A stretch of DNA of 64,000 nucleotides, from positions 52,206,001 to 52,270,000 of the forward strand of contig OZ076409.1 of the NCBI GenBank assembly GCA_964187785.1, written 5' to 3'. Positions 1 through 64,000 of the stretch are shown here, one piece after another. The notes under the pieces were generated by a model, which searched no databases, was not told where the DNA came from, and was given only the letters and a program-made list of their open reading frames with translations. The first letter of the stretch is position 1, and the number at the start of each line of letters is the position of its first letter. A program made the position numbers and the translations under genes. The stretch comes from Amphiscolops sp. MND2022. Lineage: Eukaryota.

Positions 1-221
1 AAGTGGAATTCAGTTTGATGCTGGGGAAATGAGTATACAGCCTCCGCTTTTGTAATACACTAGGAGAAAGAATATCGTCATCTGTTGTGCCAGAAATGTA
101 TAATGTTTGTTCATCAGGATACTTACGATTATCAGTGCAAGTTTCAGTTACTATAGTGGGAGGTTTTTCCGAAAGTTTGGATGCATAAGAGGGTTTATTG
201 GTATTAAACGAGGTTACTAAT

Positions 222-2008
222 TGTCGCAGGCTGCCGCCTATGATGACACTGATTATACAAATTCGGCCGCCAAGCAGGAAAAAACACCCGGAACTCTCCC
301 CATTTAGTGAAACACAAACTAGTGAGTTATCGTAATCGTTCAAATTAGTTTGTTGAACTCTGTTGAAAACACTGTTGCTATTTTATACTTTTAGTCTGTT
401 AAAGTATTACGATTTGGAAGTATCCAAATCAGGCAGTTGATCTATTAGAATAGAGTAAGTGCAAGATGAAACTCAGAAGAAGCTAAGATGAATTGAAAGC
501 AACTAATCCGCAGAAAGGAAACGTGTTCAAATGCAGAAACGTCGTTTCTCGGCGTCGATGCTCTCAGCACACCAAACAACCAATCAAACTACTCCATTTA
601 TTGTACTCAGTGTATATTCAATAAATTGGCCGGATACGGCCGTTTGACGCTGCTATGTAATTATTGAACAGGACAATAGGATAATGACCGGTTTGGGCCA
701 TTCTCTTAATTCATTGCTTAAAATAAATCTAAGATGGAAAGATGTATGTCCTGATAATCATGTGCTACGCCCATCCAAACACCTTGCAATTAGTTGCTAA
801 ACGCAATCGAGTGTTTTCAATTGAATGGTGATAATTTTTGACCACCAGTCTAATCACCTACTCTGGCCACAATCATTGTTGCATTCTTTGGCCAAATAAC
901 CGGTTTGGGCTATAATACCATAACTTCTCGAGCATGAAATTTTTATAGTGGGTCTTTGAACTGCATACTCAGGCACGTGCTTACTAGTGCCTTACATTCT
1001 TTGAAGTGCTTTCAAGTGCTAACACCGATGATTAAACAAACCTAAATATTTGCTTTCCATTATTTTAAATTATTCCGCCCACTTTGAAGCGCCTATTTGT
1101 ATTCAATAAAACTCATTTCGCGTATTACTAGGAAGCACCTTAGCTTGATGTGATGTTGCCATAATTGACCACCATTTAATTCCAATATGTAAGGAATGTG
1201 AAGTATTGCCGAAATATTTTTGTTGCTACAGCTTCGTGTTTGTTATTTTGCCTGTCCTGCCAAATAAGTAAAATATGTGTTTGCCATTCCAACGGGGGAA
1301 TATATACCTATGGTCCCATTAGAAGACACAGTTTTTTTGCTTTACTTGATACAATTCAGTTGATTTTGTAAATCTGTAATATCTGACTAACTTTTAGAAC
1401 AAGATTATTTCATATTTTTTATCTTTCGGATACTTATCGATGCCTACTACTATGAAACAAAAGAAAGCTAGAAAGTCAAGGGGACTGGAGATGCTCTCGG
1501 ATTTGAGGAATCTAGATATAAGGCTATGTGAAAACCATTTTATCCCCAGAAAAAGGGATGAGAGTTTAAACACCAACCTTGCTAGAGGGCCTGAAAGTGC
1601 AGTTAGCAAGGATTTCGGAAACCAAGGCGAGGATACTCATTTGAACCCGGGTATTGCCAATTTAGGTCTTAATACCAAATTTGACCGAAATTGAGCAACT
1701 GTGAACTTTAACTATGAGATCAATAGACTGTCGAGTGAACTGAATTCTAGGATATTTAGGGAGATGGATGAGATGATGAACAGTGTCAAGGTTCGAATCC
1801 AAAGAGCCATTTGTGATGCCATTAGTAATCATGTTTTACCACAGATTCAAATGCCATCTTGGCCAGTTCAAGAGAGGATGGAACTTTCCGGCTGAGAGAC
1901 CAAAAATTAATCCCAATGATTACTGCAGTGAGAAAACTGAAGGAAACTTTAGAAGTGAGCTTACACGTGATTGTTTGCTCGACAATATTCAAGAACAAGC
2001 TTACGACA
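222..2008 (+). repeat. 5' LTR of element 1 (~1.79 kb), containing the gag start codon
   Basis: TG...CA termini. Both ends and internal blocks match the TSD-flanked solo LTR at 19311-20981 (TGT(C/A)GCAGGCTGCCGCCT start, GCTTACGACA end). Confidence 0.85.
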
Positions 2009-4945
2009 TGATGGCAGGAGAAAATGAATCTCCAATCCCAGTTCCTGAGTTTCTCACGGGACGGATGCCATCACGAAGCCATCTCAACCAATCACATGAT
2101 GAACTCAATCCCCTACCCGACACGACAATCCCAGAGCAAGAGAGAACCGCACCGGCTACAGAATCAGATCCAATTAGCAGACTAGCTGATGTCTTGACAA
2201 ATATGCAGAATCGTCCAACAGCCCAACAACTCACTATTCGTCCTGTCAGCTATAACACAACGACCTTTGACGGCAAAAGCGAGAAGTTCGAGCTGTTAGA
2301 GGATCTTTTCCACACCATGATCGAGATGCTGCCCGATACGTCTGAGCAGATGAAAATCAACCACTTTCACTCACTTCTTTAGCAAAATGCGTTACAGACA
2401 TTCAGAAACATTAGCACAGACAAAAGACAAATTCTTGAAGAGGTATTAGTCGTCTTCAGACGCAATTACGTCCAGCCTGAGTCACAAGCGACTGCCAAAC
2501 ATAAATGGCACCGCTTGATCTTCGACCCCAACACAATGAAGTTACCAGACTTCCTTGAAGAGTTGAAGCAAGGCGCAGATAAATCGTTCGGAGACAACAC
2601 CCAAAAAATGATTGACTGACTCTTATACGCAAAACTGCCGCCAAAGCTCAAATGATCAGTCAACCTGGCCAGACTGGCAAATGGCTCTTATGAGGAGATA
2701 GTTGCTCACTAGGAGAGAGAGCTTGAGCTTCACGCCCTTGTGGAGTCAGATAACCTACCAGTCGCAACGATGACCTCTTCAACTTCTAAGCCTAAAACTT
2801 TTCTCTCCACTGGGCAAACGTCCGACATCACCTGCAATTACTGCAAGGAAAAAGGGCGACATGGTCAAAGACTGCAAGAAACTCGAAAAGAGAAAAGAAA
2901 AAGATGCCCACCAAGGCAAATCGACTCAGAAGAAAACTTATCCTGATTGTGGGACGTGTGGAAAGAAAAACCACTCTGAGGAAAAATGTTGGCAAGGCGC
3001 AGGTGCGCACCTCAATCCCAAACGCAGCAGATCTGAAGATTCAAATGACAACAATCCAGATTCTAAAGTGCAAAAACCTCAGCACAAACCAACAGCGTCC
3101 AATTCCCAATCTTCATCCAAGACTGATGATTCAAAAAAGTAGCTTCGCCACACTTCCAATTTAACCAACTAGTATCAGTCCGACACAACATCTGATCGGA
3201 TCCTCCAAGACAAACTTTTCATAACTATAAACATCAATTGATGGGCTATCCCTCTGTTGTCTGGCAGCAACAGATGGAAAAGGCTATCATTATCACTTAT
3301 AATAACACTCGTTTGTATCAAAAACCAATTCCTGTTTGGAAGCCTGACTATACAACAACGTTCACAACCCAATTCAGGCCCATTCCGTTGATCGACGACT
3401 ACAATCCAACGAATATCGACCCAGACAGTGGCAGAGATCCCTTTTGGGACACTGAGATCTATAACCAGGATCTATAACCTTACAATTCCGATAGACGACA
3501 TCGAGCACTTCAAAACAACAGTACACGAAAACCCTCCAATAACACACGATGAAAAGACTAGAGCACTGATTGAAAACTGGCACATGAACGATGGCACTAA
3601 CCATCCAGTGTTCCCAAACCCATTGGGAACCGAGACCGCTGAAATCTCTGATACGACAACTACACAATCTCTGTTGGATGAGAAACAATTCCAAAACGTC
3701 CTTATCACCAAAGACGGTGAACCTGATTGTATAGCGTTATCGACCAATATCAACCTCAAATGCAAGAGGCGAATGTTCTACTTCACAAATTAACTATCGA
3801 CGGCCTAATCGACACTGGGGCATTATCCAGTGCAATTCCTGAAATGGACCTCCAGAAAGTTCTACTCTTATCTCCACAATCGGTTATCCGAGAATGTCCA
3901 TCTTCGAATTTTCAGATCATGGTCGCAAATGGACAATTAGAGACCCCTAAAAGCACAATTGAGCTTAAATTTGAGGTTGGTGACATCGAATTCCATGGAA
4001 TATTCATAGTAAAGGAGCATTTGACAGGACCAATCATCAGACTACTGTTCCTTCAACAAAACCATACAGTTCTGGACATGAGACAAGGAATTTTGAAATT
4101 CCCGTTCTTCTTTATGCAGCTAAAAACAGCTGATCACCGATATTGCAACGTCTTGGAACCAATTTTCAATCCGACAAAAAGGAATATTCCCACGAATGAC
4201 AGAGTCCTAATCAGGACAAATTCCCTACTTAACCCTGAAAATGCGGTCACTGTGATACTGCAACAGAGCGACCTTCTACACGAGGATAGCGACATTACCT
4301 TTTGCCCAGCTTTGGTCACTCTGAGCGATGGCAATATATCGACACCTGTGAATAACTTCACGGATCACCCTTATAAGCTCGAAAAAGGACTTCATATTGC
4401 TAGCTTTTCTGTTATGACGCCAGAACAAATGAAATACGTCAAACCAGTTGATCCGGCATCGACCTGGCATCTCTTGCAAAACGACCAATAGCAGGCAGTT
4501 CATTATGTCAGCAGCCTCATCAAGACCAATAAAAATTCACAGAATACAGAAAATTATTAGTTTCCAACTCCGGAAAACCCAAATAACCCGGAGGAGCACA
4601 CACCCATCCAGAAACGAGTACTACGAGAAGTACAAGCCTTACAAGACCTGGAGACCCTTGATCCCTTAAAAGATACGGAATCTCGGGCAAAGTTCCTAGA
4701 AAATTTTGATTGGAAAGACTCCACTCTGACTCCTAAAGACAAGGAGAAAATTGAAGACTTGCTAGTGGAATTCCATGATATTTTTGCAAAACACAGATTC
4801 GATATGGGCATTAATGAGGACTTCAAGGTTAAATTGTCACCCAAGGACGATTCCCCAGCCTATAGTTAAAGCCTCCCAGCACCAATAAATTTCAAGGAGG
4901 ACATTTTAGTCGAAATAACCTTGTTGCACAAGTATGGAATCATTA
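1440..4945 (+). pseudogene. gag-pol: Disrupted gag-pro-pol (first copy) of element 1
   Basis: ORF pieces 1440-1694, 1701-1895, 1783-2382 (FDGKSEKFEL), 2740-3142 (CNYC..H..C and CGTC..H..C), 3727-4491 (DTGA protease). Confidence 0.88.
2009..2020 (+). promoter_or_regulatory. Primer-binding site (degenerate) of element 1
   Basis: TGATGGCAGGAG directly after the LTR-terminal CA; 2 mismatches to the element-4 PBS TGGTGACAGGAG. Confidence 0.65.
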
Positions 4946-4960
4946 TGGTATGGAATCATA

Positions 4961-7900
4961 ACACACAATGAAGTTACCAGACTTCCTTGAAGAGTTGAAT
5001 CAAGGCGCAGAAAAAGCGTTCGGAGACAACACCCAAAAAATGATTGACAGTCTCTTATAGGCAAAACTGCCGCCAAAGCTCAAATGATCAATCAACATGG
5101 CCAGACTGGCAAATGGCTCTTATGAGGAGATAGTTGCTCACTAGGAGAGAGAGCTTGAGCTTCACGCCCTTGAGAAGTCAGATAACCTACCAGTGGCAAC
5201 GATGACCTCCTCAACTTCTAAGCCTAAAAGTTTTCTCTCCACTGGGCAAACGTCCGACATCACCAGCAATTACTGCAAGGAAAAAAGCCACATGGTCAAA
5301 GACTGCGAGAAACTCGAAAAGAGGAAAAAAAGATGCCCAACTAGGCAAATTGACTCAGAAGAAGATTTATCCTGAGTGTGGGACGTGTGGCAAGAAAAAC
5401 CACCCTGAGGAAAAATGTTGGCAAGGCGCAGGTGCGCACCTCAATCCCAAACGCAGCAGATCTGAAGATTCAAATGACAACAATCCAGATTCTAAAGTGC
5501 AAAAACCTCAGCACAAACCAACAACGTCCAATTCCCAATCTTCATCCAAGACTGATGATTCAAAAAACTAGCTTCGCCACAACTCCAATTTACCCAACTA
5601 TTATCAGTCCGACAAAACATCAGATCGGATCCTCCAACACAAATTTTTAATAACTATGAACATCAAGTGATGTGCTATCCCTCTGTTGTCTGGCAGCAAC
5701 AGATGGAAAATGCTATCATTATCACCTATAATAAAACTCGTTTGTATCAAAAACCAAATTCTGTTTGGGCGCTTGACTATACAACAACGTTCACTACCCG
5801 ATTCAGGCCCATTCCGTTGATCGACGACTATATTCCAACGTATATCGACCAAGACAATGGCAGAGATCCCTTTTGGGACACTGAGATCTATAACCAGGAT
5901 CTATTACAATTTCAATACGTCCTAGACGACATCGAGCACTTCAAAACAACAGTACACGAAAACCCTCCAATAAAACACGATGAAAAGACTAGAGCACTGA
6001 TTGAAAACAGGCACATGAGCGATGGCACTAACCATCCAGTGTTCCCAAACCCATTGGGAACCGAGACCGCTGAAATCTCTGATAAGATAACTACACAATC
6101 TCTGTTGGATGAGAAACAATTCCAAAACGTCCTTATCACCAAAGACGGTGAACCAGATTGTATACCGTTATCGACCAATATCAACCTCAAATGCAACAGG
6201 CGAATGTTCTACTTCACAAATTAACTATCGACGGCCTAATCGACACTGGGGCATTATCCAGTGCAATTCCTGAAATGGACCTCCAGAAAACTCTACTCTT
6301 ATCTCCACAATCGGTTATCCGAGAATGTCCATCTTCGAATTTTCAGATCATGGTGACAAATGGACAATTAGAGACCCCTAAAAGCACAATTGAGCTTAAA
6401 TTTGAGGTTGGTGACATCGAATTCCATGGAATATTCATAGTAATGGAGAAAATGACAGGACCAATCATCAGACTACTGTTCCTTCAACAAAACCATACAG
6501 TTCTGGACATGAGACAAGAAATTTTGAAATTCCCGTTCTTCTATATGCAGCTAAAAACAGCTGATCACCGATATTCCAACGTCTTGGAACCAATTTTCAA
6601 TCCGACAGAAAAGAATATTCCCACGAATGACAGAGTCCTAATCAGGACAAAATCCCTACTTTACCCTGAAAATGCGGTCACTGGGATACTGCAAACGAGC
6701 GACCTTCTACACGAGGAAGGCGACATTACCTTTTGCCCAGCTTTGGTCACTCTGAACGATGGCAATATATCGACACCTGTGAATAACTTCACGGATCACC
6801 CTTATAAGCTCGAAAAAGGACTTCATATTGCTAGCTTTTCTGTTATGACGCCAGAACAAATGAAATACGTCAAACCAGGTGATCCGGCATCGACCTGGCA
6901 TCTCTTGCAAAACGATCAAGAGCAGGCAGTTCATTATGGCAGCAGCCTCATCAAGACCAATAAAAATTCACAGAATACAGAAAATTATTGGTTCTCAACT
7001 CCGGAAAACCCAGGTAACACGGAGGAGCACACACCTATCCAGAAACGAATACTACGAGAACTACAAGCCTTACAAGACCTTGAGACCCTTGATTCCACAA
7101 AAGATACGGAATCTCGGGCAAAGTTCCTAGAAAATTTTGACTGGAAAGACTCCACTCTGACTCCTGAAGACAAGGAGAAAATTGAAGACTTGCTAGTGGA
7201 ATTCCATGATATTTTTGCAAGACACAGATTCGATATGAGCATGAATGAGGAATTCAAGGTGAAATTGACACCCAAGGACGATTCCCCAGCCTATAGCCAA
7301 AGCCTCCCAGCACCAATAATTTTCAAGGGGGACATTTTAGTCGAAATAACTTTGTTGCACAAGTATGGATTCATTACTACCCTACCATTTTCAAAGTATG
7401 CTAGCCCGATATTTGCCTAAAAGAAACAAAATGGGAAACTACGACTCTTGGTTGACTTGAGAGATATCAACAATCTAATCTCGGATGGTTATACAAAAAA
7501 TATCACCCTGTCAGTACCCTAGTCAAGGCTGCCCAGCATATGGCAGGCATAATTTTTTTGCAAATTAGACTGTTCGCAGGCGTATCATTGCCTTCACATG
7601 GCTGACCAACGATCAATCGAAATGCTGGCCTTCAATTTCGCCAGCCGCACGTTTGCCTACAGACGTTCAGCACAAAGCCTTAGTAGGGCACTGTCCGCAT
7701 TTTGAGCTTTATGAGGGAATATCTTGATAAAGTTATCAAAGCGGATCAGTGTGCCCAGTACGTGGACAATATCGGCATCGCAGCCAATGATGCTGATTAC
7801 CTCATTGTCAACCTGGGAGCAACTTTCAAATGCATTCAGGAAGCAGGCCTTAAATTGACGATGCACAAATGTCATTTCGGCGCAACAGAAATTGATTTCC

Positions 7901-8490
7901 TTGGAGGAACGAATACCCCACAAGGCGTTAAACCCCAGAAGCAGAGCGTGCAGAACTTCCTTGAAAAAACCACATTTTCGAAATCGAAAAAGGCTCTGCA
8001 ACGCTGTTTGGGATTTTTAAACTACTACAGAAATCACGTCCCAAGACGGTCCGAACGCCTTGCCCCATTCTACAAGATGCTGAAAAGTGACGAAAAAGTC
8101 ATAGTTTTGAAAGAATTGGTTCAACAATTTAAAGAAATTAACAGAGCACTCGACAAATGTTGCGACTTGGCCCTACAGCAACCAATTCCAAACAAACAAA
8201 TCGCAGTAATGACAGATGCGAGTTTTGGTGCAGCTGGATATACAATCCTAACTGTAGATGATCCAAATCAGAAATTCACATCAATCCAAAGTCGTACGCG
8301 CCGGTCGCTTATGGTTCAAAAACTTTCACCCCAGCCCAGATGAAGATGTCCAACTACGCAAAACAATTTTTTGCGATTGATTTTTGCATTCTAAGAAATT
8401 GGGCATATTTTCTGGGATGCGCCGGAACCGGTCATTATACTAACTGACAATAAAGCCAACACTCGATTTCTCCAAACGAAAATCGTACCC
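4961..8490 (+). pseudogene. pol: Disrupted second copy of gag 3' half/protease continuing into RT-RNase H
   Basis: Repeats 2530-4945, then continues via ORFs 6158-7420 and 7702-8343 with RT and RNase H motifs homologous to pol at 56274-59360. Confidence 0.88.
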
Positions 8491-8499
8491 CTCTGGGAA

Positions 8500-11400
8500 T
8501 GCTTGCCATCAGAAGGACTCATGCTTGGGCATGCAATTTGGTCTGAAAACGTGTAGGGAGGAATCAAGCAGCCGAGCGTACAAAAGTAATCATTAGATAA
8601 ATGAACGAAAAGTCATGATAGTATACATAACAAAGATACGAATAAAAGGTGGAGGTCTTATAAACTCCATGAGTCACGTGTGAAAATATCCATAGTCACG
8701 TGTAAACGTCGTAAAGGTTACGCAGAGGATGTTCAGGGTCGATTATAGAGAAGTGAACCTCAGAAGCATCATGCTTTACTAGTGTAATTATTAAAAATTC
8801 AAGACAGGAAAGGAGGATGTCTGCTGTCATTGGGCAGCGTGGAGTTGATCTAGTTATCAACAAATGAATCGTTTGAGGTATTCCATTGATTTCGACTGCA
8901 ACCTCCGGTCGTAAACTAAATATTGAATCGGAGTTATGTTCACGAAAGATAAATCGAAGGGCAGCTGCATTGGTTTCTAGATTGACAGGGCAGCACAATC
9001 AATATGGTGTGGGGCTTGCAGAAAATCTGTCTGGTCATAATTGATGTAATCCACCAACTGTGGGCGAAGAGCATTAGGGTAGATAATTTCTCACCCAAGT
9101 TCGTGGTCCAATATGCTCGAGCCAGGTCCGACGCGACATTTGATGGTGGTAAAGTCCTGCCATACCGATCGTGGTAGAGAGCGATTCTCGACGTTTGCAC
9201 GTGACCATACGTGTAAGGCTCTCAAAGCTGATTGAATAGAAACAGGTGGAGAGAATGTATGTGTCCATTCGTCCAGGAATCGAATACGAGGAAATTGAGG
9301 AAGAATAGATATTATCAGTTCAAACTACCATTGGAATTTCACTTTACCACGATACAAACTGACTACATGAAAACAAAGGATAAAATCTGGTGTTTTGGTA
9401 GTACGGAGGTTTTCAAGACAGCTACGCAAGCTGTTGGGGTGTACCAAGTCTGATATTCGATTAGCGGTGATCAATAGCCACCAATGTCGCACAGGTTGGT
9501 ACATATCACCAGCGCGTGCTATTGTTCCATACTTGCTGTGGAGCAGATCGGCAGTAATGCAACGTACCATATGAACCAGCTCTCTTTCTTAATTGAAAGG
9601 TCCAAAAGCAATATTGGAGGGTGCTGGTGGAATGGTGACTGGCAAAGAAGATTCAAGACCGTAGTTATCGTGGGTCCATTCCTTAAATCTGGGAAAAGGA
9701 ACTCTAGTCACTTCAGACTCATTCAACTTTGTCATGATATGTTCTATAGAGAATGACAGAGACCGTTCGAACCCGTATAGGTCTCTTCAGTGCGTATGAC
9801 TAATCGACTCACCATAAAGGATGTCATGGTTTCGTTGATCGCCAGGACTCCCCGGGGTCGTTTCGGGTCATGACCGTCAATCAAGGCGTTGCAAGTACAA
9901 TCACGTAATCCGCAGGTTCCACAAAGATAGCGTGGGCCTCGATCACGTCGCAGCCCATATCGTAGGTTAATAGGTGGTGGGGCAGATGACCCTTGGTCAG
10001 TGGTTACGAGGGCACTAGGGTCAGAGACATCAGAACCAGATGTCGATGATGCAGTTTGTTGGATAGGAGTAGGAGCCTTTTCAGGTGGACGACCTCTGGG
10101 ACGTCCTTTTTTACGTATACCTCTGCAATGACCTTGCATTGGTCTATTTTTACCGGTGGTAGTGCTTGCTAGTGGTCGTCTCCTGGGTTTGCGGTCTCGT
10201 TGAGTATTTGCAGAAGATACGTGGCCGGGGGCATCCATGAAACCTGTTGCTTTTTTTCGTGAAGCCGTCGGAATTGTGGTTTGTGGATCATGGGTTATAA
10301 GTTGATCCAGTTGTGGCCATATCGGGAAATTGCTGCAAAAATCTGTTGGGGATGGATTGGCTAGTAGTGGGGCTGAAGTGCTAATTAATGAAGTTCCAGC
10401 TTCGCTGACAATTTGCTGAATTTCTCGTTCGTTGAGAGATGCTTCTACCACTTCGTGTTCCGAAAAGAGGGTTTCGGCTTTATTGGGTGTGGTCAGAGGC
10501 ATTTCGGTTGATGGCATTGCAAGAGTTTCAGGGTGATTTACTAGTTCCTGTTCCTCATTGGTTTCCGTTGCGGCACTAGAGAGGAGGACATTTGGTGACT
10601 CCTCATCCGTGTCGGGTGAGGAGCAAAATTGTTGATAATTTTGTTTTTGTCTGTGTGGTAGGGAGGTATTGCTTACCTCCGAAATTGGTTCCTCCTCATG
10701 GTAGGATGGCTGTTAAGCATCATCAGGAATTTCTTCAAGAGATTTTTCCGGCTCTGGGTCCATAAAGACAGCTACGTCGCCATTGTTAGTAGGAATAGTA
10801 GCCCACTCGGTTGGTCCGCTGTGGTGCGGTTTCAATCGTTCAAAGTGTATTTTCTGTTTCGAATCTAGAACTTATTTACATCCTTCCTGTAGCACTCGTG
10901 CTACTTTATGATGACCACGCCATGCCCGCATCAACTTGGGTGTTCCCTTTTGAAGAACATAACAACAAAAGACCCATACAAGTTCTACCACTGAGTAAGC
11001 TTTGGCGCGGATATTCTGGTCATACTTCAGTTTCTGACGTTTTTGAGCTTGGTGTACATTGCGTCGTACCAGGTCGTGGATTTCCTGTTGCCTGGCAATG
11101 ATGTGATCAAAATAGGCTTCATGGGACTCGAAGAATTTTGTGGGAAATTCTTGATACAAATAGGTGAGTGGTATTGCTTTTTCTGTTCCTCTGGTTAGCA
11201 TGTATGGGAAAACCAGTAGTCACTTGACGTGTCGAGTTATATGCACCCATCAGTTCGTCCAACTGTAGATCCCAATCTCTCATGCGTCTAGAGCAAAATA
11301 CTCTAAGAAGTGTCAGCAGGGTTCGATTTTGACGTTCCAATAATCCCTGGGTTCTGGGATGCTCAGCAGTTGAGGTTTTTTAGATGACCTGGGATGCTCG

Positions 11401-14400
11401 CTTGAAATCGCTAGACACTTCAGCGGTCAGGTTGGGGTCGTTGTCCGACGATTGCATTCGTGTTGGTTCCATAACGGGCAAACCACTTCTGCAATAAAAG
11501 TTTCGAGGTCGTTGCCGCATTGTAATCTTCATGATTGCATGGAACTCTCTCTGCAAATTTTGAGAAGTAATCAATTATGACCAAGATTCCCGTGTTTCTG
11601 TTGTCTGATACACAGATCATCAAGTGGTCATATTGTCCCATTTCATTGAAGTATCCACTCTGGATGTTCTTCAGGTAAAACCTTACGTTGCCGGGTTTGT
11701 CGCGTACCTGTTGGCAGGTTAGACATTGATTCACATACTGCCCAATAGATTTGCGGATGCATGGCTATGTGTGGCGTTCTTGGATTTTCGCTAACATCTC
11801 GGCGATGCCTTGATGACCCATCGCATCATGAACCTCGAGGAGAATTTCGTGTTGCGGCATGATGATCTTGCAGGGATGGGTATGCAGTACACGTTGATTC
11901 TTTGGATACTTTACGCATAATACGCCATTGGAATTGATAAGCAGAAGATCTATTTTTGCTCGTAGTAGTTTTTTGCGAAAACGCGCACGTTTACTGGGAA
12001 CATTTCGTTGTCTATAGATTCCTTTGCCACTAGCTTTTTGATTGCTAGAATGTGCACGTCTCGATTCTGTGCTAATAGCAAGTCCTTTAGGTCATGCACT
12101 GTGTTGGTGTGTTCATGAAGTTCTAGATAGCCAAACTCACTTCTTGCACATATTTGGGGGCAGCTTCAAGTGCCTGTTTTTTGGTTCCCGTTATAGAATA
12201 GGTACTTCTAGATGGGACGTTGGCTATGTGTGTTGTTAATAGATAGTCGTTTGTACATTCTTCAGTCAATTCGATCAAAATCTTCTGGATATTCAGGGTA
12301 GTTTTTCACAAGAAGTGATTCGTCCGTTGGCGGTATTGTGGGCAGCGGTGTTTTTAGTGCCTTTTCACGAGATGTTCAGAGCCCGGTTACGCGCCACCTT
12401 CAATGTTGTTTGTGGGTGTTTTTATCACAATTCTTGAGAAGCTCAGGTAGTTCTGGATGGTTTGGAATTACTCGTCCCTGAATATCGAACCTTGGTACCA
12501 GAGGAAGTTTATCATACTCTTCTTGAGATAGAAAATTTCACTTCTTCGCAATTAGGGGTTATTATCTCAGTTGTCGCTCATGCTTTGTGTCATTTGTTCG
12601 CTTGCTGAGTCAGTCTGCCTTTCAATGTTGTGTTCTTTGACGTTGTTGGATAGCAAAGTGGCATTTCTCTAGTGCCATGATCCATCGTCCAATAATGGCT
12701 TGGTCCGTGAATAGATTTTCAACCAGGCCATGGCCTGATTGTCCACTCTTAACGTGATTTTTCGAGGACATAGGTTGCTATTATTTTTCAGAATGATGTA
12801 ATATGCATCATACATCTCCAGTTTTGGAGCTCCGAATACTATTGGTCGCAGCTTTCTGTTATCAGGGGGTCCTTGCCACTGGTAAAGAATACCTGATATT
12901 GTCACACCGCTGACATCTTAATCGAGAACAAATTCTCCTTCGGAGTCTGGCTGCGCTAAAGCTGTGGCTTCGATGAGCCAAATTGATTCCGTTGAAAGCT
13001 TGTTGTTGCTCCTCCCCCCACAAAAATGGAGTGCCAGTGCCAGTGATCGCATGTAAGGGGGCAACCATTTTGCGTGCCAGGGAACAAAATCACGATAGTA
13101 GTTTGAAAGTGCCAAGAAACTTCGCCATTCGGTTCTGGTGCGAGGATTGTCCCCGTCGCGGAGCTCCGATACAGCTTTTGGATATTGTTTGATGCCTTCG
13201 GCTGATACTATGTGGCCAAGATCTTTGAACTCAGGTTTCAAGAAACAATATTCGGAGACACGCATTTTGAAGCCTGCCTGTCGTAAACATTGGAATACCT
13301 CGCGTAGTCGTTCCATGTGGTCTTCAATTGTCTCCGTAGCAAAAACAACATCAACGATGTAGGCCATGACCATGCTTCCTTCACGATTGACTGTTTTTTG
13401 TGGCGCTCGCGCTTTGGCACGTTGAAAAAATGCTGAAGCATTGCGCACTCCAAAAAGCATGCGGCACCACCCAAATAGCCCTAGTTCACACGCGAAAGCT
13501 ATCTTTTGTCGATTGGCTTTTCTCGTACTGGAATTTGTCAGATTGCCCATACAAGGTCGATACTGGTATAAATTTTTGCTTTGCCCTGTCGTGAGAGGCT
13601 TTCATCAATTCGGGGTAGTGGATAGGCATCTTGGATAGTGACTTCATTCAAGGGGAGGAAGTCGCAACACAAACGTAGTTCACCAGTCTTGTTTTTGACC
13701 ATAACGAAACCTCTTGCCCACGGAGATTCTGAAGGCTGGATCATGCCAAGTGCCAAGAGGTCACGTACCTCTTGGTTTGCGCGTTCTGTTTACTCTGGGG
13801 ACCTTCTGCGTGCACCTTTGCGATGGGGTACAGCTCCTGGTTCTATTTCCATCGGGTGTTTTGCAGTTTTACAATTACCAACATCAGCTTTATGTTTCAT
13901 AAAAAGATCATCAATTTCGGAAAAGAGTTTTTCGAGTGTGTCGCGGGCGGTCGAACACCATAAGATGCGGATTTCGTCGAGCTGCGCTTCCGGACCGGAA
14001 ATCGGGGCCAAAAGTGGCCGATCGATGCGTTTTTTGATTCCGCGTTCCGATAGACCGGGTTCGGACGGATCGGTAGACGATAAAAAACTCAAATTCAGAC
14101 AAAGAACTATATTGGGAACTAGTGTCTATGTTCATTTCTTCATAAATTTTATAAATAAAATTTGCAGCAGATTCATTTTCAGTTAGTTGCTCGCGAGCAA
14201 CCTGTGGGATACTTTTGTGAACTAAGATCACGGGTGCCGGCGTACCCAAAAAGGTACCCTCTTTGATCCTTTGAACGTTGCTTGTCAAGTTGCCTAAACT
14301 AACGTAAAGGGATGCCGTCTCTCCCACTGTGGCCACGGTGTCTTGTAAAAACATTGCTTGTTTCAGAACAAGAGTTGGCGTTTCAAAAATGATTAGGACA

Positions 14401-17400
14401 ATTCGAAATGCGTAGGGATCTTAATTGTCAACTGAAAGTTTTGCACGTAACATGGTGCGTTCGAACGGTTGTAAAACAGTGTCTTGTGCTAATGCTACGG
14501 AAGCCGAAAGCGACTCGTTACTTATCTGTGCGTGCGCATGATACCATACTGGTCGGGAGGGGGCGCGGACTACCACTTTCAGTGCTGTCAAGTCAACATA
14601 GACTTGATAGGTTCTCAGAAAATTCTGTCCCAGCAGGAAATCTTCCACACACATAGCGGCGTCAACAACAACAAAGTTGGTCTCGAGCTCGTAGCCTCCC
14701 GGTTGGAAAATCACTTGCTCTGCCAGGCGAAATGTCTTAATAGTTTTTCCGTTGGCGGCATATAGGTCAACACCATAAGGTCGCATCAGAGTGCCAGTAT
14801 GCACAGCCAGCTTGTTTTATGGAGAGAATGTTACTATGGATACGCCTGAACAAGTGTCGATCAGTCCTCGTAATGGTATAGGCGCTGCATCAGGGATGGT
14901 GAAGGATAGTACGAGCGACGCACACTCATCGATCCTCGCTTCTCCGGTTGGTTCTTGTTGGTCAAATTTGTAGCATCTCAATTCGTGCTGACCCAGACAG
15001 ATTCCCGGGGGAAAAGTGTCAGTAATGACAGTAGCCTCAAAACGTACATCTACTCTGTTTATGTTTACCTTCACTAGGACTGGGGAATAAGCCTGGTATG
15101 TTGGTGTCAAACCCTTCACTTGCCATTCCTCGGGTTGGGGAAGCGTCAGTTGTCGGTGTTCTTGATTTTCAGCAATTTCGTCATTTAGCGCATCGATAGT
15201 TAGATCAGAGCGTTGTTCGCGTTCTATCGCCAGTAGCAAACAAATTGACATTATCGTTCGTCCGGATGAGTCAAAAATGGTAGGCTCGGGGTTGGTTTGT
15301 ATTTGTATTTTTCCGCATGTGATAGTCAGAGGCGTCCCAATATGGGCAGTTTCCGCTTGTCGTAACGTCAATAGCAATTCGTTGTCACTCCTCGTGTGAG
15401 AGGTTTGTGGCTTTTCAGTCCAGAGGCTGTAGGCCAATGCCTCTTGTGTTGCTGTATTCTGACATTGGGAGGCGGAGTGCTCGGTCATGCCGCAGTTGAC
15501 ACAGAATATTGGGCCTGTGCAATCGGATGCCAATGTTTCTTCACAATAATTCACTTGATCGTCTTGAGCTACAGGAACTTGTGGCTTTCTGGCTGGATCT
15601 TCAGTTGGGCGTTCTCGGACAAAGTGATCTGCTTGGCCACAAATGAAACAATTTCCCTGGGGACTCGCATTGGTTGCAGTGGGATCTGTTTCACCGAAGG
15701 GGTGCTAGGTTGAGGTATCACGGGTTCCATATTTTGTTGCATCTGAGGAGGTGGTAGCACGTTCTGTGGTATCCTGGGTGCTGGGTGAATCAGTTTCCCA
15801 GGCATGAAACGATGAAGTCGTGACCTCATTCCGTATCTAGTGTCATAGGGCTTGGCAGTTAATGACCGATGCCTTTGTAATTGACGCGTGGTGAATCGTA
15901 GGGATTCAACGGTGGGTGGATCCGTCAGGAAGTTTTCGGCTGCATAAACCACAGCCAAATCTTGGCGCAATATTGGGTCACGAACGCCATCAGTAAATCG
16001 CTGGAGGATTTCGTAGCGTTTAGTAGTGATAGGCTAATCAGGAAATCCTTGTGTTCTCAACCCTTCGAGGGCGTCCAAGTAATGCATCGAGTGCTCCTTC
16101 TCTTGCTGGACACGCGAAATGAACGTTTGTCTCACGTGCATCCTGTTTCCGCCAGTTCCAAACCTACTGGCCAAAAAGGTGAAAACTTTTTCGGGGTCGT
16201 CCCGTTCTGGTTCAGATTTGTTAATGATATAGTTTCTCGCTTCTCCTTCCAGATGGTCAATAAATGCCCATGCTTTATCTACTTCTGTGGATTTGGCATG
16301 TACACGTTCGAGAAAGCGTTTCATAAGGAGGCGCAACCCATCTACATTACCATCTTTTGTACTTTTGTACACTGTTGGTCGAGTTCTAGTTTGTTCTCTA
16401 CCGGCTATCAATGGTGATAGCTCCTTGGACATTGCTTCAGATTATGCTTCGCTGAACTTTAGCTGTTCTGGGGAAATAGAAAGTTCCTCAATTGTGACAG
16501 GGGGGCTGCTCCCTCGCGTGGATTTGGAAATACATTGGAGATTCCACTTTTTTTCGTCAAGTACTGCTAGCGCATGGATTGCCCGGGGGCAATTCATCGT
16601 TTGCAGTATGAAATTCCTCGGTTATTTTTTTGAATGTTGGGTTGGCAGATTGAAATTGAGGTCATTTGAAATGTGGGATTGGATTAATACAGGTTGGTTT
16701 TCTCAAATCAATGATTCCCATGCTGGAAGTTTCAATGGTTATAGAGTTGTTCCGAGAACCCTTTTTGCATGTAGCACTCGGTGATGGATCCGTATTCAGC
16801 GTTGTCGATATTTGGATTCCACTCGATAGAGGTTTGTATTTGGGTAGCAGTGGCTTAGATGTTGATACGTCCATTGGAATGGTCAAGTTTTCTCTAGATT
16901 TGAGAGTTACGTTCTTTGTAGAGGGTTTGGGAGGTGTGTATTTTATGTTTTGGGTCAAGCTTATATGGGTGGTGTGTTTTGAGGTTGGATATCTTTCAAT
17001 ACAGTTCCCATTGCTTGAATTTGTGAACACCTTTCTTGCAGATGTGACATTGCAGATGTTCGCGTTGTATTAGCAGAATTTTCATTTCCATTATGCGATA
17101 GCCCATAGCATTGATTTCGGCGGCTTGCATGTTTTGTCCCTGTGCTTGTCTCTCAGCGGATAATCGCAATTCATTTTTCACAGCCTCAATCGCTGCAGCA
17201 ATGGCTTGATGTTTGCGGTTACACTCTGCCTTGCCCTCAAACAAGCGAGCAACAGGTCGTTCTGCTTCAAGCTGTGCTTGTAGTAGGGCTTTGCGGGCAA
17301 AAGCCGATCCATGTACTGCTCTGTATGCAGAGGATCGTCTTCATGTTGCCTTAGACGATGGTGATGCAGAACGTGACGTGCCATGATGTCCCGTCGCTGC
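8500..17400 (-). mobile_element. Heavily degenerate Ty3/Gypsy element (element 2, different family), LTRs not recognised
   Basis: Minus-strand order: gag (16034-16432; knuckles CFICGQADH and CVNCGMTEHSASQC), protease (LIDTCSG ~14860), RT (SESPWA, DAYPLPRID, AYIVDV), RNase H (LRVDNQA), integrase (CLTCQQ, IIDYFSKF, ERQNRTL, YNST), then a long C-terminal extension. Boundaries approximate. Confidence 0.88.
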
Positions 17401-17429
17401 TGTCTGTGCTAGTAAAGCTGGAGGCCTTA

Positions 17430-17827
17430 CTTTTCTTCCCTTTCATACCTCCCACATAGCTCATCTCTTGCAATATATTTTTTTGTCTCAAAAGAGTCCC
17501 CCTTTAGTTTTTTTACCTTTTCAACGTAGCCTACAAAACAGGATGTGCCTAAATGGTCCCCCCTTTGGATTTTTTCGGCACTGTGCGACTTTTTTTCGAA
17601 AATTTTTTGTTGTCTCCAAAAGGACCCCCCTTTGAGTTTTTTGATGTTTTGCAACAGAATGTATGTTAATAAATGCAAAAGGGGGTTCCCCTTTTTACAT
17701 TTTTCGGCACCATGCGACATTTTTTGAAAGAAAAAAATTGCAAAATTTCAAGTTTTTTCTCCAAATAAATGTTTTGCGCTTTTTGAGCCTTAGATATAGC
17801 GCCCACTTTAGACGTTCTCGTCTTGTT
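17430..17827 (+). mobile_element. Helentron/DINE-1-like non-autonomous repeat (3' part)
   Basis: Shares the 3' end GAGCCTTAGATATAGCGCC..AGACGTTCTCGTCTTGTT and internal blocks with copies at 29430, 33180 and 38268. Confidence 0.6.
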
Positions 17828-18299
17828 CATCTTTGATCCCCTGTCACTCAGAACTGAGACTGAACACAGAGTCCATGGTTTCGTTAATTATAAAAATGAC
17901 GTCAGTTTTTTTCGTTCTCAGTTTTTGGAGCAAAACATGGATTAAAACATGAGTTTTGTTGGATTTGTACCTCAAATTTTTTTAAAACTGAAACGAAATA
18001 CCGACACTATTCTCCTTCACAAATTACAGCAAGAATGTAGGCTAGCTTTTGTACCAACAAAGTTTCCGTCATCAAGTATGACGCCTACGTTTCTCATTTC
18101 AAAATTATTTGCCTTCGAATAAGTTTATAGGCTGACGACTGACTGAATTGTTTGGATTGTTTGTTGTTTTGTATTTCTTTCGAGTTTCGAGTCAATACTC
18201 TGATAAAGTCTAACCCATATATAGCCCGAGGGTTTACCCTAATTTTGAAAGTCGGTAGTTCAGTAGGTTAGCAATTCGTTTCTGGTTGGTGATTATCAA

Positions 18300-19200
18300 C
18301 GAAACTGCTCTCCAAACAATTTTCATCTTTCTCGTTCCTTTGCTGTTCAAGGCCTCGGCTATGAAACTTCATCTGCCACGTTCAGATTTAAGATTTTTCA
18401 TATTTGAACTGATATTTTCAAAAAGATCTTTTTTTATTTTTTGGTTTGTTAAACACAGTGGTTTGATGCTAGAGTATGTTTACTGGGACGAAGAGTTCAT
18501 TTTCTCATTCGTCCACATAAATAAACATGCAAGTTTTTATTTTTATACTTTTATTTGCCTAATGATTTTGAGTACCGATCCTTCACACCCATCTCGATAC
18601 AGTATCGCTAAGAGAATTCCTGAGTCGAGAATGTCAACTTCGTTTCTGGTAAGGGCTAAAATGTCAGCTATACAGCCTTCTCAGAAAACTTTCGTTTCCT
18701 CTGAAAACCAAATTAATTAGACGAAAGTAAGATATTTTTGTCAAAAAGCATTTCATTTGTTTCAGCGGAATAAATTGCCCATTGAACTCAATATGTTGAT
18801 CGGTCTGTAATTTCTGGGCTGCTTTTGTCTTCTTTTTTGTATAATGGACAAATTTGGCTATTTTGAGATTGTTGAAGAAACATTACTCCCTAATGTTTTT
18901 TTTCAAAGTTTTATTGATAAACTTGTAAGTTACTGGAGAGTAGCTTTTTAGAATTTTGTTGCTGATATCGTCAGGATCCGTACTTCATTTATTTTTGAAT
19001 TTTTGATGATTGAGTTGATTTCATCCATACCAACTTCATTCAGAATCATGGTGGATTCGAGCGGAATAATTTGGTATCGATAATTGATGTGAACAAAAAT
19101 CCCTAGTCCCAAAAATATTCATTCATGTTTTCAACATAGAGAAACTCTGTTGTACTGTTCTGATTGCTGTCGGTTTTTTTGTACACTAACTTGATGGTAA
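18300..19200 (-). pseudogene. Very degenerate non-LTR (LINE) reverse transcriptase remnant
   Basis: Manual minus-strand translation across frameshifts gives STDPDDISNKILK...LKIAKFV..YKKEDKSSPxNYRPINILSS, the typical LINE RT N-terminal motifs, plus a degenerate FIYVD downstream. Confidence 0.55.
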
Positions 19201-19310
19201 GATTTATACCTAATTCTTTAAAGTTTTGCTCTCGTTTGACATTTCCTAAAAAACAATAAACATCGGGCAGTCTACCGTATCTGCACGCTGCTTGGGTTGA
19301 AGACCACGAT

Positions 19311-20981
19311 TGTCGTAAGCTTGGTTTGTGTTATTGTCATAAAGACAATTACGGGTTGGCTCACTTCTGATGTAGTTTTTCGTTTTCTCACTGCAATAAT
19401 CTTCGGCCGGAACGTTCCATCTTTTTTGTGTCACATGTCCGGATCCGGCCCTCAGGGCATTTCGTAATTGGGACAATATCTGATTGCTTATAGCATCACT
19501 GATTGCACTCTGGATCTGAGTATTAACACTATTCATCATCTCAACCATTTTCCAGAAACCACGAGTCAAGTTCACTCGACAACCTATTGATCTCAACATT
19601 CGAGTTAGCACTTGTTGAAATCTGCCCGGGGTCGGCACTATTACCGGGTCTCATTTCTGCATGATTCAAGTACAAGTTTTCTTCGTTATTCCCAAACATA
19701 TCATTAGCGGTACTCTCAGGCCTTCTAGCTGAGTTGCTATTTACACTCTCTTCCACCTCAGAGTGTCTTTCGCCTAACATTATATCTAAATTTTCCATGT
19801 CTGAGATAAATTCTAGTTCTCTTGACTTCCTTGCTTTTTTCTGTTTTCTTGTAGTAGGCATCGAAGCAATCCAGTATAAATACTTGAATTCGGAAAATTA
19901 TCAGTGGAACCGTTTTTAGAGTATCTTTATCAGAGCGTGATAAAATAATAAGTGTCTCTCCCAGGAGAGATATTGATATATATACCCCTGTGGGGTGACA
20001 CTCACATTCCTTACATTTCCCAATCTAGAATAAAATCACATGATGGCTGTGACCCTAACATGTGACCTGGTTATCATTATCAGAGAAGCATCAAAATGTA
20101 TCAAGTGACTAGCAACAGGTTTTTGTGGCATCAAATGAATGCCATTAATTCATCGGTTAATGGGCTAGTTACATCGAAGCATCAACAAAACAAGGAATTA
20201 TTAATTTTTTTGCGGGCACGCGTTGGCGCGCATGACTTAACAGGCAATACTACTCCTATTTAACTGCAAATTACATGTAACAACAAATATATTAAAACCG
20301 CCTGAATGGGCTACTCGCCTCATGTCAAGTAAGCACTGAAAACTATAGGTAAATGTCCCAATCGGCAAATAGTACCAAGTCAGAGGTATTAGCCGTTAAC
20401 TATTGCACCGAAGCTTTTATTCAAAGCATAGAATATAAGCACCTAATTACTGGTTAATTACAAGTATAACTAACTTCATAACTACGTCCTTTCATGAAGC
20501 CGCCGGAACCGGCCATCTGATTACATTGCTAATTAGGAGTAGAGGCGTTGTGTCAATTGGCCTTATTCGGCCATGAATGAACAAAAGCATCAATGAAGCA
20601 ACAAGTGGTGAGTTGTGATCGGCTGCAACTACGTGCTCAAGTGACGTTTCCGGAATAGCACTTTGCGTCACTTGAACACGTTTCCTTTGCTGCCTTACAG
20701 TTGTATTCAACTTGCATCAAATTTAATCTGCATTTACTACGTCTTTTGACAACTTCTATCAATTTGATTTGGATTTGCCAAATCGTACATTTAACAGACT
20801 AACATGTAAAACATTAAAATCATGACTGAAAATGATATATATTGTCATAAATAAGAAACACTTTCATATTTTGCAAGAACAAAGTTTTAACTCTAAAAGG
20901 TAGAAAATGTCCCTCGAGCAATGTCTTGGCCGTCAGCTGTCGTTGTGATAATAGTTCCGTCACAGGCGGCAGCCTGCTACA
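19311..20981 (-). mobile_element. Solo LTR related to element 1, with 5-bp TSD
   Basis: TG...CA termini; ACGAT at both 19306-19310 and 20982-20986. Contains a gag N-terminal ORF (MPTTRKQKKARKS, from 19861) homologous to the ORF at 1440. Confidence 0.92.
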
Positions 20982-22644
20982 ACGATCTATTAGAGAAAGC
21001 GTTTGGTGGTATCTAGTTCTCCATTAATATCGAGTCCAGGAGGACACGATGTCGATTGACTGGGTGTATCTCCATGTGTAGAGGTATGACCCTAATGATG
21101 GTGTTTGTGTTTTGTTCTACCTGCTTCTCGCCTTTTATTTTTTAGTAGCAATAGCGGGCTCGGGGATGAAAAATTGGCAGAGTTATTTGCGAGTTGAGCA
21201 AGGGGTTGTTTGATTTGCGTGATGACAAATTGCAAGTATGACTCGGTCGTGCACTTGCAGTTTCTCGAAAGGGTTTTGTCAAATAACCCACAGCTAAAAA
21301 TGACGAGGTCTTCTATTCCGTGTGATAGAGATCTTGAAGGCCATGTAGCAGTCGTGGTTGAAGTAGTCTATGCCGTAGTGGATTGCATATTGGTTGAGTA
21401 ACATCAGACAGGTTTTAGCAAATTCAACAGTTTCATACCAGGGTCCTTTCTAACTCTGCATCTATGACCAATTCGTGTTGGCCGTTCAAACTGTGCATCC
21501 AGCAGCGGTGATTTTTGGCAACAACGAGGGAGTTGGTTGAATCCTTCTTCGACTGCTTTTTATTTCGAACCTACAAACTACTTTTGACGGTCTTTTGTTT
21601 CAAGAAACGGTTTCAAGAAACTTTTGACGGTCTTTTTTGAAAAGATGATTATTTCAACCATGTATGTACAAACCGATGACGTTTTACCCTTAACAGAGGA
21701 CCGACATCTGCAAGGAGAAAGCCAGTACAATAAAGGTTGAAAATGAGTTCGTGGCTTTTTGCGACTTCCAATGGATTTCCATCAATCTGCTTGCTCAATC
21801 ATCTGCTGATATTACACCACCCGGGTTTCCCGACCAGATTGATCACACTCATTGATTATATATGGCACCATACAAATCATACACACTTTTTCTATGATCT
21901 TACCATTATCAATCTGGAATTGAATATGATTCAGAGTCTAATCAGTCTGGAACCATAAACTTCTATGGTCCAGTCAGGAATCATAAATGGCCCAGACTAT
22001 GATCAAATTGAAATCATAAGCTTTTGTTGCCCACACGGGTTGCCGTGACGCTTAGAGCAAACTTTCAATTATTGAGAACCGCCAACTTTTTAGGCTGAAA
22101 GCAGAACCGGCAAGAGAGCCAGTTCGACCTTTTCTATTTCCGAACAATACATTGCAGGTCTCAACTCCGTAAAACTTTTAACGACAAACTATACCCACAA
22201 AATTTGTTGCCACTTCTTATTTATTCAATAACTCTTTTGTTACAGCAATACCCACTTTTCAGTGTGATTTCTGATTCCATCGAGATTACCAATAGTTCGG
22301 CAAAAGCTGCCAAAAATTGATGATTCCCACCTTGTTTTCAGTTTTATGATTATATTGGAATTTTGGTTGAGGAATATCTAGTAATTTCATCAGTGGATGC
22401 GTTAATTGACTACGTTAAGCTTGTTTTTCATACATGGAACCAGACGGATCATAAAGTAAACCATATATGGTTCAGTCTTTGGTGATTCTGCAATGTTTGA
22501 TGAATTCATGTTAATCGTAATATGGGCCATATATGGAAACAGGTTAATCATAGACTGAACCATATATGGTTCAGAGTATGGTCAGCCTTGAATCATATAT
22601 TTTATGGTCCAGTTTATGATCAGCCTGGAGGCAATTTTTCTTTA

Positions 22645-23220
22645 GTTTTTTATTCGGCGTTTTCGGAGAACAAGGTCGACTCTTACAGAGGCTAGTTTTT
22701 TCTCCAGTAGCTGCTCCACTTTACGCTGAACAGATAAAGCAAAAATTAGTTATACGGTAAAAACCATTTGGCGTAGCAAGGACGCTAATTTCGAATTTTT
22801 GACGTTATATCCAAATTAAATTGTATTTCAAAGATTTCCAATCTCTCCCCTTCTCGATTTTTACCAGAAACGAAACGTTTCGCGACTTTCCGGAGAATTT
22901 TTTTTCGAAAGAAATTGTTTTCATTTAAAAATTTTTTTGAGAGATTTTCCATTGAGCAAAACCGTTTTCCCAGCACTAAAGGGACCCTCTGAATATTTTT
23001 AGTGCTGTGTGACTGATCAAAGTTTTCTCAATAATTGTGTAAAAGACCTACTGCCTTTTTTGGTACAATGAGGCTTTTTCCGAGAGAAAAAAGACAAGAA
23101 ATTTTTTCAAAGAAGTAAGTTCTTTGTTGTTTCCAGTTGGGAAAAGTGGTTTTCGCGTCTCAAGCGGCACTGTAGAGTTGATGAAATTTTTAAAAGTGTC
23201 TTTTTACGTATTTAAGACCT
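22645..23220 (+). mobile_element. Helentron/DINE-1-like repeat, 5' part, diverged
   Basis: Starts with TCGGCGTTTTCGGAGAA..CGACTCTTACAGAGGCTAGTTTTT, as in the copy at 38268. Confidence 0.45.
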
Positions 23221-24813
23221 TTGCCGTTTTGAAACTTGACATTTAAGGTCATACGCCTTTTTGACAGTTAAGTACATGTGAATGAATGCAACTGAAACAT
23301 AAAAATGAATCATCACTTAACATTTAGCTTGAGAAGTTATCGGAATACATTCTTACACCGTATGAACAACGCAATAGTTGACCGCATGGGTACGTTTCGC
23401 TTTCTCTTAGAAAACACCCACAAGTAGTAACTTATTCCCAGTGAAAGGAGCACAGTGGCGATGATGGAGACGTGGCCATCACAACGTGATGACACGCTTG
23501 GATACGGAGTTACGACCTTTATCGTCCCAAAGCAGCACTAATTCCTCAAGTTCTCCTTACGCCATACTGTTACGTTATCTCCTTCCGCCAGATCCCCTTT
23601 TCCCTAGAACTCCCCTGCACAAGCAGCCGAGCAAAAGTTAGAACAAACTTACTCGCTGAGTGAGAAGTTAACGGAGTAGGCGGCGTTGGGATGATAAATA
23701 TCCCCCCTGGAGAAGATTTCCCTTCATCCGATGAACTGAAACGTCTCGAGACTGATACAGAACGTTGAAAAACGTGGCAAAAATAAACAGTCAAAACTAA
23801 AACGTGTAGAACGTTGTCATTTGAAATGAAGGCGTTGCCGTGTATCATGCACATCTCAAGTTAATTAAGAAGCGATTGTTCTTGTGAAAAAAAAACGAAA
23901 ACAAAGGCCTTTTAAAATAACACAAATGGCTCACTACTAGGTCAAAACAAAAAACATTTTCAAGACCATCTGACTTACGCTTTGTGCTCCGTAAACTTTT
24001 AGCCAGTTCTTAGTTTTTTCTGATTTATGATTGGAGCCCGATCTTGACATAAAAATTGAGCGCTCGTTTAGCCAATACGCAGTTGAAATTTATACACATT
24101 GTGTCTCCCAGATTCTCATTGTTCGTTAATTACTTACACGCTTGTTTTCGCCAATAATGGTAGAAACTGGTGCTGTGCACGTCAAGTCGTTAAAGATCAT
24201 CGTACCGAGAACCAAGTTTTTTGTATTCAGAGGTGACGTAAACGTCGGATCTGTGAGTTTTTTGAGCGTTATCAGTAGCAACTAGACATCGAGAAGAACA
24301 ATGGAAGACGTCATCGAAGGACGCCTAAAAGGACTTCTTTTCCGTCTAAGTGCTCAGTTTTTCAAGTCTTGTACTCTACTAATTCCCTAGGTTTCCGGGT
24401 TGCAGTAGCGGTCTTTGAAAAATTCATCAATAAAAAATGATGATTTAATTAATCTTGAATGCTGTGGTAATCATAAAGGACGTTAACAAAAAAGTGCTTA
24501 AAATTAATCAAAGAGAACCAAAAGTCTCAGGTTTTTGATGCGTTTCGTGCTAGATTCTAACATTTTTGTTTGCATGAGTTTGTTGGTTGGGATCGAGCTT
24601 TTAAGAAGTGTTGCGTCTTGTTTTCTCATTCATCTAAAACGATGATTTCATCTAAATCACTTAGATTGCAAGTTTGTCGGCCTTATAGTTTAATGGCCTT
24701 ACATAGGCTGAAAATATGGAACATCTTCTGTTGGTCTTTTACGGTCATTAAAAGCCGGTTTTATCCATAGCAAGTCTAAGATACAGATATGTTTTGTTTG
24801 AGTTTTTCTATAG

Positions 24814-24973
24814 AAATTTTAAAAATTTAAATCTCAGCCATGTAACCACGAACTGATTTCACCTCTGATACAAAAGTGTTTGCAAGAATTTAACTTTGTT
24901 ACATAGTTTTTTAGTTGTATCAGAGGTGAAATCAGTTCGTGGTTACATTGCTGAGACATAAATTTTTAAAATT
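24814..24973. repeat. Long inverted repeat (~60-bp arms, ~43-bp spacer)
   Basis: ATGTAACCACGAACTGATTTCACCTCTGATACA and its exact reverse complement TGTATCAGAGGTGAAATCAGTTCGTGGTTACAT. Confidence 0.85.
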
Positions 24974-25779
24974 CTCCATGAAAGGTGAGCCAATTGTAAT
25001 TGCAGGCAGCTTATATAACTTCTGAATAAAACAAAACTTTTTATGAAACGCAAGTTCGTGGTTTTTCAATAACAAAGAGAATCAAAACTCCCAATTGAAC
25101 ACATAATAATTAACTGAAATATCACCGGAAGAAATTTGTGATTGAATTAAAATCCATAACCCTCACCAAAGACTTCTTTATTTTTTCTTTGAATTAACTT
25201 CTTGTGGCATCTTTCACTGTCGTCTGATTAACCATGTAAAATTTTCTAAACCACCGTGCAATTTTTGAGGCCTCCGTACATTTTGTTGATATCCAACGCA
25301 TTCAATTTCTTTGCAATCCATTTGCTGAAAACCCGTGATCCCATCAAAATTGCTGAAACGAGGGTCACATATTGATTGTTGAAGGCATCATCTTATTGTT
25401 TTGAAAGTACAAAAAAAACTGTTCACCGAAGAAATTTGACTTTAATCTTTTGAGTTGGGTTTTCCGCGATTCAACTAAATTTCCCAAGTATGTTGGCCCA
25501 ATTAGAATTCAGCGAGTTTCCAACAGTTTTAGAAAGTTCTACAAGTCATTGTAGCGTTAAAACTGTGATCTCGTTGAAACCCGTTTTCCCTGACAATTAC
25601 ACATGTATATTTGCTTAACCAGTTCAAAAATTCACATCAATGAATACTTCATTGTTGGAATAAGATCATGATGCTAACAAGGAACTCAGGGATACACGAA
25701 AATATGGTGCTAGTAAAATTCCAGATGGTGTACACCAAACCCCACATTACAGTGCACAGGCAAGCTATTTTGCTGCTTT

Positions 25780-26435
25780 TCGTGGAATCCGGGACACGAA
25801 AATTGAGAAAAGTCGTGGAATCCAGGACAAAATATCTCTTTGATGTTAAGCGTGTCCTGGATTCCACGACAGTGCTTGTCCTGGATTCCACGCCAATACT
25901 GCTGCTATAATGACACTTTTGCCGCTGCTCTCTGATTGGTCCGCTGATTTTGAGTATTCATTTTAAATTAATTCAATTTTATATCAAAGGAAATTGTTTT
26001 GATTGACACGAAAAATCCAAGAAGTACGAATAGGGATACTCGTGACTGGTACCAAAAATGAAGTATGTCATTAAAAAGTGGCAGATTTTGATGATCTGGC
26101 AGTTTCTTCAAAACTGGTACTAAACTGAAAGATACGAATATTTGTGTAATATTGGTGTGTTAGTATGAATCATTTTGAATTAAATTACAAAGAGTAGTGC
26201 CTAAAATTATGTGTGTTCAGTCGTCCACTTGATTTTAATTCAAGAAGAGATGCCGCGTATCGCGTCAAGCATAAAGTCGTGGAATCCAGGAAATTTATGA
26301 TTTCTGCAATCTGATTGGTTCATTTCGCAAAACTTACGTTTTTGTGGAATCCGGGACACCGCTGCATGCCGACAGTTCGTACAGCTAAGCATTTGTTACT
26401 GGAATCCACGACTAAATCCGTGGAATCCGGGACAT
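25780..26435. repeat. Clustered GTGGAATCC(A/G)GGAC motifs in both orientations, probable subterminal repeats of a DNA transposon
   Basis: About 8 copies in two clusters (25780-25892, 26277-26435). Confidence 0.5.
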
Positions 26436-27467
26436 ATGACGAAATTTGCCAATTTTGCACGGTTAAAGGTATGGTCGTGTATTCCGAGGTATTGAAAGCA
26501 CAAAATTGTGCTTTGAGCAAATTTAGCTTGCCTGTGCACTGTAATGCACTTTCATGAAAGTGCACTCTCAAAAATTAACTTCCCCATTTTGCACAGGTTA
26601 CTCAACGATTACCGTGGTTGAAACTGCTTGAACTTTTTACATGCATCCTAATCTTGGCGACAACTCGGAGCAGCGAAGTTTTCCAGGTTTCATTAGGAAG
26701 CAGTTCAATTTTTAAATGCAGCTGAGACATCATCAGTTTTACCGCCAATTTAATGCAAATAAACTTCACTCACAATATAAGTTTCAAAGTAGCGTGGTAT
26801 TTAGTGTGCAATTTGAATAATGGTGCTTCTATAGGTCCAATATTTAGGAAAAACAAGTGAAAACAAAGTAACCGAGAATTTGAACAAGTGGAAATATTTT
26901 CAATTTGAATTGAAATGTGGAACCGCATTGTAATTCTACAAAGTTTTTCCAAGCAAGCTCCCAAAACTTTTCATTTAGTAAAAAAATGCCTTGCATGCAA
27001 CGAAGCAGATTCAACTAGCCACGTACCAAATAGCATGAAAGCCAATAACATAAAAATGACATCAGTTTCATTTATCGTACGTTTTTAATTGCCATTGCAA
27101 AAGTGGTTGCATGACTCAACCTCCCTCCTTCATCAGTAGTGGCACGTCTAACCTGCATTTAGGGCACTAGATAAAGGGGGTGTTGCCATTCGCCTAATGT
27201 ATTCAAAACTACGTTACAGTAACGTGATCGATTATGCGCAATAAAGAGCTTTGTCCAATCTGATTCGCTTCTATTGAGAGAAAATGAAAAGTTGTTTAGT
27301 GGAATAATTTCTTTCTATATAGAAAGATATGAAACATATATATAGAAACATATGTTACTTGCTCTCATGCTATTTGGGAATCCACCTCTTACTCAACTAT
27401 CAGTGAGACTTACAATGTGCTGAATTTTTAATTACTAAAAACATTAGATTGCATGACCGTTCAACAG

Positions 27468-28123
27468 CCCATGTTCAGCACTCCCTGTGAATCTGTACAG
27501 ATCTGTACAGATCCTGACAGATATTCCAGGATTTTTCGAAAATTAACCAGTCAAAAATGACCAATAAATTACTATAACATATTCCAAGTTTCCAGCAATT
27601 ACTAAAACTACTCCAGCCAACCATGTTCCCGAAATATCACAACCACATTCCTTTATCAACACCACTACCAACCCAGACGGTAGCCACATGTATAATTACA
27701 TCCGCCAAATCGAAGTCAATATAGCAAACGAGCCGCTCAAAGTTGAACAGCAACTTCTGGAAAGTTCGAGTGAAATAGATAAATTACCGTGCAAAACCTA
27801 TACCAAACATTCCCCAGACACCAAAATTACCTTGATGGGGACAAGTTTTCCGGCTCAAGAATTTTGAGTGATAGAGATTTTCAACTGACTGAGCCTTGGT
27901 CAGCAAAAATACTTGTTGAAGAAGCCCGAAAATGTAATACATTGTTACCCAGAAGCTCCGCAAAAAAATTCCTGAACAATCTGTACAGAAAATCCTTGAA
28001 CATCCTTAAAGATCCTTGCAGATCTGCAGTTGTCCTTACGTAGCAGTGGCACGATCTTTACAGATCCTCAAGGAAAAAAGGCTCACAGATCTGTACAGAT
28101 TCTCAAGGAAAGCTCAACATGGG
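27468..28123. mobile_element. MITE with ~39-bp imperfect TIRs (CCC...GGG) and 2-bp AG flanking duplication, CMC/EnSpm-like
   Basis: Left CCCATGTTCAGCACTCCCTGTGAATCTGTACAGATCTGT vs right reverse complement CCCATGTTGAGCTTTCCTTGAGAATCTGTACAGATCTGT; AG on both flanks. Confidence 0.75.
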
Positions 28124-29429
28124 AGATCGTTCTACCCGATACTTTAATTATTCTCCAAAAATGACATGGCATCGACCTCGCGTTGACCTCCATACAGTAA
28201 ATCGTACATTGCCATAAATGGTAATTTATGAATTCATCCATGGAATGATCATCAGATTCCATGCGAACTATACTACATAATAAAAACTTCTCATATATGG
28301 AAAAAAGTCATGTCATGACAATGAAATTTATTTTTATTTAGGGCAACTAGTTTCTTTAAATGGAAACCTTGTATGAATTATATGATAGGTCGACCCGGGA
28401 TTTTATTCCTTTGACGTTAGTTCTCAGCCAAATTTCAGTAGTTTATGATAAAGGTTGAAAATGTCATGACCAGTATATCGTAAACCGATCTGCCTTTTTG
28501 ACGCTATTCAAAGTAAGCGAAAAAACTCTTGTGAAAAATGAAGTAAATTTTTTTATATTAAAGAAAAAGTAAGTCAGAGATAGTATCAACTCAAATTTTT
28601 TGCGGATTTTAGTTCATTTTGTAGCTTGTTAGCAAAGCAACAAAAATACACGGCAATTGCATCTGTTGATATTCAACGAGATGAGCTGCTTTAGATGTAA
28701 AAATTATCACAATAATATTCATCAAGTCGCTACTTCGGTTATTCCAGTGAACTTCGATTGCCAAGTCTCGCTGGAATTGAAACAAAATGGTGGCTGTGCA
28801 GCACTATTGCAACCAAATAAATCTGCTGAAAGGTCACCGAAAATTTAAAGAACAACACATTGTACAACGCAGAACAATAAAATATAAGATGTGGAGGTGG
28901 CTTTATTGGTAGCGTGAACATTCGCTGTACAATAGGTACATTTATCAAACAGCAGTTGGTCGTGATTTTTTGTTCTTATCAACTTCCTCGGTCGAGCCTG
29001 CTGGAAAATTTCACAATAAGGATTGCTTCCTGCCACGCCAATTTTTCAAACAAAACATGCAAAGCACCAGGAACTTGCATGAAAAAGGTTGCAGGAAAGC
29101 AATGCAACTTCCAAAATTTAATGAAAATTGAAAACATTTTCACTTTGTTGACGTTTCGATCACTCTATTTCCACATTGTCGCTTCTCAACTACACTATTG
29201 TATTTATTACGGTAATTGAATTGGGCGATGAATTTGCAGTTTTTGTAATGATTCAAGTTGTTTTGCAAAAAAAGTTCATAATGCCTCAGCGGCATACAAG
29301 TTTAGCACTAATGTATGTTTAAACCTGCAAAGTTTGACAGCTTTCTAATGCCGCCAAATTCAGTGCAAATATAAAAAAAGATCAAGAACGAGGGCAGACC
29401 GAATGCGGACAATAGAGCCTGTATAGCCA

Positions 29430-29935
29430 AACAAGACGGGAACGTCTATAGTCGGCGCTATATCTAAGGCTCAAAAAGCGCAAATGACTTTTTTTTGGAA
29501 AAAAACTTGAAATTTTTGAATTTTTTTCTTTCAGAAAATGCCGCATAGTGCCGGAAAATGTAAAAGGGGGGACCATTTGGGCTTTATTAACATATATTCT
29601 GTTGCAAAATATCAAAAAACTCGAAAGGGGACTCTTTTGAGACATTAAAAAATTTTCGAAAAAAAGTCGCACAATGCCGAAAAAAAATCGAAAAGGGGGA
29701 CCCTTTAGTCCTGTTTTGTAGGTTACGTTAAAATAGTAAAAAATGAAAGGGGGGACCCTTTTGCACTAATTTCCGCTGACCGGGCTTGGCCTTATGGTAG
29801 TGGTTTTAGTAGTTTCGATTGTAAGAAAAGTGGCCCAATCAGAGTGAGATTGTAGTCTGACGAAAAAAAAAAGAAAAAAAAACTAGCCACTGAAAGTGTC
29901 GGGCACTTTTCCCTAGAAAAGCTCCGACTAAAAAA
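29430..29935 (-). mobile_element. Full-length Helentron/DINE-1-like non-autonomous element
   Basis: 5' subterminal AGTCGG(A)G and 3' CGCCGACT inverted motif, then a short stem-loop AGACG-TTCC-CGTCT and TGTT; T-rich flanks. Confidence 0.65.
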
Positions 29936-32840
29936 TAGCCACTGTAATAGTCGGACATCTTTGTTGCAGTTTTGATGCATTATTGTCGTATCTGAGCAAA
30001 ATGCTACCTTAAATAGCAAAAACTCCAAAAATGAGTCTTTCCGCTTGATTAACTTTGCTTGGTACTTGGATTCCCAGCTTTTTAGCTGTGTGGTCTCCAA
30101 TGTTGGCGTTTTGGAGTAATGATTATCATCGTTGATGCCTGTAAAGCTGAGCTCGTGAGCTACTAATTACGAATTAAATCTCAGGCTAGTTATCCCTGCA
30201 ATATAAATTATCTCCTTGGCATTGCTTCCAAAAACTTTTTGGATCGTAGTTTTGGACAGGCAAAATGCCTGTTGCCCTGGGCAGTTACAGACCAGAACCA
30301 GTCGAAAGATATCTTCACGAATCAATACCTCCTTCACATGGGACACATTTCACTATAGGGAGGCAAAATGGACCTATTGATGGGAGCCCGTCCCGTGCAA
30401 CAAAGCCTCGTTGCTTTACGTTCCTCCCACTCATGTAACTCAATCAACATACGCGGCAACTTGCCGTTATGAAATATCGGTAATATGCTAGGAAACTGTT
30501 TAAAGAATTACATTTCAGTGTCCACTAATTAAATCAAAGCTGCATAATTCAAATGGCGGAGGACGAATTTTCATGTCCCCCTGATGTCGAATTTAGAAAC
30601 TGTTTATCATCTGCATTTCTCAAATGAGGACGGATATTTACTAGTTCATTTTGCTCATATTCGAAGCTCAGCACTTTAAGGAGACTGAAGAAAAGGTTAC
30701 TGTCACTGAGGAGAAAAAATGAAGAAAACTTGATGAAACTTGTTGACATTCGATCTGAAGCACCAAAACCAACCAAAACCATTTGCACCATTCCTCCCCG
30801 TATGAGTTATTACCCGAAAAACCCTGCTTTTGAGCCCGACGCCCTCAACCGCGAGAAAGCAAGATATTGACTGATTTCTCCGGCTGCGACCATGGCCAAA
30901 GTTGCAGAGAGTTAAACAGTGCACGTTTTGAGACCTCCATATTTGTCATTCTCCGACCAACCATTCAGTGATTGGGCCGTGTCAGCCGAAAATACTGTGG
31001 AACCCATCAAAATAGCTGAAAACAGAACAATTTATTTATATGAGTTCAGCTTAGAATTTGTCGTGAGTAAGCAAATTCATTTTCATACTGGTTCCGTTCT
31101 TTGAAATGGTCTAGCTGCTGAGCGTTTCATTGTTCTGAAGGTCACGATCAGAAAATTTTTCCAGGTTATCAAATACCACATCTAGACCCCGTTATAGGCG
31201 ATAAGCATTCCAATTGACAAAATTCGGATGGTTATAGAATTGTTGACATTTTGCGGCGCACTTTTGTCTTTGCGTTTTTTGCTCATGATGCTTATTTGTT
31301 TAAACGTTACATATTGATTGTATGACATAGCATAGTTTCGTAAAGATATCAGCACCAGCAGGATTGGCAGTTTCATGCAAATATGTACAGGGTATGCTAA
31401 TCTTCAATGGTTATTTGTAAAAAAATGGTTATTTAATTATCCAGTCACAACCAAGCTGCTACCCAGCGGTTTAAATTTTGATTGTCGTTATCAAATTTTC
31501 AGCCTCACACACTGTAGTTAAAGATGCAATGCGACATGCAGTGAAATTCGTCATTTTGATCTGAAAAAAAATATTTTTACCGCTTTTTACGAAAAGAGAC
31601 ATGTTCGTTCCTTTAACATCGATTATCTCTCGGGAGCTTCAATATAAACATTTCACTCCTCTGGCTTATCGTTTTTTCAACCTCCATCATAAATTATTTA
31701 AAAAACAGGCTGAAACTAGTGCGTTTATGCATAAAAAGTAACTTCATGGACGCGTTCCTAGTGTAAAATACTTTGAAACTCTTGCTAAGATCTTGCACAT
31801 TCTTACATTTCCCGTTCAGTTTGAAAATTTTGAAGATGTTGTTTTTCCTTACTTCACGGTGATAGCTTGATTGATAATGTGAACGGCTGCGGCTTAATAG
31901 GTACACTGATAAAGCTGCAGTTAGCGTCGGTTTCTGTTTGTTTTCATTTACTTCCGTTAGTTTTTCTCTTGGAACTCTTGGCAAGTTCTTGCAAGATTGT
32001 GCATATTTTTGCCGCTCTTGATAAGAATCTTGACAAGTTTCTTACCAAGGGTTTCACTAAATGCCAGATTCTTTTCACAAGTTTCAAGAAGTTTCAAACT
32101 GGGTTGCCTCTTGATGATGCGCACAATTTGAGCGTTTGTCGAGTATGTGAAAAAGATGTAAGAATATGCAAGCGTATGAAACTGTCTAGAGGGTCGAATA
32201 ATGTCTAAGGAATGCCGTCTAAAAGTAATTCCAGAGTAACGTCTAAAAAATAACGTCTGAAATTAAATGTACAAACATAAGACATGAACATGGCCTGGCT
32301 TTAAACTTTCTCACGTTATGCATTTTGCCTTTATTACCTAGACTTTATTCCTGCGCGCGGAAACTGCAAGGCCTGAACACAAGCATTGAAATTAACGCAT
32401 GTGAAAGCAATCAAATGCCCAAAACCCATTTGCTAGTTAAGGTTTCAAAATTCGTCGAGAACTGAATTCACAATATCAGTTTTTTGCATTTTTGATTTTT
32501 GGAGCCAGTTAAAATGAAATGTTTTCAAAATGAATTCGATCAATGAATGCTTCTAAAAAATTTAATTTAGACAAAGGTTTTTCATTATAAATTATTGTAA
32601 ATTTTAAAAATAATATTAATTTGACATCAGCAATAAAAGGTCAACTTTTCAATTGTGTAATTCGGCTTGTTATCTCATCGTGAACATTTTTGTTATCAAC
32701 TCAGAGGTTTTAAATTTGCAGTGCATTGAAAGATTGAGCTTCTATGTGCATTAAACGAATCCCTCACTACTTTTCGATATCAATCATTTTGTCGCTTAAA
32801 CTGAAAGAGTTGTTTTTTACGGCACAAGAATGTTCAACTT

Positions 32841-34219
32841 GGTGTCAGCTCGAGAATACCGCAAGTCGAAAGACCATAGGTCATAAATTCACAGAGTTAA
32901 ATTACCAGACGGTCAAACTACCAGACGGTCAAATTACCAAACGGTCAAAATAACAGGATTAGGAAACCAAGTACTGTACCACGTGAAGTATCATCATTTT
33001 TTTAATACCGTAATTAAACGACTCAGTTAGAGCTAAATTATTCATTTTTAGTTGGCGCTTTTATTAATGAAAGAGCACGACTATTACAGTCACTCGTTTT
33101 TAAAAGACAGACTCGAAGCGACGAACGTTAACGTTCAACTAAAGGAAACTAAACGAAAACCCGGGAAACGCATCTAAGTTATTCCAAAGGGTCCCCCTTT
33201 GGCTTTTCACTTTTTAAACGTAACCTACAAAACCGGACGGGACTGAAGGGTCCCTCTTTTCGATTTTTTTTCGGCACTGTGCGACTTTTTTCCGAAAATT
33301 TGTTTTGTCTCCAAAGAGTCCCCCTTTGGTTTTGTACTTTTTAAACATAACCTACAAAACCGGACGGGACTAAAGGGTCCCCCTTTCGATTTTTTTGGCA
33401 TTCTGTGAATTTTTTTCGAAAATTTTCTTTTTCTCCAAAGAGTCTCCCCTTTTGTTTTTTACCTTTTAAACGTAGCCTACAAAACCGGATGTGCCTAAAG
33501 GGTCCCACCTTTGGATTTTTTCGGCACTGTGCGACTTTTTTCGAAACTTTTTCAATGTCGCCAAAGGGTCCCGCCATCGAGTTTTTTGATATTTTGCAAT
33601 TGAATGTATCTTAATAAATCACAGAGTTGAATGTCAGTTTCTGGCGATACGTGACGGCAATAAAATGGAATACGTAATTTTTTGCTGGAGATTCGCAGCA
33701 TCCATCGTTGAAGATTTGATTACGCAACGAGAGCTGCTTTTAGAACGATTGACGGCAAAAATGAATTTTCAGCTCTTTCTTCAGAACTACAACTTAATTC
33801 CAATGAGTGAAACTTCTGGGTCCCGTTTTCGTGCTTCACATAGCAAACATCTTTTGATTATATAATGGGTAATTAGATTCAAGACGCCTTTCTTTTAGCG
33901 CTAAGATTGAAATTGTGTGGCAGTAGTCATTAATCTCAGACGCATTTGAATTTGATAACTCAAATATGGGGTGAAATGAACGTGGGGTGAAATGAACGTG
34001 GGGTGAAATGAACGTGGGGTGAAATGATGTACTAAAGCGCGTATTCAAACATCGCCCTCAAATTATTTTCAACTTTGAATACTATCACGCAATTGTTCGA
34101 TTCTAACTGGTATTTTGACAGTCGGATAATTTGACCGACTGGTAATTTGACTCTGTGGTTTTATGACCTTTGTCTTTCGACCTCTGGTATTTTGTCCTCT
34201 TGTATTAAGACCTGTAACC
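32841..34219. mobile_element. Non-autonomous Mutator/foldback-like element with ~120-bp modular TIRs and 9-bp TSD
   Basis: GTTCAACTT at 32832-32840 and 34220-34228; GG...CC termini. TIR modules GTCGAAAGAC..GGTCATAAA..ACAGAGT.AAATTACCAG.CGGTCAAA are inverted at the two ends. Contains a DINE-like fragment (33180-33620) and a GGGGTGAAATGAACGT minisatellite (~33968-34028). Confidence 0.8.
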
Positions 34220-35324
34220 GTTCAACTTGACTAACTTGCTAGTCAATCTTGAGAAACAATTTGATGAAGGAACGTTTTTCACGAACTTCAGAGGAAAATT
34301 TATAAAGATTCGGAAACAGTTTATGTAGGGGCTTTTGAGCAGAATCAGAAATTTACACAAAAATTCCAGGATCAGAGGAAATAATTATATATGCCTGTGC
34401 AAAAAGTTTTCTCCAGAGATTTATTCTTTACGCCTTATTGATGCCTGATCTTTAGCGAAGGGACTTATGCCTTCCTTGAGTATCAAAATTGCGAAACGTT
34501 CGGAATTGACTAGTTCAACTGTAACACGGTATTAAAATTTTCGAAATTTTTCTCGATTTTTCTAGTGCTTGAAGGTACTTTGTAATGTCAATGTAGATAA
34601 ATGAATTTTCTTCTTTCTTCTTCCTTCAATGGTTGAAGAGACTTGGGTCATTCAACTTCTCAATTGTTATTCAACATTGATGTAACAGTGTAAGCATTCT
34701 TTGCTATGATTTTTGGTACCAAAATAAATTTTTGGACGGTATTAATTTGGCGATTTCGAAATTAGATGAGTAACATAAACAAAACGGAAAATGATTAACC
34801 GGCTGCCAATAATTTGTCTAAGATACACCTGAACTGAGTATATTTGAAATGAACGCATAATGTGATAGTTGAAATTGTTTGATGAACCTCAAGTGAATAT
34901 TCATTCAAAATAAAGTTTTTTAATATTATAATAACTGTAATTACATGAAACGTAACTAGGTGCTCTATCAAAAAGTTCTTGCTGATACAGTCGCATTAAC
35001 GCACACGTGTATGGATGAATCTTCTCATGAACTACCACTAAGTTAGTTTGTGAAGTGGACAAAGGATGACAGCAGAAGGGGCTAAGCCTATGAAACATGG
35101 ATGATGATACACGTTTCAGAGATCTTAACCCCGCCGAAATTTCTCCAAATTTTCGAGAGATAAAAAGCAAAGAAAAAGACTTTGGAGTTTTCGAAACACT
35201 AGAGAAAATTCAAAAGGAAAAATAATTGCTTGAATATTCATCCAGTTGTTGATGGTGAGACAGCTGTTGAGAATTTTCGTGCATTGTGCAACAATACCCT
35301 GAGCCTAATGATAGATCATTTCTC

Positions 35325-37501
35325 TCACAAGGGGTTGTGGAATTCTGTAAATTGATGATTAAATGCGACTGGTCAACGATTGTTGTGCAACTAACGTGTC
35401 TAAATTAATGATAAAAAGTGATTGGTCAACGATTGTGCAACTAACGTGTATCGTAATAGCAGTTGACGATGAGCTTGGGCACGATTACATAATCGGCGTC
35501 GTTTTTACAGTAAGCGTAACTGCATCCAACCTCGCGTCCCTTCTGCCACATCAACTGGATGAAGTGGGAGTACGACTTGAATCCATTGGGGTCACATTTG
35601 TTAAAGGGCTGATCGTCCAGAGGGTATGTGTAGTACCTGATCTCCTTGTACCACTCATCCACAGCGTTGTATGCCTGTGTGCACATGTTGGCGTCTTCTC
35701 CGAAAAAGGCCGGAACGTGTTCAATGTTCCACAGATTCTCACCCACCCAGTTGTCTTTATTAAAAGGTTGTCTGTGGAAATCGTAGCATGAGTTCTCAGC
35801 TGCAAATGAAACAACAAGCAATTCAAGAACTTTATTATATATTTACTTACGATTATTTGAGTTTAGATTAACATGAGTTTACACTATTTTATTTCTTTCC
35901 ATTGAATGAATAAAAAATCTAAATTCATAGGAACAAACTTTGAAAACGATTTCAGCAGAGGCGAATTGAGATACACGTACAAGGGATTTTTGATCTCGAG
36001 ACGACTGCTCAACTCCTGAATAGTACTTAAATTGTAATCGTGTTACTGAAGTCACCTAACAAAATCATCGTCTGCTATTGATGTTCTTTTAGTTCATTTC
36101 GCTCCTCAGTAAAATTAGTAAACATGAAATGCTTCTAGATAACGACTGTAGCTCGATCAAATGAGCGTTGGAAAGTAATCAAAACCTGCAGTAACAGATG
36201 TTCATTGTTGGATGGCGAATCAAGCAAGAACGGCAGTGGGACTGTGATATATTTTTTAGCTTAACCGGAGAAAGTATCGGAGAGAGATCTCGGAGAAATT
36301 CATCAACTAAACGTTGAATGTAACCTTTGCTCTTATCTAAGTTTTTCATGATTTTTCTACAATTATTCATCATTCTCTGCTCAGAATACCTTGGTTGTTA
36401 AAAACTAAAAGCGCGTGAAGTAAAAAGGTTCTTCTTTAATTTGGTTCTCTTAATTCGGATTTATTGGCATAAAGCACAGTATTCAGAACAGAAGTACGAG
36501 AACTCCAAAAGAAAAGTATGTCAAAAGAAAAAAATTTCTTTACGTTCATTTTTGACAAGGATTTCAGACTGAATACCAGGATATTTTTTAGCTCTATTTC
36601 AACAACATGCATACAAAATATTCAGAAATCAGATATGCATAACAAAGGTCAAAACTGTCTGGATGCACGTTTACTATTTTAGCATTCAGCAAACTTGTTC
36701 AAACGTCCCAGAACTTTTTATATTTTAGCAGATGAAGTTTTGTTATTTTTATAAATACATGTGCTACAAATCTCGCTTTTTTGAATTTTTTGTTGAGTTC
36801 TTCATCTCTGAGAATGAAGCTAGACGATGGCAAAAGTTGGTTAAAATGCTGAGAGAATTTTATATTTTCCCCACATATTGGTTTTAAAGTGGAAATGAAA
36901 AAAACCAAGGTTCCTAATCTGTTCTATGAAGTTGCTTCCTTTTTAAATAGTTACTTTTTATCATCATTTTTTGTGTTTCAATTGGTATTTGCTCATACCA
37001 TGAGTGCAAGTATAGTGCAATCAGGGGAATGTCCGCAGTATCTCAATACATTCTTCTTCTTCAAAGGCTAAATTTGTCCTCCTGTAAAATGAAATGTGAA
37101 CAAACGACTCCAAACTCGGGTATCAGCGAGAATTCAGTTAAGAACAAAAAAAGAAACTAACAGAAATACACCGATGTCTGGTGAGCGAGGGTAGCAAGAT
37201 GGTCGCTCCATTTAAGGGGTTGAAGGCCGACTGCTGTTCGATAGTAGTTGTGTCGCTCTAAGATGCACTGGGAGTACCTATCGTTTGCTGTGAGAACCCC
37301 ATCAGGGTTAGGGATGACGTAGTCAGGGAAATAAGCGCTGATGTCGAGTTTCCTCTCGTCTATTTCCTCTGGCCTGTCAGCGGGGTTGAAAGCTTCAGAT
37401 GGTGGGCTATTCTCAGTATCCTGCACGATTGGCGGGTTAACGCTTTCAGCCACCTTCGAGAAGAAGCAGACCACCAAAAAAGAAGCAACGAAAAGATTCA
37501 T
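35325..37501 (-). CDS. Secreted CAP/SCP (PR-1/GLIPR-like) domain protein, 3 exons (37501-37162, 35799-35446, 35344-35325), 237 aa
   Basis: Signal peptide MNLFVASFLVVCFF; CAP motifs ILERHNYYR, LKWSDHLA, VGENLW, AVDEWYKE, SHFIQLMW..EVGC, IVNCYY. Both introns are GTTAGT...CAG and phase 1; spliced length 714 nt is in frame. Confidence 0.9.
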
Positions 37502-38267
37502 CGTATTTTTTGTTTTACGCTACTTCCGATTCCACAATGAGCTTTTACCAACAGATTTTATTCCAAAGTTTCTCTTAGAGAAGACAAAACCAACCGAACT
37601 GGGTAGAGAATTATAGATATATTGCCTAAATTCAATTGCTTCCAAACGTAATCATAGTTTCAGATGGTTCAACTTGATCAAAATCAATTAGCGAGAATTG
37701 CAAGTGGAATATGCATTATTGAACAAATGTTGGCGTAATTAGTTTCCCTAAGTGAAGAATATTTTGCTTCGGACAAGTATTACCAACAAAAAATATCTAA
37801 TTAAAAATTGATGAAAACATCTGTTGCAATTATTTTCCATTTTTGGATTGCTCCGTTTTCCTAAACACCAAAAACCTAGAGACTCCACGGAAATTATTAG
37901 CTCTGCTTTGAACAAAAAAAGCCATAAAATGAACAAACAATAAAAATATTAGAGTGAATCATTGTGAAAATTCTTGATCTAGTCAAGTTATTTTAATATT
38001 CCAAACAATGAAATACTCTGGAAACGAAAAATAGCCCTTGAAATGAACACCCAGTTTTAGAACGCAGATAAATTTGTCATTATGCAAAAAATTTTGATTT
38101 TTTTGCGGATTTATAAGACAAAAAAAAATCCAACAAATTTCAATCGCAGTGACGGAGTATTGACGAGAGCGCATTGAAAGAAAGTCAGAAGCTCTGACAT
38201 ATCACAAAAGTGGAACAAAATTGTAGTATACCCATCAAAAACTGCAATGATTTTACCGGTGCTTTTT

Positions 38268-38768
38268 TTAGTCGGCGTTTTCGAAGAAAAACCCGACTCT
38301 TACAGTGGCTAGTTTTTTTCGTCAGTTCAACGCCATCGGTCCACTTTTTGTGCATCATGCACTTTTACCATATGTACTTAGTACTTCATTTTCAACGCAT
38401 CCAAAGCCTCTTACATGAGATAAAAAGCCATTCCAAAGCAGAAGGGTCCACTTTTTTTTGGCATTGTGAGACTGTTCAAATTTCTCATTTTTTCCGAATT
38501 TTTATAATTGCTCCGAAGGGTCCCCCATCAATTTTTTGATATTTTGCAACAGAATGGATGTTCAAAAAATCCCAAAGGGTCCCCCTTTTACATTTTTCGG
38601 CACTATGAGACTTACCGGAGACTTCAAAAAAATTTCGAAAAAGAATTCGGAAAAATTTTTCCTCAATTTTTACTGAGAGCTTTTGTTGTCTCCAGTTGTA
38701 GAAAAAGTGGTTTTCGAGTCTTATTGAGCCTTAGATATGGCGCCGACTTTGGCCGTTCCCGGCTTGTT
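38268..38768 (+). mobile_element. Full-length Helentron/DINE-1-like non-autonomous element
   Basis: 5' AGTCGGCG with a nearby CCGACT partial inverted repeat; 3' CGCCGACT plus stem-loop GGCCG-TTCC-CGGCT, then TGTT. Confidence 0.65.
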
Positions 38769-40469
38769 ATTCACTAGAGAAGCTCTCATTTTCTAAAATG
38801 TAAGATGATGCCTCGAAGAGCAAAGAGCATTTGATTGAAATGCGAAAATAAAATTGCATAGTTGTTAGAAATGTCATACACACGGTTGGTATCACCTAGA
38901 AAACACTAATATAAAAGATTTTAAAAAGCCGGAAACAAACATTTGTTCGGTTTGTTTTCTGTTTGGGAATTTTTGTTTGAAAAATAACTGCTTGCAAAAT
39001 GGACAGTAGATATCCAACCAAATTCGTTTAGAGCGTACTGACAGTGCTCTGGCGTCTTATAATTCATTTTCGTTTTTTTCTCATTTTAAGGAGGGAATAC
39101 GTTTTGGCGTAAAATATTGGACAGTAGCGAAAGTCGAAATTCTGATAGACCATTCTGATTGGGAATTCGGGTCCAAGACAACGCTTCCATCAGAAGGTCA
39201 ACTTCCATATAAATGCAACATGGCATATCGCAAATCGACCGCCCTATCCGTTTTGTCGCATTCTTCTGTCTTAAAAATGAAAAGAAGTGACTGTAATATA
39301 ATAATGTAGCGCATACAGTGTTTTTATTAAGAAGTAAGACACCAATAGTAAAGCATTAACAAAGAGCCCAATGGCAGTGTGATAACTTTGGTCCATTCTG
39401 ATGATACGTCTTCAAAAAAAACGCACTTTCCGGATTTAACTGCTTGACAAAAAGTATAGAAAAATTTTGAACTACAAAGTCGCTAAAAATCTGTAAATTG
39501 CATCAGGAAGTTATGCATTTAGATTTGTAGGAGCTTACTTCGAACACACGTTTTCCTTTGCGTAACTAGTTCCAATATATTTTGGAAACACGTTGCAAAA
39601 GGCATTTCTATCGCTGAAGGCGTTTCAGCAGAAAACGTTTGTCGCCTGATATGAGTTGTCGCTTGATATGAGTTGTCGCTATGCCATTTAGGACAACCCG
39701 GCATAGCGACAACTCATATCAAGCAACAACTCATATCAGGCGACAACTCATATCAATTTGAAAAGGCGCTAATTCATATCAAGCGATAATTCAGATCAAT
39801 ATGGAAAAAGCGACAACTCATATCAAGTTTGCCAGGAGGTTCAAAATACCTAAATTTTACTTCAAGAACAAATTATTATCAAACATAATTAACGGTAATT
39901 AGAAATTCCAAAGTTACACTATTCTTGACCATGGTGAACTCATGTGTTGTGTTTACCACATCTTTTTCCTCAGTTTAATACTTTTAAAACATCTATATAA
40001 AATTATTTCATCGGAGCTAGAATAAAATTATTCACTTTCCGTAAACCATTTTTTGCATTCTTTCAATTTTCAAGGCACGCTTGGAAAAATTTTAGAAGTA
40101 AACAAATTCAAAACTGCGCATCACTTGAAAGAACAAATTCCCCTATACAAAGGAGACGCTTGCCACTTGTGCAAATAATTCTCTTTTGTTCCTCTGGAAA
40201 AGACAATATGCGACGCCACTTGTGCGAGCACATATCTCTGAGAAGAGAACAATAGGCGCCACTTGTGCGGCCGGAGCTTCTCAATTTGAGAACAAAAGAC
40301 TATTTAAGCGAGACCAAAAGTCCTCACTTGAGAGAACTAATTCCCCTGATATAAACAAAAATTGCGTCAGCCAACTCATCTAGCCGAGTTAAATGACTAA
40401 CTGATGCAATCTTTGCCGACTTGTACTCGGCCTTGCCTGGTCCTGAAGTCATTTCCGAGTGGGGACCGA

Positions 40470-40686
40470 GAATGTGACGTTATTTATTCGTGCCCAATAA
40501 AATGCACCGATCAATGTGATTGGTTGCACGTGCTTTCTCTTTTCTATAAAAAGGCCAACATTTCTAAGACGATGATACGCTTCTCACTGTTCTTCAACAC
40601 CTAAACAAAAGTCACACCCGTAACTCACTCCCCCTCAAAAATCAACAATTCCTCAAAACTTCACTCACTTCACTTTTCAGGTAAGT
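40470..40686 (+). promoter_or_regulatory. Pol II promoter-like cluster with a short non-coding first exon and a strong splice donor
   Basis: TGACGT (~40474), CCAAT (~40494), ATTGG (~40519), CACGTG (~40527), TATAAAAA (40545), then CAG|GTAAGT at 40680/40681; three upstream GCCACTTGTGC motifs (40160-40270). Confidence 0.45.
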
Positions 40687-41039
40687 TATTTTCTTTAACT
40701 AAGAAAATAACAATAAAATTCCCAAGTCAAATGTTCTTCATTTTTCCCTCTATTCTTGTCTTCGTGACAACAAACTCGCAGTTATTCGACTGAATAAAAA
40801 GTTAACCAACAAGGTTCTCCTATGGAATCATTAGGGAATTTTATCTTGAGCTGAACGCTCCAAAAAATCCAGCCCCTCGATTGAGATTTATCGTCTCTCT
40901 AAAGCATGCTATCGCGTCAAGACTTAGCAAATGCTAGTCAAAGTTAACTTACAACCTAACTAAAATTAAAATTAAAGTCTAAAATGCATGTAACCTCTTG
41001 AAATTTTAGAACCGAATCTTAAGTTCGAGTTTTCTGACA

Positions 41040-44000
41040 ATACTACACAAAAAAGCAACCTAGCTAAACGCTGGTTGAATAAGATTTTATTTTACTTAGA
41101 CTCGCAAGACGTCTTCAAAGTCTTGACGTTAGACAATCTTGTCTTCTTTTGACTCCTGATGATGAAGCCAAAAGAGCACAATCAAGAGCTAATGAAGAGA
41201 AGAAGGTCACCTTCACTAATGTCTACAACAAACGGAAGGGACCAGGATTTGGATCACAACAAAATTATCAGCCTTCACCAAGACCAAACTTCATGAATAA
41301 TCAGAGGACTAACCAACAGTCTAACCCAAAACTTCAACAGAGGAAGACCTAACGAAGGAAATCATCGAGATGATAACTGGAACCGAAATAACTCTCAGCA
41401 GTCGAACAAATTCAATACCTTCAATAACAACAACAATCACTCTTCAGGTAGTAGGTCGACTCCTACTAATACTAATTTACGAAGCAATACCTCCTATACT
41501 GGAAATAGACCAAATAGCCCGTATAACTTTAGTGCACGACCACAAAACTCAAGTTCTGAGTACAACCGGAACTTCCCAACCAACAACAACAGTTTCCCAA
41601 ACTCCGTACAGCTCATCGACGAAGAAGGACAGGACAGAGTTAGTACAATCTCGTTCAATCCTTTAAACTGCTAAAGTCTCCGCGACCAGACAAAGAAATT
41701 AACCTCGAATCACGATTTCACCTAAATCTCTTCTTGTTCCCCACCGAAGACTCCAGAAAAGATAGTGGGTTAGAAATTGAATTCATGCTGGACACAGGAG
41801 CAGCCTGTTCGATCATCAATTACAGAGCTTTCGAGGAAATTGCACAAACCGGACATCCCATCACGGTAGTCACAAGTAAACAATTGACTAAAATCTATAC
41901 TGGTGAGGTCATACCGATGCTAGGATCAACAAAAATCGCCTTCAGCTTCGACTCGGATGGACTCCATCCCGTAGAACTAAAGTTTTGGATAACAAAAGCG
42001 AAAACACCAAACTTGCTGGGAATAGATTTCCGCCTTCACTGCACAAAAAAGAAACTTAGCTAAACGCTGGTTGAATACGACTTTATTTTACTTAGAATCG
42101 CAAGACTTCTTCAAAGTTTTGACGGTAGACAATCTTGTCTCCTTTTGACTTAGCCACTGCTAGTCACATAAGTTAAATTCTTAAAGCACTACACCGAACC
42201 TTATGTTCGAGCAGCCTTTGTCAAGCCTGTATAAACACAAAACGTAGCTAAACGCTGGTTAATAACACCTTTACCTTACTTAGACTCGCAAGACTACTTC
42301 AAAGTCTTGACGTTAGACAATTTTGTCTCTTTCCGACTTAGCCACTGCTAGTCACATAAGTTAAACTCTTAAAGCACTGCACCGAACCTTATATTCGAGC
42401 AGCCTTTGGCAAGCCTGTCCAAACACAAAACTAGCTAAACACTGGTTAATAAGACCATTACCTTACTGAGACTCGCAAGACTTCTTCAAAGTCTTGACGT
42501 TTGACAATCTTGTCTCTTTTCGACTTGGCCACTGCTAGTCATACACATAAGTTAAACTCTTAAATTACTGCACCGAACATTACGTTCGAGCAGCCTTCGG
42601 CAAGCCTGTCGAAACACAAAACCTAGCTAAACGCTGGTTGATAAGTCCTTTACCTTACCGAGACTCGCAAGACTTCTTCAAAGTCTTGACGTTAGACAAT
42701 CTTGTCTTCTTTTGACTCCTGATGATGAAGCCAAAAGAGCACAATCAAGAGCTAATGAAGAGAAGAAGGTCACCTTCACTAATGTCTACAACAAACGGAA
42801 GGGACCAGGATTTGGATCACAACAAAATTATCAGCCTTCACCAAGACCAAACTTCATGAATAATCAGAGGACTAACCAACAGTCTAACCCAAAACTTCAA
42901 CAGAGGAAGACCTAACGAAGGAAATCATCGAGATGATAACTGGAACCGAAATAACTCTCAGCAGTCGAACAAATTCAATACCTTCAATAACAACAACAAT
43001 CACTCTTCAGGTAGTAGGTCGACTCCTACTAATACTAATTTACGAAGCAATACCTCCTATACTGGAAATAGACCAAATAGCCCGTATAACTTTAGTGCAC
43101 GACCACAAAACTCAAGTTCTGAGTACAACCGGAACTTCCCAACCAACAACAACAGTTTCCCAAACTCCGTACAGCTCATCGACGAAGAAGGACAGGACAG
43201 AGTTAGTACAATCTCGTTCAATCCTTTAAACTGCTAAAGTCTCCGCGACCAGACAAAGAAATTAACCTCGAATCACGATTTCACCTAAATCTCTTCTTGT
43301 TCCCCACCGAAGACTCCAGAAAAGATAGTGGGTTAGAAATTGAATTCATGCTGGACACAGGAGCAGCCTGTTCGATCATCAATTACAGAGCTTTCGAGGA
43401 AATTGCACAAACCGGACATCCCATCACGGTAGTCACAAGTAAACAATTGACTAAAACCTATACTGGTGAGGTCATACCGATGCTAGGATCAACAAAAATC
43501 GCCTTCAGCTTCGACTCGGATGGACTCCATCCCGTAGAACTAAAGTTTTGGATAACAAAAGCGAAAACACCAAACTTGCTGGGAATAGATTTCCGCCTTC
43601 ACTGCACAAAAAAGAAACTTAGCTAAACGCTGGTTGAATACGACTTTATTTTACTTAGAATCGCAAGACTTCTTCAAAGTTTTGACGGTAGACAATCTTG
43701 TCTCCTTTTGACTTAGCCACTGCTAGTCACATAAGTTAAATTCTTAAAGCACTACACCGAACCTTATGTTCGAGCAGCCTTTGTCAAGCCTGTCCAAACA
43801 CAAAACGTAGCTAAACGCTGGTTAATAACACCTTTACCTTACTTAGACTCGCAAGACTTCTTCAAAGTCTTGACGTTAGACAATTTTGTCTCTTTCCGAC
43901 TTAGCCACTGCTAGTCACATAAGTTAAACTCTTAAAGCACTGCACCGAACCTTATATTCGAGCAGCCTTTGGCAAGCCTGTCCAAACACAAAACTAGCTA

Positions 44001-47000
44001 AACACTGGTTAATAAGACCATTACCTTACTGAGACTCGCAAGACTTCTTCAAAGTCTTGACGTTTGACAATCTTGTCTCTTTTCGACTTGGCCACTGCTA
44101 GTCATACACATAAGTTAAACTCTTAAATTACTGCACCGAACATTACGTTCGAGCAGCCTTCGGCAAGCCTGTCGAAACACAAAACCTAGCTAAACGCTGG
44201 TTGATAAGTCCTTTACCTTACCGAGACTCGCAAGACATCTTCAAAGTCATGACGTTAGACAATCTTGTCCTCGACTTAGCAATTGCTGGTCATATAAGTA
44301 AAAATTTAATATTGAAACTCTTCAGCTTCTTATGAGCTAGAACTTCTGACAAATCTGTCACACCGTTGTCAAAAGACTTAGCAAAGAGAGACATTAAAAA
44401 GGTCGGAACAGACCAAAAAAATTTAATACGCGTTGTCCTAACAATGTGTTGAACGTATAAGGACTCAAAAATTTCTGTTTTTAGAGTATAAAAATAACTT
44501 ACCTGATTATCGCTACTTTAACCCATTGATGTATTTATATGGTGAATGTTAAAAAAGTCTGATATTTTTGATTGGATATTTATATCAATTTGGATGATCA
44601 TATTATTCTGTTTGTATTATATTCTTGCGTAATGTGTAAGAACGAACATTGTTGAAAATAATACTCAAACTAATTCAAATTCTTTTAATAAAATTAAATT
44701 CTTCTCTCGAAAGAAAGCTTTCCTTTTCCGACCGTCGTTGTGACACTAGAGACGAATACAGATATAGAACAACTGCAGAAAACAGGATGGCCAGATGAAG
44801 AAAATGCTGATAATGCAGCCAAAGCTGCACTGAACGCCCAAAGGAGACAAAAGTACATTGAATTTGCCGTCAGAGAACTAACGCCAAACAAACTCGAATT
44901 ACGGCTCACCAATACTTAATTGAACACCCCAACGCAACTTGGGAACAATTCCAGGAACACGTAACTAACAAATACCTTGTTTTTACTATCAGCGCACAGC
45001 TAGCCCGGAATTTCTCACAAAACCAAAAGACATTGATAAATGAACTACGAGAAGACATAAATGCAATGAAGAATATGCTAAAGAAACAACAAGTCAGTTC
45101 TTTAGCTGTAACTAATCCTTTACCCTATGGATGCTCATCCTCCCACTGTCATGACTATCACATCTCTGCAGTAGACGTAAATAAAACGTCCCGCCAAAAT
45201 ATCACACGATTTTGTAAATATTGCCAAAGGAATGGTCATACACTCCAATATTTCCGCGAAAAGATCTATGATGACGAAGCCAAAAGAGCACAATCAAGAG
45301 CTAATGAAGAGAAGAAGGTCACCTTCACTAATGACTACAACAAACGGAAGGGACCAGGATTTGGATCACAACAAAATTATCAGCCTTCACCAAGACCGAA
45401 CTTCATGAATAATCAGAGGACTAACCAACAGTCTAACCCAAAACTTCAACAGAGGAAGACCTAACGAAGGAAATCATCGAGATGATAACTGGAACCGAAA
45501 TAACTCTCAGCAGTCGGACAAATTCAATAACTTCAATAACAACGACAATCACTCTTCAGGTAGTAGGTCGACTCCTACTAATACTAATTTACGAAGCAAT
45601 ACCTCCTATACTGGAAATAGACCAAATAGCCCGTATAACTTCAGTGCACGACCACAAAACTCAAATTCTGTGTACAACCGGAACTTTCCAACCAACAACA
45701 ACAGTTTCCCAAACTCCGTACAGCTCATCCACGAAGAAGGACAGGACAGAGTTAGTACAATCTCGTTCAACCTTTTAAACTGCTAAAGTTTCCGCAACCA
45801 GACGAAGAAATTAACCTCGAGTCACGATTTCACCTAAATCTCTTCTTTTTCCCCGCCGGAGACTCCAAAAAAGATAGTGGGTTAGAAATTGAATTCATGC
45901 TGGACACAGGAGCAGCCTGTTCGATCATCAATTACAGAGCTTTCGAGGAAATTGCACAAATCGGACATCCCATCACGGTAGTCACAAGTAAACAATTGAC
46001 TAAAACCTATACTGGTGAGGTCATACCGATGCTAGGATCAACAAAAGTCGCCTTCAGCTTTGACTCGGATGGACTCCATCCCGTAAAACTAAAATTTTGG
46101 ATAACCGAAGCGAAAACACCAAACTTGCTGGGAATAGATTTCCGCCTTCACAAATACAGCACAAAAAAGAAACCTAGCTAAACGCTGGTTGAATAAGACT
46201 TTATTTTACTTAGAATCGCAAGACTTCTTCAAAGTCTTGACGGTAGACAATCTTGTCTCCTTTTGACTTAGCCACTGCTAGTCACATAAGTTAAACTCTT
46301 AAAGCACTGCACCGAGCCTTATGTTCGAGCAGCCTTTGTCAAGCCTGTCCAAACACAAAACGTAGCTAAACGCTGGTTAATAACACCTTTACCTTACTTA
46401 GACTCGCAAGACTTCTTCAAAGTCTTGACGTTAGACAATTTTGTCTCTTTCCGACTTAGCCACTGCTAGTCACATAAGTTAAACTCTTGAAGTACTGTGC
46501 CGAACCTTATGTTCGAGCAGCCTTTGGCAAGCCTGTCCGAACAAAAAACCTAGCTAAACGCTGGTTAATAAGACCTTTACTTTACTTAGACTTGCAAGAC
46601 TCTCTCGAAGTCTTGACGTTAGACAATCTTGTCCTCGACTTAGCAATTGCTGGTCATATAAGTTAAAATTTAATATTTAAACGCTTCAGCTTCTTATAAG
46701 CTAAAACTTCTGACAAATCTGTCACACCGTTGTAAAAAGCCTTAGCAAATCTCACTATTTTGTTGATAAAACTAAGAGACATTAAAAGGTCCGAACAAAC
46801 CAAAAATTTAATACGCGTTGTCCTAACAATTTGTTGAACGTATAAGGACTCAAAAATTTCTGTTTTTAGAGTATAAAAACAACTTACCTGATTATCGCTA
46901 CTTTAACCCATTGATGTATTTATATGGTGAATGTTAAAAAGTCTGATATTATTGATTGGATATTTATATCAATTTGGATGATCATATTATTCTCTTTGTA

Positions 47001-47100
47001 TTATATTCTTGCGTAATGTGTAAGAACGAACATTGTTGAATTTAATACTCAAACTAATTCAAATTCTTTTCCTAAAATTAAATTCTTCTCTCGAAACAAA
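41040..47100 (+). repeat. Higher-order tandem array: ~188-bp repeats interleaved with Gypsy gag-pro fragments
   Basis: 1563-bp period between ORF copies 41149/42712, 41370/42933 and 41734/43297; third copy at 45270-46150; block 44270-44715 repeated at 46635-47095. Confidence 0.9.
44717..46150 (+). pseudogene. Gypsy gag 3' part plus protease fragment (third family); shorter copies at 41157-42040 and 42720-43603
   Basis: Knuckle FCKYCQRNGH, N/Q-rich gag tail, TTTAAAC slippery site before the stop, protease EFMLDTGAACSII..NLLGIDF. Confidence 0.8.
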
Positions 47101-47426
47101 GTCCTTCCTGCGAAATCGGAAGACACAGAGACAACTTTTGTAATGTTTAGGAAGGCATAGTCGCAAGCTAACTCCTAAACACAACTGATTGAGAATCACC
47201 GAAAGCTAATTTTCCTGAACCCAATCGAACTTTTACACATGATATTGACCATGCATGAACTCGTTACTATTTTTTAACTTCTAATAATTACTTATCAATT
47301 ACCTAATTTTCTCTAATTATCTAATGAATTATTTGGAATAAATTTTATTATACTGACTTTAATTTTCTGATATGAGTTTTGATTGATATGAGTTGTCGCT
47401 TGATATGAGTTGTCGCTTGATATGAG

Positions 47427-48454
47427 TGTCGGAATGTGCATCAAGTTCATTTGATGTGGTAATGTTAGGGGCGTTCCCTTCTCTGTCATTAGAGGATGAC
47501 TTTTCATTAGACGATATTTTCTCGGTTAGAGCTAGAACTAGATTCGTCAGTTCACTTATTTGTCTGTTCATTTCCGTAAATCTCTGATTTACGGCTTGAC
47601 GTTCTGACTCGCCACTGAAATCCAACAGATTTCCATTGTCGAACTCGTTTATCTGTTCTCTCGTGAGAACTTCAGGGACACTACTTTCACTTTCGGTATC
47701 GCTATGTCGGTCAGGTCGGCACATGTGCGTTCGCTGGTTTTCTGCCACTTGAGATCTGGTATTGACCATTTCGAAGAGATATTGGGTTTTTGAGGTTTTA
47801 TTGAGTAATTGAGAGAATGGTTAAGCATTCTAGTGATGGAATTATATCAAACTGAGAGGTACGTATTTAGCAAACTGTTCGTCAAACTATCGCAAAATCT
47901 ACTGATGGTACAATTTCACTTGGTAGCAATTATGGCGACGTTGGTCACGTGACCACATCAACCAATCACATCGCTATTTTCGTTCGCACCTTTGTTAGTA
48001 ATCGCGCAATATTGTCGCAGCACCAAAATGAAATGTAGTTACGTTGCTATGGTTGCATGACTCAATTTGTATAATGATGTGGTTGCACTACTAGCATCAT
48101 ATATGTGAATGGTTAATGTATATAATTGTTTACAGGACTGACTGCACTGAAACGAAATCTGATGATGGCGTATCAGCCACATTACTTTCACTTCTAATTA
48201 AAATTCACGAAATTAATTTAAATGACATACGTAACTAATGTGTGAAATATGGGGGATAATAGTAAAGTTATTTAGGGACTGAATAGAAATGATTCTTTTT
48301 AGCAGATTCTAGTTCGAGTTTTATGATGTGGTTGACTTCACCACATTCTTTCCTTTCATCATCATCCTTTTACTGTTTGCATTTGTTTTGAGCTCAGGTA
48401 TGCAGGATGGTTGACCACATTCTTGTTTGATATTTTCATGCGTCAGGCATGACA
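47427..48454 (-). repeat. 3' LTR of element 4
   Basis: Direct repeat of 61331-62358; preceded on the minus strand by purine-rich AAAAAAAAAGACCCGGAG. Confidence 0.97.
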
Positions 48455-48472
48455 CTCCGGGTCTTTTTTTTT
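48455..48472 (-). promoter_or_regulatory. Polypurine tract (imperfect)
   Basis: Minus strand AAAAAAAAAGACCCGGAG abuts the TG of the 3' LTR. Confidence 0.6.
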
Positions 48473-49395
48473 GAAAGAGAACGTGTGGTTGGAATGGTGA
48501 ATTGTCTCGTTCGGTTGGTTGGAAGATCGGATGCGGCATGCTAGTTAGCAAAGTTGGAATTGCTGTATTCGTTAATTGGATTGAGTGCTCGTGTTGTTAT
48601 AGCGACCACATTAGTAGTGGCGAGTTGACTTTGTGGTTGGAAATAGACAGTGATGTTGTTATAGCAACCACATTGACAGCGGCGGATTGATTTCGTCAAT
48701 GTCGCAGGAAATTGTCGGTTTGATTACCGCTAGCTGCTAGTTCGTCTCGGTTCGGCAATCGAGAGGAAGAAAACTGAAAGTCGCGTGTTGACTGATCCAC
48801 TTCGGTAGAGAGTAAATGTAGAGTCGATGTGGCGAGAGTAGCCACGTCATCCAAGCGTGCGCGTTGTTTGCAGAGAGAGAGTTAGCGTAAGAATGAATTT
48901 GCCGGAAATCAATAACGTGGCAGCGTAATATAATTACTCGGCTTATTCGGGAACTGTTCGGAAGTAAGATGCAGTGGAAATGTCGTGCGCTTCGTAAACA
49001 AATCTTCGTCGATGCCAAAACCGAGAAACAAATCTTTCTCCATTATATTCATTGGTGCGATTCTTCAGCAGTTCAGTTCGGCCGCGGCTTACTGAGTGAA
49101 TGTATCAACTAAGCAAGTAGGCTATAGATAGGATAAGCCAGGGAGTCGTGTTGTGATTTTGACAAATTTTTCGGGTAGGTGTTGACCGTTTTAGAGGAAA
49201 TATTAGTAGACGGGTGACGGGAATTCGCTTGTCCCTTTGAAATTTTCGGGTAGTAACTTTGCATAGAGAATGTGGGTGATCAGGCCACATGATCCTTAGA
49301 AGTTAATTTGAATCTCAGTAAATCGCAAACGACTGTATGCTTCCAGATTGTTAGCCTTGATTTTATTCTTTTCAGACTTGCTTGTTATTGCCGTT

Positions 49396-52300
49396 ATGAG
49401 TTCAACGCCTCAAGTGGAGACGTCTCAGGCTGCGACTGATGTGGCTTCTGTTGTGTTAGCTGCGGAGGGAGTGTTCACTGAGTTGGCACAGTTAAGTTTT
49501 TCTTCGGTGGGCAGTGAATTAACAGCTGCTGTGGAGGAGACTCTGTCAGGAGAGCGTCTAGGAATTTGTTGCCGTTTCGCTGGGAAAGTGACTGCTGCCA
49601 ATAAAGAAGTAGCCAACACGTTATTAGAGATCGCTCTATCGAGTGAATTCCGTGAGTACCCTCAATTTCCAATATTTCGTTGTTCTTTTTCTTTTCGAAG
49701 TAGTAACCAGGGGAGGTTATCTTCCTTCAGAGCATCCTGAATTATGATATGCTAGTATGTGGTTTGCACGGTACTGGCATTGTGGCATGTACTTCCCGGG
49801 ATCAAATGCTCTGGGTAACTGATGTGGTAGCTAATTAGGCATTATTGTGCTTTTAGAAGAATTGTCACTCGTAGAGATTGTGAGTTTGCTCCGGAGACTG
49901 TTAGCTTCGAAACGGAGTATTGCTGCCAGTGGTGCTACTGAACTAACTGCTGTGGAGGATCGGCTCAGTTCTGTCCTCGGTGATGAGCGAGGTACGTAGT
50001 TGATTGTTATCCATTAGGTTGAATATACTTCCAGTCGTAGTTCACTGTTAGGATTGGCGGTATCTTGCATGTAGAATGGTGCACAGCATATGGTCAAAAT
50101 TAAGTTGTGTTGTAGGGACTGTTACAGGCTTGCCTGTAACCATTGCTGAGTTGGAGTCATCCTTTCAGCGGATGACGAAAGAATTGGCAGAGACTGTCAA
50201 AGCGATTATCGATTCCAAAATGGGCGGGCTGGGATCAGTCTGTGCGTTGTCCGTCGAGGAGTTCATCGGAAAGTTGAAAACAGCAATGGAGCACTTGGCT
50301 GCGTCTTCTGTGCCTGGTGGATCTGTCGAGCAAGCTGTGACAAGTGTGCCGTCAGTGCGGTTGGAAGCACCCGGGAGTCCTTTGGATGCCAGTAGTTCAC
50401 GATCTGTCAGCTTGAGTCAAGTGTCCGATGTTCCGACTGCTTTCGCTGGTGTCCGTTCAGTGGCTTCGAAAGAGGGGGGTATCTCCACATCCGCTACTGC
50501 TAAACCTGGTAAGAAATCTCAGAAGATCATGGGAGGGGTTTTAGTATTAGCACTTAGGTTAAGGATTACGATTTACGACACAAGTTTTTTTTTGGAGTTT
50601 GCTGTTTTCTATTGTAGGTCGCAATAAGAAGGTGAAGACGTTGAAGCCGGCCTATTTCGTTTCTGGTGTGGTGGGGACCTTTGTTGGTTTCCCACGACAT
50701 AAGCGCGTAGTCGACGGTTATGCCAGGTGCCTGTTGTGCAAAGTCGATCTCAGCATTGCCGGACGTGGTTTGTCTTCCTTGTGGGAGCATTGGCGGGGTG
50801 TAGAACATACCCGTGTGGAGCAGAAGTTTCGCATCATGATGCAGATGCCGTTACTTGATAAGGCCTGTCGGCGAGTGTCAGCAGAAGAAGACAGACGGAT
50901 TCGGCGAGCACGGATGTCTGAAGCGCCTGTGTTTTTGGAGTCAGAGCTGAGTCTCAGTGTTGATGAGAGGGTTGCCATTGAAGAGGCTGAAGCGGTTGCT
51001 GGAGGAAAACCTGTTTTGGGCGAGGAGAGCGTTTCAGTCTTGTGGTTGAGCCAATTTGTGAGCAGTTTCTGTAGTACTACAACATTCAGAGATGTGATGC
51101 AAATGGTGGAGTCGTGGCGGGACACCATGAATACGGAACTGCGAGTTGAGTGCCGCACCTTAACCTACACACGATGTCAGGTTTGTATCTACATAAGTTC
51201 ATGTCGATTTCTGTTTGTGTGTGATGAGGTCATCTAAGGGTTGTGGCTGTATGTTTGGGTGTGCAACTATGCGGCTATAGTTGAAATTGTGCAGAAAGAG
51301 GATGATTTTTTTATGTTTACAGAGTTTGGTTCACTATGGATTGTATCGGTTCGTCGTGGAGCAGTTAGATGAACTGATAGCTCGTGGTAAAGGCGCGAGT
51401 GTCAGTATCCGACGACATGAAGCAGATTGGTTGTGTGAGTGTCATGTGGTGTGCGACTACGCTGTGAAAACAATCGTTCTTGGTGTGGTGGTCGGCGGGA
51501 CCGGCTGGGAGAAGCGAATGCTCGATACTGTTGTTCCGGTGTTGTTGAGTCTGCCACATGCCTCTTCTATGAGAGCGTACAGCACGGAGTCAGATACCCG
51601 CATTGGATACGCGCTAGCAGCTTCAGTCGGGATCGTTGACCCTTTGGTTGTGGGTCGATTGACGCAAGTGTGGTTGTTTGACCTTGTTAGGAAGCACTTT
51701 CTTGCTGAGTTCGTGGGTCTGGATCCCCTCAGCGTTCTGGACTATTTGCGTGTTCGACTAGCCTCCGTGGTGCAGGAGAGAGTTCTGGATCGTTTGCCTC
51801 GTTTGAAACAAGTGAGTATTTTGAACTATACATGTATAGTATGTGGTATATCAAAGGACATTTGATCCAATTTTTTTTGGAGAGGAGTTGTTACTTTGCG
51901 GGGTCTACTTATTTTTCTTGCGTGGATGTTTCTTTTGTTGTTATAGTTTATACTAGTCGGAGGAAGTGATGTGGTTTCGTTGGCTGCTTTGTGTGCAGAA
52001 GTTGTCGAATACTGGAACGACCTTGCAGTCTATTTTGGAACTCATCGCCCCCATGTGACTTCTGAGTTGCGCCTGGTGACTCCGCTTGAGGGGCAGATAT
52101 TTGACGATGCCATGATGCGCCCTCGTTTTGCCGTTCTACGTTTCATTTTGGATTTGTGTTAGTATGGTTTTTTTGTAATTGAGTTCAGCTAGGATGTTGG
52201 TGGCTTTTGTCGACTTAAATCTTTATCCCCCCTTTTTTTTTCTAAATGGTACGTTCAAACTAATTATGAGCATGGGTTAACGTGTGTTGCGTTATGTTTA

Positions 52301-53658
52301 CAGTGGCCGAAACGTGTCCTCGATTGTGTAGGAGCAGCAGTGATAGTAACATGGTTGCTGAGCGTGAACTGTCACAATTCGTTCGGAGGCTGATGCGTTT
52401 AGTGTATCCTGAATCATTCATACCTGCTGAGTATGAAGTGGATTCTCTCCTGAAGCCAGTGGATCGCGATTTCTCTACAATAGACGAGAGTCTGTACCAA
52501 CTGCATTTTGGTCAGTCTTTCCGGTATGACGTTCGCACACAACTCCCGTTCTTCTACCGGTCAGTGCAGAAACTGTTGGGAGTGATATGCACAGAGCTTG
52601 TGGGGACGTGGCAATGTGGAGCTATTGACTACTTCAGTCTGACTCCTTTCGATCCACTGTTGGTGCATGGTGGGTCTGATGATCGCTGTATTGATGCTTT
52701 GGTCGGAACCTGTGCTACTCTTTCTCGTTATAATTTATTGAGCGACACCATAGCTGCGAATACCCTGAGACAATATCGGGAAGTGGCCCAATTTTTCAAA
52801 ACCAAGTGGACCTTGATTGAAGGCATGCCTGCAGTGGATGATGTAATCACGATGTGGTTCTCGTATCCTTTTTGGTCTCGATGTCAAGAGTTGTTGTCAG
52901 TGCTGAACCTATTGTTTGGACTTGCAGTTGTCGGAACTTACAACCCTAACTTCAGTGATGAGTTTGGTACTGCTATGTCTGTTGATACTCAGCGTTCTAG
53001 TCTGCATCTTGTCAGGAGTTGGTTTTCGAAGATGTTTGCGGGTCATACCCGTCAATCGCTCACTGGGTTACTACGTGTTTGTTCTACTAGTGATATGCAA
53101 GTGTCCCGATTAACAGATGAGGCGCGGTGCAGGCCTTGGGATCGGTTAATCAAATCAAGTCTGAGTGAAGCTCTCTCTTTGGGAAATGCTGTATTGTCCA
53201 ATGATCTAACTACTACCTCAACTGTGCCTATTGATGATTATCGATCGAATGTCTTGGCTCAATTGGATCTTGTGGAGGTATTGAGTCCCCCACGAGCTGG
53301 ACGGCGAAGCAGTCCCATTGGTGTCAGTAGTGCTGAGTCAAAAAAGAGTGCACGGAGGCAGATTGATGTGACCTTGGGCATTTGTGCGCCGTTTTCCGTT
53401 CAGACAGCCCCCAAGAAGAAGAGATCCGCCGTTAAGAATCCTAGAGGTGCGAGACGTTGTATGCCTTCAACTAGTCGTGGTGGTGTCCTTACGAGACAGT
53501 CAGTTGGGCGTAGAACAGGAGGGATTCCCCGAGGAACGAAACACTTGCAGTTAGCTAATGTTGTTGGCTCCGATGACGATTCAGCTAGTGAAGTAGTTGT
53601 GAGCGGGAGGAAACGACTGAGCCGTATTCACTTGGATTCGTCTGGATCAGGCAATTAA
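49396..53658 (+). CDS. 7-exon, 1133-aa gene antisense to gag-pol; BED-type zinc finger plus hAT-transposase-like body, apparently catalytically dead. Exons 49396-49651, 49857-49991, 50116-50508, 50618-51180, 51323-51811, 51947-52157, 52304-53658
   Basis: All six introns are GT-AG with pyrimidine-rich acceptors and matching phases (1,1,1,0,0,1); spliced CDS is 3402 nt with no internal stop. Finger motif ARCLLCKVDLSIAGRGLSSLWEHWRGVEH. The hAT assignment is by eye. Confidence 0.85.
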
Positions 53659-55230
53659 ATGTATGCGAACTTGTCTACCATGAAACTTATTTAGAAACTG
53701 TTATCTTTTCTGTTTGTTTTTTGGTCATAGTTCACTACAGTGAATTATTTGTGCTATTCCGATTCATTTTTGGTCAGTGTAGATTTGCTATTTGCTCGAT
53801 GTGATTTGATTATGTTACATTTTGATTTACATTTTTTGTGACGGCCTATGATTTGGTCTACATTTAGCTGATTGGTCGGCTAGTTTGCATGTTTTTCATG
53901 TGAATTTACATGTTGACTGTGTTATACTAATTTTTTGCGTGTGAATTTCGTTAACTGGTTTCAAAATGTTGGAGCGATAGGCTCAGCTTTGCAAGTCATT
54001 CAAGTTCTAGTAGAGTAGTCGCCTAGGTAACTACCATTGAAAAGCTCTCACTCACCAAAGGCCATTCTCGTCACAGCGTTGTTCATGATTATGGCTTACA
54101 TGTGACAGAGGTGGAAACTTGATGGGTGGGTGGAGTCGCTCAACTCCTACAGATGATTTGAACTTTTTGAGTAGCTGCTTTTATAGTGCTCTAGTTGGTT
54201 GTTTGACAGGTGTTTACTAACTTAAGTGTCAATTTAATCTGTCAATTCATGTCGAGTTTTACATATGTTTATTTCTCATGTAGCGTTATTCTTGACGTCG
54301 TCATCGTTGATGTGTGTCATGCGACGTCATCACTCGTGTCGTGTGTCAAGTGTTAACGTCAATTTTAATGGTAGATGGGTTTCCCCATGGCCATTAAACT
54401 TTTTGATAAGGGGTGGTGTGTACCATCCCTTGTTACGAATCTTCGGTGATGTAGTGAATATGACTGCATGTTTTTTGTTGTTCTGTCCTTCCTGCCGCGA
54501 GGCGAAGCCTACGAATCAACAGTAAGAACAAAAGTGTCGTGATCTAAATTCAATGTAGAGGTGACGACTGCATTTTACTGTCCTAGGAAATGTTTTATAT
54601 GTTGTTCGTTGGATTGGGAAGGTTATTTGCCGTCGCAAAAACCCATACAAAACTAGCACCGAATCCACTTGCTAAAAAGCAAGCTTCATCTGAATGTTTG
54701 CACAACCACACAGACGCGTTTTTGATGACGCACCCACACAGCCGAACCACATCATGATTTCAGAGGCGGAAGTGCGGGACTAGATTTTGGCGGTGTAACT
54801 TAACTAAGGCAGCTATCTCTTTTGCATGTTCGGTTGTGTGCTATTACTTTTGCTAAAATGGTTTATTTCTGTCGTCATAAGGTTGGTAAGTACAGAATTG
54901 CGAAGCAATTCCTTTGAAAGCGTGTGGTTGGGGTTTTCAGTGAATTGCATAATTTAGTCGCTCGATTGCATGTGTTTTACATGTACTTAATAATTTCCGG
55001 TTAACGTGATGTGTTGTGTATGACTGCATTACATGTAGTTACTTTTGCGCTCAGCTGTCTCGGTAGAGAGTAACAATTTACTCTGCCGGTAAACTCAAGT
55101 ATGTCGGATAGTGAGTATCAGTCGTCACTGAATGGCGTAAAATAGACTAAATAATTTAAAGGTATGATTGATGCATGTGGTGTTGTAGACTACATTCAGT
55201 TGAATGTGAAAATGAAATTTTAGGAAAATT

Positions 55231-58200
55231 TTACCAAAGGCTTGTTGATTTGCTTTGCATGAATTTTAAGAGTGCGGGCTTTGCTTGCAGTTCATGAACA
55301 AGAAAGTTGTCAAACGTTTTAGGCACGGGTGCCTCGCGAAGGCTGTATCGGGTAATGTTATTTCGTGTAATTGGTTGGGGTGTTTCGGCAGATGATGCGG
55401 TCGATTCCGCATCATTATTTGGATGGCTTTGTTGCTCAGGCAGTTGATCAGAAGACGGTGTGTCCATTTCATTTGATTGAATTTCAGCTTCAGATCGATG
55501 TGTACTGTCGGTGTGGACGGTCTCAGGTAGAGGGTTATCCAGAGGTGGTACCTCATGAACCCTTTTGTGTTCGTAATAGATTGCTCCATGCTCAGAGTCG
55601 ACTGTGTCAGTTTCATTTGTGTCTAGTTCTACTGTGTTTTCAGCGGGAGGTAGCGTTTCGGATGCAGGTAGATTATCGTTGAATATTGATTGATCGTCGA
55701 TTGCGTCAGGATCACTATAGTGTCGTGATGCATCGTCGTGTATGTCTTCGATGGAATCGTGTGGTACGAATGGGCGAAGCCGCATTCTATGTACGCACTG
55801 TGTTCGGAATGTACCAATTTTTCTGATGATATAGTTTGACTGTGACAGGACTTTAATTACCTTGTAAGGTCCTTCCCATTTGAAAGAATTGAAAGGGATT
55901 TTTTCGGATTGCTGGCCAATTTTGGGGTTCAGTAAAAAGACAAAGTCGTTTACTTTTAAAAGTGACGCTTGCGCTTTCCTGTCATAGTACGACTTGTATT
56001 TATGGAAAGCACGGATTATGTTGGTGTGTGTCTCTTTGAATTTCGCATTCAGGTTATCCACTAACGTCTTCGCGTCAACAGCGTTTCGAGGTGGATTGAG
56101 GGGGTTGCTGAACTTCAGATCTAGTGCATTATATGGTACTCGACCGTGGAAGACTTCAGTTGGAGAGCACTTCAGAGTCTGGTGGTAAGTCGTGTTATGT
56201 GCCATCACAGCGAGATTGACGTATCGGTCCCATTGTGGGCGGTCCACGGAAACGTTTATTTTCAGGACTTGTTTCAAGCGTTGATGTGATCTCTTGTTTG
56301 GGCATGTTTAATCGTTGCGTGGGAGACTTTGATCCCGGCTTTGTTCATCAGTTCAGTTATGACTTCGGACGTGAATGCAGAGCCTTTGTCGGTGATAATG
56401 TGTTTCGGTACATATGCATGTTTTGTGAAAATGTCTAGTAGAGCATTGACGACGGATTTCGTGTCAGGTTTGCGTATCAGGATAGCAAACAGATAACGTG
56501 AAAAATAGTCACAGGCCGTCATAATGTGTGAGTACCCATTAGATCGCGGCAACTCACCTACTAGATCGATTTCAAGAACATCCTCAGGACCGTTGCAGGG
56601 GTCATAAATTGGTTCGAGTGGAGGTATCAGAGTGTTTGGTTTTGCAGGTTTCGTTTTAATACATTCTTGGCAGTTGTTTACAAACTCTTGGACCTTTTCG
56701 GTTAAGTTTGGGACGTAGTACCTTTTCCTTAGTTCACTTAGCATTTTGGAAGCGCCAGGGTGTCCCTGCATGGGGTCGCCATGCATCGTCCTGATTATGG
56801 CTTCCGTAGTTTCTGGAGGAACTACATTTTGTCGGTAAGCTAGTTTTCCTACGTTGTCAAAAAACTGCCTGTACAACACGTTGTTCACTACTTCAAGTCT
56901 TTTACGGTTCTTGAAAAGTTTTTGGAAAAAGGTACTTGCAAAGTTCACTTGGTTCGGAGGGGTTTCCTGGACGGTAAGAATCCTAATTACACGTTGAACG
57001 TCACTGTTTTCGCCTTGAGCCTTAACAATTTCTGAAGTCCCCGAAGGGCATACCTGATTTACCATATGAACCTGGTTCCGTTGGTAGAATCGGGTGAAGA
57101 AAAGGGTCGGGTCGGAAGGTGTCACAAATGGTTGTATCTGGGACCTGATCTCACTGATGCGTCTATCGTACTGTTCCCCGTCTTCGTGGTGTTGCCGTGG
57201 GAACATTGCCAGTAGCGTTTGCATCGTCGGATTTGATGATGTGGTCACACCAGGTACATCGTGGTCTTCTGGGATGTACTCCTCCTCGTCATCGTCTTGT
57301 TTAGGCGTTTTGGATGCCAGGTCGATTTCAATTTTAAAGACTGGTATTTCGTCGTGGAGTTTGAGGTGGATCCTGTCTTTCGGTCTAATGTCAATTCTGG
57401 ACAGGTAGTCGGCTGCTGGGTTTTCGACGCCAGGTACATGGGCCAGGACGAAGTCGAATTGGAGGGCCTGGTCGCAGTAGTTCCACAGTTTCGGAGGAAT
57501 TCGCTTTGACTGGAAAAATCTTGTGAGGGCTTTGTTGTCAGTCATGACAATTGTTGGCTTCTTCACTCCCCACAAGATATGAGCGAATTCGTCGAAGGCG
57601 AAGTGCATGGCCAGGAACTCTTTTGCATACATCGTGAGTGACATCTGGCCCTCAGTAAACCTTTGTGAACCAAAGGATACTGGTGCGTATGACTTCGTTG
57701 GTCCATCATTCGTCTCGGTGTAATCCTCGATCAAGAGAACGTATCCAGCTGCATGCTCGCTAGCATCGCACATGATCACGAGCTGTTTGTCCGGAAGTGG
57801 TAGTCGCAGGGACATCTTGGCTGCATTTGCGAGGTTCTCATTGATGTCGAACATGGCATCTTTGTGGACTTGAGTTAGTTCGAATTTGACGTCTTTCTGC
57901 AGGAGTTTGTAGAGTGGTACAAGTTTTTCAGCTAGGCATGGGATGTATTGGCGGTAGAACTGGACGAATCCAATGTACCGTTGCAAGGACTTCACAGACG
58001 TTGGTAGTTTGATGTTTTTCAAGAACTTGTCAATTTTTTCCTCGATGGGAGCAACTCCCTTGGAGGTGATGCTTCGTCCCAGAAATTCTAACTCGGGGTG
58101 TCCGAAAGCGCATTTAGCCTTTGACAGTTTCAGGCCAGCTTGTCTGATTTTGATGAACACAGCCTCAATATTGTCGACGAGCTCTTCGACATTGTTGGCT

Positions 58201-60153
58201 GCAATGCCGATGTCGTCGACGTATTGGGCACATTTGTCAGCCTTGACCAAGGGGTCCAAGTACTCTCGAACAGTACTGTTGAAGGCTGAATGTGATCGGT
58301 TCAATCCTTGGGCTAGTCTGAGGTAGGCGAACGTCCTACTTCCAAAGTTGAAAGCGAGTAACTGGACTGACTGTTCGTCTGCCATCTGCAAGCAGTGATA
58401 TGCTTGTGAACAGTCCAGTTTGCAGAAGTATCGTTTTCCTGCCATGTGCTGCGCTGCATCTGCCATCGTCGTCACCGGATGATTGTGTTGATTGTAGTCG
58501 TTCTTCAGTAGGTGATTGATTCTTCTCAGATCTACGAGGATTCTAAGCTTCCCATTCGGCTTGCGTTGGGCGAAGATGGGTGATGAGTACTTGCTGTACG
58601 GCAATGTTGTGATTATGCCGTACTCCTGCATCAACGCCAATTCAACGAGTAAGTCGTCCTTCAGGTTCGTCGGTGTGGGTAAGCTTTGGGCATAGACTGG
58701 TTCGTCGTGTTTAGGAGTCAACTTTATCTTGAATTCGGTGTTGATTCCTATGTCCAGTCTATGTCTGGCGAAGATGTCATGGTACTTGACCAATAGATCC
58801 TCAATTTGTTGCTTCTCGTGAGGGTTCAGTATTGATTGTTCCCACTGGAAATTTGCCAGAAATTCATGCCGTTGTTCTTCGCTTGATGTTGGATCCAGTT
58901 TCTCCTCTGCCCTGAGTTTGACGATTTCGTCATAGATTCGTTTTTCAATCCTGTTGAGTTTTGATGGGTCGTCACAAGTCTCAGGGGTAGGGTACCATCG
59001 TCTATCTGATTTGGTAGTCGGATCCTGGAAGATTTGGTTCAAGACAGCTTCAGCATCATCTGGGTACTGTGAAATCAGGTGTAGTTGTTGATTGGTCATC
59101 GGTTGAAGGTTGTTAGCTTGCTTCGGTGTCATTATCTTGAATGATGCTACCGGTGTACCCACATTGATGGTGATTTGGTAGTCGAGTGGGTTTGTGATCT
59201 GGACATGAGTCCGCCCCTCCTGGGTCTCGCTGAGAGCCGGAGAAACCAACAGGTGTGAGCGTCTTTCGAACGCTGGTAGTCCTTCGACAGTGCCAGTGAT
59301 GTCACCTAGATCGCGTTCAATCACCACTGGGACGAACACTTGTTGGTTGGGTTGGATCACAGTCTTCTCGGTTGTCTTCAGTTCTAGTAGTTTGTTCTTG
59401 AATTTCCCGTTGACTGATCGCAGTTGGAGGGTGATGTTCGGGAATTTGACGATGTTGTTGGCCAGGTCTAGCGTAACGGAGTATTTTTGAAGAAAGACAT
59501 TCCTATAAGTACGTTCCCCATCGTCGGGAGGACCATGAATGTTTCTTCAAATATTTTGCCGCCGATGAAGAATCGAAGCAGGACTTGCTTCTTGACTGGG
59601 ACGATGTTTCCGTTGGCAATCTGCACTTTGAACTCCGGGGCAGGGAGTTCCTGGAGGAGGGCGGCTGGGTGGGCTGCAAGGATGCGGCGGAGTTCCGCTT
59701 CTGAGAGAGCACTCTGGATTGCTCCCGTGTCAAGTAGGCCGAAGTTTTCGTATTCTCGGAATTGGAGTGGTACGTAGAGCATCCTGTCCTTTTTATTGAG
59801 TTGGAGGGTGGCACTCAACTGGCGTATTTCGTACTTCGGCTTCTTCGGTTTTGTGGTTTTGGCGATGTGGTTCGTTTGTCATCATTTGGTTGGTCAGGCA
59901 GTGTGCATTCTGAACTCGGCTGTTGGATGTTGTGGACTTCGGGTCTTCGCTTGGTCTCCTTTGGTTTAATGGTGTAGTTGTCAGTTGAATGTCTTGTGAT
60001 GACAAAGTTAGTAGTCTCCTTAGTGTAAGTTGGAGGACGGGACTGCCACCCCGTATGGTTTCCAGTATGTAGTCGAGTCTGAGGAGTAGTTTGTTGGTGT
60101 TGGTTTAGTAGCGCACTTTTGTATGTTTGGGGAGGATGACGTGGCTTTAGAAG
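55231..60153 (-). pseudogene. pol: pol of element 4 (PR-RT-RNase H-IN-GPY/F) with three frame disruptions
   Basis: LLDTGA, QYVDDI, CDASEHAAG, H..GHPG..CQEC, IDLVG / CDYFSRY / ITDKG, WEGPYKV. Apparent 1-nt losses in A-runs at ~59850 and ~59486, and a small frameshifting deletion at ~56293. Confidence 0.92.
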
Positions 60154-61673
60154 TTTTTTGGATCTTCTACGTCATCGTGTCGTTCTGTTTCCTCAGCATT
60201 TTCGGTGTCATCGTTGGGGTTGTGGGACATCTCATTGGCGTTGTAGACCCTGTTGTTGGTCTGTTTGAAGTCCCTTCTAAATTGTCGGTTTTCCTCGGTC
60301 GACTGCTTAGGATACGGGACGCTGCGGTAGGCTGATGTCGCCGTATTCCTATAGTAGCAATCTCGGGCGGAGTGTCCCACTTTGCCACAGATTTGGCATA
60401 CAAGTTTGGCGTTGTATTTCGGCCTGGTCTCTTGAGGTTGGGCTGGTTGTTGCTGGTTTTGGCCCTGGGGTTTGGTTGGTGCTTCTTCCCGGAGGCGTTT
60501 CCTGCATTCAGCCCACTTGTGACCATGTATTCCGCAGTGGCGACATTGGCCATCAAATTTTCGTTTTGTCTCCCTGGGTTGCTGGGTTTGGACGTTAGAT
60601 GTCTGAGGTGTGGTTACATTCGGCTGGGGTGCGCTTATCTGATTGAATGGTTGCGCATTGGTTGTGTTAGGAATGAGCTGCGCATATTGACATCTGCGCT
60701 GCACAAATGTCCTGATCTCCTCCATCGATGCATCGTGTTTACCTGCCATGGCCAAATCGTTTTGCATTTGGACTGGGAGTTTCGCAAATAGAAACGTCTC
60801 TGTAATATCACTGGACTTGTCCCCAAATGCCTGCTTTGCGACCTTTTTGAACTTGTTGAGGAAGTCATTGAAGGTCTCTGCTGTAGGGTCGTAGCGCATT
60901 TGGTCAAATTTGTATTTGGCCACTTCCTTCAAATCTTCTTTTGCGTATTCCTTCTTGAAGTAACGCAGTACTTGGGCCAGTGTCGTCTGGTTCGTTATTT
61001 TCAGCGACTGCCAAAATTCAATGGCATCGTCGCGTAACAGGCTCTGGAAATATGTCAGTTTCTGTTCTTCTGACAATTTGTGTTGGTGTGGCCTGAGGTG
61101 GTTGAGCAGCAGGTGCTCAAACTCGTTGTACTTTTCCCGGTTTCCGCGGAATAGTGGAACTTGTGTGTGCAATATTTTTGGATGTTGCACCGTGTCCGTC
61201 ATCGTGTCCCTCAGATGATGGATTTCAGTGACAATGTCATCGTACTGCTGGGCGGATGACTGAGGGTATTGTGAGGTGGATTGTCGTGGTGGGTTCGGTA
61301 GGTAGTTGGTCGTTGGAACTCCTGTCACCATGTCGGAACGTGCATCAAGTTCATTTGATATGGTAATGTTAGGGGCGTTCCCTTCTCTATCATTAGAGGA
61401 TGACTTTTCATTAGACGATATTTTCTCGGTTAGAGCTAGAACTAGATTCGTCAGTTCACTTATTTGTCTGTTCATTTCCGTAAATCTCTGATTTACGGCT
61501 TGACGTTCTGACTCGCCACTGAAATCCAACAGATTTCCATTGTCGAACTCGTTTATCTGTTCTCTCGTGAGAACTTCAGGGACACTACTTTCACTTTCGG
61601 TATCGCTATGTCGGTCAGGTCGGCACATGTGCGTTCGCTGGTTTTCTGCCACTTGAGATCTGGTATTGACCAT
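60147..61673 (-). CDS. gag: Gag polyprotein, 508 aa, two CCHC zinc knuckles
   Basis: Intact ORF; CRHCGIHGHKWAEC and CQICGKVGHSARDC; ends at the A-AAA-AAC slippery site. Confidence 0.95.
   Translation of the reverse strand: MVNTRSQVAENQRTHMCRPDRHSDTESESSVPEVLTREQINEFDNGNLLDFSGESERQAVNQRFTEMNRQISELTNLVLALTEKISSNEKSSSNDREGNAPNITISNELDARSDMVTGVPTTNYLPNPPRQSTSQYPQSSAQQYDDIVTEIHHLRDTMTDTVQHPKILHTQVPLFRGNREKYNEFEHLLLNHLRPHQHKLSEEQKLTYFQSLLRDDAIEFWQSLKITNQTTLAQVLRYFKKEYAKEDLKEVAKYKFDQMRYDPTAETFNDFLNKFKKVAKQAFGDKSSDITETFLFAKLPVQMQNDLAMAGKHDASMEEIRTFVQRRCQYAQLIPNTTNAQPFNQISAPQPNVTTPQTSNVQTQQPRETKRKFDGQCRHCGIHGHKWAECRKRLREEAPTKPQGQNQQQPAQPQETRPKYNAKLVCQICGKVGHSARDCYYRNTATSAYRSVPYPKQSTEENRQFRRDFKQTNNRVYNANEMSHNPNDDTENAEETERHDDVEDPKNF
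61317..61330 (-). promoter_or_regulatory. Primer-binding site of element 4
   Basis: TGGTGACAGGAGTT immediately after the 5' LTR CA; TGG complements the tRNA CCA end. Confidence 0.8.
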
Positions 61674-62358
61674 TTTGAAGAGATATTGGGTTTTTGAGGT
61701 TTTATTGAGTAATTGAGAGAATGGTAAAGTATTCTAGTGATGGAATTATATCAAACTGAGAGGTACGTATTTAGCAAACTGTTCGTCAAACTATCGCAAA
61801 ATCTACTGATGGTACAATTTCACTTGGTAGCAATTATGGCGACGTTGGTCACGTGACCACATCAACCAATCACATCGCTATTTTCGTTCGCACCTTTGTT
61901 AGTAATCGCGCAATATTGTCGCAGCACCAAAATGAAATGTAGTTACGTTGCTATGGTTGCATGACTCAATTTGTATAATGATGTGGTTGCACTACTAGCA
62001 TCATATATGTGAATGGTTAATGTGTATAATTGTTTACAGGACTGACTGCACTGAAACGAAATCTGATGATGGCGTATCAGCCACATTACTTTCACTTCTA
62101 ATTAAAATTCACGAAATTAATTTAAATGACATACGTAACTAATGTGTGAAATATGGGGGATAATAGTAAAGTTATTTAGGGACTGAATAGAAATGATGCT
62201 TTTTAGCATATTCTAGTTCGAGTTTTATGATGTGGTTGACTTCACCACATTCTTTCCTTTCATCATCATCCTTTTACTGTTTGCATTTGTTTTGAGCTCA
62301 GGTATGCAGGATGGTTGACCACATCCTTGTTTGATATTTTCATGCGTCAGGCATGACA
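61331..62358 (-). repeat. 5' LTR of element 4, containing the first 114 codons of gag
   Basis: Direct repeat of 47427-48454; gag ATG at 61673; AATAAA at ~61706-61701 on the minus strand. Confidence 0.97.
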
Positions 62359-63197
62359 ATGAGTTGTCGCCGTACGGTCCTAAATGGAAATGAGTTCGGC
62401 CATTGATCTCAAAGAATTCGGACACAAGATATCAAAACTCCAAAAAATCATAATTTCAATCATTGCGAAGTTCTTATCTAATTAAGTGTATTATCAGAGA
62501 ACGGTGGTTGACTATTTCGAAAATAAACGTTTGTGGCCTTTTTAGATTCCCAGTCTACTGCAACTTTTTACAGTAATAGAATAGAAATCATGTTGTGATA
62601 TGAACTCAAACTAATAAATTTCTGTATCAATCTGTGATGATAAAACGACCAATTTTGACATTGCATTGTGTCAAAAAAGCCAACAGTGGGGCCCTTTGGC
62701 CTCTTCTACGTTTGTAAACATGGAAAAGTTTAGTGTAGCGCGGGATTCTAAAATGCACACCTGCTTTCAGGTCCCTTTTCAAGTCCATACAACCTCTGTT
62801 CTGTAACCAAAGACTATGTTGCAATTTGTTTCCAACAATATGAATCCGGTCAGTCTAGTAATTTTAGGTGAGTGGCTTTTTGAGAAAAGGAATCCCGCTA
62901 AATTTAAATCTTTGTTCCCTTGAAGAAGTGAAGTGTTTAGAAAATTTTCAAAAACTGAAACAGGGTACCAAAAAAAACGTTAAATGGCAGCGTTTTGTTC
63001 CTAAAAAGCACGTAAATTATTGCATTGTTTGAAAAATAACCACCATTCATGGTTCCACGAATTTGCACGCGGCGCTGGATTGATAGAATTGATCATCTAG
63101 TGACTTTATGAAAACAAAATTAGAAACAATTCAAAACCGAGCTCTTTATCTATAATAGTTCACAGGACACTCGGAATTGAAAAAAAAACACATTTTT

Positions 63198-63259
63198 TAA
63201 ACGATGTTGGTTTTTGCTTGAAGTGTATTTCCACTTCAAGCAAAAACCAACATCGTTTA
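63198..63259. repeat. Perfect 28-bp hairpin with a 6-nt loop
   Basis: TAAACGATGTTGGTTTTTGCTTGAAGTG-tatttc-CACTTCAAGCAAAAACCAACATCGTTTA. Confidence 0.9.
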
Positions 63260-64000
63260 CAAAAATCGTTTCCAATTGACTCAAAAGTCCTTTCTATCTA
63301 TAACATTTGCATTTGAAGCGTTCAAATCGAGGACAACATTTTAAGGGAAGAAGGTAATTTACTCGAGCTGAGATACAAGTGGCGGATGACGTTTACGCGA
63401 AAGAAAAACTGGTCAGTGTTGTTAATAGATCTAGTAGCAGATCTACTAACAAACCACATTTGGCAGTAACTGCCGTCGATCAGACTATAAAAATACACAA
63501 AAACAAAAATCTACATTCCAAATCATCATCAAAATGACAATGTTTCAGAAGGAAAAAAATGATGACCTTGTGACCACGCAGGGCAGGGCAGGGCAGGGCA
63601 CTTCTGAGACGCGACACAACCATTGAACAGACGAAAAGATGCAACAGTGCCTTCCTCCACATTGCACGAAAGCAGCAGTCACTGGGTGGCATGACAGATA
63701 CTGGATTCTATCAGAAACAAGTAAGCCGTTTTCAGAGACTCACAAAAGCCGGGGAATTAAGTTGCTAAACAAAAACGACGAAAAGCCGGTCCACACCAAC
63801 CAGAAAGATAAATAGGGGCTCTGCATATTTCGATTCAAGTATGAAGGAATCACCAAATGAACGATTGGACTATTCAAAAAGTTATCTTTGACAAACACAC
63901 TAAAACCTGGGAGGTATCCTTCAATAAAAGACCAATAAAATATAAACAATTTCTCTGTTACAGAAAAAACAGTCTAGGATAACGCTGTGATAAGTACAAT

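Follow-up and report, generated by a model that had tools for sequence, protein, structure and literature searches.

A spliced antisense gene in a Ty3/gypsy element

The window, a stretch of 64,000 nucleotides from contig OZ076409.1 of Amphiscolops sp. MND2022, contains a Ty3/gypsy element of 14.9 kb on the minus strand (47427-62358), flanked by the 5-bp target duplication ATGAG. This carrier bears the marks of Ty3/gypsy, i.e. TG..CA LTRs, a short target duplication, a primer-binding site, a polypurine tract and the characteristic order of pol. At least 120 relatives of its gag were found, and pol of the window copy was broken by frameshifts near 59,550 and 56,290. The parts of the carrier are as follows.

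47427..48454, minus strand: 3' LTR, 1028 bp, TG..CA, 10 mismatches to the 5' LTR
48455..48473, minus strand: polypurine tract adjoining the 3' LTR; same tract in other copies
55231..59800, minus strand: pol, with protease, reverse transcriptase (RT), RNase H and integrase in gypsy order
60147..61733, minus strand: gag frame with two zinc knuckles
61313..61330, minus strand: primer-binding-site-like stretch starting with TGG, within the gag frame, conserved in copies
61331..62358, minus strand: 5' LTR, within which the gag frame begins

A 5-bp duplication was found in 11 of 12 LTR pairs, all differing, and the flanks of the 12 pairs had no sequence in common. Sequence-specific target choice by the carrier was therefore rejected, and the earlier note's suggestion of integration targeting gained no support at the sequence level.

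Antisense to the carrier lies a second gene, hereafter the cargo gene, composed of seven GT-AG exons with one terminal stop.

49396..49651, plus strand: cargo exon 1, with the start codon; the N-terminal part that it encodes has no hAT counterpart
49857..49991, plus strand: cargo exon 2
50116..50508, plus strand: cargo exon 3, Ser-rich, poorly conserved
50618..51180, plus strand: cargo exon 4, BED-like CCHH zinc finger, then start of the hAT DNA-binding/dimerisation region
50728-50808, plus strand: CCHH finger C299-H325, in exon 4
50773-50796, plus strand: recognition helix of the finger, residues 314-321, in exon 4
51323..51811, plus strand: cargo exon 5, RNase H-like sheet
51410, plus strand: R479, first Asp position, in exon 5
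51587, plus strand: E538, second Asp position, in exon 5
about 51659-51670, plus strand: lost CxxH, in exon 5
51947..52157, plus strand: cargo exon 6, in which the putative helical insertion domain begins; it lacks the Arg-Trp motif of hAT
52304..53658, plus strand: cargo exon 7, with the putative insertion domain, a helix bearing N896, the putative C-terminal hAT region and a basic tail
52942, plus strand: N896, catalytic Glu position, in exon 7
53410, plus strand: PKKKR at residue 1052, basic tail, in exon 7
53608, plus strand: RKR at residue 1118, basic tail, in exon 7

Removal of the six introns gives a protein of 1133 amino acids, the length proposed in the earlier note, and the exon 6 donor was GT in 20 of 20 divergent paralogues. 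The basic C-terminus described there was also found, with both of its motifs. No intronless copy of the cargo was seen; the long frames resulted from in-frame introns.

The cargo gene was present in hundreds of copies, nearly always beside pol. When loci were picked by the cargo, pol or integrase lay convergent to it within the stretch fetched in 18/20 and 8/10 loci, and when loci were picked by RT, the cargo was found in 12/16. Cargo cassettes were swapped between pol lineages; the cargo tree was a quick version without bootstrap, containing 27 of 32 rows after 5 short rows had been dropped. The copies are under purifying selection, since synonymous sites were saturated whereas the finger region showed only 0.06-0.15 differences per non-synonymous site. 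An identical exon-7 protein occurred in 15 places.

Homology to hAT transposases and the state of the active site

Residues 263-975 of the cargo were colinear with animal hAT transposases making 5-bp target duplications (hAT5-type, a group of animal hAT elements with duplications of this size, named in PMC12730594; for our donor family, the label rests on the 5-bp duplication and not on a Repbase comparison). Profile-profile alignment of the cargo with 92 transposases extended over 627 columns with a probability of 95.5, E being 1.5e-8 for one pair. As controls, reversed columns gave 0.1, and none of 25 block shuffles exceeded 3.8. Without the finger the probability was 69, and residues 613-975 alone, the putative helical insertion and C-terminal region, gave 78 and were placed correctly on the donor. 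The hAT-like segments pointed out in the earlier note were all present and in order, each aligned opposite its suggested motif in this profile. A homology search gave E 8.5e-8 for one sequence, compared with 0.024 for the best of 200 shuffles. The cargo aligned directly with six canonical hATs gave a probability of 0.5, and the donor family aligned with the same six gave 90, with D, D, CxxH, RW (Arg-Trp) and E in register. The donor family has CAGGG terminal repeats, and 5-bp duplications were found in 7 of 8 copies; the 8-bp duplication that had been proposed as a test of the cargo's flanks is therefore of the wrong size.

In an Atlas search that made no use of a starting motif, the top clusters were the hAT-derived ZBED5/FAM200/GTF2IRD2 (score 0.90), and all ten best named matches were hAT-derived families. 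In the fold model of a paralogue (pLDDT about 70), the order was strand-strand-strand-helix-strand-helix-strand, a topology of five strands like that of RNase H, and fold searches returned RNase H-like proteins, among which Hermes was present but not distinct (rank 11, Z 5.4, rmsd 4.5, 113 aligned residues; Foldseek E 0.014). The language-model search and the fold model point the same way as the profile alignment with regard to hAT origin. The C-terminal model was of low confidence, with a mean pLDDT of 49, and the matches listed for it were uninformative and did not include Hermes.

Other searches returned little. No Pfam family exceeded the cut-off in the cargo exons and paralogues scanned (zf-BED matched the cargo with E 0.06, under the cut-off), and PF05699 matched neither the cargo nor any of the 28 donors tested. 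PDB sequence searches gave no meaningful match with the exon profiles, and with the donor profile they gave matches at the zinc-finger level only. With exon 7, the Atlas search gave no usable match, and a homologue search among longer proteins gave one ORF and no annotated full-length protein. No cargo relative was found in the metagenome and viral contigs scanned. Around the cargo gene, there was neither an inverted repeat between the flanks (E<0.5) nor a donor-type subterminal repeat.

An alternative is that the cargo is a zinc finger fused to an unrelated RNase H-like fold, with general helix patterns driving the alignment. Identity was only 14%, the search had started from a motif, and residues 346-449 of exon 4 alone gave no signal (probability 0.1), nor was the C-terminal model of help; however, three separate stretches of the cargo matched the right parts of the donor profile in order, and the motif-free Atlas search led to hAT-derived families. 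We consider this alternative improbable, and the cargo gene very probably descends from a hAT transposase. The class II origin and the carriage by an LTR retrotransposon, both put forward in the earlier note, are thus borne out by the hAT profile alignment and the element structure. Over about 690 residues, the two proteins are colinear, beginning with the CCHH finger, followed by the DNA-binding helices and the RNase H-like sheet and then, in the cargo, by a putative helical insertion and C-terminal region; on the other hand, the cargo lacks the DDE triad, CxxH, RW and terminal repeats, and has six introns, an extra N-terminus of 260 amino acids, a basic tail and a retrotransposon carrier.

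The triad positions of the window copy are R479, E538 and N896, so that the claim of three lost catalytic positions holds literally for this copy but not family-wide. The first Asp was lost everywhere, with D or E at 479 in 0/81 loci. Among 77 non-redundant rows, 57 had D or E at site 2 (538), the window copy having a conservative Asp-to-Glu change, and site 3 (896) was still Glu in some lineages (11/34 rows). CxxH, correctly reported as lost, and Arg-Trp were invariant in 92/92 donors and absent from the cargo columns. D494 had been considered as the first catalytic Asp and was dropped, since the profile alignment and the paralogue columns place the site at 479. That the cargo has remained a nuclease by rebuilding its active site seems hardly credible: the acidic residues at sites 2 and 3, an Asp at position 481 in 22/60, and one degraded copy (L165) acidic at 481, 538 and 896 would fit such a rebuilding, but position 479 was never acidic, the three positions varied independently of one another, CxxH and RW were absent, 481 was located at a hairpin turn in the fold model, and the gene has no flanking terminal repeats.

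Recognition helix and repeated LTR motifs

The zinc finger is the best-conserved part of the cargo, and its retention, as the earlier note had it, is confirmed by the ligands C299, C302, H319 and H325, which align with the donor ligands and were kept in 35, 37, 35 and 34 of 40 non-redundant rows, respectively. In Hermes, S66, N67 and R70, located just before the zinc His, read bases (PMC10368747); by spacing, they correspond to cargo positions 314, 315 and 318. Candidate binding sites were found close to the gene.

47831..49395, no strand assigned: U3 and cargo promoter region, with CCACAT/CCACGT repeats in both orientations

In 1625 nt of U3 and cargo promoter there were 13 CCACAT/CCACGT sites, including some in the promoter outside the LTR, and ACCACA occurred 9 times, where 0.84 occurrences were expected and none of 500 shuffles had more than 5. 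In host DNA of equal length, top 6-mer counts were 4-10. Since ACCACA is also the core Runx site, host factors could explain the repeats.

What is new here is that these short repeats in LTR and promoter regions differ between lineages and change, imperfectly, with finger residues. The motif was ACCACAT in the window lineage and ACGACTG in others, the latter recurring across four largely unalignable LTR groups. Elements with Ser315 had medians of 8.5 CCACRT and 1 CGACTG sites (18 loci), and those with Asn/Ile315 had medians of 1 and 5, respectively (18 loci). Two mosaic elements paired window-type LTRs with different cargo; among 681 columns, E318 and R321 were the only derived residues that they had in common with the window lineage, and the codons of these residues were those of the mosaics' own lineage. 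The U3 of L048 was 99% identical to that of the window, so its pairing with the cargo is recent. As counter-examples, L047 combined a U3 of the window type, bearing 6 sites, with D318/K321, L165 had Ser315 yet 4 CGACTG, and L131, L161, L162, L167 and L173 had Asn315 with 0-2 CGACTG. Finger positions beyond the presumed base readers varied too, and because kin share both helix and motif, the link rests on few independent events. With these reservations, the residues equivalent to the Hermes base readers appear to change together with the LTR motifs, which lends circumstantial support to the LTR regulation or anti-silencing suggested in the earlier note.

Possible function and its meaning

With the cutting site gone but the DNA-binding finger retained, the element may well specify a gene switch of its own. 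Our best reading, to which we give an even chance on the sequence data, is that the element encodes in the cargo a regulator of its own LTR that is sequence-specific and does not cut DNA. A hAT5-type transposase would have come to lie antisense within an ancestor of the Ty3/gypsy element and lost its terminal repeats, the first catalytic Asp, CxxH and the Trp, selection having kept the gene since. The cargo would be transcribed from the 3' LTR side and then spliced; its introns would outlast retrotransposition, the genomic RNA being of the opposite strand. The basic tail may bring the protein into the nucleus, where it could multimerise on the retained transposase scaffold, so that several zinc fingers would bind the short motifs in U3 and the cargo promoter as hAT transposases bind subterminal repeats. 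The LTR might thereby be activated or shielded in trans, in a manner like that of VANC/TnpA without the protein being one of them. In plants, cognate copies are activated by transposases themselves (10.64898/2026.08.24.746577), in line with such a role. It is a plausible but less than even proposition that a clade of animal LTR retrotransposons made a captured class II transposase its own sequence-specific transcription or anti-silencing factor, with finger and LTR sites co-evolving into a private switch for each lineage.

With the same origin and DNA binding, the cargo could instead be a brake: the protein, or else its antisense transcript, would repress the LTR or keep copy number in check in the manner of HTLV-1 HBZ. 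Its position and orientation match those of retroviral antisense regulators (PMC11963269, PMC7264820) and the motif data are silent on the sign of the effect; however, the frame is kept open in young, fast-spreading lineages, as seen from the exon-7 protein repeated in 15 places, and the transposase-derived regulators tested in plants activate (10.64898/2026.08.24.746577), so we regard a brake as rather unlikely. An unlikely role, in our view, is that of an integration helper binding LTR cDNA ends or chromatin and tethering, importing or protecting the pre-integration complex: retention of the entire transposase scaffold beyond the finger, motifs within the LTR and the basic tail would suit it, but the dissimilar flanks and duplications of the 12 LTR pairs, the motifs outside the LTR and the exchange of cassettes between pol lineages speak against it. 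A factor acting on RNA, e.g. in export or protection of unspliced genomic RNA like CERV of Cer1, is suggested by the length of the element and by such factors reported in animal gypsy elements (PMC10309623). It is nevertheless very improbable, as the best-conserved part is a finger of the DNA-binding type and the motif repeats occur in both orientations.

Like the cargo, the antisense extra ORFs of plant Tat/Retand gypsy elements (Grande gene23, RIRE2, Retand TRP28) lie between pol and the 3' LTR in most copies, have their own promoter and are proposed nuclear DNA-binding regulators; they are reported to have no similarity to other transposon proteins and to be of unknown origin (PMC11963269, PMC7264820), whereas the cargo is spliced, 1133 amino acids long and has a traceable transposase ancestor. 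The TRP28 domain PF04195 had no Pfam match in any cargo exon or paralogue scanned. VANC of VANDAL (PMC5735166) and TnpA of Spm (10.64898/2026.08.24.746577) are likewise accessory proteins encoded by an element in whose non-coding DNA short motifs recur, specific to the lineage as those near the cargo appear to be, and TnpA is also transposase-derived. These, however, belong to plant DNA transposons and have demonstrated binding and demethylation, whereas the cargo, a putative regulator, is carried by a retrotransposon and its donor is from another class. In animal LTR elements, captured ORF3 genes of bdelloids also lie behind pol; as described in PMC5408684, they are env, GDSL esterase or DEDDy exonuclease genes and include no transposase.

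The hAT-derived ZBED5, FAM200, GTF2IRD2 and EPM2AIP1, the nearest Atlas clusters, are single-copy host genes, whereas the cargo is multicopy, mobile and domesticated by another transposon. In the literature that we found, no DNA transposase is described as domesticated by an LTR retrotransposon; domestication is known for hosts and, in plant DNA transposons, for the element itself, whereas here the domesticator, a retrotransposon, drew on a donor of the other class. The antisense accessory gene of this gypsy element can thereby be traced to an origin, unlike the plant genes, and the small finger, whose residues differ by lineage, together with the candidate sites that match it, makes a sharply testable system. 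Should the cargo activate transcription or counteract silencing, it would represent an animal retrotransposon counterpart of VANC and provide a natural series in which a DNA-binding protein changes along with its sites; even if this proposal on function fails, the capture of the gene and its long conservation hold.

The carrier element and its antisense gene

The cargo gene lies within a Ty3/gypsy LTR retrotransposon whose target duplication is ATGAG and whose LTRs were placed as follows.

47427-48454 and 61331-62358, minus strand: LTRs of the Ty3/gypsy retrotransposon (1028 bp, 10 mismatches, TG..CA)

The carrier encodes gag and pol, the latter in the order protease, reverse transcriptase (RT), RNase H and integrase and frameshifted in the window copy, and the cargo occupies the interval from integrase to the 3' LTR on the strand opposite to pol. 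The gag frame starts inside the LTR (window 61331-61733), so that more than 100 gag codons are duplicated in both LTRs and the primer-binding site falls within gag; gag starts inside the LTRs in most lineages checked. The element is inserted in a 17-bp tandem array (window 47368-47426), and related arrays in both orientations at 39639-39827 are possibly another transposon's ends. The window also holds tandem 1.56-kb duplications with 188-bp sub-repeats (41039-47100), remains of an older broken LTR retrotransposon on both strands (1780-17000; protease, RT and zinc knuckle matches) with a 2.4-kb tandem duplication among them (2531-7376), and a dispersed repeat of 125-bp units in both orientations (17477-17827, 29430-29763, 33183-33619 and 38488-38611).

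Seven GT-AG exons of the cargo join into a single open frame of 1133 aa, and the observation of the earlier note was confirmed overall. Searching the 1.07-Gb assembly with exon 7 gave at least 140 scored places (48-100% identity), and searching with a 42%-identical paralogue gave at least 136 places in other identity groups, which may overlap the exon 7 set. The cargo gene travels with the retrotransposon: loci selected through the cargo had a convergent pol or integrase end in 18 of 20 and 8 of 10 cases, and among 16 loci selected solely by RT and chosen for their absence from the cargo locus lists, 12 carried cargo. A 5-bp duplication was found at 11 of 12 LTR pairs, every one different. The hAT terminal repeats, which the earlier note had counted as counter-evidence when joined to an intact DDE triad and an 8-bp duplication, were absent, the flanks of the cargo gene containing no inverted repeat around it. 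Mosaic copies (L037 and L048, with L158 and L112) combine LTR, promoter and pol of the window's lineage with another lineage's cargo, so the cargo cassette has been swapped by recombination.

Every near copy retains each of the six splice sites tested (25 of 25 or 26 of 26), and the exon 6 donor is likewise kept in divergent copies (20 of 20); because of this conservation, putative splicing was assigned to the cargo. Synonymous sites were saturated between cargo lineages, the finger region differed by 0.06-0.15 at non-synonymous sites, compared with 0.17-0.43 for the rest of the gene, and pN/pS among near copies was 0.23, 0.36 and 0.55 for exon 5, the exon 7 core and the tail, respectively. 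As judged from sequence comparison, the cargo gene is real and under selection. In one lineage (L038, L051-L054, L056 and L057) intron 4 is about 90 bases long, in frame and stop-free in 7 copies, and could be retained in some transcripts. Rare transitions in copies L002-L027 fell at 84 of 7770 CpG sites versus 190 of 32717 other C/G sites (about 1.9-fold), a hint that these copies are modestly methylated; overall, their CpG is barely depleted.

Relation to hAT5-type transposases

Pfam and PDB sequence searches with the cargo returned no match. A short motif led to a transposase fragment of the same genome, and from there to 92 full-length relatives (the donor family). The spliced cargo was matched by their profile with a one-sequence E of 8.5e-8 (best of 200 shuffles, 0.024). 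Profile-profile comparison aligned 627 columns colinearly, with 14% identity and a probability of 95.5 (0.1 when the columns were reversed; at most 3.8 in 25 block shuffles). Individual segments also matched the donor profile where they should, with probabilities of 84 for the finger, 27 for exon 5, 78 for residues 613-975 and 69 for all that follows the finger; residues 346-449 by themselves gave no signal. The protein Atlas, queried with a paralogue's exon 4-5 frame and without the use of that motif, returned hAT-derived families (score 0.90 with 138 shared features, under the 170 typical of same-family matches), for which the best ten named matches were unanimous. The earlier note's claim of hAT derivation was thus upheld by both profile probability and Atlas, and we are highly confident that the cargo originated from a hAT5-type transposase.

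The model of the same frame contained a five-strand RNase H-like core (pLDDT about 70) in a poor whole (mean 45.5), and fold searches returned RNase H-like proteins. The Hermes-like fold anticipated in the earlier note was borne out as to this core and to Hermes being among the matches, but Hermes did not stand out (Foldseek E 0.014, 282 columns; Z 5.4, rmsd 4.5, 113 aligned). The exon 7 model gave nothing informative.

By alignment the donor family is hAT: against 6 canonical hAT transposases of this genome it scored a probability of 90, and the two Asp residues, CxxH, Arg-Trp and the Glu all lined up. Its elements in this genome carry CAGGG at their ends, and 7 of 8 copies show 5-bp duplications, such a duplication being a mark of hAT5 (PMC12730594). 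Compared directly with the canonical six, the cargo scored only 0.5, so its link to Hermes-like enzymes goes via the donor family. Eight loci (L071, L073, L078, L080, L082, L084, L085 and L093) belong to a hAT family of the same genome whose terminal repeats are CAGGG, whose ends are rich in CAGGGAA and whose duplications are 5 bp long; the copies examined are internally deleted or interrupted. The transposases P0002-P0093 form a widespread animal family in which D, D, CxxH, RW and E never vary, and Pfam recognized none of the 28 scanned as hAT.

Among the donors, D211, D278, C310, H313 and W379 are shared without exception (92 of 92), as is E662 (91 of 91). The ungapped register places the first Asp at cargo residue 479, which is Arg in the window copy and neither D nor E at any of the 81 loci where the whole triad could be read. 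CxxH, whose loss the earlier note had rightly reported, and RW are absent from the cargo. That note's title, by which all three catalytic positions are lost, stands for the window copy (R479/E538/N896) but is too strong for the family, in which 57 of 77 non-redundant rows have an acidic residue at the second position and 11 of 34 have Glu at the third. An alternative register puts the first Asp at 481, which is Asp in 22 of 60 rows and lies in a hairpin turn of the model; under it no locus reads D-D-E, and one degraded copy reads E-D-E. The cargo family very probably has no working hAT active site.

The finger helix and the repeated U3 motifs

Short motifs recur in both orientations in the U3 and cargo-promoter region. 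ACCACA occurs there 9 times against 0.84 expected, and across 7 lineages 30 of 35 occurrences have T as the next base. ACGACTG is repeated in other lineages, including four groups whose regions are barely alignable. At L162 the LTR-side region has another repeated motif (GATGAA 18 times, ACGATG 9 times), and its finger helix is that of L138 despite the differing motif.

Hermes reads bases through S66, N67 and R70, before the zinc His (PMC10368747), and the cargo counterparts by spacing, residues 314, 315 and 318, vary among lineages. Loci with Ser315 (n = 18) have medians of 8.5 CCACRT and 1 CGACTG, those with Asn or Ile315 (n = 18) 1 and 5, respectively; exceptions are five Asn315 loci with 0-2 CGACTG and L165, a Ser315 locus with 4. 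Two mosaics with window-type LTRs and foreign cargo differ from their cargo relatives at 18 of 681 columns. Of these, 4 agree with the window lineage, the derived residues among them being E318 and R321 alone. A window-type U3 with 4-6 sites accompanies Glu/Arg in all 7 elements that have this pair, whereas 7 of the 9 remaining elements, which have Asp318, show other U3 types and 0-2 sites; L047 retains Asp/Lys despite a window-type U3 with 6 sites, and L041 is half window-type. The association comprises few events, kin carrying both traits, and since the two mosaics are not sisters on a quick tree, E318/R321 may have been gained once and later reverted.

We propose that the finger, via residues 314, 315 and 318, would recognize the repeated U3 and promoter motifs of its own lineage, a model that is a supported hypothesis and not a result. 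Besides the exceptions and the small number of events, two points weigh against it: host DNA attains top 6-mer counts comparable to those of the motif region, and ACCACA is a Runx core. The cargo would probably bind its own LTR sequence-specifically, with either sign of effect; that it acts as an activator or anti-silencer of its element is an evenly balanced proposition.

Comparison with known systems

The cargo is a member neither of the hAT transposases, as an enzyme, nor of the TRP28 family. Its placement is that of plant antisense ORFs, whose origin is called unknown in the parts consulted of PMC11963269 and PMC7264820. Among the papers listed, no title or abstract described an LTR retrotransposon with a domesticated DNA transposase, nor did the portions consulted of PMC6431247 and PMC5408684, and PMC8721813 and PMC6004678 contributed nothing; a database annotation may already exist. 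The TnpA report, in the part available, does not mention 'retrotransposon' or 'LTR' (10.64898/2026.08.24.746577). Two exon-5-like proteins (P0151 and P0238) show no more than 34% identity to any sequence found in this genome, and the cargo family therefore probably occurs in other organisms. On present evidence the cargo would work by analogy with VANC and TnpA, regulators that are encoded by their elements and have lineage-specific sites (PMC5735166; 10.64898/2026.08.24.746577).

Follow-up and report, generated by a model that had tools for sequence, protein, structure and literature searches.

Extra genes of LTR retrotransposons are usually single, intronless open reading frames (ORFs), and the known antisense ones (those of the plant elements Retand, Grande, and RIRE2 and HBZ of HTLV-1) are obscure in function or very simple in structure. 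HBZ, for example, has one intron, is initiated in the 3' LTR and encodes a bZIP protein. The antisense ORFs of the plant Tat lineage of Ty3/Gypsy elements (aORF-3R/eORF in Retand, Grande [gene23], and RIRE2) lie between pol and the 3' LTR, occur in most copies of a family, are ancient, and have products that are predicted or were shown to be nuclear or DNA binding; an own promoter has been reported for the antisense ORF of Grande (PMC7264820, PMC11963269, and PMC4408406). The gene of Amphiscolops sp. MND2022 described here can be grouped with these accessory ORFs, which LTR elements carry in antisense orientation. Like the plant Tat aORF-3R, it is antisense to gag-pol, occupies the interval from pol to the 3' LTR, and is found in most copies as well as in diverged lineages. 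However, the Tat elements reside in plants and the Amphiscolops element in an animal, and the plant antisense ORFs encode Transposase_28 or plant-mobile-domain proteins, whereas neither was found for the Amphiscolops gene: homology to PF04195 or PMD was not detected with Pfam in any of the exons at E ≤ 1 or in the homologues of exon 7. The word "intron" is absent from the two reviews PMC7264820 and PMC11963269, and in PMC4408406 it is used solely for the sense intron of Ogre, whereas the Amphiscolops gene has six conserved introns and encodes 1,133 amino acids.

HBZ and other antisense genes of retroviruses (PMC11963269 and PMC10974842, in part) represent a further known case. Compared to HBZ, the Amphiscolops gene has six introns, a likely internal promoter, and a BED-like finger, and no bZIP domain was found in its product by a Pfam search. 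In animals, the LTR elements Juno and Vesta of bdelloid rotifers contain a third gene (ORF3) that is common to several lineages; it encodes env-like, GDSL, DEDDy, and similar products, and the accessible text of that source mentions neither an intron nor an opposite orientation for it and uses "antisense" for small RNAs only (PMC5408684). A search of full-text literature that lacks most subscription journals and Repbase Reports found no LTR retrotransposon described as having an antisense gene with introns, which is not proof of absence. Taking the evidence below as a whole, it is very likely that a large clade of Ty3/Gypsy elements in this animal genome maintains the gene under selection as an accessory gene, carried antisense between the integrase and the 3' LTR.

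The host element and its opposite-strand gene

The window, i.e., the whole stretch of 64,000 nucleotides analyzed, contains a minus-strand element of 14,932 bp (Table 1). Since gag/protease is followed on the minus strand by reverse transcriptase (RT), RNase H, and integrase in this order, the element belongs to Ty3/Gypsy (Metaviridae); the Pfam matches were zf-CCHC, gag-asp_proteas, RVT_1 (328-490), RT_RNaseH (585-692), Integrase_H2C2 (909-967), and rve (986-1078). Its LTRs have ends TG..CA and a length of 1,028 nt each, and they differ by 10 mismatches and no gaps (99.03% identity). The 5-bp target-site duplication ATGAG is present at either flank, and the insertion site lies within a 17-bp tandem repeat (47368-47431). 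Thus, a duplication-bounded element with LTRs about 99% identical, as described in an earlier note on this DNA, was borne out. That note had also called the gene intact, which applies to the antisense gene of the window copy but not to gag-pol of the same copy, which is broken and spread over five frames; a 13-nt deletion in its integrase core was present in 0 of 20 other copies. Because its own pol is broken, the window copy gives no evidence of current activity. Neither Rfam nor a tRNA scan gave a match in the window.

Table 1. Positions of the features of the element and of its antisense gene in the window
Feature	Positions	Strand	Basis or remark
Target-site duplication ATGAG, left	47422..47426	.	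Flank comparison
3' LTR, TG..CA	47427..48454	-	99.03% identical to 61331-62358; element sense is minus
Polypurine-tract-like purine-rich run adjoining 3' LTR	48455..48472	-	Inferred, read in element sense
Conserved block 5' of ATG, putative promoter/5' UTR	49225..49395	+	171 nt
Imperfect palindrome (20 nt) in upstream block, candidate factor-binding site	49271..49290	+	Divergent-copy comparison
Exon 1, acidic, rich in Ser/Thr/Ala/Gly/Pro	49396..49651	+	ATG at 49396
Exon 2, 135 nt	49857..49991	+	Frame, divergent-copy alignment
Exon 3, 3' end revised	50116..50508	+	Donor TG|GTAAGA
Exon 4, best conserved exon, BED-like Cys-x2-Cys-x16-His-x5-His finger	50618..51180	+	Homologue alignment
Exon 5	51323..51811	+	Divergent-copy alignment
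Exon 6, 3' end revised	51947..52157	+	Donor GT|GTTAGT
Exon 7, helical domain of no known family; PKKKRS in basic tail	52304..53658	+	Stop TAA 53656-53658
ATTAAA over stop codon, possible polyadenylation signal	53654..53659	+	Inferred
Noncoding spacer, gene 3' end to integrase	53901..55201	.	91.6% identical to L033
Integrase C-terminal ORF	55231..56307	-	Frame unlike that of pol in window copy
pol ORF: RT, RNase H, integrase zinc-binding domain and core	56274..59546	-	Pfam domains
Aspartic protease ORF	59468..59878	-	Pfam domain
gag, CCHC knuckle	60147..61673	-	ATG within 5' LTR; frame passes through primer-binding site
Primer-binding-site position adjoining 5' LTR	61311..61330	-	Inferred
5' LTR	61331..62358	-	LTR alignment
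Target-site duplication ATGAG, right	62359..62363	.	Flank comparison

Between the integrase and the 3' LTR, the plus strand carries a gene for a protein of 1,133 amino acids, with seven predicted exons separated by six GT-AG introns (205, 124, 109, 142, 135, and 146 nt in order). The GC content is 0.50 in the exons versus 0.37 in the introns, and the minus strand opposite the gene has short frames only, the longest of 148 amino acids. If the start (49396), the stop (53658), and these intron lengths are given, 16 GT-AG combinations keep the 1,133-amino-acid frame open, and among the five of the 16 that were listed, only the positions of introns 3 and 6 vary. Splice signals are strongest in one combination (49651|49857, 49991|50116, 50508|50618, 51180|51323, 51811|51947, and 52157|52304), which is also the one kept in 6 of 6 divergent copies, and from the conserved GT-AG sites the transcript would be spliced at these six junctions. 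Of the six introns proposed in the earlier note, the lengths, the GT-AG borders, and the frame stood, and introns 3 and 6 were shifted to the better-supported junctions. The 135-nt exon 2 proposed there was confirmed: over its 44 codons, two divergent copies agree with it at 70% and 67%, and the flanking AG and GT are retained.

The lengths given in the earlier note do not by themselves fix its placement of introns 3 and 6. The variant junctions 50454|50564 and 52124|52271 have weak signals and were dropped; 50508|50618 and 52157|52304 were preferred.

The element propagates via minus-strand RNA, in which the six introns of the gene read CT..AC. Introns in antisense orientation are not seen by the spliceosome and are reverse transcribed with the rest of the element RNA; therefore, each new copy inherits the full exon-intron structure.

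Distribution among copies and selection on the reading frame

At least 19 further copies of the element carry the gene, and in all 19 others examined it is at the same position; 9 of these are full length and 98 to 99% identical to the window copy, and 10 belong to related subfamilies. A genome search with exon 4 gave 4,862 first-look candidates, and the 150 that were scored all had E ≤ 6.3e-83 at 61 to 100% identity. Six divergent loci (designated by L numbers) were fetched, and in five of them the exons (from exon 1, 3, or 4 to exon 7, in unchanged order) precede integrase and pol, which are encoded in the opposite direction; the sixth ends in Ns. The idea that this lineage propagates a multiexon gene on its opposite strand is supported by these copies and loci together with the purifying selection described below. 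The frame of the gene is broken by stops or frameshifts in 13 of 20 copies (the window copy included), as expected for decaying insertions. Of 27 database homologues, nearly all retain the borders of exon 4; the database relatives found are all unnamed single-exon ORF calls and may derive from the same or related species. Queries of protein databases with exon 7 and an exon 4 profile found no annotated full-length, longer, or fused protein, which is weak evidence but makes the gene family relevant to annotation, and the exon 4 profile had no confirmed relative among metagenome and viral contigs.

The reading frame of the gene is under purifying selection. Among the copies, shared variants comprised 67 synonymous and 41 nonsynonymous changes and 1 stop, compared to 144, 298, and 17, respectively, for private variants (synonymous versus other, Fisher odds ratio of 3.49, p = 1.1e-8), and the same comparison in shifted reading frames gave odds ratios of 0.42 and 0.77. 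By codon position, the shared variants were distributed 24/18/67, and third-position periodicity follows the plus-strand frame exon by exon, with the frame switching at each predicted intron. The dN/dS check proposed in the earlier note was run and gave, for exons 4 to 6, 0.059 versus L030 and 0.061 versus L031, with dS saturated. In 20 copies, none of the 24 GT/AG positions carried a variant, with about 4.5 expected at intron rates (about 3.3 private and 1.1 shared; Poisson P0 = 0.012). In the six divergent loci, all junctions examined were retained except for one decayed acceptor in L034. Across these loci, intron 4 has a length of 96 to 201 nt and intron 5 of 124 to 219 nt, and the similarity of intron sequence to divergent copies was no higher than that of shuffled sequence. 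The proposed comparison of exon and intron conservation had a mixed outcome: close copies (≤5% divergence) showed no clear contrast, the exons not being clearly better conserved (shared-variant density of 0.032 in exons versus 0.046 in introns), but the contrast was present at depth, where dN/dS is about 0.06 and the introns are randomized in sequence yet hold their positions and GT-AG borders.

Protein product and conserved noncoding blocks

The BED signature is Cys-x2-Cys-xn-His-x3-5-His/Cys, and the finger of exon 4 (C37, C40, H57, and H63) fits this pattern. H57 and H63 are conserved in at least 90% of 28 rows, and both Cys are conserved in most. The nearest language-model clusters of exon 4 were CGGBP1-like and zf-BED (0.93), and a beta-beta-alpha element was predicted with low confidence at the finger site. 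The finger, of the type Cys-x2-Cys...His-x5-His, is shared with the hAT-derived BED proteins (ZBED and CGGBP1); 6 of 28 homologues gave weak matches to Pfam zf-BED (PF02892; best E value, 0.0061). Unlike in ZBED and CGGBP1, the window sequence itself lies below Pfam zf-BED, with no match even at E ≤ 10, about 800 residues outside the finger matched no family, and the gene is multicopy inside a retrotransposon. Pfam searches of the seven exon translations found no family at E ≤ 1, and those of the exon 7 homologues gave three single chance-level matches only. A PDB sequence profile search gave 0 matches for exon 4 and chance matches only for exon 7 (E ≥ 0.85), and ESM Atlas had no usable match for exon 7. 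The AlphaFold2 models had a mean pLDDT of 52.3 (exon 7) and 47.6 (exon 4), which is too poor for fold assignment; the best Z score of a low-confidence model in VIA-align against 48,161 chains was 5.3, within noise, and Foldseek found no match in the PDB at E ≤ 0.001. Since the window sequence has no zf-BED match and the models are of low confidence, the functional assignment rests on the motif and on weak leads. As judged from the sequence, the product would consist of an acidic, fast-evolving N-terminal region, the BED-like Cys2His2 finger, a helical domain of no known family, and a basic tail resembling an NLS. A nuclear regulator that binds DNA would be built in this way, and the product is a probable DNA-binding zinc finger protein. 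There is an even chance that it regulates the transcription or chromatin state of the element or tethers the element for integration.

The block directly upstream of the ATG is identical at 150 of 170 positions to L030 and at 146 of 170 to L031, whereas exons 4 to 6 are only 79% and 73% identical. Its palindrome is retained in L033 (19/20) and L035 (21/24), roughly 80 to 125 nt before their ATGs, and a possible 5'-UTR splice acceptor, a polypyrimidine run with CAG at its end, lies about 20 nt upstream of the ATG. The block is common to subfamilies whose LTR-proximal sequence cannot be aligned. Because subfamilies with different LTRs have it in common, the promoter is likely to be internal, and this conservation suggests that the 171-nt block is the internal promoter of the antisense gene. 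The spacer between the 3' end of the gene and the integrase is 91.6% identical to L033, despite exons that are only about 60 to 70% identical. High conservation of such ORF-free parts indicates that cis-acting RNA or DNA elements are present in the region; for the high identity of the spacer to L033 itself, recombination and a cis element are the candidate causes.

Alternative explanations and proposed organization

That the module is confined to the window copy, as a single nested insertion or a fragment transduced from a host gene, is extremely improbable, since all 19 other copies examined have it at this position, as do 5 of 6 divergent lineages. The sibling copies, proposed earlier as a check on such an insertion, thus did not bear it out, and terminal inverted repeats were not found at the module borders; the only inverted pairs are three short internal ones. 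The gene could also have been captured and now be a nonfunctional passenger, with a frame that is open in the window copy by luck; stops or frameshifts are present in 12 of the 19 other copies, and the exons of close copies are no better conserved than the introns. This explanation is nevertheless very improbable in light of the codon position bias of lineage-level variants (24/18/67, p = 1.1e-8 versus private variants), the dN/dS of 0.06 (with dS saturated), and the retention of splice sites and exon borders across lineages.

The BED-like finger would also fit a captured hAT-type DNA transposase with a BED finger and a catalytic core that is still active, in which case the composite could move as DNA as well, and Hermes (8edg_A) was among the structural rows with the longest alignments (Z score of 4.9 over 167 residues). 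However, this Z score is within noise and was obtained with a low-confidence model, Foldseek gave no match, no exon gave a Pfam match to a hAT dimerization or catalytic domain at E ≤ 1, terminal inverted repeats were not found around the gene, and Gypsy parts flank the gene in the copies examined, which leaves a small chance for a transposase. Conservation of sequence without ORFs, as in 53901-55201 (91.6% identity to L033) and also in 49225-49395, could mean that the conserved frame serves the sense RNA of the element or a minus-strand product rather than a spliced plus-strand mRNA. The probability of this is very low because the minus-strand frames opposite the gene are short (at most 148 amino acids), the periodicity matches the plus-strand frame and switches at each predicted intron, and the introns are free to vary.

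In the favored explanation, a selectively maintained accessory gene, transcription would start from an internal promoter of the gene's own, with the upstream block and its palindromic motif as the candidate, and splicing of the transcript would remove six, perhaps seven, introns, with polyadenylation close to the stop. The case shows that retrotransposons can stably carry a complex, cellular-style gene as long as it is antisense, and the element is a natural system in which to study the roles of accessory proteins, the part played by introns in expression or in evasion of silencing, and the recombination of modules between lineages. A wider joint reading is tentative and less likely than not: a so far undescribed organization of animal LTR elements, in which a clade of thousands of copies carries a six-intron antisense gene with its own promoter for a BED finger regulator that is needed, the module is swapped among pol lineages by recombination, and the introns, rather than being passive relics, are retained for good export and expression of the mRNA and for escape from host silencing of intronless retroelement transcripts. 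If true, it would connect the intron content of transposons to their conflict with the host in a way that can be tested.

The histories of the gene module and of pol are incongruent, which suggests recombination and would fit template switching between copackaged RNAs of different subfamilies. In subfamily B, positions 48796-55419 are 95 to 98% identical, with only 78 to 80% identity in the integrase, and in L034, pol is 90% identical and the accessory exons 45 to 68%.

Gene model of the antisense gene and state of its host element

Holding the start (49396), stop (53658) and intron lengths (205, 124, 109, 142, 135 and 146 nt) of the earlier note fixed, we enumerated the GT-AG combinations for the accessory gene, which lies antisense inside a Ty3/Gypsy element. 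Sixteen of them gave an open 1133-aa frame; among those listed, introns 3 and 6 alone changed position. In the preferred combination, all six donors are GTRAGT-like and all six acceptors have a polypyrimidine run and YAG. In six divergent copies fetched from elsewhere in the genome (L030 to L035), exon 4 has its acceptor, and exon 6 in its extended form its GT donor, at the same codons, and the peptide RFAVLR..LD of the exon 6 extension is conserved across them. The GT and AG of introns 1, 2, 4 and 5 are likewise at conserved positions, with a decayed acceptor in L034 as the sole exception. As a prediction from sequence, the proposed join through six introns is upheld. The GC content is 0.50 in exons versus 0.37 in introns.

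Predicted exons of the antisense gene and LTRs of the element, in window positions
Feature	Position	Strand	Remarks
Exon 1	49396-49651	+	preferred combination
Exon 2	49857-49991	+	preferred combination
Exon 3	50116-50508	+	preferred combination
Exon 4	50618-51180	+	preferred combination
Exon 5	51323-51811	+	preferred combination
Exon 6	51947-52157	+	preferred combination
Exon 7	52304-53658	+	preferred combination
LTRs	47427-48454 and 61331-62358	- (element)	1028 nt each, 10 mismatches, 0 gaps, 99.03% identity

The element occupies 14,932 bp on the minus strand. The LTR termini are TG..CA and ATGAG is duplicated on both flanks, as expected from the earlier description of nearly identical, TSD-bounded LTRs; the flanks are alike beyond these 5 bp because the insertion target is a 17-bp tandem repeat (3.9 units, 47368-47431). 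Its minus-strand ORFs specify a gag with a CCHC knuckle and an aspartic protease, followed by RT, RNase H and integrase, and the order of the last three places the element in the Ty3/Gypsy class. Gag-pol of the window copy is broken into five frames by four shifts, all in the -1 direction, and a private 13-nt deletion in the integrase core (56274-56307), seen in none of the 20 other copies compared, puts the integrase out of frame; autonomy of this copy is therefore unlikely. Protease and pol share a single frame in L034, so at least the protease-pol shift is missing there. The gag frame (60147-61733) has an ATG at 61673 and runs across the primer-binding site; since it opens inside the 5' LTR, the gag N-terminus is encoded in both LTRs, the first 134 residues recurring in the 3' LTR (47428-47829) with 96% identity.

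Just upstream of the element, 41000-47100 is a block, satellite-like or nested-repeat in appearance, with long direct repeats, whose units recur at 1563 and 2549 nt, and 188-nt sub-repeats. Other Gypsy fragments at 2266-8496 (+) and 13023-13508 (-) are distant relatives (gag, protease and pol 21 to 41% identical), and both lack the accessory gene. Judged by seven Wnt family matches (best E 3e-45), the host is an animal.

Copies in the genome and selection on the reading frame

A search of the 1.07-Gb assembly with 48455-55230 located at least 29 places (23 scored of 1138 first-look candidates). Nine copies (subfamily A) are 98 to 99% identical across LTR, gene and pol; six (B) align over 48796-55419 at 95 to 98%, with an integrase of only 78 to 80% and an unalignable LTR-proximal part; three (C) align over 48783-53963 at about 95% and elsewhere at 65 to 81%. 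In five of the six divergent places (L031 to L035) the exons follow in the same order and are succeeded downstream, in the opposite orientation, by integrase and pol; L030 enters Ns past exon 6. No inverted repeats were found at the module borders. By this comparison of siblings, the gene is not a one-off insertion. With the exon 4 protein, 150 of 150 scored places (4862 first-look candidates) matched at E≤6.3e-83 and 61 to 100% identity. L032 has two tandem exon 4 copies (1598-2203 and 3213-3806, ~70% identical to that of the window), which indicates an internal duplication. Five same-strand exon 4 matches (67 to 71% identity) spaced 10.4 to 11.6 kb apart at C1:55531842-55575635 of the same genome (G000) suggest a tandem array of related-subfamily elements.

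Among 20 copies (the window copy and 19 others), variants shared by at least two were 67 synonymous, 41 nonsynonymous and 1 stop (codon positions 24/18/67), whereas private variants were 144, 298 and 17, respectively (odds ratio 3.49, p=1.1e-8; 0.42 and 0.77 in shifted frames). The 24 GT/AG positions carried no variant, with ~4.5 expected at intron rates (Poisson P0 = 0.012). Besides the window copy, 6 of the 19 others keep the frame open. dN/dS for exons 4 to 6, a check the earlier note had proposed, came out in favor of the gene, at 0.059 (dS 1.44) against L030 and 0.061 (dS 2.4) against L031; in two further lineages dS was saturated (pN 0.20 and 0.26). Better conservation of exons than introns held at depth, where introns 4 and 5 (96 to 219 nt) were no more similar than shuffled sequence, but was not clear among close copies (shared variants at a density of 0.032 for exonic and 0.046 for intronic sequence).

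Predicted product and candidate promoter

The predicted product (1133 aa, ~124 kDa, pI 7.9) has no clear membrane segment. Exons 1 to 3 encode an acidic, Ser/Thr/Ala/Gly/Pro-rich, fast-evolving part (exon 3, 30 to 52% identity versus 68 to 87% for exon 4); exons 4 and 7 are basic, with PKKKRS close to the C terminus. Exon 4 contains Cys-x2-Cys-x16-His-x5-His, both His nearly invariant and both Cys retained in most rows of its alignment, in which conservation runs from the acceptor to ...CQ|V (CAG|GT) in nearly all rows. Its closest atlas clusters are CGGBP1-like and zf-BED (0.93), zf-BED was matched weakly by 6 of 28 homologues, and a beta-beta-alpha element is predicted at the finger site with low confidence. 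The remainder is an orphan in Pfam, the atlas, PDB profiles and structure comparison on low-confidence models. Exon 7 gave 147 protein matches at E≤1e-3 (32 at ≤1e-30) and exon 4 gave 110; all relatives looked up are unnamed ORF calls of one exon each from ENA assemblies. Protein searches with exon 7 and the exon 4 profile found no longer form, which is weak evidence.

Over the 171 nt that precede the ATG, identity to L030 and L031 is 88 and 86%, compared with 79 and 73% for the exons of the same copies. Because this block is common to subfamilies with unrelated LTRs, the putative promoter is probably internal. A 20-nt imperfect palindrome (49271-49290) is retained in still more distant copies, and a conserved polypyrimidine run with CAG ~20 nt 5' of the ATG looks like a candidate acceptor of a 5'-UTR intron. 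A 14-nt motif occurs twice upstream (49165-49178 and 49240-49253, 13/14 identical) and is present in L030.

Known antisense genes and mosaicism of the element

Spliced antisense genes are known from HTLV-1. ORFs in antisense orientation that sit between pol and the 3' LTR, a position shared by the window gene, are well described for plant Tat/Retand, Grande and RIRE2 elements in passages of PMC7264820, PMC11963269 and PMC4408406. Full-text literature searches did not turn up any LTR retrotransposon described as having an antisense gene with introns.

Different parts of the element differ in their similarity to the same relative. In subfamily B the gene is ~97% identical and the integrase 78 to 80%; in L034 pol is 90% identical at the amino acid level and the accessory exons 45 to 68%. 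The noncoding spacer between gene and integrase (53901-55201), with no long ORF on either strand, matches that of L033 at 91.6% identity, and the exons of L033 reach only ~60 to 70%. From such mismatches we infer recombination between lineages; the spacer's likeness to L033 would stem from recent recombination or from constraint on a cis element.
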